Source: Oopsacas minuta (Eukaryota; Animalia; Porifera). Taken from it: 64,000 nt of DNA. A model generated the notes under the pieces. The model was not told where the DNA came from, did not search any database, and saw only the letters and a program-made list of their open reading frames with translations. Every line of letters begins with the position of its first letter. Positions within the stretch are counted from its first letter, which is position 1. Positions 1 through 64,000 of this stretch are shown one piece after another. Made by a program: the position numbers and the translations under genes. The stretch is from contig JAKMXF010000327.1 of assembly GCA_024704765.1 (NCBI GenBank), positions 282,784-346,783 of the forward strand, read 5' to 3'.

Positions 1-3000
1 ATAATGCTTAAGGTAATCTATAGTATTTTCCAGAGAAGAAGACAACTGAAAGAGATCAGACAGTAAAAAGCTTGCTGAAATGTCAGGAATAATTAAGGGT
101 TCGAGTAATATTGTGTGGTCTATTGTGGTTTGAATGATAGTAGTATATTACAAAATAATGTACGAATGGTCTATATATTAACATACATTACAACCCATTC
201 ACATTTTTGGAATTCTTTTTACTAAAGCGACACAATTAAAGCTTAGATTATGTAGTTGTTTGTGGGCAACATTTTACTGCACAGTGTAACTTGAGTATAA
301 TTTGTTCAAAGGAATGTAGATTTTCATTAGTGATAGAAAATCATAGTGGTATCAAGTCACTATCAACGATTAACTATACGACGAGTAGTACGTATATTCA
401 ATTCATATACTATGATCATTGAATTGTTGGGAATTTCAGTCAAATCATACACAGGTATAATATAACCTAAAGCCCACCATATACGATGCATTTTTGTTGC
501 ATAAAACAGTTGCAATCAATCAAGTTGCATGGTGTATTGTGGGATTAACAATGCACGTATTTCCTATGGATATTCCCTTAGCCAATCCGAAAAATATATT
601 GGGAATCAGTGCTGGAAGCCAATTTGCACAAACTACATTATAACCACACTGACATTAGCAAAGAATGTGTAAATTATGAGCAAAATATGTTAACTTGAAA
701 CATGGGCGAGGGATGGCGCTGGCAAACAAGGGCATAGATCCATAAATTATGGGACGAATTGTAAAACTTGTGATTTGGTACGAAAATGATCGCAAAATCC
801 GTACATCATCGCAAATTGTTCAAAAGTGGGGGTACACTTCCTCCTCCGTCCCCCCGGGAATTACGCCCATGGTAGCATGTACGCCACTTTGTATCCGGAA
901 ACTTACTGTATAACTGTAATGGTGACTGTGAGGCTAGTAACAAACCTCTAGAATCATTAAGTAAAGAAGCCGCATATACAGCTATACTAAACAACTAATA
1001 TGTATCACCAACAGAGTAAATTTGGCGATACTGAGAGTCTTTATCATTCATCTTAGTTCAAGATGTGTTTTTTTAAACAACAAATGAATCCTAGTTAAGA
1101 TATCTTTGAAATGTACTTGATGAATATTTGGCAACATTCATAGTGCATAACACCTATTGTTAGGATAGCTGGATGTGGGCCAAGTGGTATTTTTTGGCTA
1201 GATGAGGCCAAGACCTACCGTTTTCCTTTTTAAAGCTAAGCGATGCGAATTATAGTTTTCGAGATATACGGTGTGACCAGGTTTTCGCCCCTTTGGGAAC
1301 CAGGCCACACCAGGTTTAAATTGACCGTTCTTAATAGCAATAACTACAAATTACGCAAACTAATAAATTCATAAAAGAATCAATCAACTGACGCAAGGGT
1401 TGATAACCGCAAGATTGATTATGTGTGCATTCCTATGGTATTTGTATAGAATTCATCAACATCATTTCAGTATAGTGGCTAATACAATTTTCTCCATAGG
1501 ATTTGGCTTATTTAGGAGATTTTTCGTAACTTCGTCAGTTTCCATCCGATTTTTGAGTTCGAAAGCTCGATCAGCTTCTCTCAACGAGTTCTTCAACGGT
1601 GCATATAGCGATTTTTGACTACATTAAAAAAGTTGGGGGTGTCGGATTCTATAGTTGTACGGCAAATTAAAAATGGTCAGGGAAAATTGAAAAGTGGTCA
1701 AACCTGTCCAGAGTTTTACAAGCAAAAGTAAAGGTGAAGGCAATTACCTAACCTAGCGTTATATATATATGTACATTATACTAATTTCACAACCGAGAGA
1801 AGTTGAGTAGCAACAAATAATTGTAAAAACGCTATAAATCAAAGACATGATTGAAATATTGTATGAAAAATATAAATAATAATCAGAATGAATTCGAAAA
1901 ACTAGGAGGCCAAAAGTCTGGTGGGGGGAATATATCCTCCCCTGGATCCGCCACTGAGCAATACAAATTCACCCTTACGATCCGACGATGTCGCAACGAG
2001 GTAGGTTTACGCAGGCTCCATATCTTGTTTTTACAAATTTGCTTTTATAAATGAGAATTTATTTCTTATTTTGGATACTGTAATCGTGTTTACGGGTCAT
2101 GTATTTATGTAATTGTTTCGTAGTTACGCATGGTTTACTTGATGTGCTAAATATAAATAATTATTTTATTGATATTTAAGTTGTTTTAAACTCAACTTTA
2201 TACTTAATTATTCTAAAAACTACTCCTATTGCTTGTGCTTTGAAATCAAATATATCTACTGAATCGAATTCGGATGTTGGTCCACAGTCCATTTGCAGTC
2301 AATCGCCTCAAGATTCATTAGACACAAGGTTGGAAACTTTGGATGTGACCAGTTCTGATGGACATTATTTCAAAGAGCTGATGTCTAAAGACAATAAACG
2401 AAATTTGTTACCTCGGGATTCTGATTATAGAATACATCAAATATTGAAAGCTAGCAAAGGACAAGAACTGTGCTCATTCATACCTTCGCTGCACAGAGGC
2501 TGTCATATACAGAAGAGAGTTATACTCCCTCTAATTTAACGCTACAATTAAAACTTAGAAATGATAAAATTGTTAATCAAGATCTTCGTCAAGTGTTTGG
2601 TAACTATATATTGTTGATCTTCAGTTGATGCAAGCAGTTCTGGAACCTGTTCATCGAAGTTTATGTTCAGATGAGTTATATACTGTAGATCGAAATCTTT
2701 CTGGAATGTGTGGGTAGCTTTTCAGATAAGAAATCTAATCCGGTCGTTAATTCTGGTGATAAACCAAATAGTGGCATGAACTCGACCAGCTTTTCGTACT
2801 ACCTGGTCGTCTTACTGGTACTGGTAACGAGAAAGCGAAAATTTACCATGCAACTCAGGGGATTCCAGCTCCTCCGAATCCATATCAATACACCAAGATT
2901 CAGGATAGCATATAGTGCAGCTGGAAGGCAACACACATGAGTATGACTAAAGCGAAGGAAAATCTTAAGATGAGGATTGGTAAAGATAATGCAACCAATT

Positions 3001-3499
3001 GTGTAAAATTTAACTGTTTCCTATGACGGTGCTTATTCTAAACCAAAGTCGGTGATCGGTAGTAAATATTGTTTCGCTTCTGCAATATCTGCTGAAATAG
3101 GTAAAGTTGTCGCTTGAAAAATGGCTTGCAACAGATATGTCCAATGTAATAACTATAAACTTAAGCCTTCCAGGAATCCTTTGTTTTTAGAGATAGAACA
3201 AGTCAAGTGGGAACCGCATGTTAACCTGCCAAGCAGATTACCCTACATTGCTTCTAACCATCTTGAGTCAAAATTAGCATCTGTTATACTGAAGGAGTCT
3301 CATTCCAAAGGGATGATCTTCCCTGAAGTGAGTAAATACTAATTAGATACGTAAGTATATTCATAATTACTTAATAATTAGTTAATAAAGTAAATAAGTG
3401 ATAAATTTTTAACAAATCTTTAGAAACACGTATTATAGATTACTAGCAGAGACACTAATGATTTCTTTTTGGTTGTAATTTCGAAGTAAATTTTTATAG

Positions 3500-3900
3500 T
3501 TTTAATGACGTCCGCAAGAAATACTATTGACAACCGTCACAAATCCATGTATTACAGGCCCTAATTCCACTTCAACACAATATTCATGAAATTAATTCCT
3601 TGTGACAACTGCTACAATTGAAAGTGTTCATCGACTCTACAGAGCCGGTTAACTCACATTCACAAATTCCACATACTGTTTTACGTATAGTTGTACTTGT
3701 TGGAACATTTGTATCACTCAAAGTTTTAGTGTCACTCTCATATGATGAGCGTCTGAATATTTCTGAGATGAATAGCCTGTTCCACCCTCCGCAACCTTCT
3801 TCATATAGTCCGTGATTAGCATTTCCTCCCAAATACTTTCATCTGATGGTCTAGGACAATTTCATTTGACATGATCCTTTTATCATCACAAAGACGAAAT
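3500..3900 (-). pseudogene. Degenerate ORF ending in a PHD finger (probably TE-associated)
   Basis: Minus-strand frames joined across two frameshifts read VCGIC...FNCSSCHKE-x-FHEYCV...TWICDGCQ, the C4HC3 PHD pattern including the W before the last CxxC. Parent element not identified. Confidence 0.5.
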
Positions 3901-4019
3901 GTTTCACTGGTACGCAAATTGGGCTCAGAATTATGTATAATCCTGATCACATTTAGTATTCGTTTTATATCTGTCGTTATAACGATTGACAGCTAACACG
4001 GTTCCTAGTCCTAGAACAT

Positions 4020-4503
4020 GTAGTGCATGCACCCATCAATGTAAAGGCCGCAAAATCAGCAGGGAAGAGAATGGTAACAGTATTTTGGGATAGGGAAGGA
4101 ATTATACCCCTCGACTGGTTGCCTGAGAAGACCGCCATAATCAGTGATTATTACGTTGACGAATTGAAAGAATTACGTCAAGTTGACAAGTGGTGTATTG
4201 CTGTAACATGACAACGCAAGGCCCCATGTAAGCTCCAAGCAATGGCTGCAATTCATGACTTAGGATTCGAATGCCTCCCTCATCCCCGTATACTCCAGAC
4301 CTGGTTCCCAGCGACTACTGGCTGTTTGGAGGGATGAAGAGACCCCTCGAGGGAAGAGATTTGAGGATTTCAAACGGCTGGAGTACGAAGTACAACAGTG
4401 AGAATAGGGACCCCTAAAGAATACTATACCGCTGGGCTGGTAAAGTTACCAGAACGATGGAAATAATGTATAAAGTTAAACGGGGAATTTATCGAAACAT
4501 TTG
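4020..4503 (+). mobile_element. mariner (DD34D-type) transposase remnant, 5' truncated
   Basis: SAGKRMVTVFWDREGII, HDNARPH, PPYTPDLVPSD(Y)WLF and KLPERWK*CIKLNGEFIE are recognisable across frameshifts and stops. No left TIR seen. Confidence 0.88.
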
Positions 4504-4784
4504 ATAATCAATTATGATAAGTATAGGTTTGCTATATAAATTATGAAAAATGTCTCATTACACTGATATACAAAATTGTAAAACTTTTTGATGATTAAAT
4601 AAAAATAGTTGAAATTGAATAATTTGAAGGGGCTGTTTATGAATGAGTTAAGTATGTATCCACAACAGGTCTAGAATTTATAATTTTATTGTTGGAAGGT
4701 TGCACCAATATGCGATTAAATATATGAAATTAAACATACATTTATGTTTATTACCTATTAAATCATACTAATATTAACTATCAC

Positions 4785-5200
4785 TAGCGCGCTACGCGGA
4801 TTCTAACACTTCGTGTCTGTACTCGGCCTTCGGCCCTCGCTTTGACTATTAGTTTGTGTGGTATTCGGAATCAGCGTACCCGATTACCCCACAATAACCG
4901 TTGAAACCACATTTCTAGGATAATTTTGAAATTTGTTTACTTTTTGTTTACTTTATATTCATATAAACAACTTAAATTTGTATATGACAAATCCATAAGT
5001 GTGATTCGGATTCACATATTCGCTAACCTTTAGTCAAGTTTTATGAAATTTGTATATTTCCTGATTAACACCATAGATATATGGATACAAACATTTTTGT
5101 AAATACGAATTCCACATTCCATTTCAGCTTCCTTAGCAACGGACAAACGGATAGACAGACAAGACAGACAAACAGATAGCAGTGACAATGATAGTATCTC
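4785..5200. repeat. Possible Helentron/DINE-like non-autonomous remnant
   Basis: GACA/GGAC microsatellite (ggacaaacggatagacagacaagacagac, ~5140-5175) and a GC-rich segment ctcggccttcggccctcg near 4825. Termini not established. Confidence 0.25.
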
Positions 5201-5349
5201 CACTGATATCATTGTCATTGCTAATGTTCAATATTTCCAATGGAACTGGTACAGGTAGGTCCTCTGAATTTGGAATGGCCTAATGGCGGACAGCACGTCT
5301 GGGTACGCAATACTGGATTTATTCTTTTTTGTGATACCATCAATTTTCG

Positions 5350-7174
5350 TCATACAGAAATAACAATCCGAAAGATGACACATTGGTTCTCTCCATCTCA
5401 AAACCAGTTGAGTTTTTTAAGAGAAAGCGCGACGAATTAACAGGTTGCCAGAAACAAATGTATGCTTCATCTCACACAAATGTTCCAGCATTAAGAGCTT
5501 CTTACAAGGTATCTTTACGTATTGCAAAGGCAAAAAAAAACATACATAATTGGGGAACAACTTCTGGTTGGTTGCATTAGTAATGTATGCCGAGAAATGT
5601 TGGGAGAATCTGCAGCAAAAACAACTGCGCGGGTTCCACTGTCAAACGACACTGTTGCTAGAAGAGTGATCGATCTTGCTTGCGACATGGAGGAACAGCT
5701 GATCGAACAAATAAAATCAGCCAAATGGTATTCTTTGCAGCTTGATGAATCTACTGACGTAGCAAATTTGGCGATTTTGTTGTTATATGTTCGTTTTGAA
5801 CATTGTGGTGATGTGAAAGAAGAGTATTTATGTTCGATATCATTTCCTACAAATACCACTAGTTCTCAAATTTTTGATGGATTGAATAACTATATCGTTG
5901 ATGAATCAGGATTAGATTGGAAGTTTTGTGTTGGTGTACGCACTGACGGTGCTGCTACAATGACAGGTCGACATTCTGGAGTTGTTGCAAAAATTAAAGA
6001 AGTAGCACCAGATTGCGAGTCAACACACTGTTTTATTCATCGAGAAAATTTAGCAACAAAGAAGATGTCAAAGGAACTCAACGATGTACTATGTCAAGTT
6101 GTCAAAGTTGTCAACCATGTAAAAGCGAACGCTCTGAATTCTCGCTTATTCGCTTCCTTGTGTGATCAGATGGGAGCTGACCATATACAACTGCTCTTGC
6201 ATGCTGAAGTGCGTTTTCTATCCAGAGGAAAAGTGTTATCAAGAGTTTTTGAGCTCCGAAACGAACTAACAACATTTCTGCTTGATAAAAAACGTGAATG
6301 GGCTGAAAAATTTCGAGATGTAAACTGGAATACAAAGCTGGCATATCTGTCTGATATATTCTCAATGCTTAATGAGCTAAACAGATCAATGCAAGGTAGG
6401 ATGGCAACTAATTTTGCAACAGCTAACAAGATTGACGGTTTTAAAAGAAAGTTAGCTGCATGGCAACATCGAGTCTCTCGAGATTGTTACGACATGCTTC
6501 CAAATTTATCGGAAATAATTAATTGTGAAAGTGGACTTGATGCGACTTCTCTAGCGAATATTATCACCGAACATTTGAAATCACTAGCTGAGCGCTTTGA
6601 ATTTTACTTCCCGAAAGAACAAGATCCTAGAGAAGGAAACGGTTGGATCTGTAATTCCATTTTGCAATTGAAGGACGAGTTGAATGTTCATTTAGAAGAC
6701 AAATTATTAGACCTGGCAGGGGATCAAGGATTAAAGAATATTTTTACAGCGAAATAACACTCGCTGAATTCTGGATAAAGGTTAGACCCGAATATCCAGA
6801 ACTTAGTGAGTTGGCCCTGAAAACAATTCTACCCTTTCCATCTACTTACCTTTGTGAGATGGGGTTTTCAACAATGAGCATTATCAAAACAAAGTATAGG
6901 AATTCTCTGGATGTCAGATCTCCACTACGTGTGGCACTTTCATCAATCGAACCGAGGCTAGATAAGCTCGTCAAATCGAAGCAAGCACACAGTTCTCATT
7001 AGTATAATTGATCTTATAATTATATCACAATATACCTCTTACTACTTAACACTGATATAATACGATAATAAAAACAAATCATATTTACTAAAAATGAGAC
7101 CAACAAGCAGGGGTCCGTGGAATTGTAATGGAGAAACTTTGGGGCCGCGACATAAAAAAGTTTGAGAAGCACTA
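5350..7174 (+). mobile_element. hAT transposon, Buster/ZBED5-SCAND3-like, 5' truncated
   Basis: Right TIR gtttgagaagcacta ends at 7174 (reverse complement of CAGTGCTTCTCAAAC with one change). Left end not found. Confidence 0.85.
5383..7002 (+). pseudogene. Buster-type hAT transposase (frameshifted)
   Basis: ALRASYKV...IGEQLL, LQLDESTD, TDGAATMTG, HCFIHRE, EVRFLSRG, and C-terminal FPSTYLCEMGFS. Frameshifts at the A-run near 5530 and near 6755. Confidence 0.92.
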
Positions 7175-7347
7175 AATTAAAAGACCGACATAACTAGAAT
7201 AGAAATTTCTTACTTTTAGTACCCTTAAGAATGAAAAACATATATAATATTTCCCAATATATATCTACACTATACAAAAATAATAGAGAAAGAAGATCAT
7301 CAAAATGTTGTATAACAGTGTTATTTATTGAACACCTCTTGTAGGTT

Positions 7348-9090
7348 TTGCTGTATCGATTTGCTTCCAAAGCTCTGGCAAGGGAATCTCTTCGGCAACC
7401 AATTTCTCAACTGGTATCAAATATAGCCCAGAAATATTGCCAAGTTAAATTTGTATCAGAGGTAGGTGATCTACTAAGACCAAAAGCGATCTGTAGCATT
7501 TGTCGGGCTAGGTTACTTAACCAAGAAACATGGAAATTCACTATCAATAAATGGGAACAAGATAGCACTAATGTCGAGTTTCCACAAACAATTGAAGTAA
7601 CCCCATATATCACCAGAAGTACTGTCGTGTGTAACTCAGAATATCGCTGTCATATCTGCCAAATCTTTGCATCTTCTATTAACTATTACATAATCAAGGA
7701 TTAAAATCAGGCCCCTGGACTTGGTAGGCCATTAGAACAGCCACCATGTAGACCGATGTGTTACCAAATCTGAGAAATATATGGAGAATTACGATAAATT
7801 TTGTCAAACAATTATGTTACACCCACAAAAATTTTCAAATCCAGGTGCGCTATTTACAGAAAGAGTAGAAGCTCGAGGTTTTACTGGTGCAGTTGCAACG
7901 AAATACACTAAAAATACACTAATGCAAGGAGACGATCTTCATATTCCAGTTAGTTTGCATCATCCTTACAATTCCAACAACCAAATCGTGGTATCTACAG
8001 TTGACTATGCAGGTAGAAATTGTGTGAATACAAGATGTTGAAACTGCTCGAGACACTCAAAGATTAGGTCAGCTAGGTCGTGGAAAATATTCATACTGGG
8101 AATTTGGCAGAATACTACGTCGAGAAGGAGTTACGTTCTCTATTGGTGGAACCAAAGGGGCTTGGGGTGATAAATGGTCTGTCTTGGTGATATTTATACT
8201 CTAGTTACACTTGAGATATATATCGTGAATATATGGCTATTCCATCAGAGCCGACACCATTTAGTTTTTGCATTGATAACAAAGTTCTTTTAAATATTGT
8301 CACCAACAACCAATTCAATCGAATTTCTCGGTTAAATTTACATATCGATGGAGGGAAAGATTTCTTGAAAATATCTGTGAATATTATCTCGATGAAGCCT
8401 ATAAGTTTGTATATCCCAACTCATAATAGTGTCCTAATTAACCTTGTCATTGCCAATAGAAAGGGTCCCTAGAACGATCACAATCTGAAACATCTGTGCA
8501 CTTATCCATCAATACATAAATTATTAACTTTTGATTTTCCCGTCCAAATTGCTTGTGATTTTAAAGTATGAGCACTGGTTGTTAGGAGTCAACAAGCTTC
8601 CAGTAATTTCCATTGTCCCTTTTGTGCGGCGTAATGGTACTTTATGTACCGATATACCAGATGAATCGAGGAAGCTTGAAGAATTGTTAATCGATATTAC
8701 TAAAGAGCATCATACTTTCGTCAATTTACCTATCAATATTTGGACTGAGTCAGTTTTAGAAAAATTGCTCTCGCTCCATTACATAATCTTTTGAGATTGG
8801 TGAACAAAATATATATTATTGCAAGGCCTAGTGACGAATGCAAACTTTTAAAACTTCATTATGCAGTACTGCACAAGTATATATATCTTCAGATCAGGAT
8901 ATTGGAATGGTACTCTGGAGTACAATTCATGTTCAAGGCTCCTAGACAATTTGGAATATATCCCCATTCCCGAAAAATTCTGCAAAATTCGTGAGTGCAT
9001 TAATTGCATTGAAGCATGCAAAAGAGACGAAAATTTGGATGGCAAGACAGCATTAAAAATTTGTGTGAGGCATGGCATGATACAGGTTTG
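7348..9090 (+). pseudogene. Chapaev-like (CMC superfamily) transposase fossil with N-terminal zinc-binding region
   Basis: AICSIC...CHIC N-terminal cysteines, then LHIDGGKDFLKISVNI, IACDFKV*...QQASSNFHCPFC, VLEK-x-ALAPLHNLLRLVNKIY and GYWNGTLEYNSCSRLL in the expected order. Many stops and frameshifts; cut off by satellite near 9090. Confidence 0.62.
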
Positions 9091-9094
9091 GTTT

Positions 9095-9608
9095 GTTCAC
9101 TCAATTTCAACTGTCTACACTTAATCCTTGTGAATTTGACTTGTCCAAGTTGATTCATTCAATTTCAACTTCCTGCACACATGAACAGTCACACGTACAC
9201 GTAACAGCTTATTTCAATCAATTTCATCGTATGCACATATTCACAGTGATATTTACATCCAACAATATTATTCATTCAATCTCATCTGTCTGTACTTATT
9301 CACTTTGAATATGACTTGTAAGAAGTTTTTTCATTCAAATTCATCTGTTTGTACTTGTTCATGTTGAATCTGAGATGTAACAGGGTGTTTCTTTCAAAAT
9401 CAACTTTCTGCACACATGCACAAATGAATCTGTGCAAATAGTTAAAAGAGAATGAAAAAGATTGTTACATGTCGGATTCACTATGAATATGGGCAGACTG
9501 CTGAAATTGAATGCTAAAACCTGTTACAAGTATATGTCTCCGAATATATATCCAGTCAGTTGAAACTTAATGAAAAACCTTTTAAAAGTCTAAATACACG
9601 TTAAATAC
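9095..9608. repeat. ~58-60 bp satellite (subfamily caagtcagattcaccatgaatatgtgcagacagttgaaattgaatg...) with an internal polarity switch near 9425
   Basis: Diverged tandem units. The left part is the reverse complement of the right part. Confidence 0.8.
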
Positions 9609-9616
9609 CCATAGAC

Positions 9617-12031
9617 CAGGGGTCTCAAACTGAATTCGATCACGTGCCAAAATTAAATTTACCTGCAATATCTCGGGCCAAATTGTGGCTAGGTAAATCT
9701 AGACCCTGGATCAAAGCTCCTGATGAGTTAGTTAGGTGATTAATAGATCCTTTACAAATGCTTGAATAAGCTAGTATTTCATTGCATAAGTATACATAAC
9801 TACACTACTATCCTAACATATAAGGAATCGGCATTATTTTTGACGACTTTTCTGGCACCTCTTCGATCCAACAAGATCTACAATGTTGGGAGAGATGGGT
9901 GACAATGCTAGTCGCACCACTGAATCCAAATGTTCATTGGTTATCCGCGACCTGTGCGACGTTTTAACAGCCTTCATGAATGAGAAGGATTGTTCATTCG
10001 CATCAGTCGCTCCAAGCATGCTTCCAATGTAGAATGCATGACTTTTCAGCTTTGGAAATGCTTTCTCATCCATTAATTGATAAAAAGCGATTAAGTCACC
10101 TGTTGAAAATGCGCTCTTCAACGGTTCATGATATTTGAGGTCAATCAGCTCCAATTGTACTCCACTATCTTCACAATCCGCAACATTAATTGAGAAGGGA
10201 TCCTCGAATAGGTGAAATTCATGTTCATATTCTTGGAACACATAGAAACGTTCAGAAAAGTTCTGGCTCAAGGTTTTAAGATTTAGTTTTAGCTTATTTG
10301 TCATAAAGATTTCTTCTGGATTATCTGTGAGGAGTTTCGCCACAGAAGGGAGATGGCGAAAGTCATTCCTTTCTGCCTGACTAATAAATAGAGAGAGCTT
10401 CTCCATGAAGCTTCTTACATGGCTCCAAAGTTGCGAAATAAATTTCCCTCGGCCCTGGAGTCTGATATTTAGGTCATTCAAATGACCTGTAATGTCAGAG
10501 AGGCATGCAAAATCAAACAACCAGTTTTTGTTATTCATCTGTTCAATCACATGTTCCCCATTTTTGGTTTTTAGGTTCGCATCTTTTTCTATAATAAAAA
10601 TTCTAATTTCGGTGAACAGATCATTAAATCGCTGCAAAACACGCCCTCGACTCAACCAACGAACTTCACAATGATAGAGAATATCTCCGTACTGCGAATC
10701 CAGTTCCTTTAACAGTGTTCTAAATTGTCTATGGTTGAGTCCTTTTGAACGAATAAAGTTGATGACTTTGACAACAACGTCCATTACATTCTGGTATTTG
10801 AGAGACTTTCCGCAGAGGGACTCCTGGTGAATTATGCAATGTAAGGAAAGGCAGCGATGTTGAGGTGGGACCACCTCATCCAACAACAATTTCACAGCTC
10901 CTATCTCTTTCCCAATCATATTAGGAGCTCCATCTGTTCCAATCGCAGAGAGAAGATTCCATGATAAACACGGAAGTCGTTGTTCCATGATTCTCTTAAC
11001 AGTACCCTTGACATCTATTCCTTGCGTTCTCCCATCCATTGGGAACAATCCAATAATGTCCTCGTGGATTTCAAAAGGAGAGGAGATACCCCGAATATAC
11101 ACAGAAAGTTGTTCTGTGTCAGAGACATCCGTACTGCCATCAAATGCCAACGAGAAAGACTTGAAACTTTCGGATTTCTTCTGAAGTTGGTTTGTCAAGT
11201 CTATTCCCATTTCTGAAATTCTAGACGCCACGGTATTAGGGGTCAGACTGATTGTTGAGAATAGATTTTGTTGTTCCGGTGCTACTTCGGCGGCTGCAAT
11301 TGTCAAGCAGTCCTTTATCATTTGACCTTCCATAAACGGCCGAGTTCTTTCCGCAATAACCTCAGATATACGATAACTAACCCGCACACATGCTTCACTT
11401 ATTTGTTTTTGGGCGACGAACATTGATTTCTGGGCTATTCTTTCTGTTCTTAATCTCTTCACTGCTTCATCTCTAAACAACCCTGTGAATTCGTCATATC
11501 TCTTGCTGTGCTGCGTTTGGTAATGTCTGCGAAGATTGTACTCCTTGTTCACAGTACAATCGTAGGAACAAATAATACAAATAGGAAGACCCTTGGGACC
11601 TTTCTCAAAAAAATATTTTATCGTCCAATCTTCATCAAACCCACGTTTCTCATTGTCAATCTTGCGCTTTCGCAACATATTGATAAAATCTAATGACAAA
11701 AAATAATAACGTAAACAAACTCGGTTACTTTTTCAAACAAATATAATCTCACACAATCTGTTCATTTTTCTGAAATGAAACAAAACTATTTTAATGCATA
11801 AATGACACAAACATTCTATAATGTCGTATGAAATATAAATTTTAGGGTGGATCTGAAATAAATGGAGAAACATAAAGGTCCTCACGAATGGAATACATGG
11901 TAGGTTTAAAAGATAATTAAAGTGATCCAAAGTGTACATATATTGCTCCAAATCCATTAAGGCTTCGCGGGCCAAAAAAAGTAAGCTTGCGGGCCGTATC
12001 CGGCCCGCGGGCCAACAGTTTGAGACCGCTG
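9617..12031 (-). mobile_element. Full-length Buster-family hAT (GTF2IRD2/SPIN-like)
   Basis: TIRs CAGGGGTCTCAAAC / GTTTGAGACCGCTG. Perfect 8-bp TSD CCATAGAC (9609-9616, 12032-12039) with central TA. Confidence 0.97.
9834..11699 (-). CDS. hAT transposase, GTF2IRD2/EPM2AIP1/SPIN-like, 621 aa, uninterrupted
   Basis: Zinc finger CIIC..HYQTQH, FDGSTD, TDGAPNM, HCIIHQE, EVRWLSRG and C-terminal NEQSFS, all in one open frame. Confidence 0.93.
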   Translation of the reverse strand: MSLDFINMLRKRKIDNEKRGFDEDWTIKYFFEKGPKGLPICIICSYDCTVNKEYNLRRHYQTQHSKRYDEFTGLFRDEAVKRLRTERIAQKSMFVAQKQISEACVRVSYRISEVIAERTRPFMEGQMIKDCLTIAAAEVAPEQQNLFSTISLTPNTVASRISEMGIDLTNQLQKKSESFKSFSLAFDGSTDVSDTEQLSVYIRGISSPFEIHEDIIGLFPMDGRTQGIDVKGTVKRIMEQRLPCLSWNLLSAIGTDGAPNMIGKEIGAVKLLLDEVVPPQHRCLSLHCIIHQESLCGKSLKYQNVMDVVVKVINFIRSKGLNHRQFRTLLKELDSQYGDILYHCEVRWLSRGRVLQRFNDLFTEIRIFIIEKDANLKTKNGEHVIEQMNNKNWLFDFACLSDITGHLNDLNIRLQGRGKFISQLWSHVRSFMEKLSLFISQAERNDFRHLPSVAKLLTDNPEEIFMTNKLKLNLKTLSQNFSERFYVFQEYEHEFHLFEDPFSINVADCEDSGVQLELIDLKYHEPLKSAFSTGDLIAFYQLMDEKAFPKLKSHAFYIGSMLGATDANEQSFSFMKAVKTSHRSRITNEHLDSVVRLALSPISPNIVDLVGSKRCQKSRQK

Positions 12032-12039
12032 CCATAGAC

Positions 12040-12545
12040 AGATGAAATTGAATGAAATATATGATACAAGTCAGATTCACCATGATTCTGTGCAGACTGT
12101 TGAAATGGAATCCAAAAACTTCTTTCAAGTCAGATTCACCATGAATATGTGCATTTAGTTGAAATTAAATTAACAAACTTGTCACAAGTCAGATTCACCA
12201 TCTATCCTGGCAGATAGTTGAAATAGAATAAAAAAACCTGTAACATGTAAGTATCACACAGAATATATCCAGAGAGTAGAAATATCTATGAAAGACTTTT
12301 ACAAGTCTAAATACAAGTGAATTCTTGTAGACATGAAATTGAATGAGATACAGTAATATGTCTTATGACAGTGAATGTGTGCAGACAGTTGAAATTGACC
12401 GAAAACCTTGTACATTTCAGATTCACCGTAGCATTGTACATACAGGTGAAACTTTATGAAAATACTTAATACACGTTAGTGTCGCTGTTAATATGTGTAT
12501 GATGTTAAATTTAGTGAAAAACTTGTTTCACGCCAGTATCATCGT
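12040..12545. repeat. ~59-bp satellite, continuation of the 9430-9608 array
   Basis: caagtcagattcacca recurs near 12067, 12127 and 12186, with further diverged units after. Confidence 0.85.
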
Positions 12546-12813
12546 GAATAGGTGCCCATGGTATAGCCATTTAGGAATAACACAATGGAATATTGAGGAT
12601 TGAATTTCGAAATACAACTTAAAAATCAAATATTTACAATACTATATATAGTACATATATACGTATCTAAAAAATCAAGAAGCATTGCATAGAACAAATG
12701 GCTGAATTGTCAATCATAATCAGGATCTAATGAGATGTTTAAATAGCCATATTTGTGGCTTCACAGATTTTGTATCTAATTAGTGTAAAAATAAATATAT
12801 ATAAATACAAATA

Positions 12814-13728
12814 CAGTCAGGGGACAAAAGTATTCGAACACACAAATATATTGTCATAAATTGTATATTCTTTCCCGCTCCTATATATTGTGTAGTCTAT
12901 ATTCGTAGCCGCTATCTAGTAATTTGTATAGAATAACATATGTTTTTCAAGAATTTCAAAAAAATATTAACGATTTACACTTTTTGAAGCTGTTGATTAT
13001 AAATAATAATTAGATAATTATTGATAATCAAAATATGTGGTAATTCAAAGCCTATTAAGAATCTATAATTTCTGACTTGATATTTGAATTCTACGTAGGC
13101 GAGTTACCCCAGATTGAAATTTCCAATCGGATTGAACAATTTTTACCAGAGTTATAGATGAATTTCAATTTGTGCCATTTATGCCACCTTTTGCCCAAGG
13201 TGGCACAAATGGCCGCTACCAAGAGGTTATTTTGGAATTCAAGGGTTAGCATAGTCATATCATTCGAAAATATTACTTCGACTTATTCCTCCTAACTCTA
13301 GTTGATTTCCTTGTAGTGGCGCTGTTTCCTGCCACCTGTGCCACTTTTTGAAAAAAGTGGCACAAGTGGGACAAATTGAAATTCTTCTATAACTTTGGTA
13401 AAATTGTTCAATCCGATTGGAAATTTCAATCTGGGGTAACTCGCCTACGTAGAATTCAAATATCAAGTCAGAAATTATAGATTCTTAATAGGCTTTGAAT
13501 TATCACATATTTTGAATATCAATAATTATCTAATAATTATTAATAAATAACACCTTCAAAAAGTGTAAATCGAAAATTTGTTTTTTTGAATTTCGTGAAA
13601 AACATGTTATTCTATGCAATTACTAGATTGCAGCTACGAATATAGACTACACAATATATAGGAGCGGGAAAGAGTATACAATCTATGACAATATATTTGT
13701 GTGTTCGAATACTATTGTCCCCTGACTG
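12814..13728. mobile_element. 915-bp Tc1/mariner-type MITE with ~360-bp TIRs
   Basis: Starts CAGTCAGGGGACAAAAGTATTCGAAC and ends with its near-perfect reverse complement. Flanked by TA. A second copy lies at 62492-63404. Confidence 0.95.
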
Positions 13729-13894
13729 TATATATATAAATATACTGTAAACATTTCATGATTTATGGCGAATACTACCAATTATGGAGAGGTGATCATT
13801 GTGCAAGGTCATAACTAGAATAATAGTCTCAAATGTTAGTAATGGGTACTACTATAACCATCATGGCACACTTTTCGACAATAATGCACATCTT

Positions 13895-14085
13895 TCACAT
13901 CTCGGTTGTTGCCATGGATGGAATTGATTTTCCTCATAACGTTGTTCCAAAGCCTCGTCTTTTTATGTTTATCTCCGCGCACTGACCAGCAGTACCTCTC
14001 AATTTATCTCCAGCATCCTGGATTACCTCAATGAGTGTATACTCCTCTTCCTTTGTCCCTACTCTTGCTTTAGAATATCAAAACC
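13895..14085 (-). pseudogene. Myb/SANT-like Harbinger accessory protein (truncated)
   Basis: SKARVGTKEEEYTLIEVIQDAGDKLRG...KTRLWNNVMRKINSIHGNNRDVKDV with one frameshift. Confidence 0.7.
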
Positions 14086-14289
14086 TCCACCAATTTATAC
14101 TTTTCATAATGCAACAACTAGCTCCCAATTCAAGTGCAATACTTGATACATCTCACAAGTAAATATCCCAACTTCAAAGCCCGACATCCTACTTAGATGT
14201 TTCAAAACTACAAATTCCATGTTACCTTACAATCATTAACTATACAAAATGTTTACATATCTACATCACAACATATATGCTATGCGAAT

Positions 14290-15334
14290 TTAGTTGTTGA
14301 AATTATGAATAGAAAATTGATGCCTGTAATGCTTTGATGCCCAATACCCAACAGTTTCTTCAAAGTCAAGAACATCATCCGGATAAGAATCATTGGAGAC
14401 TTTATCCTCTAAGAGAGGTTGTTTCCACTGTATTGCTATGTTATACAATACTGCACAAGCAACTATGATGGAACAAACTTTATCTGGACTCATCCTGAGC
14501 TCTCCATGAAGACAGTGGAATCTTCGTTGCCATCGCCCAAATGTCTGATCAACAATAACTCTTGTCCTCTTATGTGCATAGTTGTAGTTAATTGGGGAGT
14601 GGATATTGGTTGGCGATAAGGAGTGAGTAAATATGGCCTCATCATGTAACCGCTATCTCCTAATATATGCTCTCCTATTGAAAGGTATTTTCAACATGCA
14701 TCCCAACACCTGAAATCTTCCAAATCCGTGAATCGTGAACAGACCCAGGAAAACGTGCCAATACATCACTAAACATTCCATCTGTTTGGCAAATAGCTTG
14801 GACGTTAATTGAGTGGTAAAAATGCGGATTTATATAATCTGCTTCATCTTCAGAGGGTCTTTGGATTCGTATGTGTGTTCTGTCAACTAATCCAACTACG
14901 CCTGGAAAGTGAGCAATCTCATAAACTTATTTTTGACTACCCTCTTGAAACCAGCAGGCAAACTAACAAACTGATGGTATATAGCTTGTAAACCCAGAGA
15001 AACATCTCGGATATAACGAGAAGCAGAAGCTTGGCTTATGTTTATCCCATTTGCACAAATTATCTGGAACGTTCCAGAAGCGAAAAATAGAAGTGCCATA
15101 CAAACTAGCAAGTGAGGGGAAGCAGGATAAGAACGCTCAGTGAAATTCAAATAGTTAGCTATCAACTCTGTTATTTTAGATATTGAAACTCTAGAGAAAC
15201 GGAAACGTCGAACAAGTTCCATATCATCGTAACAATTCACGTAGGGGATCATTGAGATCCCTGAAAACTCGTTGACGTGCCATTGAGGAAGAGGTTTCTT
15301 CTTCTGCGAGAAATAGTGGAATCATCTGTGCCAT
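14290..15334 (-). pseudogene. HARBI1-like Harbinger DDE transposase
   Basis: RVFRD..P, ELVRRFRF, ALLFFASGTFQ, LLGDSGY, YNYAHKRTRVIVDQTFGRWQRRFHCL and IIVACAVLYN. Several frameshifts. Confidence 0.93.
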
Positions 15335-15801
15335 TGTTTATATTAAAATACTTGAATATTTTATATATTATATTTGATCATAAATTGTATTTAGCAAAAC
15401 ATTCATTAGTGTAACTTGGAATGTATAATTCAGAATGATATTATTTAACATTACGTACAAAGTAATGCATTCCTTAGTAACACATATGTTATATCATAAG
15501 CATTCGGGGCATTCCTTGCAACATTATTTGTGGAATATTTCATGAACGTAAACCACAATATTATCGTGAGATCATGCATAAAACATGAAAAGTTTTAAAA
15601 TATATTCCTGAATGATTGAAAGTAATTCAGTAAAGAAATCCATAAGAAACTCACAAATTCATGAATATAAGTGATACTTAAGTATGTACTTAGTTAAGTA
15701 CATACTTAAGTACGTACTTAACTCTTAGTGAATACGACTTAAGTATGTACTTGACTAAGTACATAGTACTTAAGTATTAAGTATGCTTAGTGAATACGGC
15801 C

Positions 15802-15918
15802 GCAGTTTCATGGTCCACTGCAAACAAAATGTACCCAACATTAAGAAAACTAAGGATATGATTAATCTCTCCATAAAACTCCCTTTGGATACATCCCATT
15901 AAGGTCGAAGGGATGGAT
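15802..15918 (+). mobile_element. CR1/L2-clade LINE fragment (left of P-element insertion)
   Basis: WSTANKM..NIKKTKDMI...PIKVEGMD, which continues in frame after the P element. Confidence 0.8.
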
Positions 15919-18900
15919 CATAGCCTACTAAATATAAGGCCTAACAGTAAAAGTACCAGGGATGCGTTATTAGCTGATATTGGAGAATTCTGTTATTGTC
16001 TTAAAAATCTAATCAAAATGTTTTCTCAAGTGTTATTAATAATCCCTCGCTGGTATTAAACTAAGATATTGAAATTCTATTTGAAGTTCATTGAAACTAA
16101 TGTTATTGGACAAAAACCCAATCAACAAAAATAATAAATGTAAATACATATAATTACAATAATAATACATACACTCCACAAAATCATGAGAACTTTTTCA
16201 GTTTACGTTTTTCTATACCCTCTAAGTTACAAGTGAATTATAGTTCTTAATCTTGTTGGCCAGAAAGCAATTAGTAGTAGTAAAAATAAGTTTACGCAAG
16301 ATATCCCATCTAGTAACATTACAGATAGGACAGTTTGATTTCCAGATATCAATACTTGCATCATCTTCATGTATATCAATGTGAGCTCAACTAATATTTT
16401 TCTAGGTGGACCGTGTACAAGTAGATTCGCCAAATGATCATTGTCCTCAATAGCAAATAGAATCCTCCAGAGAGTAATGACAGAGCTAAGAACATGCTCA
16501 GATGGATATTTGAGCCCCCCTCGATCTGTAAATTGCAAGAGCTTGAATTGAGAAATGGAATCACTATCAGGAATAAATTCTTTATCATAAGTTAGCGTAT
16601 CAGTGTACAATCTACACTCTTGAAACCCTTTCAAGAATTTATAGACCGAATATCCTCCGATACAAGCTAACGACTGGAGTATCTGCTGAGTGTATTCAAT
16701 TGATAATACATCACCAATTCTATCAAGATATGGTTCAAGATCTATTTGGTCATCACTAGAAGTACTAAAGGGTGAAGTAAAAGATTTGACAAAAGTATGT
16801 ATGGATTGACAAGGGTCTCGTTGGTCAGAAAACATTTTTAGGATGTTAGAGAGCTTAAGACGACGCACGGATTCAAGAATTTGAATGTAGGAAATATGAT
16901 GAATCGAACCAGCCATCATACGATAGAGTCCAAAATGATGTTCCAATGGGTCTGTTGGCAGAAATGCAGACAAAACATAAGAAAATCCACAAGACTCAGT
17001 TAGATAGTTTGTTCTCTGTTCTAAAGCAATACAAGCGTGTCTCAAACTAGTATACGTTTGCTTACTCAATTTACCCGATTTTCCAGGTAAGGACTGCCAA
17101 GCATCTAGCCAATATACTATACGAGCTAAATATATGAAACGCTCATCGTGTGAGATCAAAGGTGTTGAGAGATTGTCATTTAAACGGATGCCTTTGAAGG
17201 GTGTACTAACATTGAATATTTTCTACAGAGTAAGGATTCTAACAAACGTAGAGGTATTATTACGATATTCTTCACAACGTTTTTCATTTTGAATCTCAAG
17301 AGCGGATAGTGTTAGATCATTAAAACCTTCAGAATCAATCTGACATTCTGTCTTTCTATACTAGAAGGAAAACAAGCTTTCGCTGTTAACTGAGGAGCCA
17401 GTTTCGCTAAACTTCCTCTTTCAGAGCTGTATAGAAGGCGAACATCTGGAAAAGATGCTGAATGGAGACAAAGGGGGTACTGGCATTTATCAATCTCAAA
17501 ATCTTCTAACTTGGGGAAATACATTGTCTTATCAAAATTCTTCTGATTCAACCAATTATTACGTATACTTTTTAAAATATGAACAAAATCGAATGTGAGG
17601 AAGAGAAATCTAGTAGGATCAAATGGGTGAGGCACCCTAGTTTCCAATTTGCCACTCAGAGAAAATAGCTTGAAAAGATTTACATTCAAAGGATAATTGT
17701 CAGTTGAAATTACCTGTACACGTAAACCACAATTCTCAATATCAATGATACACTCTTTGATGATGGGAAATATCTTTTCAGCGGAAATAGAACCACATGG
17801 TAATAAACGTGAAATACAAGACCATTTCTTATGTAAACTAGATACCATTACCGCAAACACAGTTCTGGTTGGGTCCTTTGGGTCTAAATTAGGAGCAAAG
17901 ATTTCCCTCCTTTATACGTAATATCAGATTTAACGTGTATTTCTTCCATTTAAACTATAACATTTCTCTCCAATGAACTGAAGGAAGAAGTAGCTTGGGA
18001 GAGATAGGTAGCGAAATAGTTTCCAATGCCAAACGAAGGATACAATTTATTTAAGGTCGGAACATGCGGTAGAGAAAGACACTCTAAACCTGGAGATAAA
18101 CATAACATGCTGGAGAAATGAGATGAGTCTTAATTGACATGACTTGTGTAATTATATTGTACCTTCGCCTGTTATTTGGAATAAATATATTGTCTAATTG
18201 ACAGAGGATAAATAGGAGCTTGGCTATAACTGAGGAAGAATAATTTTAGCTATCCTCTATGCTAGCTAAATCAATAACCTTCTCTATGTGTTGTTTAGCG
18301 CGAGGAATATGAAATGAATGTGATTTATTATTATGATCATCAGATACAATTTTTGAGGAAATTTGATGTAATAATGATTCAATTTGTCGAATATCATTAA
18401 TTGAATTAAGAGAAGTAGGTATGCTTTGTCCATAAACAGATAAAAATGAATTTATTTCTAGATATAAATCTACTAAAATAGTTTTTTCAATAAGACGAGG
18501 AAGAACAAACCGTGTACTAGAATTGTCAGTATGCCATCTTAACCAATTGTCTGGTAACACAATATAATTCAACTTAGCTTTCAGATCCTGTAAATTCCTA
18601 ATGAAGAATTTGTGTTTGGCTTCACTCTCAGATTTAGACTAAGCTGAATGGTTTGATTCAACATTTCTTTCTCTTTTGATTCATAAGACAAACGAGTACG
18701 TTTGCTTGTCGATGTTGGTGAATAATAAGAGGGGCAACCAGGAAGTAAACAGGGAATTGCCCCTTCTTTCAGCTGAAGTTTATCGCGAGGTACACTAGTG
18801 AAAGTACCGTCACCATTGGGAACCTTATGAAAATACTCAACATTTTCTTCACGGAAATGCTCGATACATACATTAACAACCTTGAGACGATCAATATCTT

Positions 18901-19297
18901 CACGGTGAAGAGCGCGTATCCAGGTATGTTTAAGTTCAGGTGGATTCTCTGGCATTCTGAATATATGCACTCTGTCATCTGGGTAGTAATTACTTGTGCA
19001 ACCTGGGGCAGAACAGGAACTGGGCATCAGAGATACAATATACAAGCTAATAGTGAGCAGAAATGGATTATAAAATGCCATAGATATGTGATGGAATATC
19101 ATTACTAGTAACTAGAGTATATCAGTGAAAAAATTTGTATTTGAATATATAACTATTATAATGAATTTAAACAGTATGGTTAATTAATAATCAGAAGTTT
19201 TAAAAATAGAAAATGGGTAGTTAATATAATCAGCTAATAACTTATCCCTGGTATAACAAATGAAGTTACTGTTAGGCCTTATATTTAGTAGGCTATG
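15919..19297 (-). mobile_element. Full-length P-element-family transposon
   Basis: Perfect 32-bp TIR CATAGCCTACTAAATATAAGGCCTAACAGTAA. 7-bp TSD GATGGAT (15912-15918, 19298-19304). Confidence 0.97.
16227..19027 (-). pseudogene. THAP-domain P-element transposase (THAP9-like), frameshifted
   Basis: THAP MPSSCSAPGC...WIRAL...VCIEHF...AIP, then VISTDNYPLN, FDFVHILKSIRNNW, ERQNV, and PTDPLEHHFGLYRMMAG. Confidence 0.93.
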
Positions 19298-19800
19298 GAT
19301 GGATATAAAACGAGTATCTAGAGTTAAGCTGTTAGGCAAAATTTTGAGCGTAAAACTCGTTTGGAGTGAAAATGCCACCTATGTTTGTTCGAAAGCCTCT
19401 AGACGTCTATACCAGCTGCGGAGAACTGGGCTTGACAGAGGTAGCTTGCTCATGTTCTATGGGTTTGTAATCAAGCCAGCTGTTGAATTTGTCTGTCCGG
19501 CGTGCCATACATCCCTAACCATGGCAGATTAGGTCATGATAGAGTCATCCAAAGGAGAGCCATGAGAATAATTGAACCCAACTTGTGTTTTGACGTGGCA
19601 TGTGATAAACACCACCTGGTTTACCTTAGGCTCCGGAGAGAGAATTTATTCCGAAAATTCTCTCTGCCACATCCCACAAATTTCACCATCTGCTACCCGA
19701 ACCAAAAATCTCCCGTTACTCCCTTCGTAAGTCATCAAATCTATTCCTCCCAAAACCAAAATCACCCGGTCTAAGAACTCTCTTTTACTCTATAAACTGT
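19298..19800 (+). mobile_element. CR1/L2-clade LINE 3' fragment (post-RT region)
   Basis: DIKRVSRVKLLG..LVW....VCSKASRRLYQLRR...LLMFYGFVIKPAVEFVCP...IQRRAMRII, degenerate. Confidence 0.85.
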
Positions 19801-20516
19801 AAAATTTTCAATAGTTCACCTGATACCTCTTAGAGTTTCATTTCTAGATACTGATGTAACGCCTGAAGTTGATGACTCGAACACACTGACGATATTACTG
19901 CAGCTGATATAATGAAGATCCTATGAGATGCCAAAGTAGATGAATGGAAGATACTAATGCCCCTGGAATGTTTTGATTGTACAGTTGTTAATTTTTGTGT
20001 TTCATTTTGTATGTATGTATTATTGGAAAGGCTTCTTATCCTATAGGTACTATCTGGAGAAATTACATTCTGGTCAAATTATATCGTTCAATCAATATTC
20101 ATACGGAAGAATATTGTTTAAGTGAAAAGCCTCCAGGGATTGAGAATCGGGAGGGTACTTTTTGTATTCTTTATGTTTTCAGATATTTTGTAAGGGTAAT
20201 TTAGCCAAAGAACTACAAATTAAACCTTTTTCTCTCTTTAAAATATTCTGACAAGCCAACAAAAATTCTAACAAATGAAGTCGGTGTTTGAAATTATTCT
20301 TACAAGTGAAAGCTCGGAAAACACTATGATATATATAAAGCTTTTTATTAGCAAAATCATTATTTAATTCGAAAACCTTGATAGAACCTGTTCTAGATCA
20401 TTTGGCTTTTCAACATTTTGATCCTAAATTAATAATTCACGTTTTACTATTATCTCAAAGTTGGAGAATATTTGTATACATATTTGCCAAGTACGCTAAC
20501 GGGTTATGTCATTCAG

Positions 20517-22139
20517 GGGCCTCATTCACTAAACAACTTAAGTAAAACTTAAGTTTCCGTTAAATATTCCTAAATTTTCAAAACTTAATAGAATACTTAA
20601 GATTTGCTTAATACTTAAGTATAGTAACCTATGTGTAATACTATATCTATTTACTCGAACAGTAGTTGACCTCAATTTTTAGTCTACGATTTCTCGCCCT
20701 CCCAACTACAAATTTCGAATTGATCTCTATTTGGGAAATTCCATTAATCTAAGATTTCATAGCACTATGACCATATCCCTGAAATTTCTCTATCAAATAC
20801 CGTTAGTCAAGGACCGAAAGAGATGGTTGGGAAATATTTCGGGGTAGGCAAATATTTACGTACGAGTAAATACAGTACATCATAGTTTCCTAATCCATTT
20901 AACAATATGGTAACATGTAATAATAATATAACACCGAAGGCCATATTGAAGAATGTTGGTGAATTACCCAATAATATGATAATAACTGTTTAAAATCTAA
21001 ACAAATAAGTATAAGGTGGTGAAAGATACTATTGATTGATCCAGCAGCTGAGAAACGTTAAGTAGTTCTAAATTATATAAATCTTCGAAAACGCTTCTAG
21101 TGTTTATATCATAAATTCGAAAAATGGACCTTCAACAAGATAAAACTAATACAAGATCGAAAAATTACCGCAGGAAGAAATCAATACATTAGTTCACTTA
21201 GTGAAGAAAATAAATCTAGGCTGTTTGGTAGCTTTAGTGCATCGCTAACATTCGAAGAAAAATCTTCACTTTGGGATCAAATTGCGAGTGGTTTAACAAG
21301 TCAACACGGTGTGCATAGGTCTAGAGATGCCACAAAGAAGTGGTCTTACCTTTTATGCAAGCACAAACCTCTAATTGCTAATAAAATACAATCTATCAGA
21401 AAAACTGGGGGTGGACCAGCTGATGCAGAGTTAACCCCATTGGAGGAAAAGATCATAGCAAAAGGGGTACAGAATGCTTCGAGGGAATTAGTTGTGGAAT
21501 AGACGTCTCTCCTTAGCCACAAAGTCCCCAACTATTAGCAGACCAAATCCAATAAGTCCTTCATTCCCATTTGATGGTAAAGCACCTGCAGTTAGTAGGG
21601 AAAGAAAACATTCACAGTTGGCAACGTCCATTGACGATGATACAAAAGAGGATGAGAAGTTAGAACTTTTGAGAGAGATCAAAGAGAATTTGCTATCAAT
21701 TGGGAACGTACTCCAGTTACTGTCTGAAGTGGTACAAAATCAAACAACAATAATAAATCTCCTGGCACAACAATCGTTTCCATTCGTTGCTCCAAGCAGA
21801 TTTCCAACGAATTTCCCCCCTGGTAATCTACCATAATCCACAATTTTGATAATTTTAGTTTTTTTGCATAATTTATATTTGTGTATTGCTAAGTTAGAAA
21901 GTAAGGCAACGGCGTTCCCCCATGTCTGCAACTGTTATTCTATATTATATTCAAATGAAACTACACTTGTTATAATAACTAGTATAAAAAAATTGTAATA
22001 GTTTAATAGACAATCAAAGTTAAGTCAATCATAGACATGACTTAAGTTTTTTGGTAATATTTGGGTAAGTTTAAGCAAATACTTAGTTTTTGCTTAAAGT
22101 TAAGCAATCTTAAGTTAAGTTGTTTAGTGAATGAGGCCC
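20517..22139 (+). mobile_element. Non-autonomous Harbinger element carrying only a Myb/SANT ORF
   Basis: TIR GGGCCTCATTCACTAAACAACTTAA at both ends. 3-bp TSD CAG (20514-20516, 22140-22142). CTTAAG subterminal repeats. Confidence 0.92.
21124..21836 (+). pseudogene. Myb/SANT-like DNA-binding protein (MSANTD/NAIF1-like)
   Basis: RSKNY..EEINTLV..VEENKSRLFGSFS...KSSLWDQIA...RSRDATKKWSYL...RKTGGGP, with frameshifts. Confidence 0.85.
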
Positions 22140-23117
22140 CAGATCTAACATTTTCACTAATTGGGTTATTATGAACTGATACATATGAATAATGCATGTA
22201 TTCGGGTAAAAATGAACCAGTTCTTTCACTTTCTTATTATCGACGATTATAGAATTTCTCTTAAAATATATCCAATCCATTTTATCCCTGGCTCGTGGAA
22301 ATTTCCAGTGAGCAGCATTATATTTAGTAGGTTAAAATCTAAATAACTTATCCGAATATTACTTTAAAAAGGTATGCCAGACTTTTACACTAATACACTC
22401 TAGTAACAACATTATCCTTGGGGTGAAGCCACGGTAGCAGTCATAATGGTGGATTGCGGCCACCCAAAGTCGCCAAGATTGTATTGTCATTCACTGTAGA
22501 ACTTGTACCAGCTACCACTTTTGGTGCAATGCAACCCCTAAAAAGGAAAGTACAACGTCAAACATATCAAGAAAACCAAGGTCAAACAAAATAACCCCTA
22601 ATAATTCATACCCACTAGAGGTCTTGCAAAAGCGCTAATCCGTGTAGACTCATAACTTGTGATGAAATACAAATTTAAATAATGATTTAACTAAATATTA
22701 GGAAAGAGATAAAATTATTTCAATATTTAATGGCCAGTATATTCGGACCCTAAAGAATAGAGCCGAAGTGAGAAAACTTGGGCCTGGCATGCGGTCTATC
22801 ACTCACTCTCTCCACAAAAATAGGGTTGCTCCTTTTTCATATGGCTTTGCACAATTACATCTTATACGCAACACCACTGAAGATTATTAGGTAATCTACA
22901 TATGTGATTTGACGAATAAAGTAATTTGACTGCGAAAATAGATCATAGACTTTGGATAAGTCAAAGGTTTTTGCGGCGCATGATAGCATCAGAATAAAGA
23001 AAATTGTCATTCTAGAACAAAACTTAATTACTAATAAATGGAATCTATTATGGAATATATACTAAAATGACTACAACGTCAGGACAAATGAAAGATCAAG
23101 TAATATCTCGTCTACCA

Positions 23118-23888
23118 TCAATCAACATGTTGAGGTAATAACTCTACATCTTCCTGGTCCATTTGGTCATCTAAGACAAGAGATAAATAGGGGGAAACTG
23201 CATCTCCATCGCATAATACATGATCGCAACAGTCCTTACCAACATACGATATAGATACATTCTTCTCATTTAATTCTACATCTGATGGCAGACATTCTCT
23301 AAGAGCAAGCAAAGCATGTCGCATTAATTCCTCTAAGCTAGAGCAATTGGAAATATTGGAAATCTCTCTTTCAAGATAAGTCTTAGCAGATTGAGAACGA
23401 GCACCAATAGCCATAGCACAACAATCGTAGTAGTTGGCCGACGGGCATAAATGATAAATATGTGGGCCTAGAGAGTCATAACCAGCAACAAGCATTCCAA
23501 CACCATAAGGCCTTCGGCCATAGAATATAGTGCATCTGTGCATTCTAGAACTGACTCGAGCCATTAATCGAGATAGAGGCATTTCTTGGTCATGTGCATA
23601 CCGCTGATTCATACATTCAGTACGCATAAACTTGGTCAGCATCCGACCATCGGCAGTCAAACCAGCAATTGAAACAGATATATGATTGTCTATTGGATAT
23701 ATCTTTTTCTGATAGGAAGAGAGTTCAGAGGATGCTCGTTTGAGAGCAACTAATACTGCAAATTCTTTAGACTTTATTCCAATTGTAGCTGAACCCTGTT
23801 TCACTGCTTCCATAGCATATTCAACTTGATGAAGTCGCCCCTGTGGGCTCCATATAGAAACATCATAATCATACTGATTGCGATACAT
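23118..23888 (-). CDS. PSMA1: Proteasome subunit alpha type-1 (20S alpha6), intronless, 256 aa
   Basis: [66 protein letters not shown] and [12 protein letters not shown]. Open frame from ATG to stop. Confidence 0.96.
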
Positions 23889-26099
23889 TCTAGTATTGGA
23901 AAGACATTGTTAGAAAATATATATGGTGACAGAAGCAGAGTTTCACCTGGGACCCCTGGGAACAAAATTTGATCAATGATGGGTACGTCACAATTGGTTG
24001 TGCACACTTTAAAATAATTGGTGAAATACCTGGAGATACTCTTGTGGACATTTTACGTGTCCAATATCGAGAGAACTCATGGCATTTTACAGACTTCCAC
24101 CTAGAGTTACTTTTGAGACAATTATACGTAGCAACATTTTACTATGGTTTTTGGCACTGATGCGATATCTCTTAAATGGTGTAGATTTTACGCGAATTTG
24201 GCTTTTCAAGTGAAAAGCTAGTTATGTGTTCGTCACATAGAGTTGTGGCTATAAGTAGAATGTTACCAGTTAAGACAATTTATGATATCTAATGAAATAG
24301 TGCGTATATCAGCAAAAAGCCCTCTCAAGTCATTCAGGATACATCTATTGTTCCTATAGTGGATACAGCCAATTAAATAGTTAAACAATGTCTGTGCAAA
24401 CCTTGAAACCCCCAGGTATAGGTAGGAATTTATTCGATGATATAATATGATTAGAATAGTATACTATTATTGTAAAAGGTGTAGATTTCACACAATACAA
24501 TGTCATCGAATATATCAAACAGCAATCAGATATCAAGAACTTCCTATCCAATGGAAGTATTGAGATTAACTTAGAGGGAAGGCCATTTTGGGAAAACTTG
24601 GCCCGAGAAATAGAATTTAAGCGGGTGTAGAGATCACAAATATAGCCCAATGGGCCCCCGAACTAGTATTGTGGTTAGAAAGCATATTGATTGATTCAGT
24701 CCACTATCTAATAAGAAATATACATTACTACTTCCAAATATTGGGTCATATAAATATAAGATAAAAGAAATGAAAAATCTCGGTAAAAATCAAAGAAAAT
24801 TTTGAAAATTGGTTAATAGAGAAGCCATCGAGAAATTGCTTAAATAATAGAGAACTGGATAGAAAAATTACACTATAAGTATTTACGTTTAAGCACTAGA
24901 ACTAAATCATGCCTATTCATACATTCTTGTTGTAATATATGCACGATAGTTGCTTCAAATTAACAACTTCCCTTCACTGATGGACTGGTAGCGGACCACC
25001 AATGAGCCTTGAGACCTCAGCTGGAATTTATACAAGCTATTATATGTTCAGCCTAATTAGGGTTCTTCAAAATCTTCAGGTATTAAATGTACTATGCATA
25101 TGTCCATTAGGTACAGTGCGGATGTCAGTGAACTAATAAACAGGGGTTTCTGCCACAATAGAAACCCATGAACTATTCATTTATCTATAGGAGTTGCATA
25201 ATCATCAACGGTATAGGAACAACGCAATAATATATATTTAACAAGTTGTACACATATATATATATATAGTGAATGTAGGTCAGGAATTGAAATATCACGA
25301 ATTGCACGTTTCTGATATAGTATAAGTACTCTGATCTGAGTCTCCGACTGTGATATAGCAAGGAATAATCAGTTCTATCTTCCTCACCTATATAAACATG
25401 GTCAAAAATATCTCTACCTCAACTTCTGAAATTAAAACCCACATCCGAGGAACGAAGAAAAGTTAAGGAGTAATTTTGACATTACTCTACAACACTCAAA
25501 ATTGAAAGAATTGAAAATTCGAATACAAATCTTTCGCCAGTAGACATCACAATATCAGAAGAGCAGTTTGAGATTGTATCAAGTAAGTTACGTATTCAAA
25601 AGGCACATTTCCATGGAATGCTATGCTATTTAACACGACATTACCTAATATACTATTTTGGGTACAATTACACTAATGTACCTCTTTTTATTGGTAAGAG
25701 ATATCAAATCACTGCTAATAGATTTGAATAGAGTATGTTCAGAGAAGAATATTAACCGAAAGAAATTCAAAATCGGATGAATACTGACAAAGTTGGAACA
25801 TTTTTGGCTACTAAGCCAAATCCTATGGAGAAAATTGTATTATCGAATTGACCCAAATAATACTAATAGAATTGCTTGCATTAGACTATGCAATACAATT
25901 GGATGTGCATATTGCATATTGAGGTTAACGAGTACGAGATTTTGAGCTCAGCTTAACTAACAATGTAACAAAAGGAATGCAAAACCACAGAAGATATACT
26001 TCTGTGGCAAGCTAACCTTATCATATTACATTTTGCATTAGTCAACATAAATGTACTATTTTCCATTTATCACTTTAGAATTCATTCAAACACAAATCC

Positions 26100-27050
26100 A
26101 TGGCTGCTGCTTCACTAACATTTACCCCGATGTTAATGCCAATTATTTTTCCAGATATTGGTGTTGTTCCGTTGAAAAGATTTTACCAAAGCATAGTTAC
26201 TGACCAGGATGCAGTCATCAGATGGTTGCAAGAAAATGGCCTTATGGCAAGGGGAATAGTATGTAAATGCGGAAGATTAATGAAGATAGGGAAATTTTCC
26301 CATGCTGCTGAAGAGCTAGGTTGGAGGTGCATGGAGAAAGCATGTAGAAAGGTAGCGTCACTTAGGGTAGGTCCTTTCTTTGAGTCCTCTAACCAAAAAC
26401 TCATAGAGCTCATTGAGTTTATCTTTCTCTGGTCAAAGGATTATCAGACCACAGAAACTTTTGAAGAAAATTTAGGATGGTCAAGGTCCACGATTACAGG
26501 TTGGAAAAACTATATGCGTGACCTTTGTGTAACAAGGTATTTATCGTACCCCGAGCCTATAGGAGGACCAGGAGAAATTGTGGAAATTGATGAAAGCAAA
26601 TTTGGTAATCATAAATACAGTCGTGGTAGGTTATTATCTGGCCAATGGGTGTTTGGTGGAGTTTGTAGGGGAACTAGTGACATGTTTATGATACCAGTTG
26701 CAGAAAGATCGGCTTCTACGCTTATTCCATTGGTTAACGACTTTATTCGCCCAGGAAGTACGAAGTATCATAATGTCTGACAAATGGGCTTCCTATAATC
26801 AAATACACCCCGGAACATTTCCTCATTATACATTTAATCATAGCGAAAATTTTGTGGACCCAACAACAGGCACGCATACGCAAACCATTGAATCGGCTTA
26901 GGGACATTTAAAAAAAGAAGCAGAAATTCGATGACAACTAATCCGGAACTCCTCGATACTTATCTGGCAGAACATTGCTGGAGGAAGAAAAATTGTTCAA
27001 CAGTTTCAAGAACATCATTTCAGAAATTAGGTCACAGTATCCTGTAGTAT
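26100..27050 (+). pseudogene. Merlin transposase
   Basis: Zinc-binding CKC..WRC...C, GGPGEIVEIDESKFG.HKYSRG, WVFGG, IMSDKWASY and VNH-like TFNHSENFVDPTTGTHTQTIES. One frameshift near 26760 and a stop near 26900. Confidence 0.93.
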
Positions 27051-27129
27051 AGTATCTCAATTTAGATATTATTATAATGCATGTAATTCCTTGTTTACTG
27101 TGTAGATTTGTTATAAATTCTTATGTGTA

Positions 27130-28440
27130 CAGGGTGACAAATAAGTTCTGTCCCATATGTTTGATGTAGTGTAGTTCCTTATTAAAGAACCAGATTAAAC
27201 AGTTATAGTGTAAGATAAGTAACAATGTATATATTTAAAGTATTCAATGGTAATCTGTACATTCTGAACAAGCTAAAAGATTCTAGGCAAAATGGAGAAG
27301 AATAGGGTGGCTATTGTTAAATTATATTTGCAAGGGAAAAGCCAAAGCGAAATATTGAAGATTCTCAATTTCCCCATGTCGCGCAGGAAATTGATATATC
27401 GTACTATTAAAAGATATAAGGACACTGGTAGTACCTCAGACAGGCAGAGAAGTGGACGTCAAACATCTGCGACCACTACCCAGAAGAGAAAGGTTATCCG
27501 TAGTCGGATTCAGCGGAATCCACAACGTTCGATGCGAAAAATGGCGCTAGAACTCAAAATATCAAGAGAATCGGTCCGAACAATTGTGAAGAGCGATATG
27601 GGCCTATTTCCTTACAAAAAGAGGAAGGTTCACTTTATTTCGCCACAGATTAAAGAAAAGAGACTAGCCAGGAGCAAGGCCTTACTCGCCCGGCTCGCAA
27701 GTTTTGGCCTTGATGAAATTTTATTCTCGGATGAGAAATCATTCAGGGTCGAGCAGGCGTACAATCGTCAAAACGATCGAGTATTGTCTCTTCTCCATCT
27801 TCTATACCACAAGAGTATCGATGCGTCCAAAGAGTTCAGCATCCTCAGTCAGTGATGGTTTGGGCGGGGGTGTCCGCAAAAGGCCGTACCCCACTGGTTT
27901 TCATCCCACCGGGCGTAAAAATAAAGGCTGTTAAATATCAGGAGCTCGTTTTAGACCCAATAGTGAGAGGCCTTGGTAAGACCATGTTCAATAATCGTCC
28001 ATTTTTATTCCAGCAAGACGGTGCGCCAACCCACACAGCGAAAGTCAACCAACAGTGGTTACGAAACAATATCCCAGACTTCATCTCCAAGGAGGAATGG
28101 CCTCCTTCCAGCCCAGATCTCAACCCGATGGACTTCTCGTTGTGGTCGATATTGGAGACAAATGCGTGCACTACTTCCCATAAGAGTATCAAGTCTCTAA
28201 AAACGTCTTTACCCCGAGAATGGGCAAAAATCCCGCAGGAAAAGTTGCGTGCCGCTGTCGAGTCCGTCCCCAAGCGGCTAAGAGCTGTCATCAAAAAGAA
28301 AGGGGGCTATATCGAACAAGTGAATATATTATGAATCTATATTTAGTTTGCTAAGTTATAGCATAATTTCAAGTCAATATCTTAGTTCATAGCTTAGTTA
28401 TAATAAATTTTCAATGGGACAGAACTTATTTGTCACCCTG
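27130..28440 (+). mobile_element. maT (DD37D) Tc1/mariner element nested in Merlin
   Basis: TIR CAGGGTGACAAATAAGTTCTGTCCCAT with TA TSD. Transposase 27292-28334 has one frameshift; the QD...NPMD spacing counts as 37. Confidence 0.96.
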
Positions 28441-29869
28441 TATATATTGTATGTAACTAGCTACAGAAGTATATTTCTGTGGTTTCGCATTCCTTTTGTT
28501 ACATTGTTACAGTCGTAGTTAAGCTGAGCTCAAAATCTCGTACTCGTTAACCTCAATATGCAATATGCACATCCAATTGTATTGCATAGTCTAATGCAAG
28601 CAATTCTATTAGTATTATTTGGGTCAATTCGATAATACAATTTTCTCCATAGGATTTGGCTTAGTAGCCAAAAATGTTCCAACTTTGTCAGTATTCATCC
28701 GATTTTGAATTTCTTTCGGTTAATATTCTTCTCTGAACATACTCTATTCAAATCTATTAGCAGTGATTTGATATCTCTTACCAATAAAAAGAGGTACATT
28801 AGTGTAATTGTACCCTATTTTGGACCATCCCAGAAAGAAGCATCCACTGAAATCTTTTCACAAGAAGAGCTAACTATTCCAATACTTGATCAATATGTAC
28901 ATCTTCTTGATGATAAACAGAGGGCTTGGCGTTTGCAAGATTGTTCTATGGTATTAATACTAGATTCTGAAGTAATCAATGACATGACACCTATATGTAA
29001 CTACAGTGACCCTGGCTAATCCGAACCTCGCCAATCAGAACAGTGCCTAAATGGTATGAAACCTGTATAAAAAAATTATCAATATAAATAAGTATTGTTG
29101 ATTCAACTGTGGACAAATCCATAATACAATATTACACATTGTGGCAATATTCCCGATAAATCCATTGGTTTGATGGCTATAGTCACCAAAAATATCGAGT
29201 ATTTTAGCTTAGTTATGCAAGGTGGTGGCTAAGTTAGCTAAGATGTAATTTGAATTTCGCGAGCGCAGGTTGGCAGCCTTTTAACCGTTTGCACACAACA
29301 TTCGATTAATATCCGCCCAGATTCTATAGTATTTCAATTCCGAACAAAATCAGAATTGGAAAGAATAATTTTGGAATTAGAATATACCTGTTCAGATTAG
29401 CGAGGATGTAATGTATTTTGTATGCAACCGGTGTAAATTGTTTACGAAAAAATTATCAACGCAAAAGAGCGTATGGATTATGTAATACAATGTTTGATGA
29501 GTAAGAAATTGCTATTTACTGACCTCGGTGACGTCTGGGAATTTATTTTCAAATTTAAATTCTGACCTGTTTTTATCCCTATTACTTTGGCTACAAATCT
29601 CCGAATGTGAACTAGGTTCAATATCTGGCTTGTGAGTATTTATAATACCGCTATTCTATATTTTTGCGACAATTTCTCAAAACATTACGAACGTCTAAAA
29701 AAACATTTCTAAGATATGTCCGCTTATCTGTGGAGATCGGACGTCTGTAGAACATATCCCTCTCGATTTTTCGATTTGTCACAAATGACCAAAACGGTTA
29801 CTATATCCCATTTTCTCAGTATTATTCATGTGCATTATTGTCGAAAAGTGTGCTATGATGGTTATACTA

Positions 29870-31203
29870 CAGTACCGGTCAAAAAGAATTGCTCAAAATG
29901 AATGTATACAGTATAGTAAATGCCAAATTGTATACACTGACCAGATAGTTGAATTCTTGCGAAACCATATTCAGCCATATGTATTTGACACGTAACACAC
30001 CAACACAGCTAATCCACTCATTATATTTGCACAAGTTACCGATTTTATTTTGTTTTCATTTTATCCAATTTATTCGTTTTTATCGAATTTTCAATGCCTT
30101 CAAAAGCTCGAATTTCCATTTAAAATCGAGCCAACCTGATACTACTTTCAGAAAGTGGTCATACTCAGAGGGAGGTAGTTAAAATGGTTGGGTGTATCCG
30201 AGATCCTTAAGAAACACAGGCTAACTGGCTGGTAAGAGACCTCGCTATTCCGGGTAAGCCTCGTGTCACAACCAAAGGCATGACAATTTATTGGTCAGAA
30301 AATGCAAAAAGGATCGATTTAAGACTGCTACTCAGATCAAAGCTGAAGTATTATCAAAATATTCGATAAAACTTTCCACTTCAACAGTCTAGAGAAGTTT
30401 ATGAGGGGCTCGACTGTTCGGACAGAAACCGCGAAGGAAGCCCCACCTTACTACCAAGCACAAAAGAGACCGACTTTCCTTCGCAAGATCGCACAAGAAT
30501 TGGAATACTGAAGAATGGGCAAGAGTTATGTTCAGTAACGAGTCTAGGTTCCTTCTGTATACTAATGACGAGAGAGCCTACGTCAGGAGGATGAAAGGGG
30601 AGGGTTCTCAGAGAGGTGTCATCAAAAAACTTGCAAGTATGGTGGGGGTGGCATACTGGTTTGGGGATGCTTTTGATGGAGTGGCGTAGGACTCTTGTGG
30701 AAAGTATCTGGGAACCTCAAGACAAATTCCTACGTTGATATATTGGAAAATGCACTAACCCCAAGCGTTGATTTGCATTCTCTACATTCTGGATGGACCT
30801 GTCAGCAAGACAACGCCCCATGCCATAGGTCAAAGGCTACTAAGCAATGGTTTGCTGAGCAAAAATAGAGGTTGTGAATTGGCCTGCTCAGTCACCTGAT
30901 CTAAATCCGATTGAAAATCTTGGGATCACATTTCCCTCAGAATTCAAGAGAAAAGCCCATCCAACCACTCAGAGTTGTGGAATGCCATATTAAGCACTTG
31001 GGATAACATCGACATTAACAGGCTTCATACTCTAATTGACAGTATACCGCAAAGATGCAAAGCCGTATTTCAAGCAAGAGGAGGTTCTACTAAATACTAA
31101 CGACACTTTACTTGATTTTAATAAAGCATTATTGTTAAAATCAGCCATAGAGATAAGAATTTGGGGTAAATTTATTCTGAGCAATTCTTTTTGACCTGCA
31201 CTG
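29870..31203 (+). mobile_element. Tc1 (DD34E) element, degenerate
   Basis: TIR CAGT(A/G)C(C/A)GGTCAAAAAGAATTGCTCA with TA TSD. QQDNAPCH...WPAQSPDLNPIE with 34-residue spacing after one frameshift correction. Confidence 0.93.
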
Positions 31204-31534
31204 TATATATATCCAATAGTCACACATAATCAAGGGTCTTTAAACTATACGTTATCAAATAGCAGACTAGAGACCATGACATGAATTTATTATCAGCTTT
31301 CATAATATCCTCACTATTGAACCACAAGCGTTAAAAATTAGAAAATGTCAGTAATTACGTCATAACTAGGTTTATAGTTGTGCTACTAAAAGTGCTACTC
31401 GTGCCATTAATATTTTTGAAATCTACAGTGTCGATTTAGTATAGGTAAGTATAATTGTGATGATACTACAGATTCATTTATATATATCTCCAATTATGGC
31501 CATTTTGCCACACTGTGTTTTGTATTCTTCAGCA

Positions 31535-31805
31535 ATGCAGTGAATATCTGCTGACATATGGAACTGCTCGACAACTCTAACCATATTTCAATATCATAAT
31601 TCCTGTGAAGCGATATTTGAAATTGACTTGCAAGTCTTTGTGTAGTTCAGGATTACAATTCCTATGAGCTGACGTTTGAAATTGAGTGAAATCTTTGTGT
31701 ATAGTTTAGTATTGCAGTGAATACTCGCAGACATTTGAAATTGACTGAAAACTCTTTCTATACATCAATATTCCATTGAATTTTGGCTAACATTTGAAAT
31801 TGGAA
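31535..31805. repeat. ~58-bp satellite array segment
   Basis: Diverged units of tagttcagtatcacaattcctgtgaagcgacatttgaaattgagtgaaaaatctttgta. Confidence 0.8.
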
Positions 31806-31976
31806 ATGCTATTTCCCTTGCAGAATTTTGTTGCTCCTTAGTTAATTGCAATACATAAATAATCGTTTGCTACACTTCACTTTTAATAATTCTTCCTAAC
31901 AATGAATAATTGATTATTACTTTTGGTCCTTAGATATCATATGGTTGCTCTGGAACTGTAATGTCAATCTGCCAAG

Positions 31977-33100
31977 CTAAATGTTAACATAGAGAGGATA
32001 CATATATTTAGTAAGTTCATGATCATTCGGTGTGACATCGGTCAATATGTAGAAGATACAGTTGATTTGTCCCAACTGTATCGACCTGTCAGCTTCCTTT
32101 TGTGTCAGCTCTGGATTTTCTAATCCATTATCTATATACCAGCAGCCCTGTATCTTTGTCCTCATGAAAAAATGTCAGCCAGCATGGCTAGTATAACCGA
32201 ATAGACTATACTGTAGTATTGTATTCATGTGATTGATGCTTAGATTATCCTAAATTTTATTGTGACGCATGGTATTCTCTGATTGAATATGACCAACTTC
32301 GAGGATTATAATTGGTGGAATTTTTAGAAATTGTGTAGAAGATTTCTCAATATTAGCATGTGTATCCCTGCACTTGAGGCACTGGTAACTTCAGTTAATC
32401 TAATGATCAATTTATGGTTTGACAATTTTGCTGAAACGTATATATAGAGAACAGATTAAGACGTTTTTCTGTTATGCAACAACAGCTCCAACACTGGAAT
32501 TCAACGCATATAGATTAGGAGACAAATGAATATGATCCAATAATCTAACCACATTTCCTTCGAATCCCATAAAGTCGTATTAAGAATCGATAAGTTGTAA
32601 ACCAAGCTTGATAGCGAACCAGTATATTAGCTTGCTGAAGTTTTTTGTATTCACCATCTGATAAACCATTTCAATTTTCGGTGAGATCCTAGAAGTTAAC
32701 TTGACTGATCACAGGAGCTTTTGAAATGCAGACTGATCAATGTGATAAAATTATCAACTGGACAAGTGTTCATAAATCTAATTCAATTGTATTCCCCTCC
32801 CCAAGCAGCACAACACTCTTCCAGGGATCCTGAAGTATAATCAATTCCTTGCATCCTTGCATCTAGGGTTTCATATTGACAAGATTTACTCAAAGTTGTT
32901 GGATTACAGGTAACAGGATTTTAGTAGTGTAATCGGTACTTTTTCTCTCCCAGATGATGAAAAATCGAACTCTTCTTTGGTATATTGGTAAAAAGGTATC
33001 TTTATATCATGACTTTCCAGATACCACTTGTTCAAAATTTCAGAAACTTCTAAATTAATGTCATAATCAGTGATAGCAGTTTCTCCTTCGTAGGTAGAAG
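31977..33100 (-). pseudogene. USP/peptidase C19-like cysteine-protease domain downstream of the integrase
   Basis: AWGG...FMNTCPVDNF (Cys at ~32764), FQCWSC...YQCLKC, QFLKIPPIIILEV, YSLFGYTSHAG*HFF and GCWYIDNG, in USP order. Stops and frameshifts present. Confidence 0.62.
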
Positions 33101-33107
33101 AATAGTG

Positions 33108-34681
33108 TCACATTCTCCAATCGAATAATTCATTGTTGGGCATATGACACCTCTTGAGGAGATCATTATGCAATGGAGAGAGTGGAGTATGTTTTTGAAT
33201 TGATTTAATTACGTCTTCCTTCATCACCAAGGGTCGATGAATAACCTCTTGTCGCTGTGTGTTATTCTCTTGTTCCTGTGATGTAGGTCCAACTATTCCT
33301 GATACTTCAGACGCTATGGATGTGGGCGAGTCATCCTTCTTGGACGATAAGACGCTATTTTCGAGCACTTTTCTGATACTTTTGCTTGGGGATGTGTTAT
33401 CATAATTAGGGGCACATCTCCAGAGTTTAGCCTTAGCTTTCTTCACACGGATTAAAGTTTTGTCTTTGCCAACTTGCACTGTACGTCTAGAAATTTCCTT
33501 GATTGGATATAGGCCAATCCATCTATCCTGTAACTTTCCTCTTTTGCTTTTCTTTCTGTACATGTTCTTTATCAGTACATCGTCATCGACTGCAAATTGT
33601 GTAGTGATAGGATTAACCTTTTTGTCGTATTGTCCTTTCATTCTTTTCTTCGAATTTAAAAGGTTTTCACCAGCATGCGAGAATGATTCTTGTTGATGCC
33701 TTTTCATTGCTTGTACTAGATCATCAGGATCGTTATTGTTGTAATTTTCATCTGTGTTCCCAAAATTGACATCAGGATGGAGAAAAGATAGACTTTCAGC
33801 TTCAATTGGAAGGCGTGGTTTCCGGCAGCCATGCACTAATTCAAAAGCTGAGTATTGAGTTGTTCCCCGCGGACGATTATTTATAGAATATATGACCTCT
33901 TCCAAATAATATGACCAATCATCCCGCTTATCAGTCATTAATCTTATTAAAGAACCTTTTATAGCTTTGTGGGTAGATTCGACTAGACCATTCGTTTGAG
34001 GTGGTATGGAGCAGAAAATATTAACTTACAACCGTGTATTTCTTGGAGGGCTTTGGAAATATAGTTCGTAAATTCTGTTCCGTCATCACTTATCATTTGG
34101 ACTGGGGCAGCTTGTCGACAATATATCGAAAATATACCTGTAGCTACATCTATCGCGTTTTTGGATTTTAGGGGACGGGTTTCGATCCATTTAGTGAAAT
34201 GGTCTATAAAAGTCAGTATATATAAGTATCCTTGTGATTCGATCAGTGGTCCAGTTAATTCCATACCAGCTCTAAACAATACCTTTGTTATCACTGGAGG
34301 GGTTGCAAAGGCATAGTCGGTGCTTTTAAACTAGGTTGGTTCTTTTGACACGATGCACAATTCTTTACATATGCATATATACCTGAATACATTTTCGGGC
34401 AAAAATATCCCTCACTTGCAATGCTATATGAATATCTTGAACACTGGTGGCCTACCTTGTCATGAAATTTCTTCTAAAATATTATGTACTTGATTAGTTC
34501 AAACGATAAGCAAAAAAGTACTTCCAGATAGTTTAACCAACTGATCTGATTTTGTGGAGAAACTAGAGGATATCTTCCGTAATACCCTTTTTGCATTCTT
34601 GTTTGAGCCCAAGGGGTACGACTCGAACATGAGAAAAGTTTCTATTGCATCGTATTCAATTGGATCCATCAGGTTTGCCAA
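33108..34681 (-). pseudogene. Gypsy-like/Ginger integrase (HHCC, D,D35E, GPY/F)
   Basis: FHDKVGH...CASC, GMELTGP..IDHFTKW, ISDDGTEF...YHPQTNGLVE (35 spacing) and WIGLYPI. Frameshifted. Confidence 0.92.
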
Positions 34682-34774
34682 TGGTATAATTTCGATTACA
34701 AGAATTTGGCGGTTCTATCTATAATATGAGGAAAACTTTAATGAGTAACTAGTAGTTGACGCGGCATTATAATT

Positions 34775-35162
34775 GAATGAAAACCTTAGAATGGTTCAGA
34801 ATTGCATGATGTATGAACGCACATTTGATATTGACTGGCAACTCTGGGTATAGTTCGTCATCAGAATTCCTGTGAAGCGACATTTCAAATGAGTGAAAAA
34901 TCTTTCAAGAGTCCAGCATCACAGTGAATATCTGCTGACAGAAGATACTGAGTAAAAACATTTGCATAGTTCACTATCACAATTCATGTGAAGTGGAATT
35001 TGCAGTGAATATCCTTTGTATAGTTCGGTATCAAGGTGAATATCTTCAAAGAGTTTATATTGAGTTCAAACCTTTGTATAGCTAACTATCACAATTCCTG
35101 TGTGGGAAATTGGAAAGTGACTGAAAACATTTGTATGGTTCTCTACTGCATTATGTTTGAGC
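34775..35162. repeat. ~58-bp satellite, one ~344-bp hexameric higher-order unit
   Basis: The same monomer type (tggttc..ttgcat..tgtatga) starts at 34792 and 35136. Confidence 0.85.
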
Positions 35163-35180
35163 ATATATTTAAAATGAGCA

Positions 35181-35190
35181 GCGCATGCGC
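35181..35190. promoter_or_regulatory. NRF1-type palindrome GCGCATGCGC in the left inverted end
   Basis: Perfect palindrome gcagcgcatgcgctgc, 225 bp upstream of the ATG at 35415. Confidence 0.6.
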
Positions 35191-35414
35191 TGCATTAATA
35201 TATAATTGGAATTTTGGAAAATAGTAGACTCTCAAATTACATCCTATTATAGTGTAATTAAATCCCCAGGTACTAATATTTATTTTTGAGTTTTGTCACT
35301 TATTTCTACTTTCTTTGTTAGCAAAATCCCTAAATATGTTTCTCAATTAACTTTATACTCAACTCAATGAATGTTTCCTCTTGATTTCCCATTCTGTACC
35401 CTTGATTAGCCAAA

Positions 35415-36745
35415 ATGCCAAAGATACCCAAATTAACAAAGACTAATTTAATAATGGTACTAACAGACATATTGGCTGAGTTTCGTTCAGTTACAGGTGA
35501 GTATGCCCGAGCTGTATTTTCATGGCATGGAAAGCTTGACTCTTTGGGTCCAGAAAAATTTCGAACCTATATCACTGGGAATAGCGATGAAATATCAAGA
35601 ACTCTAATGACTACCAAATATCTACAAGTACGTTAGCAACATCAAATCCTGTGCGTGATCACGAAATCCTCAAGCTATTAGATAGGGATATATCTGGTTA
35701 TAATGTACAGGGACTGCGAAGACTTGTTTCTCGATTATAAAGTGTCAACTGGTAAGTCAACGGTGTGAATACATATAATTATATGGGTCACTGAGTATAT
35801 ATCTCTGTATTTTAGGGAAAAGGTATGTTTTGGGAATGATCCTTCTCTCAAACCGCCTTTTTGGCCCGAAAGAGTCCCTTTCGAAATCATAAAAGCGCAT
35901 GTAAGATTCATCTGCGTATGATAATACAGTCATATAAGGATTACTCTATGAAAGCGCGAGTTTCAGTTTACCCTGAATCTCAGAAGTCTCCAAGCTCTTC
36001 TCAAGCATAGCGACATGATATCTACCGTGACCGATCTAGATCTCTTCTTGATTTCGCTGGAGATGTAATACACCAAGAATCTGATATAGATACTAGTGAT
36101 GATTCCTTCGATGAGCTTTTTCAGCAACCCGTTATCGCTTCGAACACACCTAATTCAGATCCTCAAACACCTCCCCAACATCCAGTCTGGTGACATTACT
36201 CGGAGTTAAGCAACTGGATCCTATTCAAATAATCACTCCTCCTTTTAGTTTAAATGAGAAAAACTTGTCAATTTCAGAATTGTCAAGTCGTAATACCTTT
36301 CTAACAGGCACCACCGTTAATGCATTCTGTGTAAGTTTATCATACATTGAAATTCAATCCGTTTTGTTAGGAATGTTCTCATACCATACATGTATTTGTA
36401 GACATTACTGAAGAAGAATTTTCCTCATTTACAGGGACTTCAGGATACTATTCTCTCCGAAGTGAGTTTCTCAGTTAAAATTTTTGAATTGTAAATCAAT
36501 ATTTGATATTCAATTAATGCTTAGAATCGTCAATTCGCCAAAGCTTCTCATCCTAGTATACAGCTGCATCACGATGGCGCACTTCTCTGCGTTTGCTCCA
36601 GTATTGATGTTGAAGGGCATGTAACTTTATATGATTCGCTATCTACTGGGAGTATATCTGGTGAATTACCTGTCCAATTGGCCTTTATATGTGGGAATAA
36701 TGCTGATCATGAGCTGAAAGTCGCCCTTGCTCCTATTCAGCAATC
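35415..36745 (+). pseudogene. NRF1/EWG-like DNA-binding domain fused to a Ulp1(C48)-like protease; spliced, degenerate
   Basis: Exons read LTDILAEFRSVTGEYARAVF...NVQGLRRLVSRL-x-KVSTG|EKVCFGNDPSLKPPFWPERVPF...FTLNLRSLQALLKHSD, paralleling NRF1 LRAFIPEMLKYSTGRGKPGWG..KPIWWPEDIPW...WTQALRTI..CYKQHG. Then FLTGTTVNAFC|TLLKKNFPHLQGLQDTILSE|..IQLHHDGALLCVCSS..VTLYDSL..APIQQ. GT-AG introns; truncated before the catalytic Cys. Confidence 0.75.
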
Positions 36746-36829
36746 TTATATGTAGACCAAATATTTAGTGAAATTCCTTTATAATTGCAAAGACTTGTTT
36801 TCAACGGCTAAATACGTAGGATAACCCAC

Positions 36830-37072
36830 CATACTAAATTATAATTGCAACCTAGCGAATGGTTCATTGATGATAAATATATACCTTTGGAATCTTTGAA
36901 TTCATTACAATCATTTTCTAAATAGAAACTATTCCAACCTTCTCTAGTTTAACCTTCTCCTCTTCATTGAATTTGAAACTATGGTCACATAATTCCTTTT
37001 CAGGATACATATTTAAAGGTAATTGATGCCATGGCAGAGCTGGTAGTTGTAATTTGCTATTTGGCTTTCATC
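36830..37072 (-). pseudogene. KDZ-like transposase fragment 3 (CxC4-like region)
   Basis: LPALPWHQLP...LCDHSFKF...EGWNSFYLE...IYLSSMNHSLGCNY. Ends where it meets the convergent gene. Confidence 0.45.
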
Positions 37073-37074
37073 TA

Positions 37075-38416
37075 CAGGGTGTAACAAAAGTGTTGTCCCC
37101 TTTCTTTTTTGTCATTGATTGAGTATATAAAAACTGAACCTTGACTATTGCATTTGACTTACCCTTTTCTAGCTAATACCATAATAGTTTTTGACTATTT
37201 CTATCGCAGTTTGATCAATATTATTTTTACCTCTTTCTTTTTACTTGGATTTCGTAAAATATTTTTCCCTGTTCGGAATGGATGTCCGCGACCACGGGTT
37301 AGAGGTTCGTTCTCAAGCAGTAGGTATGTTGAGGAGTGGTCTTTCACAGCAAAACGTAGCTCTCGAACTAGACATTTCAGTGAGATCTGTCAAGAGGTGG
37401 TGGAGTGTGTATAAAAAAAGGAATGAGCCTGAAAACCAAGACCCGTTCTGGCAGACCGCCGATTTTGGATCGGGTCAATACAATCATTATCTCCAGAACT
37501 TTGACTAAAAGAAGGCAATCAACTCGCAAGATCGCAAAGAGATTGTATTCAAGTAACGACCCTGTCTCTCACATGACAGTTTATCGCTATTTGACCAATT
37601 CAATTGGTGCATCAGCTTTCAAAGGGCAAAAGACCCCGTCTATCGGTCAAAACATCCAGGACAGACTGAATTTTGCCAAGAAACATCAAAATTGGGGCGT
37701 GGAAGATTGGAAAAAGTTCTTTGGTCTGATGAGTCTCCCTTTGGACTGTATGCAACACTCAATCGGCATAATGATCGTGTTTGGGCTGAAACAACTAAAG
37801 ATGTTCCTCGCTTTTTGTCGGTGAAATTTCCTCAAAAAATTCATGTCTGGGGACTTATGTCGCATCAAGCACTATCTGAGCTCCATATAATTCCACAAGG
37901 ACATACTGCAAACTCGCTATATTACAGGGATGAAATATTAGTCAAGACTTGTAGAGGTGCCATCAACCATGCAGAAATATGGGACTTATTTCAGAGCGGC
38001 CAATGTTGGGAAACATGTCCGATTTCATCTTTATGCAAGATGATGCTCCTGCCCACACGACCAAAATGACTCAGAAGTGGTGCTGAGATAGTCTAAACGG
38101 GTTTTGGGAGAAAGGTGACTGGCCAGGGAATTCACGCGACCTGAACCCAATTGAAAACCTTGGGCTATATTGAAAGAGAGAGTTAATGAGAAGGGTCAGA
38201 TGACAAATCGAAATCAGTTAATTGAAACCGTGAAAATTAGCATGGCAAGCCATTACTCCGATAATTTGGAAACTTTAGTAGCCAGCCTGCCAAACAGAGT
38301 AAAGTTGTTTTGGAAATGGGAGGTGATTATATACACAAATGAAAGTTGACATTGTGTAGTTATTTCTCATAGATGCTTCTGGCAATCGAAGGGGACAACA
38401 CTTTTGTTACACCCTG
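37075..38416 (+). mobile_element. DD37E (TRT/ITmD37E) Tc1-like element
   Basis: TIR CAGGGTGTAACAAAAGTGTTGTCCCC with TA TSD. WSDESPF and QDDAPAH...DLNPIE with 37 spacing; degenerate. Confidence 0.94.
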
Positions 38417-38418
38417 TA

Positions 38419-38683
38419 GATTGAATAGTATTGCTCTTGTTGATATCGCGTTATATTCAAACTTTTCTGTTATTTGATCCAGTTTTTTCGAGAATATTAT
38501 GGAGTCTAGAATGTTGTTTGCACTTTGAAGAACAAGAACAACATAGCCACCTATCATTATTTAATTGGAAGTTGTGAAAAGTATTATCTGTCAACAGAAA
38601 TATGTCGTTAGGACTTGGGAAATAATATATTATGTCTTCTACAATGCTTGCTTCACAAACTCGCAAACAATCATTTTTGAACA
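38419..38683 (-). pseudogene. KDZ-like transposase fragment 2 (SWIM-like Cys/His cluster)
   Basis: CEASIVEDIIYYFP...RWLCCSCSSKCKQHSRLH, lying between the DD37E and MULE insertions. Confidence 0.45.
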
Positions 38684-40048
38684 GAGTTCCAAGGAAGTCC
38701 GACAAAACGTTCCACGACAAAATGTTCCACGACAAAATGTTCCAGACAAAATGTTCCAGCGACAAAATGTTCCACGACAAAACGTTCCACGACATTTCGC
38801 TCCACTTTTGATTGGTCAATGTTTGTTAATAATTTAACAGGTTTTAAATGGCTAAATAATTGAACTAATTTCTTGTCTGAATTCGTTTGGCTAATTCTAT
38901 CTTAAGTAAAATTGGTTTACCAGTTGCTGTGTAGAATTTGCTAAAAAGATTAACTAAGTAGCTCATATAGATTCATTTAGATTGTGGTCGAAAATAGACA
39001 TAGTATATTATTAGAGGATGACATATATAATATTATGTAGTAGGTATTACAAACTGGTATAGCGTCAAGAGCAGTTGGCTAGATATTATTGCATTTGTTT
39101 CAAACAATTTTAGCGTCCTGGCGGATTCAGTGGGTGCTAAAACCTGTTTTTCGGAGCCCGCTTATTTGTCCCGGTTGAATTCCAAATTTCCAATAGACAT
39201 TAACACTATTTTATTTCAGAATTACAGACACCCCATAATTCCGACTTCCAGCCATTTATTAGTACCAAATTATATTGATAACCCCGAAATTATGGCCATT
39301 TACCTGAATCCAAGGGTGACCGTAATTCAGATGTTCCACTGTATATATATATGTGTGTGTGTGTTCATTTGAAATTACTTTCTTGTTGACACCTTTGGAC
39401 TTTGGAGGGGTTAAGACCAGATTTGGCATGTATACTCGCAATGAGATCTAGATGTGTACGGTTATCGAAGTGCTGTGCAGCACGCCCTGTGTTGGTTTTG
39501 CCCCTTTGACTAAAAGCATTGTTTATTGATTATATATGTATACCGCCCACCGGCACCACATACGATGCAACCAAGCTGCGTATTGTAATGTCTGCTTTAT
39601 TTATGTTCGAAATATTTTATATAAACGAGCGAGTTTCGCTTGCGGTTTACGATCACGCTATTAGGGGAAACCAGGCCTGACTAAACCAATGTAGAGATGG
39701 CCAATTAGAAATGTTTTAAGTTCATATTTCATTGCTTTTGTCGAGATTACTGAACCAAAGCTCTTATAAATCCTAGTTACCCAGTTTAAATATGACTACT
39801 TGTATTATTAATAAGTAACTTACAAGAAATATAATTGATTAATTAAACATTTATCTAATAACAATAGGAAACTAAACAAAACAAATAGAAACTAAAAACT
39901 AAACTATGCTCTACTTGGGTGCAGCTACCACATCTCGACCACTGTCCACTTCAATTGGTAGCTGCACCGTCAGGAATTAGTGAAATGCGGAGAGAGGTAG
40001 AAGAGAGGAGATTTAACACATTGGCATGAAGAGAGAGGGAAAGAGAGA

Positions 40049-41333
40049 GCAAGGGTTCATACGAAAGGAATGGAGATAGTGAAGCGTACGAATGAGCATC
40101 TGCATGCACCTGATGTGCAGGCTATGGCCTGCTGTGAGATAAAGGCCGGCATCAAGAGGAAAGCACGAGACACACAGGATAGCTCACACCAGATAATCGG
40201 TGAGGGTATGCTAACAGCATCAGAGGGTACTGCCGCTAAACTACCTAAGCTGGACAGCCTGAAGCGGACGATACAGCGTCAGCGTGCAAGTGTATTATCA
40301 GCTCCAGTGCAGCCAACCGCCCTATCAGAGTTGGTTCTACCTGCAGAATACCAGCGGACAGCCAAGGAGGAACAGTTCCTACTCTATGACTCTGGGGAAG
40401 ACGATGCACATAGATTCCTCATCTTCGGGACACAACGCAACCTCGGGATGCTACAGCAAAACAAGATCTGGCTAGCTGATGGCACCTTCAAGACGGCGCC
40501 CGCCCTCTTCGCCCAGGTGTATGTGGTGCATGGACTCCGAGGAGGAGACGATCCTATGAAGACTGGTCATCTGTTGCCGAGTCTGTTCGTGCTGCTGCCC
40601 AAAAAACAGAGGATACCTACCGTAGGATGTGGGAGCAGATCGCATACTCTGTCCCCTCGCCCAGCCTGAACAGATGCTCCTGGACTTTGAGAAGGGCGCA
40701 ATTAACAGCTTTGAGCATGTCTGGCCTAACACAGTGGTTAAGTGCTGCTTCTTCCACCTCACACAGAATATCTGGCGCCATGTGCAGTCTGTAGGGCTGC
40801 AGTCTGACTACACACATGACGAAGAGCTGGCCATGCGCATCCGGAAGATACCAGCCCTTGCATTCGCCCGACCAGCAGACGTACCCGATCTGTTTGAGCA
40901 AGTGTCAATGGACTTCCCCCTTACGTCTGAGATAGGCGAGCTAGTCGACTACTTTGAGAGGACGTATATCGGTCGCACGCTAGCCACTGGACACCATGTA
41001 GCGGCGACGTTCTCCATTGGCCTGTGGAACTACCACTTCAGCACGCCCTTCGGACTCCCCCGTACAACCAACGCCGTAGAGGCATGGCACCGCAGCTTCA
41101 ATGCCACTATCGGCTGCCATCACCCCACCATATGGAAGTTCCTCCTAGCCCTCAAGCGTGAGCAGGGCCTAGTGGAGGTGCGGCAGACTAACTACCTTGC
41201 TGGGAAGCCGCCAACCAAGCGGAGGAGGTCCCAACAGAGTGAACAAGCGTTGAGGACTCCAGTTGGAGAATATTATTCACCAGACCATACTAAGACGAAG
41301 TTCCATACAAGTGTAGACACCATCTCAGCCTGA
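40049..41333 (+). pseudogene. MULE transposase, 5'-truncated inverted copy
   Basis: Highly similar to the reverse complement of 43723-45021. WLADGTFK, LLDFEKG, CFFHLTQ and TTNAVEAWH present; frameshift near 40605. Confidence 0.93.
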
Positions 41334-41401
41334 GAACGGATGTTAATCTTCCGTATTATCTATACCTCAAATAAATTTGATTTTGAGATAATACTTTAGA
41401 T

Positions 41402-43707
41402 CAGGGGTCTTCAACCTGCGGCTCGCGATGATAAAGCGTGCGGCTCGCGGGATAATTCTTGTTTTTGTTTATTTTGTCTTCACTTTGTTAATTTTGAAAT
41501 TTGTTGTATTTTATTCAACAGATATTGTGAATATACTTAAATATTAGCACTTTTTTGTTTCCCAATTCTGGAAACCTTGATGGTGTTTAAAGTGTATAGA
41601 AGACCTTTGTTGTCTTCAGTAATTAATTTAAGTCTTCAGTCAATATTCAAATACAAATACAAGTATAAATCAGAAGTATTTGACAATATACAATTTCATT
41701 TTCGGATTTCAAATACTCTCCAAATACACATTTTTTATTATTCATTAATTATTTACGTATCCACTATGGCTACTTCTACGTCGAAAAAGCGGAAGATACA
41801 AGAAGAAAATCGGTCATTCAAGATAGAATGGGAAATAAAGTATTTTTTCGTGGAGGACAGTGGCAAGTTCATTTGTCTAATATGCCGTGAAACAATAGCT
41901 TTCGCTAAAAAAGGAAACTTTGAAAGGCATTACAATACCAAACACCAATCAAATTTTGTGGGAATTCTTGGGGAATCACGAAAGACTAAACTAGACAATC
42001 TTAAAAGAAACTTGAAGAGTGAACAATCAATCTTTTCAAAAAATGATAATTCGGTTAAGTCTATCACAGCAGTTAGCTTTGCTATCAGTAATATAATCGC
42101 GAAACGTATGAAACCATTTACGGATGGTGAATTTATAAAGGAATGTCTAAATGAATTCGCTGATCAATGTTGTCCAGACAAAAAACAACTAATACAGCAG
42201 GTATCCTTGAGCGCTACGACAGTAATGCGTCGAGTGGAATCAATTTCAAAAACTATTCATACACAACTATTGGAAAAGACAAGTTGTTTTAGTTTCTGTA
42301 GCTTGGCACTTGATGGAAGTAAAGATATTTGTGATGTTGAACAATTGGCAATCTGGATAAGAGGCGTTGATGAAAACTTCAACATTACCGAGGAATTACT
42401 GTCTCTGCGTTCTATGCATGGAAGAACTCGTGGCATTGATATTTTCGAAGAGTTTCTTAAGATTGTGTCGGAAAACAACATTCCTGCCTTAAAGTTATCT
42501 GGCATTTCAACAGATGGAGCTCCATCAATGCTTAGTACAGGCACAGGATTTAAAGGTCAAGTTCTACGATGGTTGACAGAAAATAATGTGACAGAAATAT
42601 CATGGTGTCACTGTATTATTCATCAAGAGGCCCTATGTGCGAAAACACTTGGACTGGAAAATGTTATGAAGTTGATAGTAGACGTTGTAAATTTTATCAG
42701 ATCTAAAGGAGTGAATCATAGAGAATTTAAAGAATTTTTGAAAGATCTCGATTCAGATTACGGAGATGTATTATATTTTATAAGTGTTAGGTGGCTGAGT
42801 AGAGGAGTAGTTCTTAAAAGAGTTTGGGAATTACGAGATGAAATATCAAGTTTCTTAGCCTCAAAGGGCAAGAAAGTTACTGAATTCGAAGATACAAATT
42901 GGATTAGCGACTTTGCCTTCCTTGTAGATATGACTACACACCTAAATATTCTAAATTCCACACTTCAGGGAAAGAACAAGTTGATTCATGAACTTTATGC
43001 CACAATTCGAAGTTTTGAGATGAACTCGCTCTATTTAAGTTACAGCTTAAAAATAACAATTTTTCTCACTTTCCAGCACTAAAGTCACAAGATAGCCGAT
43101 GGAAACAAATATGCTGAAATTATTTCAAATCTCCAAGAAAACTTTGATACTCGATTTGGAGATTTTAGAAATCAACAACAAAGCTTCGAGATTTTTGCAC
43201 AGCCTTTCAGTTTTGATCCACAATATGCTCCACAGGAGCTTCAACTTGAACTCATAGACCTGCAGTCTAGCATAGATCTCAAGGCAGACTTCAAGGATGT
43301 TGGAGTAATTAGTTTCTATAAAACTCTTCCTTCAGATATCTATCCTGCTATTTTAAAACACGCAAGAAGGATAGCTAGTTTATTTGGAAGCACTTACACT
43401 TGCGAGGCATTTTTCTCTAAAATGAAATATATCAAGAATAAATATAGAACTAATTTGACTGATGACCACCTCCAAGACGTTCTTCGTATTTCATCGACTG
43501 ATATGAAACCTAATATAGATGGCATCTTAATACAACAACAAAAACAGTACCAACCTTCACATTAATATTTTACTCTGATAAATTACTCATAATAATACAG
43601 TACTATATTAAAATATAGAATACATAATCCTTAACTTTTAATGCGGCTCGCCAATCTAATACGAAACTAATATTTGGCTCATAGAAGAAAAAGGTTGAAG
43701 ACCCCTG
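41402..43707 (+). mobile_element. Buster-family hAT (GTF2IRD2-like) nested in the MULE
   Basis: TIR CAGGGGTCTTCAACC. Perfect 8-bp TSD CTTTAGAT (41394-41401, 43708-43715). Confidence 0.97.
41766..43565 (+). pseudogene. hAT transposase with a single frameshift near 43025
   Basis: MATSTSKKRKIQEENRSF, CLIC..HYNTKH, LDGSKD, STDGAPSM, HCIIHQE and VRWLSRG. The C-terminal GSTYTCEAFFS is in the shifted frame. Confidence 0.94.
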
Positions 43708-43722
43708 CTTTAGATTAACATG

Positions 43723-45165
43723 TTAATCCGCTCCCAGACCGAAATGATGTGCTAAACCTTGCAAGAACTCCATCTTAGTATGATTTAGTGAATAATATTC
43801 TCCAACTAGAGTCCTCAACGCTTGTTCACTCTGTTGGGACCTCCTCCGCTTGGTTGGCGGCTTCCCAGCAAGGTAGTTAGTCTGCCGCACCTCCACTAGG
43901 CCCTGCTCACGCTTGAGGGCTAGGAGGAACTTCCATGTGGTGGGGTGATGGCAGCCGACAGTGGCATTAAAGCTGCGGTGCCATGCCTCTACGGCGTTGG
44001 TTGTATGGGGGAGTCCGAAGGGCGTGCTGAAGTGGTAGTTCCACAGGTCAATGGGGAACGTCGCCGCTACATGGTATCCACTGGCTAGCGTGCGACCGAT
44101 ATACGTCCTCTCAAAGTAGTCGACTAGCTCGCCTATCTCAGACGTAAGGGGGAGGTCCATTGACACTTGCTCAAACAGATCGGGTACGTCTGCTGGTCGG
44201 GCGAATGCAAGGGCTGGTATCTTCCGGATGCGCATGGCCAGCTCTTCGTCATGTGTGTAGTCAGACTGCAGCCCTACAGACTGCACATGGCGCCAGATAT
44301 TCTGTGTGAGGTGGAAGAAGCAGCACTTCACCACTGTGTTAGGCCACACATGCTCAAAGCTGTTAATCGCGCCCTTCTCAAAGTCCAGGAGCATCTGTTC
44401 AGGCTGGGCAAGAGGACAGAGTATGCGGATCTGCTCCCACATCCTACGGTAGGTATCCTCTGTCTTGTTGGGCAGTAGCACGAACAGACTCGGCAACAGA
44501 TGACCAGTCTTCATAGGATCGTCTCCACCGCGGAGTCCATGCACCACATACACCTGGGCGAAAAGGGCGGGCGCCGTCTTGAAGGTGCCATCAGCTAGCC
44601 AGATCTTGCTTTGCTGTAGCATCCCGAGGTTGCGTTGTGTCCCGAAGATGAGGAATCTATGTGCATCGTCTTCCCCAGAGTCATAGAGTAGGAACTGTTC
44701 CCCCTTGGCTATCCGCTGGTATTCTGCAGGTAGAACCAACTCTGATAGGGCGGTTGGCTGCACTGGAGCTGATAATACACTTGCACGCTGACGCTGTATC
44801 GTCCGCTTCAGGCTGTCCAGCTTAGGTAGTTTAGCGGCAGTACCCTCTGATGCTGTTAGCATACCCTCACCGATTATCTGGTGTGAGCTATCCTGTGTGT
44901 CACGTGCTTTCCTCTTGATGCCGGCCTTTATCTCACAGCAGGCCATAGCCTGCACATCAGGTGCATGTAGATGCTCATTCGTACGCTTCACTATCTCCAT
45001 TCCTTTCGTATGAACCCTTGCTTTACACTCTCCTCTCTGCTCGCACTGCTAATATGTCATTTCTCCAACTCTCCTATGCATCAAATATACGTATCCTCCT
45101 TTTAACATCTTTTCTCCTCCCTTGTTCGTTCTGACCAGCCTGAAGGAGGGCTGATCATGATCCAT
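43723..45165 (-). pseudogene. Full-length FLYWCH-MULE transposase with one nonsense codon
   Basis: MDHDQPSFRLVRTNKGG..GGYVY..RRVGEMTY*QCE..CKARVHT..HLH (FLYWCH; the Trp codon is TAG), followed by a 425-aa open MULE core. Confidence 0.93.
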
Positions 45166-45736
45166 TGATAAAATGAAGGTGTTAATTGAAAGAATATAAA
45201 AATGTAGCAAATAATATTTAGCTGATGATGCAAGCTGAAATTAATACAATTGCAACATTTAAATAGAACTACAAAGGTGACTCCATGTTTACTGGCAAAC
45301 ACACAATTAATTTCGCATCTTCTCCATCAAAGGAATTAATTTCGCATCTTCTCCATCAAAAGAATTAATTACTACGTATGCATTCCTGATATAAATTCAT
45401 CACCTTTACTATAAATCATCTTACCTCACTCTGCTAACACAGAACTTCTATGTTTAGGTTTGCGATATCAAAACTGTAACATTACATTCTTCTGAAATCA
45501 TTCATCCCAAATTAATTGATTATATTTGTAATATTATTTAGCCATTTAAAACCTGTTAAATTATTAACAAAAATTGACCAATCAAAAGTGGAGCGAAATG
45601 TCGTGGAACGTTTTGTCTGGAACATTTTGTCGCTGGAACATTTTGTCTGGAACATTTTGTCGTGGAACATTTTGTCGTGGAACGTTTTGTCGGTATCCGG
45701 AGTTCCAATGCTTGATAATGAGAACAAGTATCACTA

Positions 45737-47078
45737 CAGGGTGTAACAAAAGTCTTGGCCGGTTGCATTATGGTGGTTCACATAAAATATTTCAAGGTCA
45801 CAATATCTAATTATTTACCAATATAATCACCACCTCTTTCTAAAACTAATTTCATTCGATTAGGCATCCCATTCATCAGGTTTCGAAGTAAGTTCGGTGA
45901 AATCGTCTTCCATGCCGTTTTTAGGTTTGCAATTAGGGCCTGAATCGTGGTGACCTGGCCCATTTCATCCAACCGTTCATATAAAATACCCCAAAGATTT
46001 TCAATCGGATTCAAGTCGGGGGAGCTAGCTGGCCACTCCCCTTTCTTCCAAACCGAGGGAACTTCTCTGAACACCACTGCTGCGTGACATTGGCCGTATG
46101 TGCGGGGGCACCATCCTGCATGAACAGAAATTCTGACATGTTTTCCAACATCGACCTCTCAATAACGGACCCCTTTTTAGCTTTACGAGCGATCGCATCC
46201 AGACAGGTTTTCTTCAATATTTCGTTCCTATAGTAGGCTCCATTGACGGTCTGTTTTGGGGTACAATGTGCAGTTCTGACAGCGCTCTGTGTGACATCAT
46301 TCCCCAGACCATAATTTTCGCTGGGAATTTGACCTGAAAAATAGGCTCAATATTTTGTGAACCAATTGCCCATACTCGATCATTCTGTCTGTTTGGCGAA
46401 TGAAATAACTCAAAGGGTGATTCATCAGACCAGAACACCTTATTCCAATCTTCGAAAGACCAATTCTCATGATCCCGAGCGAATTTCAATCGATTTTCCT
46501 TGATTTTTTGTGTAATTTTGGCCATTTGGGACGTTTATAGGGTCTGGCATCAAGCCTTTGTGCTAAGTGCCGCTGAATTGTCATGTGAGATATGGGGTTC
46601 CTTTGATAGATAGTCTCCTCGACAATTTTCGGGTTGATTGCCTCCTTTTCCCCAAGGATTTCTTAATCACAATTCGTGATTCCCGTTTCAAAATTTGAGG
46701 CTGTCCAGATCGAGGTTTAGTCTCCATAGTCTCACCGCATTTGTGTTGACTCCACCATCTCCGTACTGATCTTACTCCAACACTTAGACGTGTAGCTACC
46801 TCTTTTTGAGTAATGTCTCCTTCAAGCATCCCAATTGCTTTAGAACGGAGCTCAACTCCGTGATCACCGACATTCATTTTCCCGAAAAAAACTGGTAAGG
46901 TAAATATGTTAAAAACATTCGAGAGCAGTGTTGAAGATATTCAATATGCCTATAGTATAAATGTAGTTACTATATAGTAACTATCAGTCAACTAGCATTT
47001 CCGTTGTATGCTATAATTACTAGTATATATTAAATCCATTTACGATTGAGAACCGGCCAAGACTTTTGTTACACCCTG
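45737..47078 (-). mobile_element. DD37E (TRT/ITmD37E) Tc1-like element
   Basis: TIR CAGGGTGTAACAAAAGTCTTGGCCGG with TA TSD. WSDESPF and QDGAPAH...DLNPIE with 37 spacing after one frameshift correction. Confidence 0.95.
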
Positions 47079-47079
47079 T

Positions 47080-47748
47080 ATAACAATTGGTGGATAGATT
47101 GCTGTTTGTTTCAATTATGATTCTCCTTTTGTTTAGTACAATGGTTCCTTGAAATACATAATTTTAGTTTTGGTAGTGAGAATAGTAAATGTATTGTAAA
47201 CTCCGATTAATAGGGTCACTTGGGACCAGGCCCATTTGACCCGATTAACCAAAATAAAGGTGTTGGGCCCTACGAACAGGAGCAGAAAGACAAACATGCA
47301 AACAGACAACAATAATAGTGATAATAACGTAAATTTACCTTGTGAGTGATCATAATCTGCAATTATAACATATTCACTATCCTCTAACTTATATATGTGA
47401 GAATTCAGTATCAATAGTTTTACATACTGGTCAATTATAGACATTTTTACTTGTTTCATTTCTGGTTCTGAGAAGCAATCAGGTTGACATTGACCTATCC
47501 GAAAAATTATACTGAATCAACTAACAACTAAAGTTTGGTTGAAAGCATAAGGAATTAGGAATATAATTATCACCTGGTTTTGACCATGTTGGTATATCTG
47601 ATTCTATTAATTTAAATGATTCACCTTCTGATAGGCATACTTTGTCGATGTCTAATGTGATGAAGCTGATATCTTCTTTCTCCGAGTTTTTTCGTTTTTT
47701 TGGGTATATATTATCAGATCCAGTTTGTGAAGCTACTTTTTCAGCCAT
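47080..47748 (-). pseudogene. KDZ-like transposase fragment 1 (5' exons)
   Basis: ATG at 47748. EYVIIADYDHSQG|PNTFILVNRV across a 69-nt GT-AG intron. Resembles the DYD..G..F-V N-terminus I recall for HMGXB3/KDZ-type proteins. Confidence 0.45.
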
Positions 47749-47970
47749 TTCAAAATGAAATTATCTAACGAATGGTATAAATTTATATATCTACTTCTAA
47801 CACATTATACATGTACCAGCATCCCAATGACCACTTTTAGTAGTGTAGTCTCGAAACTTATCTAATCACATTCAATTCAGCAGTTTGGTAACTATGGTTG
47901 AAATGATAAGGCGTATCTATAAAATTACTTACCAATAATCTTAATGTAGAGCATGTGCTACTGAAATGCA

Positions 47971-47980
47971 ACGCATGCGC
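47971..47980. promoter_or_regulatory. Near-perfect NRF1-type palindrome ACGCATGCGC in the right inverted end
   Basis: 9/10 match to GCGCATGCGC, 223 bp upstream of the minus-strand ATG at 47748. Confidence 0.5.
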
Positions 47981-48000
47981 TACTCACTTTTAAATACCTC

Positions 48001-49142
48001 GCATGAGCGCATAATTGAAATTGAATAACAACTCGTGGATTGTTCGGTATCAGAATTCCTATGAAGCAACATTTCAAATCAGTGAAAAATCTTTCTATTG
48101 GTTGAGCAGTACAATGAATATCTGCAAATAGTTGATTTTCTGTTCAAACATTGTATAGCAAAATATCATAATTCCTGTGCTTAGAAATTGGAAATTGACT
48201 GACATCTCTGTGTATCATCGAGTATCAGAATTCCTGTGATGCGACATTTCAAATCAGCGAAGAATTTGTGAATAGTTCAGTATCACATTGAATATCTGCT
48301 TGCAGTATATATTGATTGCAAATCATTGTATAGTTCACTATCACAATTCATCTGTTTCGGCATTAGAATTGAATGAAAACCTTTGTATGGTACAGTATTG
48401 CATTATGTATATGCGCATTTTTCATTGACTGAGAACTCTGTGGATAATTCGGTGTCAGAATTCCTGTGAAGCGACAATTGAAATTGAGTGAATATCGTTT
48501 GTATAATTCAGCATTGCGTGTATATCTGCAAAGAGGTGATTGTGAGATAAAATTTTTGCATAGCTGAGTATCAGAATTTCTATGATGCGAGATTGGAAAT
48601 TGACTGAAAAACATTGTATGGTTCAAGACTGCATTATGTATGAACACACATTTGAAATTGACTGATAACTCCTTGGATAGCTCAGATCAGAATTCCTTTG
48701 AGGCGACATTTGAATTGTGTCAATATCCTTTGCATAGTTCAGTATTACATGGAATCTCTGCATAGAGTTGATATTGAGTGCAAACATTTGTATAGGTCAC
48801 TATTACAATTCCTGTGCTGCGAAATAAATAATTTACTGACAACTCTATGTATAGTCGAGTATCAGAAATCCTGTAAAGCGACATTTCAAATCAGTGAAGA
48901 ATCTATGTATAGTTCAGTATTACATTGAATATCTGCTTACAGTTGTTATTGATTGAAAACTCTTGCATAGTTCACTTCCACAATCAGTTGGGGTGGATTT
49001 TGAATTGAATGAATTTCCCTTGAATGGTTCTGTATTGCGGTGAATAGGCGCGCACATTTGAAATTGAATGACAACTCTGTGCATAGTTCGGTTTCAGAAT
49101 TCCTGTAAAGCGACATTTGAATTTTAGTGAAAAATCTTTGTA
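48001..49142. repeat. ~58-bp satellite array segment
   Basis: About 20 diverged monomers of several subtypes, same polarity as 34775-35162. Confidence 0.9.
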
Positions 49143-51156
49143 CAGTGAAACCTCTGGAATCGGGGAACCTCTTAAATCGGGGCACTTGAATTTCGCGAAA
49201 ATATTTTCCCCTACAAATGAACCTCTGGAATCGGGCAAACCTGAAATCTAATTCTTTCAGCTTGCATAGAACTAATACTAATCCCCTACGCAATCGGGGC
49301 ATCAATACTGAAATCAACTCAATAAATTTCTATTTTCGCAATAACTATCGAAGAAAACACAATGTAAGTGCTACCTAAGTGAACAAAAACTCATTTCAAT
49401 CCGCCTCTGAGGGTAAATATGTGCTACACAGAACCTACAATAACATTGCGAGCACCTGCCTGCAATTCCTTTGCGACTGCCACCTTATTCAGAACAGAGA
49501 GATCGTTTCTAGCCTTCTTCATAGGCAAAATGTAGCATAGAAATTAATATTCTATTATGCGAGTAATAGTATAATCTCTAAAAAGTAAACACCTTTGGAA
49601 CCAGCAAAATTTTCACTTTAGAGAGGTGTTCAGGTCAAGCAATATGCGGCAGAATGGAATATTTTAACGTTACAGTGTGACTAAATACGAAACAATAGTA
49701 TGGCATAATATGAACTACATATACAGGGTGACCCATAAATACTGTTACTGATATACTATCTAACAACATTCCATATTTCATATAGGAATTCTTTATATTA
49801 TTATGCTATAATTCATTCTAGATCTTATACCCCAAGATATTTATTCATTATGGCATCTGGACACAAGTCAATCGAATTTTTACTGATTAGCAATGGAACT
49901 TCGGCGAGCAGCTGTTATACAGCTTTATGGTGGGGCGGGAAAATCCAAGGTTAAAATCGCTAAACTACTGAAAACGAATAAGATGTTCATTACCCGGTCA
50001 TTGTCCCGTTACAATGATACCGGGTTGATGACTGACAGAGGTAGACCTGCTCGCCCGCGAACTGTAAGAACCTTTTCTAGGATAAGTCGTGTATCTCAGA
50101 GGATCCGCAGAAATCCCTCAAGAAGCATCAGAAATATGGCCAAGGAGATACAAATTAGTAGGGAATCAATGAGAAGAATTGTATTAAGTGACCTACAGTT
50201 GAAAGCCTATAAATTGAATAAGTGCAAGCTTCTTAGCGAGCAAAATTAGAACAGGCGGTTACAAAGATGTAAGAATTGGTTTCGTGTTTCAAAAACCACG
50301 CCCATAGAGATATCATCTTCTCAGATGAGAAATTGTTCACTGTAGAACAAGTGTTAAACTCCCAAAACGATAGAATCCTTGCTACTGCGAAAATTACTCT
50401 CCCTAAATCCACTTTCCAGGTGTCTAGAGCCAAAAAGGCAGCTTCAGTAATGGTGCGGGGAGACATCACATTTGATGGTCGGACACCCCTCGTTTTCATC
50501 TCCCAGGGTCTAAAAATCAATCAAACAGTATACCGTGATTTGATACTAAAGAAAGTTGTCAACCCTTGGGCCAAAAACATTATCAAAATAGAAAATGGGT
50601 ATTCCAACAAGACTCAGCACCTGCTCATAAAGCGAAAGCGACACAACAGTGGTGCAAAGAGAATTTTCCAGGGCAAATTTCTGCCGAAGAGTGGCCTCCT
50701 TGCTCCCCTGACATTAACCCTCTCGATTATTCAGTATGGTCCATTTGAGAGAGCAAGGTCAACTTAAAAAACACCATAGTATTGACGAGCTAAAGAAAAC
50801 CTTGTCTCGAGAATGGAAGAATATTCCAGACTGTGACATTCGTTCTAGCGTGGACTCCTTCCCTACTCGTATTGTTAGGTGTATTAAATGTCGAGGCTGT
50901 ATATTCGAATGATACTCGAAATATATTTTCTATGTAGAGATTCTGACAATTGGTAGAAATTTCGTGTCAACAGCTTCAATATTATCTATTTTATACATAC
51001 AACAATTGGTAACAGTATTTATGGGTTACCCTGTATACGGAAAATGGTGATTTTGACACAATACCGCACTGAAATCCAGAATCGGGGAATTTCCACAATC
51101 GGAGTGTCAGAAAATTTCCCAGTATCTCGCATGCCCCGATTCCAGAGGTTTCACTG
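49143..51156. mobile_element. pogo/Tigger-type non-autonomous element (~0.7 kb plus nested maT)
   Basis: TIR CAGTGAAACCTCTGGAATCGGGG at both ends, with internal repeats of the same motif. TA on the left, CA (probably mutated TA) on the right. Confidence 0.85.
49724..51033 (+). mobile_element. maT (DD37D) element
   Basis: TIR CAGGGT(G/A)ACCCATAAATACTGTTAC with TA TSD. FSDEKLF and QQDSAPAH...DINPLD with 37 spacing; degenerate. Confidence 0.95.
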
Positions 51157-51160
51157 CATA

Positions 51161-52455
51161 CAGGGTTAGGCATAGGTTCTGCACAAAATTTAAAATAAGC
51201 TAGAGGTTCTGCGATTGGTTTTAGGTGAATATTTATTTATCATATATTATCTTCAACATCTTTTACACAATATTTAGAGAATTGAGTCCTACTAGAAATT
51301 TTTTTTGATATATGGACAAAGAAGCAAAACGGTCATTGATAATCTTGTATCATAATGAAGGCAAGTCAGCTTCCGTAAAATCAAAAATACTGTCCATCAA
51401 CAGTGGATAGTCTACCGTACCATCAAACGTTACAAGGAGACTGGCAGTACCCAGGACAAGTTCGGAAAAGGTTGACCTCGTCTGTTCGTACTCCTGCTGT
51501 TAGGAAGCTCGTCCCGGAGAGGGTCAGAAAGAATCCTGTCAGAAGTATCCAAGGCATGGCAAAAGACTTCAATATTTCAACCAGAAGTATGGGGAGGATA
51601 GTAAAAGAGGATTTAGGCTTGAAATGCCACAAATTTCGAGAGGTACAGTTACTTTCTGAGGTGAATAAGAGGCGTTGGTATGAAAAATGTCTGATTCTGA
51701 GAAAAAGGTTCACTGGTGGCACGCACCAGAGTATTGTCTTCTCCGATGAGAAGATTTTTACCGTAGAAATAGCATATAATCGCCAAAACAGTCGAATTCT
51801 TGCTCCAGATCAAAAGTCTATATCGTCATCAATAAGCACAATCAAAAGAACTCAAAAACCTGCATCGGTCAGGTTTGGGGAGCTATTACCTCTGATGGTC
51901 GGACAGCTCTGGTGTTCATTGACAGGGGGTTGAAAATTAACAAAGAGATATATGTAGAGAGCATTTTAAAGAACGCATTGAAGCCTAGGGCTGGTGAGCA
52001 CTTCAATGGCACGCATTGGGCGTTCCAGCAAGATTCCGCTTCCCCCCACAAAGCCAAAATGATATCTGAGTGGTTGAAACCAAATGTACCCAAATTTATA
52101 TAAACTGAAGAATGGCCGGCCTCTTCTCCAGATCTAAACCCTATGGATTTCTGTATATGGTCCATCTTACAGTCCAGGGTATGTGCAAAGCCTCACAGAA
52201 TGTCGAAAATCTGAAGTCTTCCTTGAGAAGAGAGTGAGATTTAATCAGTGAGGACGTGTTGCGTCTGCTGTCGATAATTTCTACAAGCGATTGAGCCTAT
52301 GTATCGCAGCAAAGGGGCAATACATTCGAAGAGCTAGATTAATTTCGTATCCTTAGTATGTATTTTCGCTAATTCATTACGAATTTCAACTACTATTATG
52401 GTAAAATAAGAGATATACTAGTTTATACTTGTTGCAGAACTTATGCCTAACCCTG
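51161..52455 (+). mobile_element. maT (DD37D) element
   Basis: TIR CAGGGTTAGGCATA(G/A)GTTCTGCA with TA TSD. FSDEKIF and QQDSASPH...DLNPMD; degenerate. Confidence 0.95.
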
Positions 52456-53660
52456 TAGTTCACTGTCACAATTCTTGTGGTTCTGAATTTGAATAGAATG
52501 AATTTCCTTTGAATTGTTTGGGTTGCAGTCAATATATGCGCACATTTGATATTGAATGACAACTGTGTGGGTAGTTTAGTATCAGAATTGCTGTGACGCG
52601 ACATTTCAAATGGGTGAAAATTATTTCTATAACTTAGTATCACAGTGAATAACTGCTGAGAGTTGTTATTGATTGAACACCTTTGCATAGTTCACAATCA
52701 CAATTCGTGTGAGGCGGAATTTGAATTGAAGAATTTCCTTTGAATGGTTCTGTATTGCGGTGAATGGGTGCGTAAATTTGAAATTGAATGACAACTCTTT
52801 GTATAGTTCAGAATCAGAATTCATGTGAGGCGACATTTGAAATTGAGTGAAAAATCTTTGTATAGTTTTCTTTCATAATTCATGTGGGCAATTTTGAATT
52901 GCATGAATATCCTTTTATAGTACAGTTTTGCAGAGAATATCTGCAAAGAGTTTATATTGAGATAAAAGGTTTGTATAGCCGACTATCACAATTCTTGTGA
53001 CGCGAAATTGGAAATCTAACCAAAATCTTTGTATGGTTCAGTATTGCATATTATATGAGCGCACATTTGTAATCGACTGGCAACTCTTTGCATCGTTCAG
53101 TATGAGAATTCCTCTGAAACGACTTTTCAAATCAGTGAAAAATCTTTGTACTGTTCAGTATCACAGTGAATATCTGCTGACAGTTGTTATTGATTGAAAA
53201 TCATTGTATAATTCACTATCACAATTCATCTGATTGGGCACTAGAGTTGAATGAAAAGCTTTGTATGGTTCAGTATTGCATTATGTATATGCGCACATTT
53301 GTAATTGACTGACAACTCTTTGTATCGTTCAGTATGAGTACGCCTCTGAAGCGACATTTCAAATCAGTGAAAAATCTTTCTATAGTTTAGTATTACAATG
53401 AATGTCTGCTGACAACCAATATTAAGTGAAAGCCTTTGCATAGGTCAATATCACAATTCATCTGAGGCGGAATTTGGATGAATATCCTTTGTATAGATCA
53501 GTATTGTTGTGAATATTTGCAAAGAGTTGATATTGAGATAAACGTTTGTATAGCTGACTATCACAAATCCTGTGATGTAATATTGGAAAAGGGCTGAAAA
53601 ACTTTGTATTGTTCAACACAAGATTATCTATGAAGGCACATTTGAAATTGAGTGAAATAC
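52456..53660. repeat. ~58-bp satellite, forward polarity, with a ~232-bp tetrameric higher-order repeat
   Basis: The gtattgcat monomer starts at 53041 and 53273. Confidence 0.9.
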
Positions 53661-54990
53661 TGATCTATACAAATGTTTTGAGAGTCAGTTTCACATTTCG
53701 CCACATAGGAATTGTGTAACTAAACAATACTAATAGTTGTCAGTCAATTTCAAATGTCAACACATATTCAGTGCAATACTTGACCATCAAAACATTTCAC
53801 TCAATTTCAAAACCGAAACATGAGAAGTGAAATAGTGAGCTATACAAATGTTTTGAGAGTCTCGATCTCATTTCGCAACAGAATTTGTGAAGCTAAACGA
53901 TACAAATTATTGTCACTAAATTTCAATTACCAAAACATGTGAAGTGAAATCCTGAGCTATACAAAGTTTCAGATCGTCAGTTTCACATTTCGATACTTAG
54001 AAATTGTGAAATTAAACAATTCAACTAGATGTCAGTCAATTTCAACTGTCAACACATATTCAGTGCAATACCTGACTATACAAAACATTTCACTCAATTT
54101 CAATACCGAAACATGGGAAGTGAAATAGTGAGCTCTACAAATGTTTTGAGAGTCCCTTTCATATTTCGATACTTAGGAATTATGAAACTAATTACCACAA
54201 ATTGTTATCAGCCAATTTGAAATGTCAACACATGTTCACTGCAATACTTGACTATACAAAACATTTCACTCATTTTCAATAACGAAACAAGTGAAGTGAA
54301 ATAGTGAGCTATACAAAGTTTTAGATAGTCTGTTTCACCTTTCGCTACATAGGAATTGTGAAACTAATTAATACAAATTGTTGTCAGTCAATTTGAAATG
54401 TGACACACAAAGTTATGAAGTACACTATACAATGTATTGTTACAAAATTCCAAATTTCTGAACATGTTCACCAGGAATATTGTTCAATTCACAGCATTTC
54501 ACTGAATTTCTCATTGAAACATATTACAAGTGAACAACTGAACTATACAAACATTTCACAATCAATTCAAAATTGCACCACCCAGATTTCTGAAAGAATA
54601 CCATACAAAGTATTGTCACTCAATTTCCAATCAAACAAATTAGAAGTGAAAAGCTGAACTATACAAACATTTCACAGTCAAATCAAAATTTCAGCAAACA
54701 GAATGGTGAAATAATAGTACACAAAGTATTGTCACTCAAATTCAAATAAGCCAAAATGTAAGTCAAAAGGTGAACTGTACAAGCATTTCACTGTAAATTT
54801 CAAATGGAAACCCACGGAGTTGTGAAAGTATACCATGCAAAGTGTTGTCACTCAAACTCAAATCAAACAAATTGGAAGCAAATAACTGAACTGTATAAAC
54901 ATTTCATAGTCAATTTCAAATTTCAACAAAGAATTGTGAAATATACTATAAAAAGGATTGTTACCGGATTTCAAATGTCAGAACATTGTA
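53661..54990. repeat. ~58-bp satellite, inverted polarity, with ~175-bp trimers grading into dimers
   Basis: Reverse-complement units; atagtgagct recurs near 54125 and 54301. Forward polarity resumes at ~54995-55140. Confidence 0.88.
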
Positions 54991-55148
54991 ATTTGAAATT
55001 GAATGTGAAATGTTTGCAAAGTTCAGTTTTTCACTTCCAATTTGTTCTATTAGAAAATGATTGAAATGCTGAGTAAAGAACAATATTCTAGTGAATATGG
55101 GCTAACATTAAGAATTGTGTGACAATTCTTTGTCAGACTGACCAGATG

Positions 55149-58100
55149 CAGTGGCGTAGCCAGACCTTGAGCACAACCTGGGCACACCTGGGGCACTAAT
55201 TCACTTTTAGTTCTTGGCAGTACAAGTCATTCAAACAATCAACTATGATAATAATAGTGTATATAATCCAATAAGTAATTCTAGCTCTATAAATAATTCT
55301 AGCAATTTACAAACTATTACTAATCACAACAAGCATATCCTGCCATTCTTGTGCTGAAAAGCAAACCGGTCCACAACCACTTTTAATCGAAGACTAGAAG
55401 AAATATCGCTTTCTATAGACAAAATGGCTAGATTATTAAGGCTTAATTGGCTCAAGGTTGAGCGCAGATAAGTCTTCGTTGGTTTGAGAGAGGAAAATGG
55501 ACGCTCACAAGCTGTACTACTAACAGCAATAGTTAACGCTATGTCTAGTAACCATAACAACTCTGGAAAGGCTGCCTTCAGTGATTTTAGTTTGTCAATA
55601 ATGTAATGAACATCTTCCGTGTGTTGATTTCTTAGAACTTTCTTCACCTGCATCAACTCAATTTGTACATCTTCCTCCAAAATTTTGTAATTTACAAGCA
55701 TAGGCTTGATCGTGGCAAAGTCAAAAAAATTCTTTGACTTGGGAGAGCAAGCTGAAATTCCTTTCATGCACAACTTTGATTCGTTATTAAAACGCTTGTT
55801 TAATTCATCTATCATGCAATCAAGTACACGATAATGGATGCTAACGCAATATTGATCTTCAGTTGAAAGCTCTTCGCGATGTCCAACGGTAGTAGTGAGT
55901 AAGGCATCACACAGTTTAGCAGGTAATTTATGCTCTCTTTTTCGTGGTAAACTGCTTATTTCGATGTCGTGATCATCTGCAATCGTTAGACCTTCATTCC
56001 AAATTTCTTTCCACTGTTTCTCTGATATGTAAGCTTGAAGAGTTTCAAAGGTTGCATCAATCAATGACATTGCAGCACTAAATCAAGGTCAGGATCCTGA
56101 AGTGCCTTTGACAAACCGTTCGTCATACTGAAAAGATGGTTGAACATCACTAAACATAATACGAATTTAAATTCAAATATCTGAAGAAAAAGTCCTTTTG
56201 CCTCTATTGCTCGATCTCGCTGCACACCATCAGAAATGGATCCAAGAGTAGCTAATACGGCTCCAAAAGTCTCTTTGAAAGTCTTAATCACCTCAAAACA
56301 CATGCCCAACGTGATCCAATTAGGCGTTTGAGCCGGCCTGGCTGTTTCTCTGGCCTTTGTTCCGCTTGAACTTTCTCGAACAGGTCAATAAACTTCCCAG
56401 AGAATAAAAATAAATACACTGCTTCCAATAACGAGAAGAAGTCATGTGCTATAGGTACACCCTTTATGGAGTCGATAAGAACAAAGTTCAAGCGATGTGC
56501 ACAGCAATTAATATATAGTGCCATTGGAGCAGATACTCTAAATCGCGCCTGGACACCTGAACACCTGCCACTCATAAAGATGCTCCATCGTAGCCTGACA
56601 CACGCAGTTTTCTCTAAATAGGTTGCAGCTCTGAATCACATTACAAATATACTTATAGAGTGATTCTGCATCCATTTGTTCTGCAAAAGTATACCCAACA
56701 AAACGCTTAGAAACCTGCCATTGTTAACATAGCGTAAGACAATTGAAAGTTGCTACTTCGGACTGATATCTTTGGTTCATTTGCGAGCAACGAGTAAATA
56801 CCGACCTTTTGTACCTCATTGGATATAGTCTGCAAAACCATATCGCCCATTACGCCCAGAAGCTCGTTTTGAATTTCAGGTGAAGTGTACTTTACATTCT
56901 GTGGACCTTCTTTGATACGTTTCCCCACTATCTGATCATGATTACCAATAAAAGTCAGTAATGATCGAAAATTTCCAGGATTCAAAGACTCTCCGGTCTC
57001 ATCATCTCCCCTCAGTGCTATTTCGTGCCTTGCGCATAGAAGGATGATCACCGCAATTGTTTTGACATAGTGCCGATTTTCCTTTATCACATTCTTTCCG
57101 ATTTTGTCTAGACTACGAGATATTGTTGTTCCATGCTGAATGTTGACTTTGTATTCTTCCCAAGTATGGACAGCATCCACATGTACCATACTCTTTCTGT
57201 ACTCAATCAATCTTCCTCTTTGACCAGTAGCATGTTTCCAGTCCCTAAAACCAACATGTGTGAAAGGTGCATCTGGCCGATTCAAGCGACTGGCAAACCA
57301 TCGACATGGAAAGCAATAGGCTACATCTCAGTTAACAGAATATTCAAGCCAAGAGTAGGTCTTATACCAATCTGGATTAAATGAGCGGAGTTTTTCTCCA
57401 AACTTAGTTGTAGGGAATTTATTACGAGTTGCTTTGGTATATCAGATAAGTACAGCGCAATATCTATAGTGATACATATTTGAAATGTAAAGAGGCATAT
57501 AATTAATAAGTGTACATAAGGGTTTCTATGATATCTCACCTTGACATTCCTCAGTTGTATCTGTGGGGATAGTGCCGCTCTCAAACCTTCGCTCTGCACT
57601 ACTCGTTGTTGGTGAATCTTGTAACTTTGCTTGACCATTCATAAATTCGTCCTCACTGGATGAAGTTATTTCAGTTTGGTCAACTCGTAGTTGTGACTCA
57701 GTCAACTGAATTCTTCCTCTGATGTCCTTGAGCATTCCTTATTCTCGTTCTCTTTGGGTAGAGGCTCTGTACTCCATGAACTAGTCAAGGAATCCTCTTG
57801 GCCATTTGGATGATCTAGTTATAATTACTAAAGGGAATGTAAACTAAGCAACCCTGAATATCCGAACATGCCCACTGACCCCAGTTCCTATCCCATTACA
57901 TAGTTGTCAATCTTTTAGCGAGCTTCGATTATCGAAACTTTTGGACTTGTTCCAACGAGTCTGATAATCGAGGTTGCCTTTATTTGAAATTAATAAAAAC
58001 CCGAAAATATCCGTCTATTGAGATTTTACAAAGCTATGGTTGAACAATAATAGAGCAGTAATGTAGCTGTATCCATTAGAAAAGAATATATTTGGACTCC

Positions 58101-58242
58101 CTCCTGAGGATGGATAAGCCCTTGCAGCAGCCCCTAAGATTGGAATAGTGAGGTCGTGGCCCCACAATAGGTGCGACAACCGGGGCCTCAGCTGCGCAAA
58201 CCGGGGCCTAGCCCTGGCTGGCCCCCCTTGGCCACGCCACTG
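55149..58242 (-). mobile_element. Tip100/ZMYM1-like hAT element, degenerate transposase
   Basis: Ends CAGTGGCGTAGCC / GGCCACGCCACTG with perfect 8-bp TSD ACCAGATG. Minus-strand GFRDWK, CARHEIALRG, NPGNFRSLL, YTSPEIQNEL, INCCAHRLN, RW and SSTACERPFSSL. Confidence 0.96.
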
Positions 58243-58399
58243 ACCAGATGTCTTCATTATAAAAAAAGGACTCTTTTCTATGGTATACAACGTATACGTA
58301 AATCACTGAACATTGGACGATAACAGTATATAATAACCTATGAAATTTGATTTTGGATCAATAGAGTAGTGAAATAAAACAGAATTAGTAATATTTTTC

Positions 58400-59200
58400 A
58401 TTTGAGCTGATCTTCTTTAATACAGCTTGGTTATTCAATAATTTCGTGCATTTCTTTGCAAATCAAATTGATATTTGTCAAAACTTCAAGGATAGAACCA
58501 ACGGTAGTAACATATAACCTGTTTCGCTCATCGCTCCATTGAACCTTAAATAAACTGAACACTCGCTCACAACAAGCATTCGATGCAGGAATAGCAAAAA
58601 TAGTAGACACCAATTTTCTTATGCAGAAAATCTATCTTTTGTTATGGTAGCCCAACGCTGATCGAGACTTATTGATTCGAATGTTGACATAGACAATTCC
58701 GGAATGATTCGTTGAAGGCAACATACTTCATCAAATACATCGTCATTAAAAGCTATTTCTGGGCACAAGATTTCAGCAGATTGTCTTAACACTGAGTAAT
58801 TAATTAACTCAAGATTTTCTATTAATAACCAATCTAAATTCCGTGGTAATCTATCCAGATGTAGCCACTTATCGAGATATTCTAATGAAATTTGATAGAA
58901 TGCGAAGCATTCGGATTTGGAATTTTTGGCTTGATGAGTATTGTAGTATTTTTCAGTTCGATTTCGGTAAGTACAAAATACACTTTTATATCTATCATGC
59001 AAAGTGGATTCTAATTTTCTGACTGTATGAATCATTTCAGGCAATGAAAGGTTGCTTTTTTGGAGAATTACATTGGTGTTATTGAATACTTGAAAAGCAC
59101 CATTCAAGAAAAGGAAGTAGCATTGGCAAGATCAGAACTAGAATAAGTTTATAACATCCTCGGACAGCTTTCATTGGATAGAAATAAGATTTCAATGCTT
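58400..59200 (-). mobile_element. C-terminal fragment of a further hAT transposase
   Basis: FAIPASNACCERVFSLFKVQWSDERNRL dimerisation motif with upstream degenerate frame. No ends found. Confidence 0.8.
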
Positions 59201-59238
59201 CCCAAAGTTGCAATATCCTCTCAATCAAGGGTATAAAG

Positions 59239-61631
59239 CAGGGGTCGGCAACCTTTTGAGCCTGCTGGCCAGATTGAGTCTTTCAGTGCATTGCGCGGGC
59301 CAAGCGATCACCATTCTCTGATCTTATTCGAAATTTATCAATTGTCGAATTGGTAATTATAAATAAATATGTTAGAATTGTCTTTAATAATGGAAGAAAA
59401 CTAGAATAAGTGAATTATTAATGTAATTTTTGATGCGGCCATCCTTTGACAGTCTTATTACATCAGGTGATATTGTAGAAGTTGATAATCGCATTACATT
59501 TTCCAAATGGTCGTCCTTTAATCTCGTTCTTAGCTTGTTTTTTGTATATTTCATTCTTGAGAAAAGTTGCTCGCAAACATAGGTACTACCAACAAGTACT
59601 GCAATTGTCTTGGCATGCTTCCTCAGTACTGGAAATTTGTCATTTGTCAAGTACTTCTGATAGAATTCCACAAGAGAAAGATCCCGGTACCTTGACTTAA
59701 GCTGGACAGAATTTTGAAGCTCGATTAGCTCCAATTGCATCTCTTCTGGGGCCTCAATATTATTGACGCCAAATGGACTAGGGAAATAACTGAACTCCCT
59801 TTGATACTTCTCTACGTCAGCAAACCGGATATCAAATTGTACGCTTAGATCAGATATAAAAGTAGAATAGCAAGTTACATCAATTGGCTGATTTGCATTA
59901 AGACTAGGAAAATGTGCACAATTCTGCTGATTCAATTGAAACTCCCACAATCGCAACTTAGCTTGAAATGCACATACATTCATAAAGGACGTTAACTAAC
60001 TGGTTCTTCCCTGTAGTTTCAAATTTAAACTGTTCAAGTGATTGGTAATATCCACAAGAAAAGCAAAATCTGACGACCATTTTGAATCGCTAAATTCCGG
60101 AACTTCCAAACCCTTTTCTCTAACGAATGTCGTCAATTCATTTCTCAGCTGATACACTCTCTCTAGCATAGCACCTCTGCTTAACTAGCGCACTTCGCAA
60201 TAATATAATAAATCACCGTATTGAGAATCTATCTCTTCCATCTGTTGTTGTAATTGACGATGATTCAACCCCCTTGAACGTACAAAGTTCCCAGTCCTAA
60301 CAACCACTCGCATGACTTCTTGCATCCTCAAAGATTTTGCACATAGGGCTTCAAGATGAATTATGTAGTCTGTCCGCACTAAATTTCGCTCGATTCCAAC
60401 ATTCTCATCTCTTTTTCAATTAATGAAACAGCTCCGTTCACGGTACCGGTCATTGTTGGGGTACCATCTGTTGTCACTCCACAAAGATCATCTAATTTTG
60501 GACCAAAGTCATCTATAACACTTTTAACTGCATTAAAAATATTTAGACCAGTTGTAGTATCCCTAAGTGGAATCAAGCTTGCAAACTCTTCAGTGATATC
60601 AAAGTGCGCATTAATCCCTCTTATAAAAACAGCAACTTGAGCAGTATCCTTGAGATCAGTACTCTCATCCAAAGCAATGGCGAAAAATTCAAATTGGCGT
60701 GTAAGTTCTTTTAATGATATTTTGACGTCAGCAGATAAATCTTCAATTCTACGTGTGACAGTTCGTGCAGAAAGACTGATGTTAGCGAACAGGCTTTCTA
60801 CTCAGGGCAAACAAAGTCAACCGCAGTTAGAAGACATTCTTTCATAAATTCTCCATTAGTAAACGGTTTCATTTTTCTGCCAATGATTTCACTCATAGCG
60901 AAACTTGCACAAGTACTGTTTGCGGATTCTGTATCTTGCTTTGTGAAAATATCTTGTTGTTTACACAGGGATCCTCGTAAAGAATTAATCTTTACTTTTT
61001 CCTCTTCTCCAATAATTGAATCAAATTTCTCCGAGTGCATTGTTGTGTAATGTCGCTTTAGATCTCACTCTTTTACAACAGACACAGTTGCATTACATAG
61101 TAAACATGAAGGCTTGTCTCCAAACATAATAAAAAAGTATTGTTCAGTCCAACTTTCCGTGAATGTTCGATTTTCCTGATCTACTATCCTTCTCTTATTT
61201 GATGCCATACGTAAATAAATCTGAACAACAAAATCACTCGAAAAATGCTAAACTTAAAGATAAGTGAAGTTAATGAAAAATTGAAAAAATCTTAGTAAAA
61301 TGCTTTTGAATTCAAGGACTATTTACTAACAATGATAAGTGAACAAAGAGCAGCCTTGAAAAGACGTAATAATCATATTAATTCAATTATATTATTGACA
61401 GGTTGTAACTTATAAGGTGCAAAAGAAATACATTGCGCATGGGCAATCACCACTATTCATTGAACGATGTATTGAATCATGCATTCACCATCAAGGATTA
61501 ACTTAGAAAAATAACATTCTAAAATTTTTGCTTCCAAGTGATGGACAAATTGGAGTCCACAAGATGGATGCTAAGAAGAGCGCCGCAGGCCAGATGAATT
61601 CACCTTGCGGGGCGAAGGCTGCAGACCGCTG
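59239..61631 (-). mobile_element. Buster-family hAT (GTF2IRD2-like), degenerate
   Basis: Ends CAGGGGTCGGCAACC / GGCTGCAGACCGCTG (11/15 match); TSD poorly conserved. Transposase fragments 61208-59384 include MDESTD, TTDGTPTM and GSTYVCEQLFS. Confidence 0.88.
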
Positions 61632-64000
61632 GTTTAGTATATATGTTCAGTGTGTGTATCAATAAATACTGAAGCAATAAACGTTGTATAGTACTATTTC
61701 AAAATTATGTTTGAAGAAAATTGTCATTGACTTTGCCTTTTTGTATCATTAAAATGTTAAGTGTGTGTTTGTTTCAATTTATACTGAAGTAATACACTTA
61801 GTATAGGAATCTTTCACAATAATGTGTGTAGAAATTTGATATGGACTTTGCCTTGTTTGTATAGTATAAATGTTCAGTGTATGTTTGTATCAATTAATAC
61901 TGAAGTAATATACTTGGTAAGGTACTCTTTTACTATTCTGTTTGCCGAAATTTGATATGGACTTTGCCTTGTTTGTATAGTTAGAATGTTGAGTGTGTGT
62001 TTGTGTCACTTATACTGAAGTCATATACTTTGAATAGTTCTCTTTCACAATTCTTTATGTAGAAATTTGATATGGACTTTGCCTTGTTTGTATAGTTAGA
62101 ATGTTGAGTGTGTGTTTGTGTCACTTATACTGAAGTCATATACTTTGAATAGTTCTCTTTCACAATTCTTTATGTAGAAAGTTGATATTGACTTGGACTT
62201 GTTTGCATAGCATATATGTTCAGTGTGTGTTTATTTCATCTTGAACTGAAGTAATATACTTGGAATAGCACTCATGCACAATTCAGTGTGTCAAAATCAG
62301 GATATTGACTTGGATTTGATTGTATAGCATATAGGTTCAGTGTGTGTTTATATCAAATTGAAAGGAAGTAACATACTTGGTATAGCACTCTTTCACAATT
62401 CTGTGGGTAGAAATTTGATATTTACTTTGCCTTGTTTGTATAGTGTATATGTTCAGTATATGTTTGTTTCAACTTAAACAGAAGTAATATACAGTCAAGG
62501 GACAAAAGTATTCGACCACACAAATATATTGTCATAAATTGTATACTCTTTCCCGCTCCTATATATTGTGTAGTCTATATTCGTAGCTGCAATCTAGCAA
62601 TTTCCATAGAATAACATATGTTTTTCAAGAATTTCAAAAAAATATTTTCGATTTACACTTTCTGAAGGTGTTAATTATGAATAATTATTAGATAATTATT
62701 GATAATCAAATGTGTGGTAATTCAAAGCCTATTAAGAATCTATAATTTCTAACTTGATATTTGAATTCTACGTAGGCGAGTTACCCCAGATTAAAATTTC
62801 CAATCGGATTGAACAACTTTTACTAAAGTTATAGAAGAATTTCAATTTGTCCCACTTGTGTCACTTTTTGAAAAGTGGCACAGGTGGCAGGAAAAAGCGC
62901 CACTACAAGGAAATCAACTAGGGTTAGGAGGAATAAGTCAAAGTACTATTTTCGAATGATATGACTATGCTAACCCTTGAATTACAAAATAACTTCTTGG
63001 TAGCGGCCACTTGTGCCACCTTGGGCAAAAGGTGGCACAAATGGCACAAATTGGAATTCTTCTATAACTTTGGTAAAAGTTGTTCAATTCGATTGGAAAT
63101 TTCAATCTGGGGTAACTCGCCTACGTAGAATTCAAATATCAAGTCAGAAATTATAGATTCTTAATAGGCTTTGAATTAACACATATTTGATTATCAATAA
63201 TTATCTAATAATTATTGACAATTAACACCTTCAAAAAGTGTAAATCGAAAACATTTTTTTGAAATTCTTGAAAAACATATGTTATTCTATGGAAATTACT
63301 AGGTTGCAGCTACGAATATAGACTACACAATATATAGGAGCGGGAAAGAGTATACAATTTATGACAATATATTTGTGTGGTCGAATGCTTTTGTCCCTTG
63401 ACTGTACATTGAATAGTACTCTATAACAAATCAGTGTGTAGAAAAGTGATATTGACTGTACCTTGTTTGTATAGCATAAATGTTCAGTGTGTGTTTATTT
63501 CAACTTGAACTGAAGTAATATACTTCGTATGGGACTCTCTCACAATTATGTTGGTAGAAATTTGATATTGACTTGGACTTGTTATTGTTTTTAAAATACT
63601 CAGTGTTTGTCTGTTTCACTATATAATGAAGTAATATTCTTGAAATAGTACTCTTTCAGAAATCTGAGTGTCACAATTTGATATTGGCATGGACTTGTTT
63701 GTATAGTTAAAATACTCAGTGTGTGTATGTTTCATTTTATAATGAAGCAATGTACTTGGTATAGTACTCTTTCACAGATCTGAGTGTCAAAATTTGACAT
63801 TGACATGAACCTGTTTCTGTAGTTAAAATGCTCAGTGTGTGTCTGTTTAACTTTATACTGGAGTAATATACATGAAATAGTACTCTTTCACAACTGAGTG
63901 CCACAATTTGATATTGGCATGGACTTGTTTGTATAGTTAAAATACTCAGTGTGTGTATGTTTCATTTTATAATGAAGCAATGTACTTGGTATAGTACTCT
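61632..64000. repeat. ~115-117-bp dimeric satellite of the same ~58-bp family (runs off the window end)
   Basis: atgtt(c/g)agtg at 61871, 61986, 62101 and 62216, a 115-bp period. Confidence 0.92.
62492..63404. mobile_element. Second copy of the 915-bp long-TIR MITE, inserted in satellite
   Basis: CAGTCAAGGGACAAAAG...CTTTTGTCCCTTGACTG with TA TSD. The central spacer is in opposite orientation to the 12814 copy. Confidence 0.95.

Follow-up and report, generated by a model that had tools for sequence, protein, structure and literature searches.

Positions 35163-48000 of a 64,000-nucleotide stretch of Oopsacas minuta DNA (hereafter the window) are a dead, non-autonomous, internally deleted copy of a cut-and-paste DNA transposon family of this glass sponge. 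Full copies of this family carry two convergent genes between ~32-bp inverted ends, one for a KDZ (Kyakuja-Dileera-Zisupton) DDE transposase and one for a partner protein with NRF1-like, Ulp1 and putative PHD parts. Because the ends hold a palindrome that is read by NRF1, the family probably encodes its own end-binding protein, as judged from sequence comparison. Taken jointly, a dead copy of a ~5.35-kb family, a two-gene KDZ family and a partner predicted to bind the family's own end repeats make up the reading that we regard as likely.

The reference was an intact 5.35-kb copy on another contig of the O. minuta genome (L003:7747-13100), to which the window copy was 92-94% identical. By BLASTN, reference positions 5-1588 aligned with 35166-36742, 3793-4127 with 36741-37074, 4126-4404 with 38417-38692, 4396-4432 with 45700-45736, and 4431-5351 with 47079-47997. 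At 37075-38416 and 45737-47078 the aligned reference segments overlapped by 2 bp (TA), which marks both intervals as insertions. Both are Tc1/mariner elements with TA duplications, the first with 33-nt and the second with 30-nt perfect inverted ends. Contigs from public runs (four runs of one sample, kind of run not given) jump over 37073-38416, the empty site in other copies. The third insertion, a 7-kb MULE at 38693-45699, is flanked in the alignment by a 9-bp overlap, its target duplication GAGTTCCAA; its subterminal repeats are 15 bp long, and inside it the transposase region is duplicated in inverted orientation. An earlier sequence-only reading of this DNA had placed three nested insertions with intact duplications at exactly these coordinates, and its estimate of ~3.1 kb for the element without them was borne out (3,147 bp).

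Reference positions 1589-3792 are gone from the window copy. This deletion of 2,204 bp has its junction at 36741-36742, with a 2-bp microhomology (CA), and the read contigs of other copies diverge, or loose ends start, exactly at 36741/36742. A deletion junction had been suspected near 36745-36830; the deletion is real, and its position is slightly to the left. It took the Ulp1 C-terminus, the putative PHD finger, the 3' ends of both genes and the entire KDZ catalytic core, which is why this core is missing here. Most probably the copy first entered the satellite with an 8-bp duplication; loss of the 2.2-kb middle and the hits by two mariners and one MULE came afterwards.

The left copy of the 8-bp target-site duplication (GTTTGAGC, 35155-35162) lies within a satellite monomer, and the satellite continues in register after the right copy (GCATGAGC, 48001-48008). 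The two copies match at six of the eight positions. An empty site reconstructed from the left flank, one duplication copy and the right flank aligned to other monomers (the paralogous satellite at 48525-48761 and 34771-34935) with no gap at the junction, in agreement with the earlier description of a split monomer resuming in register with a degenerate 8-bp overlap. Read contigs spanned the junction 35162/35163.

The left terminal inverted repeat (35163-35196, plus strand) reads ATA followed by TATTTAAAATGAGCAGCGCATGCGCTGCATT and contains one exact NRF1-type palindrome, GCGCATGCGC, at 35181-35190. The right one (47946-48000, minus strand) consists of two 23-bp repeat units and terminates in ...TAAATA plus CCTC; its palindromes are ACGCATGCGC at 47971-47980 (one mismatch) and GAGCATGTGC at 47949-47958 (two mismatches). 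Comparison of TATTTAAAA-TGAGCAGCGCATGCGCTGCATT with the reverse complement of the right end reproduced the previously noted ~31-bp inverted ends, identical at 29 of 31 positions plus one gap. Terminal inverted repeats of ~32 bp were common to the window copy, L001, L003, L004, L005 and L006, beside unrelated flanks, and the left terminus of the window copy itself recurred in L004 and L005. A duplication directly beside TATTTAAAA was rejected: it would match at 0/8 in the window, and L004 and L006 show 3-4 further element bases (ATA / CCTC). In the full copies L004 (94.7% identity) and L006 (98.1%), the 8-bp duplications are AATCTCTC/AATCTCTA and ATACAATG/ATACAATA. Matches elsewhere, with boundaries accurate to ±1 nt, were 7/8 for L004, L006, the B element nested in L006 and L008, and 8/8 for L007 and L009.

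What is left of the partner gene (35415-36742, plus strand) covers the NRF1-like core, the linker and the N-terminal part of Ulp1, ending with ...APIQQ at the deletion. A tblastn search with P0025 and the DNA alignment to L003 located frameshifts at 35612, 35731, 35738, 35827 and 35889 and a TAG stop at 36008-36010; the extra A after 35612 is also present in contigs of other copies. In the Ulp1 part the catalytic His motif HW has become LC, and the catalytic Cys is absent, as is the PHD finger. An X4 contig omits 36331-36401 (GT..AG) and represents a spliced form of the gene.

The KDZ gene, on the minus strand, survives in four remnants. Its 5' part (47079-47748; start codon at ~47748) comprises exons 1 and 2, whose reading frames are still open, and the start of exon 3. 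A 37-bp sliver follows at 45700-45736, between the MULE and the second mariner, and then a cysteine cluster (WLCCSCSSKCKQH) at 38417-38692 with frameshifts at 38462, 38470 and 38677. The final stretch of the N-terminal region that is still present (...LPLNMYPEKE...SSMNHSLG) lies at 36743-37074, with frameshifts at 36926 and 37020. Two spliced, convergent genes had been proposed from the sequence; full copies confirm the convergent pair, but intact spliced genes they are not, as both carry frameshifts and the partner a stop. Several of the apparent introns were rejected as 1-2-bp frameshifts. The window copy thus encodes none of the family's proteins and could be mobilised in trans at most.

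Pfam gave no relevant match for the 12 exon-like pieces of the window itself, so all domain evidence comes from intact relatives. A search of the ESM Atlas with the first exon returned chance matches only. A genome search for longer copies with matching ends, duplications and a KDZ core, as the sequence-only reading had suggested, found full copies in L003, L004 and L006. These have both ends, both genes and 8-bp duplications, so that the proposed deletion derivative of a two-gene KDZ-type element is upheld. At least nine annotated O. minuta proteins on eight contigs belong to the family, and read contigs of other family copies occurred at many times the depth of the flanks. P0005, P0014 and P0021, from the representative search, were treated as spurious, being repeat proteins (TPR, FN3).

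The transposase was identified by PF18758, which matched two consecutive exons of L006 collinearly, at profile positions 76-135 (20.7 bits) and 145-202 (21.1 bits). The same domain was found in the annotated models P0051 and P0055 and in the L006 genes. Cysteine clusters are visible N-terminal to the KDZ core (CANCYSDTCSHYQAFELCSQNDCLQVC; WLCCSCSSKCKQH), and no Pfam CxC model matched them.

The NRF1-like assignment of the partner rests on PF10491 (cut-off 23.5 bits), which P0026 (25.4) and P0027 (24.4) passed and below which P0025 (21.6) and P0030 (16.1) fell; the match is limited to profile positions 132-181 of 213. With phmmer against the PDB, the best matches were the NRF1 chains 8k3d_A (E 2.3e-5) and 8k4l_A (6.6e-5). 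Within the DNA-binding domain, no more than about 46-50 residues are similar. The base-reading residues of human NRF1 are R206, N242 and R244 (PMC10810270), and in the alignment to 8k3d_A/8k4l_A the family has R, N and K at these positions, two identical and one conservative. A profile of 17 N-terminal exons retrieved no NRF1 chain among PDB sequences (the dimerisation domain is NRF1 residues 54-172). An AlphaFold2 model of P0025:1-165 from a 17-row alignment (pLDDT 55, pTM 0.42) was too poor to judge the fold either way, and a Foldseek search of the PDB with this low-quality model gave nothing at E ≤ 0.001, with 8k4l_B 14th at E 1.6.

On L003:9150-9716 the Ulp1 (peptidase C48) domain PF02902 reached 20.9 bits (cut-off 20.7), and P0025 has the catalytic His, Asp, Gln and Cys (HW...YDSL...QQQRGGADCG). 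On the same L003 segment the PHD finger PF00628 reached 23.1 bits, below the cut-off of 24, with a C4HC3-like pattern visible. Thus an NRF1/EWG-type second gene, as first supposed, holds for the family (PF10491 and PDB matches) but not for the window's own pieces. Likewise, both domains of the supposed NRF1-like-Ulp1 fusion were found, but the protein probably has three: NRF1-like, Ulp1 and a putative PHD finger. Of the profiles proposed for checking, PF10491, PF02902 and PF18758 matched family members, CxC had no match, and the window pieces had none of them.

The comparison of ends covered six related element families drawn from several assemblies; in all of them the ends are built of repeats of 22-24 bp that enclose a 10-bp palindrome with CATG at its centre. 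The O. minuta family has one to three 23-bp repeats per end, each with GCGCATGCGC, which is the consensus palindrome bound by NRF1. In each locus, exact GCGCATGCGC was seen at the element ends and nowhere else; the rest of the 64-kb window has none, against an expectation of 0.23 hits with one mismatch allowed. All six families have the same inner CATG and the same residue at the position of R206, by which NRF1 reads CATG. Between families the outer palindrome bases vary in step with the partner's residues at the positions equivalent to 242 and 244, by which NRF1 reads the outer bases. The residue pair is N..K for GCGCATGCGC (O. minuta A, L009, L011), K..S for GCGCATGTCC (O. minuta B), S..R for GATCATGATC (L007) and N..Y for ACACATGTG[C/T] (L008). 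The six families of this comparison are phylogenetically non-independent, part of the residues come from decayed exons, and L006-B could be aligned only with uncertainty. L010 (P0016) was left out because inverted ends and palindrome were not found within 18 kb. The co-variation of palindrome and partner residues is new, and at sequence level it supports self-recognition of the ends.

The partner would bind the 23-bp end repeats, probably as a dimer across the palindrome. Once bound, it may mark the ends for the transposase and/or control the two outward-lying promoters, like the Myb-like PIF/Harbinger partner, and its protease and PHD parts might have chromatin or SUMO-modified proteins there as their targets. 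The palindromes are situated ~225-235 bp upstream of both start codons (~234 bp from 35181 to 35415; ~223 bp from 47971 to 47748), and therefore they could be promoter elements and not docking sites for the transposase. The partner or host NRF1, itself a promoter-proximal activator (PMC10810270), would then switch both genes, and the transposase would find the ends otherwise, e.g. by its own cysteine-cluster domain; for the CxC domains of KDZ proteins, recognition of DNA or chromatin has been suggested (PMC12062965). However, the repeats reach to ~15 bp from the termini and number 1 to 18 per end, which is typical of arrays bound by transposase complexes. Moreover, the palindromes of L007, L008 and O. 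minuta B are not GCGCATGCGC, so that host NRF1 would be unusable there, and it is the residues of their own partners that change instead. A mainly promoter-based function is thus unlikely in our view, and the promoter and end-docking roles are not exclusive.

Much less probable than a promoter function is a passenger partner gene, picked up as a piece of a host gene and playing no part in transposition, with end palindromes that are coincidental or simple GC-rich repeats. Transposable elements frequently capture host fragments, and the partner gene is modular, given that the chimeric copy L002 has an OTU protease-containing segment in place of the partner's protease part. Yet families no more than 35-41% identical, in at least four assemblies, share the convergent layout, the break between exons behind ...STGK and the build of the ends; the palindrome co-varies with the DNA-reading residues, and GCGCATGCGC has no occurrence in the 64 kb outside the ends. 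That the window holds no single element, just two unrelated gene fragments lying by chance between similar short inverted sequences in a satellite, would fit the missing Pfam matches for both genes in the window alone and the resemblance of the left end's first 13 bases to satellite (family D7), but it is refuted, with practically no probability left to it, by the collinearity with three full-length copies on other contigs, with unrelated flanks and 8-bp duplications of their own.

Zisupton/KDZ elements were compared from the literature (Bohne et al. 2012; Iyer et al. 2014; Kojima 2025 (PMC12730594)), and 8-bp target duplications have been reported for Zisupton and Dileera (PMC12730594). The family resembles them in its PF18758 transposase, 8-bp duplications, terminal inverted repeats and N-terminal cysteine cluster. 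Bohne and colleagues are also said to have associated an Ulp1-type protease with Zisupton. In contrast to Zisupton/KDZ elements, the protease here stands apart from the transposase: a second, convergent gene encodes it as one protein with the NRF1-type core and the putative PHD finger, and the ends are arrays of a CATG-centred palindrome matching the partner's NRF1-type domain. The literature search found no paper describing an NRF1-type partner as KDZ cargo, in keeping with the sequence-only reading, which called the transposon a candidate undescribed one.

PIF/Harbinger-type elements, whose two-protein layout is mentioned in PMC12730594, and Nuwa also combine a DDE transposase with a separate sequence-specific DNA-binding protein, of Myb/SANT-like type and presumed to guide the transposase to subterminal repeats. 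Unlike PIF/Harbinger, the family has a KDZ and not a PIF transposase, an NRF1-type and not a Myb fold, and duplications of 8 bp and not 3 bp; its partner also has a protease and a putative PHD domain. With NRF1/EWG/P3A2 (8K3D, 8K4L; PMC10810270), the partner shares ~46 aligned DNA-binding residues, including ...STGxG...W...KPxWWPExxPW/F..N... It differs from NRF1 in having no detectable similarity to the dimerisation or activation domain, in that its gene belongs to a multi-copy transposon and also encodes Ulp1 and putative PHD parts, and in the half-sites GATC, ACAC and GTCC of sister families.

Tentatively, KDZ transposons of sponges, and perhaps of other animals, may encode NRF1-type proteins whose half-site specificity has been repeatedly re-tuned together with their own end palindromes; we consider this possible, not probable. 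If true, the DNA-binding domains and their sites would form a natural 'lock-and-key' set, and NRF1/EWG and the transposon protein might be of direct common origin, one derived from the other. The finding also bears on the origin of the animal NRF1/EWG domain. The GCGC, GATC, ACAC and GTCC half-sites, with differing residues at two positions, form a small natural series on the three outer half-site bases. An NRF1-type partner with a matching end palindrome also offers a direct and cheap test of the function of the accessory, protease-bearing proteins in Zisupton/KDZ elements.

For the window itself, 12.8 kb are accounted for by four nested transposons in a satellite, and the two apparent 'spliced genes' are no longer candidates for host genes. 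Pfam matches to the nested insertions were HTH_Tnp_Tc3_2 (37.9 bits) for Tc1/mariner and PF10551 (42 bits) for the MULE.

Excision in silico of three insertions proposed by the sequence-only reading left 3,147 bp of the window copy. Other copies were fetched via annotated proteins, and the search for longer ones yielded an intact copy of 5,354 bp (L003:7747-13100, the reference, ref). The window copy aligned to it in five collinear blocks with 92.6-94.6% identity: ref 5-1588 with 35166-36742, ref 3793-4127 with 36741-37074, ref 4126-4404 with 38417-38692, ref 4396-4432 with 45700-45736, and ref 4431-5351 with 47079-47997. Overlaps between blocks correspond to target duplications made by the nested elements, which were classified by Pfam as two Tc1/mariner elements (37075-38416 and 45737-47078, TA duplication) and a 7-kb MULE (38693-45699, 9-bp duplication GAGTTCCAA). 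Contigs of public runs contained the mariner-free form. All three insertions are thus borne out. The copy was also correctly read as a deletion derivative: ref 1589-3792 (2,204 bp) is cleanly missing, with the junction at 36741/36742 and CA common to both sides, and the contigs of other copies continue into the deleted sequence from exactly these two positions. We have high confidence in this anatomy. The window as a whole is eukaryotic and AT-rich, with a 58/116/232-bp satellite around the element. In addition to its 9-bp duplication, the MULE has perfect 76-nt terminal inverted repeats and 15-bp subterminal repeats. Its transposase region is duplicated internally in inverted orientation (40032-41303 and 43765-45038, 97%), and between the duplicates lies an ORF of 501 aa (41577-43082) that encodes a zinc finger of the Spin-doc type (PF18658, 29.3 bits).

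The element starts with ATA+TATTTAAAA and ends with TAAATA+CCTC, exactly at the proposed boundaries 35163 and 48000, as revealed by the same termini beside unrelated flanks in L004, L005 and L006. The flanking 8 bp are GTTTGAGC/GCATGAGC in the window copy, AATCTCTC/AATCTCTA in L004, and ATACAATG/ATACAATA in L006. When the left flank, including one duplication copy, was joined to the right flank, it aligned to paralogous satellite monomers without a gap at the joint. The window copy therefore entered the satellite as an ordinary insertion with an 8-bp duplication, and the satellite resumes in register with an 8-bp overlap, as originally described. Two substitutions and one gap distinguish the inner 31-32 nt of the left end of the copy from those of its right end. 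Comparison of the ends of L003, L004, L006, L007, L008, L009 and the window copy (35163-35165 and 47997-48000) showed that the outermost bases of the opposite ends, (C)ATAT and GAGGT, are non-complementary, yet kept across distant families. The adjacency of genes to ends varies by family, with the window copy's O. minuta family (A), L007 and L008 arranged one way and the second O. minuta family (B) and L009 the other. At 10/13 positions, the element's initial 13 bases (35163-35175, ATATATTTAAAAT) resemble the satellite expected at that register (ACACATTTGAAAT, for example 48646-48658), a similarity that could be accidental or could hint at a target preference.

Intact copies carry two convergent genes. 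The minus-strand gene encodes a KDZ-type transposase, as predicted: two adjacent exons align to successive halves of the Pfam KDZ model, and annotated gene models carry PF18758. A 127-aa piece of this gene from the window matched a single database protein, from Oopsacas minuta, and all close relatives found afterwards were O. minuta proteins (assembly GCA_024704765.1).

The plus-strand gene encodes the partner protein, for which an NRF1-like DNA-binding core and an Ulp1 protease had been proposed; profile searches supported both. The 485-aa partner P0025 matched Nrf1_DNA-bind, Peptidase_C48 and PHD, each near threshold. Two other partners, P0026 (25.4 bits) and P0027 (24.4 bits), exceeded the NRF1 cut-off of 23.5 bits, and L003:9150-9716 (20.9 bits) exceeded the C48 cut-off of 20.7 bits. 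When P0025:1-170 was compared by phmmer with the full set of PDB sequences, human NRF1 ranked first (8k3d_A, E 2.3e-5; 8k4l_A, 6.6e-5), with residues 99-144 aligned to NRF1 ~203-247. NRF1 reads its TGCGC half-site by R206 (inner TG) and by N242 and R244 (outer CGC) (PMC10810270); the sponge partner has R, N and K at the equivalent positions. Kinship of the N-terminal exon to the NRF1 dimerisation domain was looked for, and none could be demonstrated. The gene has genuine introns, two examples being the one after ...STGK and that at 36331-36401. The latter is spliced out in a contig of X4, a public run of unknown kind, which joins 36330 to 36402 (GT..AG), suggesting either transcription of family members or the presence of a processed copy. 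A relative with 77-79% identity (L002:7741-10600, ENA ERZ25071281 ctg49043) retains the element's left end and its NRF1-like part. Beyond NTFLTGTTINAFC, Ulp1 is replaced by a 435-aa ORF that contains an OTU cysteine protease (PF02338, E 1.4e-8), and a 182-bp satellite comes next; this structure may reflect either a swap of protease domains or a chimera.

The window copy is dead. Relative to L003, its partner gene has lost 1-2 bp at each of 35612, 35731, 35738, 35827 and 35889 and carries a TCG>TAG stop at 36008-36010 (plus strand); read contigs from other copies include the extra A at 35612. HW, the catalytic His motif, has become LC, the sequence stops at ...APIQQ, directly before the catalytic Cys, and the PHD finger is missing. 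About the first 330 codons of the transposase gene are kept, broken by three insertions and at least five frameshifts. The suggested KDZ catalytic core is found in intact copies, but in the window copy it falls wholly inside the 2,204-bp deletion. Of the two spliced, convergent genes described from the sequence, the layout and true introns hold; since both genes are frameshifted, part of the apparent splicing is frameshifting.

The exact 10-mer GCGCATGCGC occurs only at element ends, in all O. minuta loci, with one to three copies per end within 23-bp repeats (TGAGTAGCGCATGCGCTGCATTT). This palindrome is exact at 35181-35190 in the window copy, and has one mismatch at 47971-47980 and two at 47949-47958. 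As a test of coincidence, distant relatives of the partner first exon (29-54% identical; ENA assemblies, megabase contigs) were traced to their loci. L008 again showed two convergent genes, with exons for Ulp1, PHD and KDZ, and L007 was a further internal-deletion derivative. The ends of L007, L008, L009, L011 and O. minuta B all have arrays of 22-24-bp repeats around a CATG-centred 10-bp palindrome, in which the outer bases vary among families and the inner CATG is constant. The Arg equivalent to the CATG-reading Arg of NRF1 is likewise constant wherever the first exon is legible. Residues at NRF1-equivalent positions 242/244, read from the partner second exon, were N..K with GCGCATGCGC (O. 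minuta A, L009, L011), K..S with GCGCATGTCC (O. minuta B), S..R with GATCATGATC (L007), and N..Y with ACACATGTG[C/T] (L008, end repeat ACACATGTGC). Human NRF1 has N..R (PMC10810270).

Such co-variation is to be expected if every element encodes a partner that reads the repeats at that element's ends. Binding of the partner to these repeats is likely, a rating that reflects the small sample and the relatedness of the families. The host NRF1 could instead be the reader, but the joint change of outer palindrome bases and partner residues between families argues against it. End reading by the partner might serve either transposase docking or regulation of the two promoters, which lie ~225-235 bp inside the palindromes. 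Our confidence in this mechanism is moderate.

The sponge element resembles KDZ/Zisupton elements in three features, namely the KDZ domain, 8-bp duplication and inverted ends (PMC12730594). With PIF/Harbinger it shares a DNA-binding partner that is encoded separately. Full-text literature searches turned up no transposon described as having an NRF1-type partner, and the idea is apparently unpublished at the family level. There it is testable and gains from the co-variation; the window copy is an ordinary decayed family member.

Two further loci concern the end repeats. L009 is strongly asymmetric, with ~18 tandem 22-bp repeats containing GCGCATGCGC at one end (17246-17623) versus two to three at the other. 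At L006:1272-13134, a B-family element (~6.4 kb, with GCGCATGTCC repeats at its ends and its own partner and KDZ genes) lies at about position 76 of an A-family copy, flanked by its own 8-bp duplication (TCTCAAAT/GCTCAAAT).
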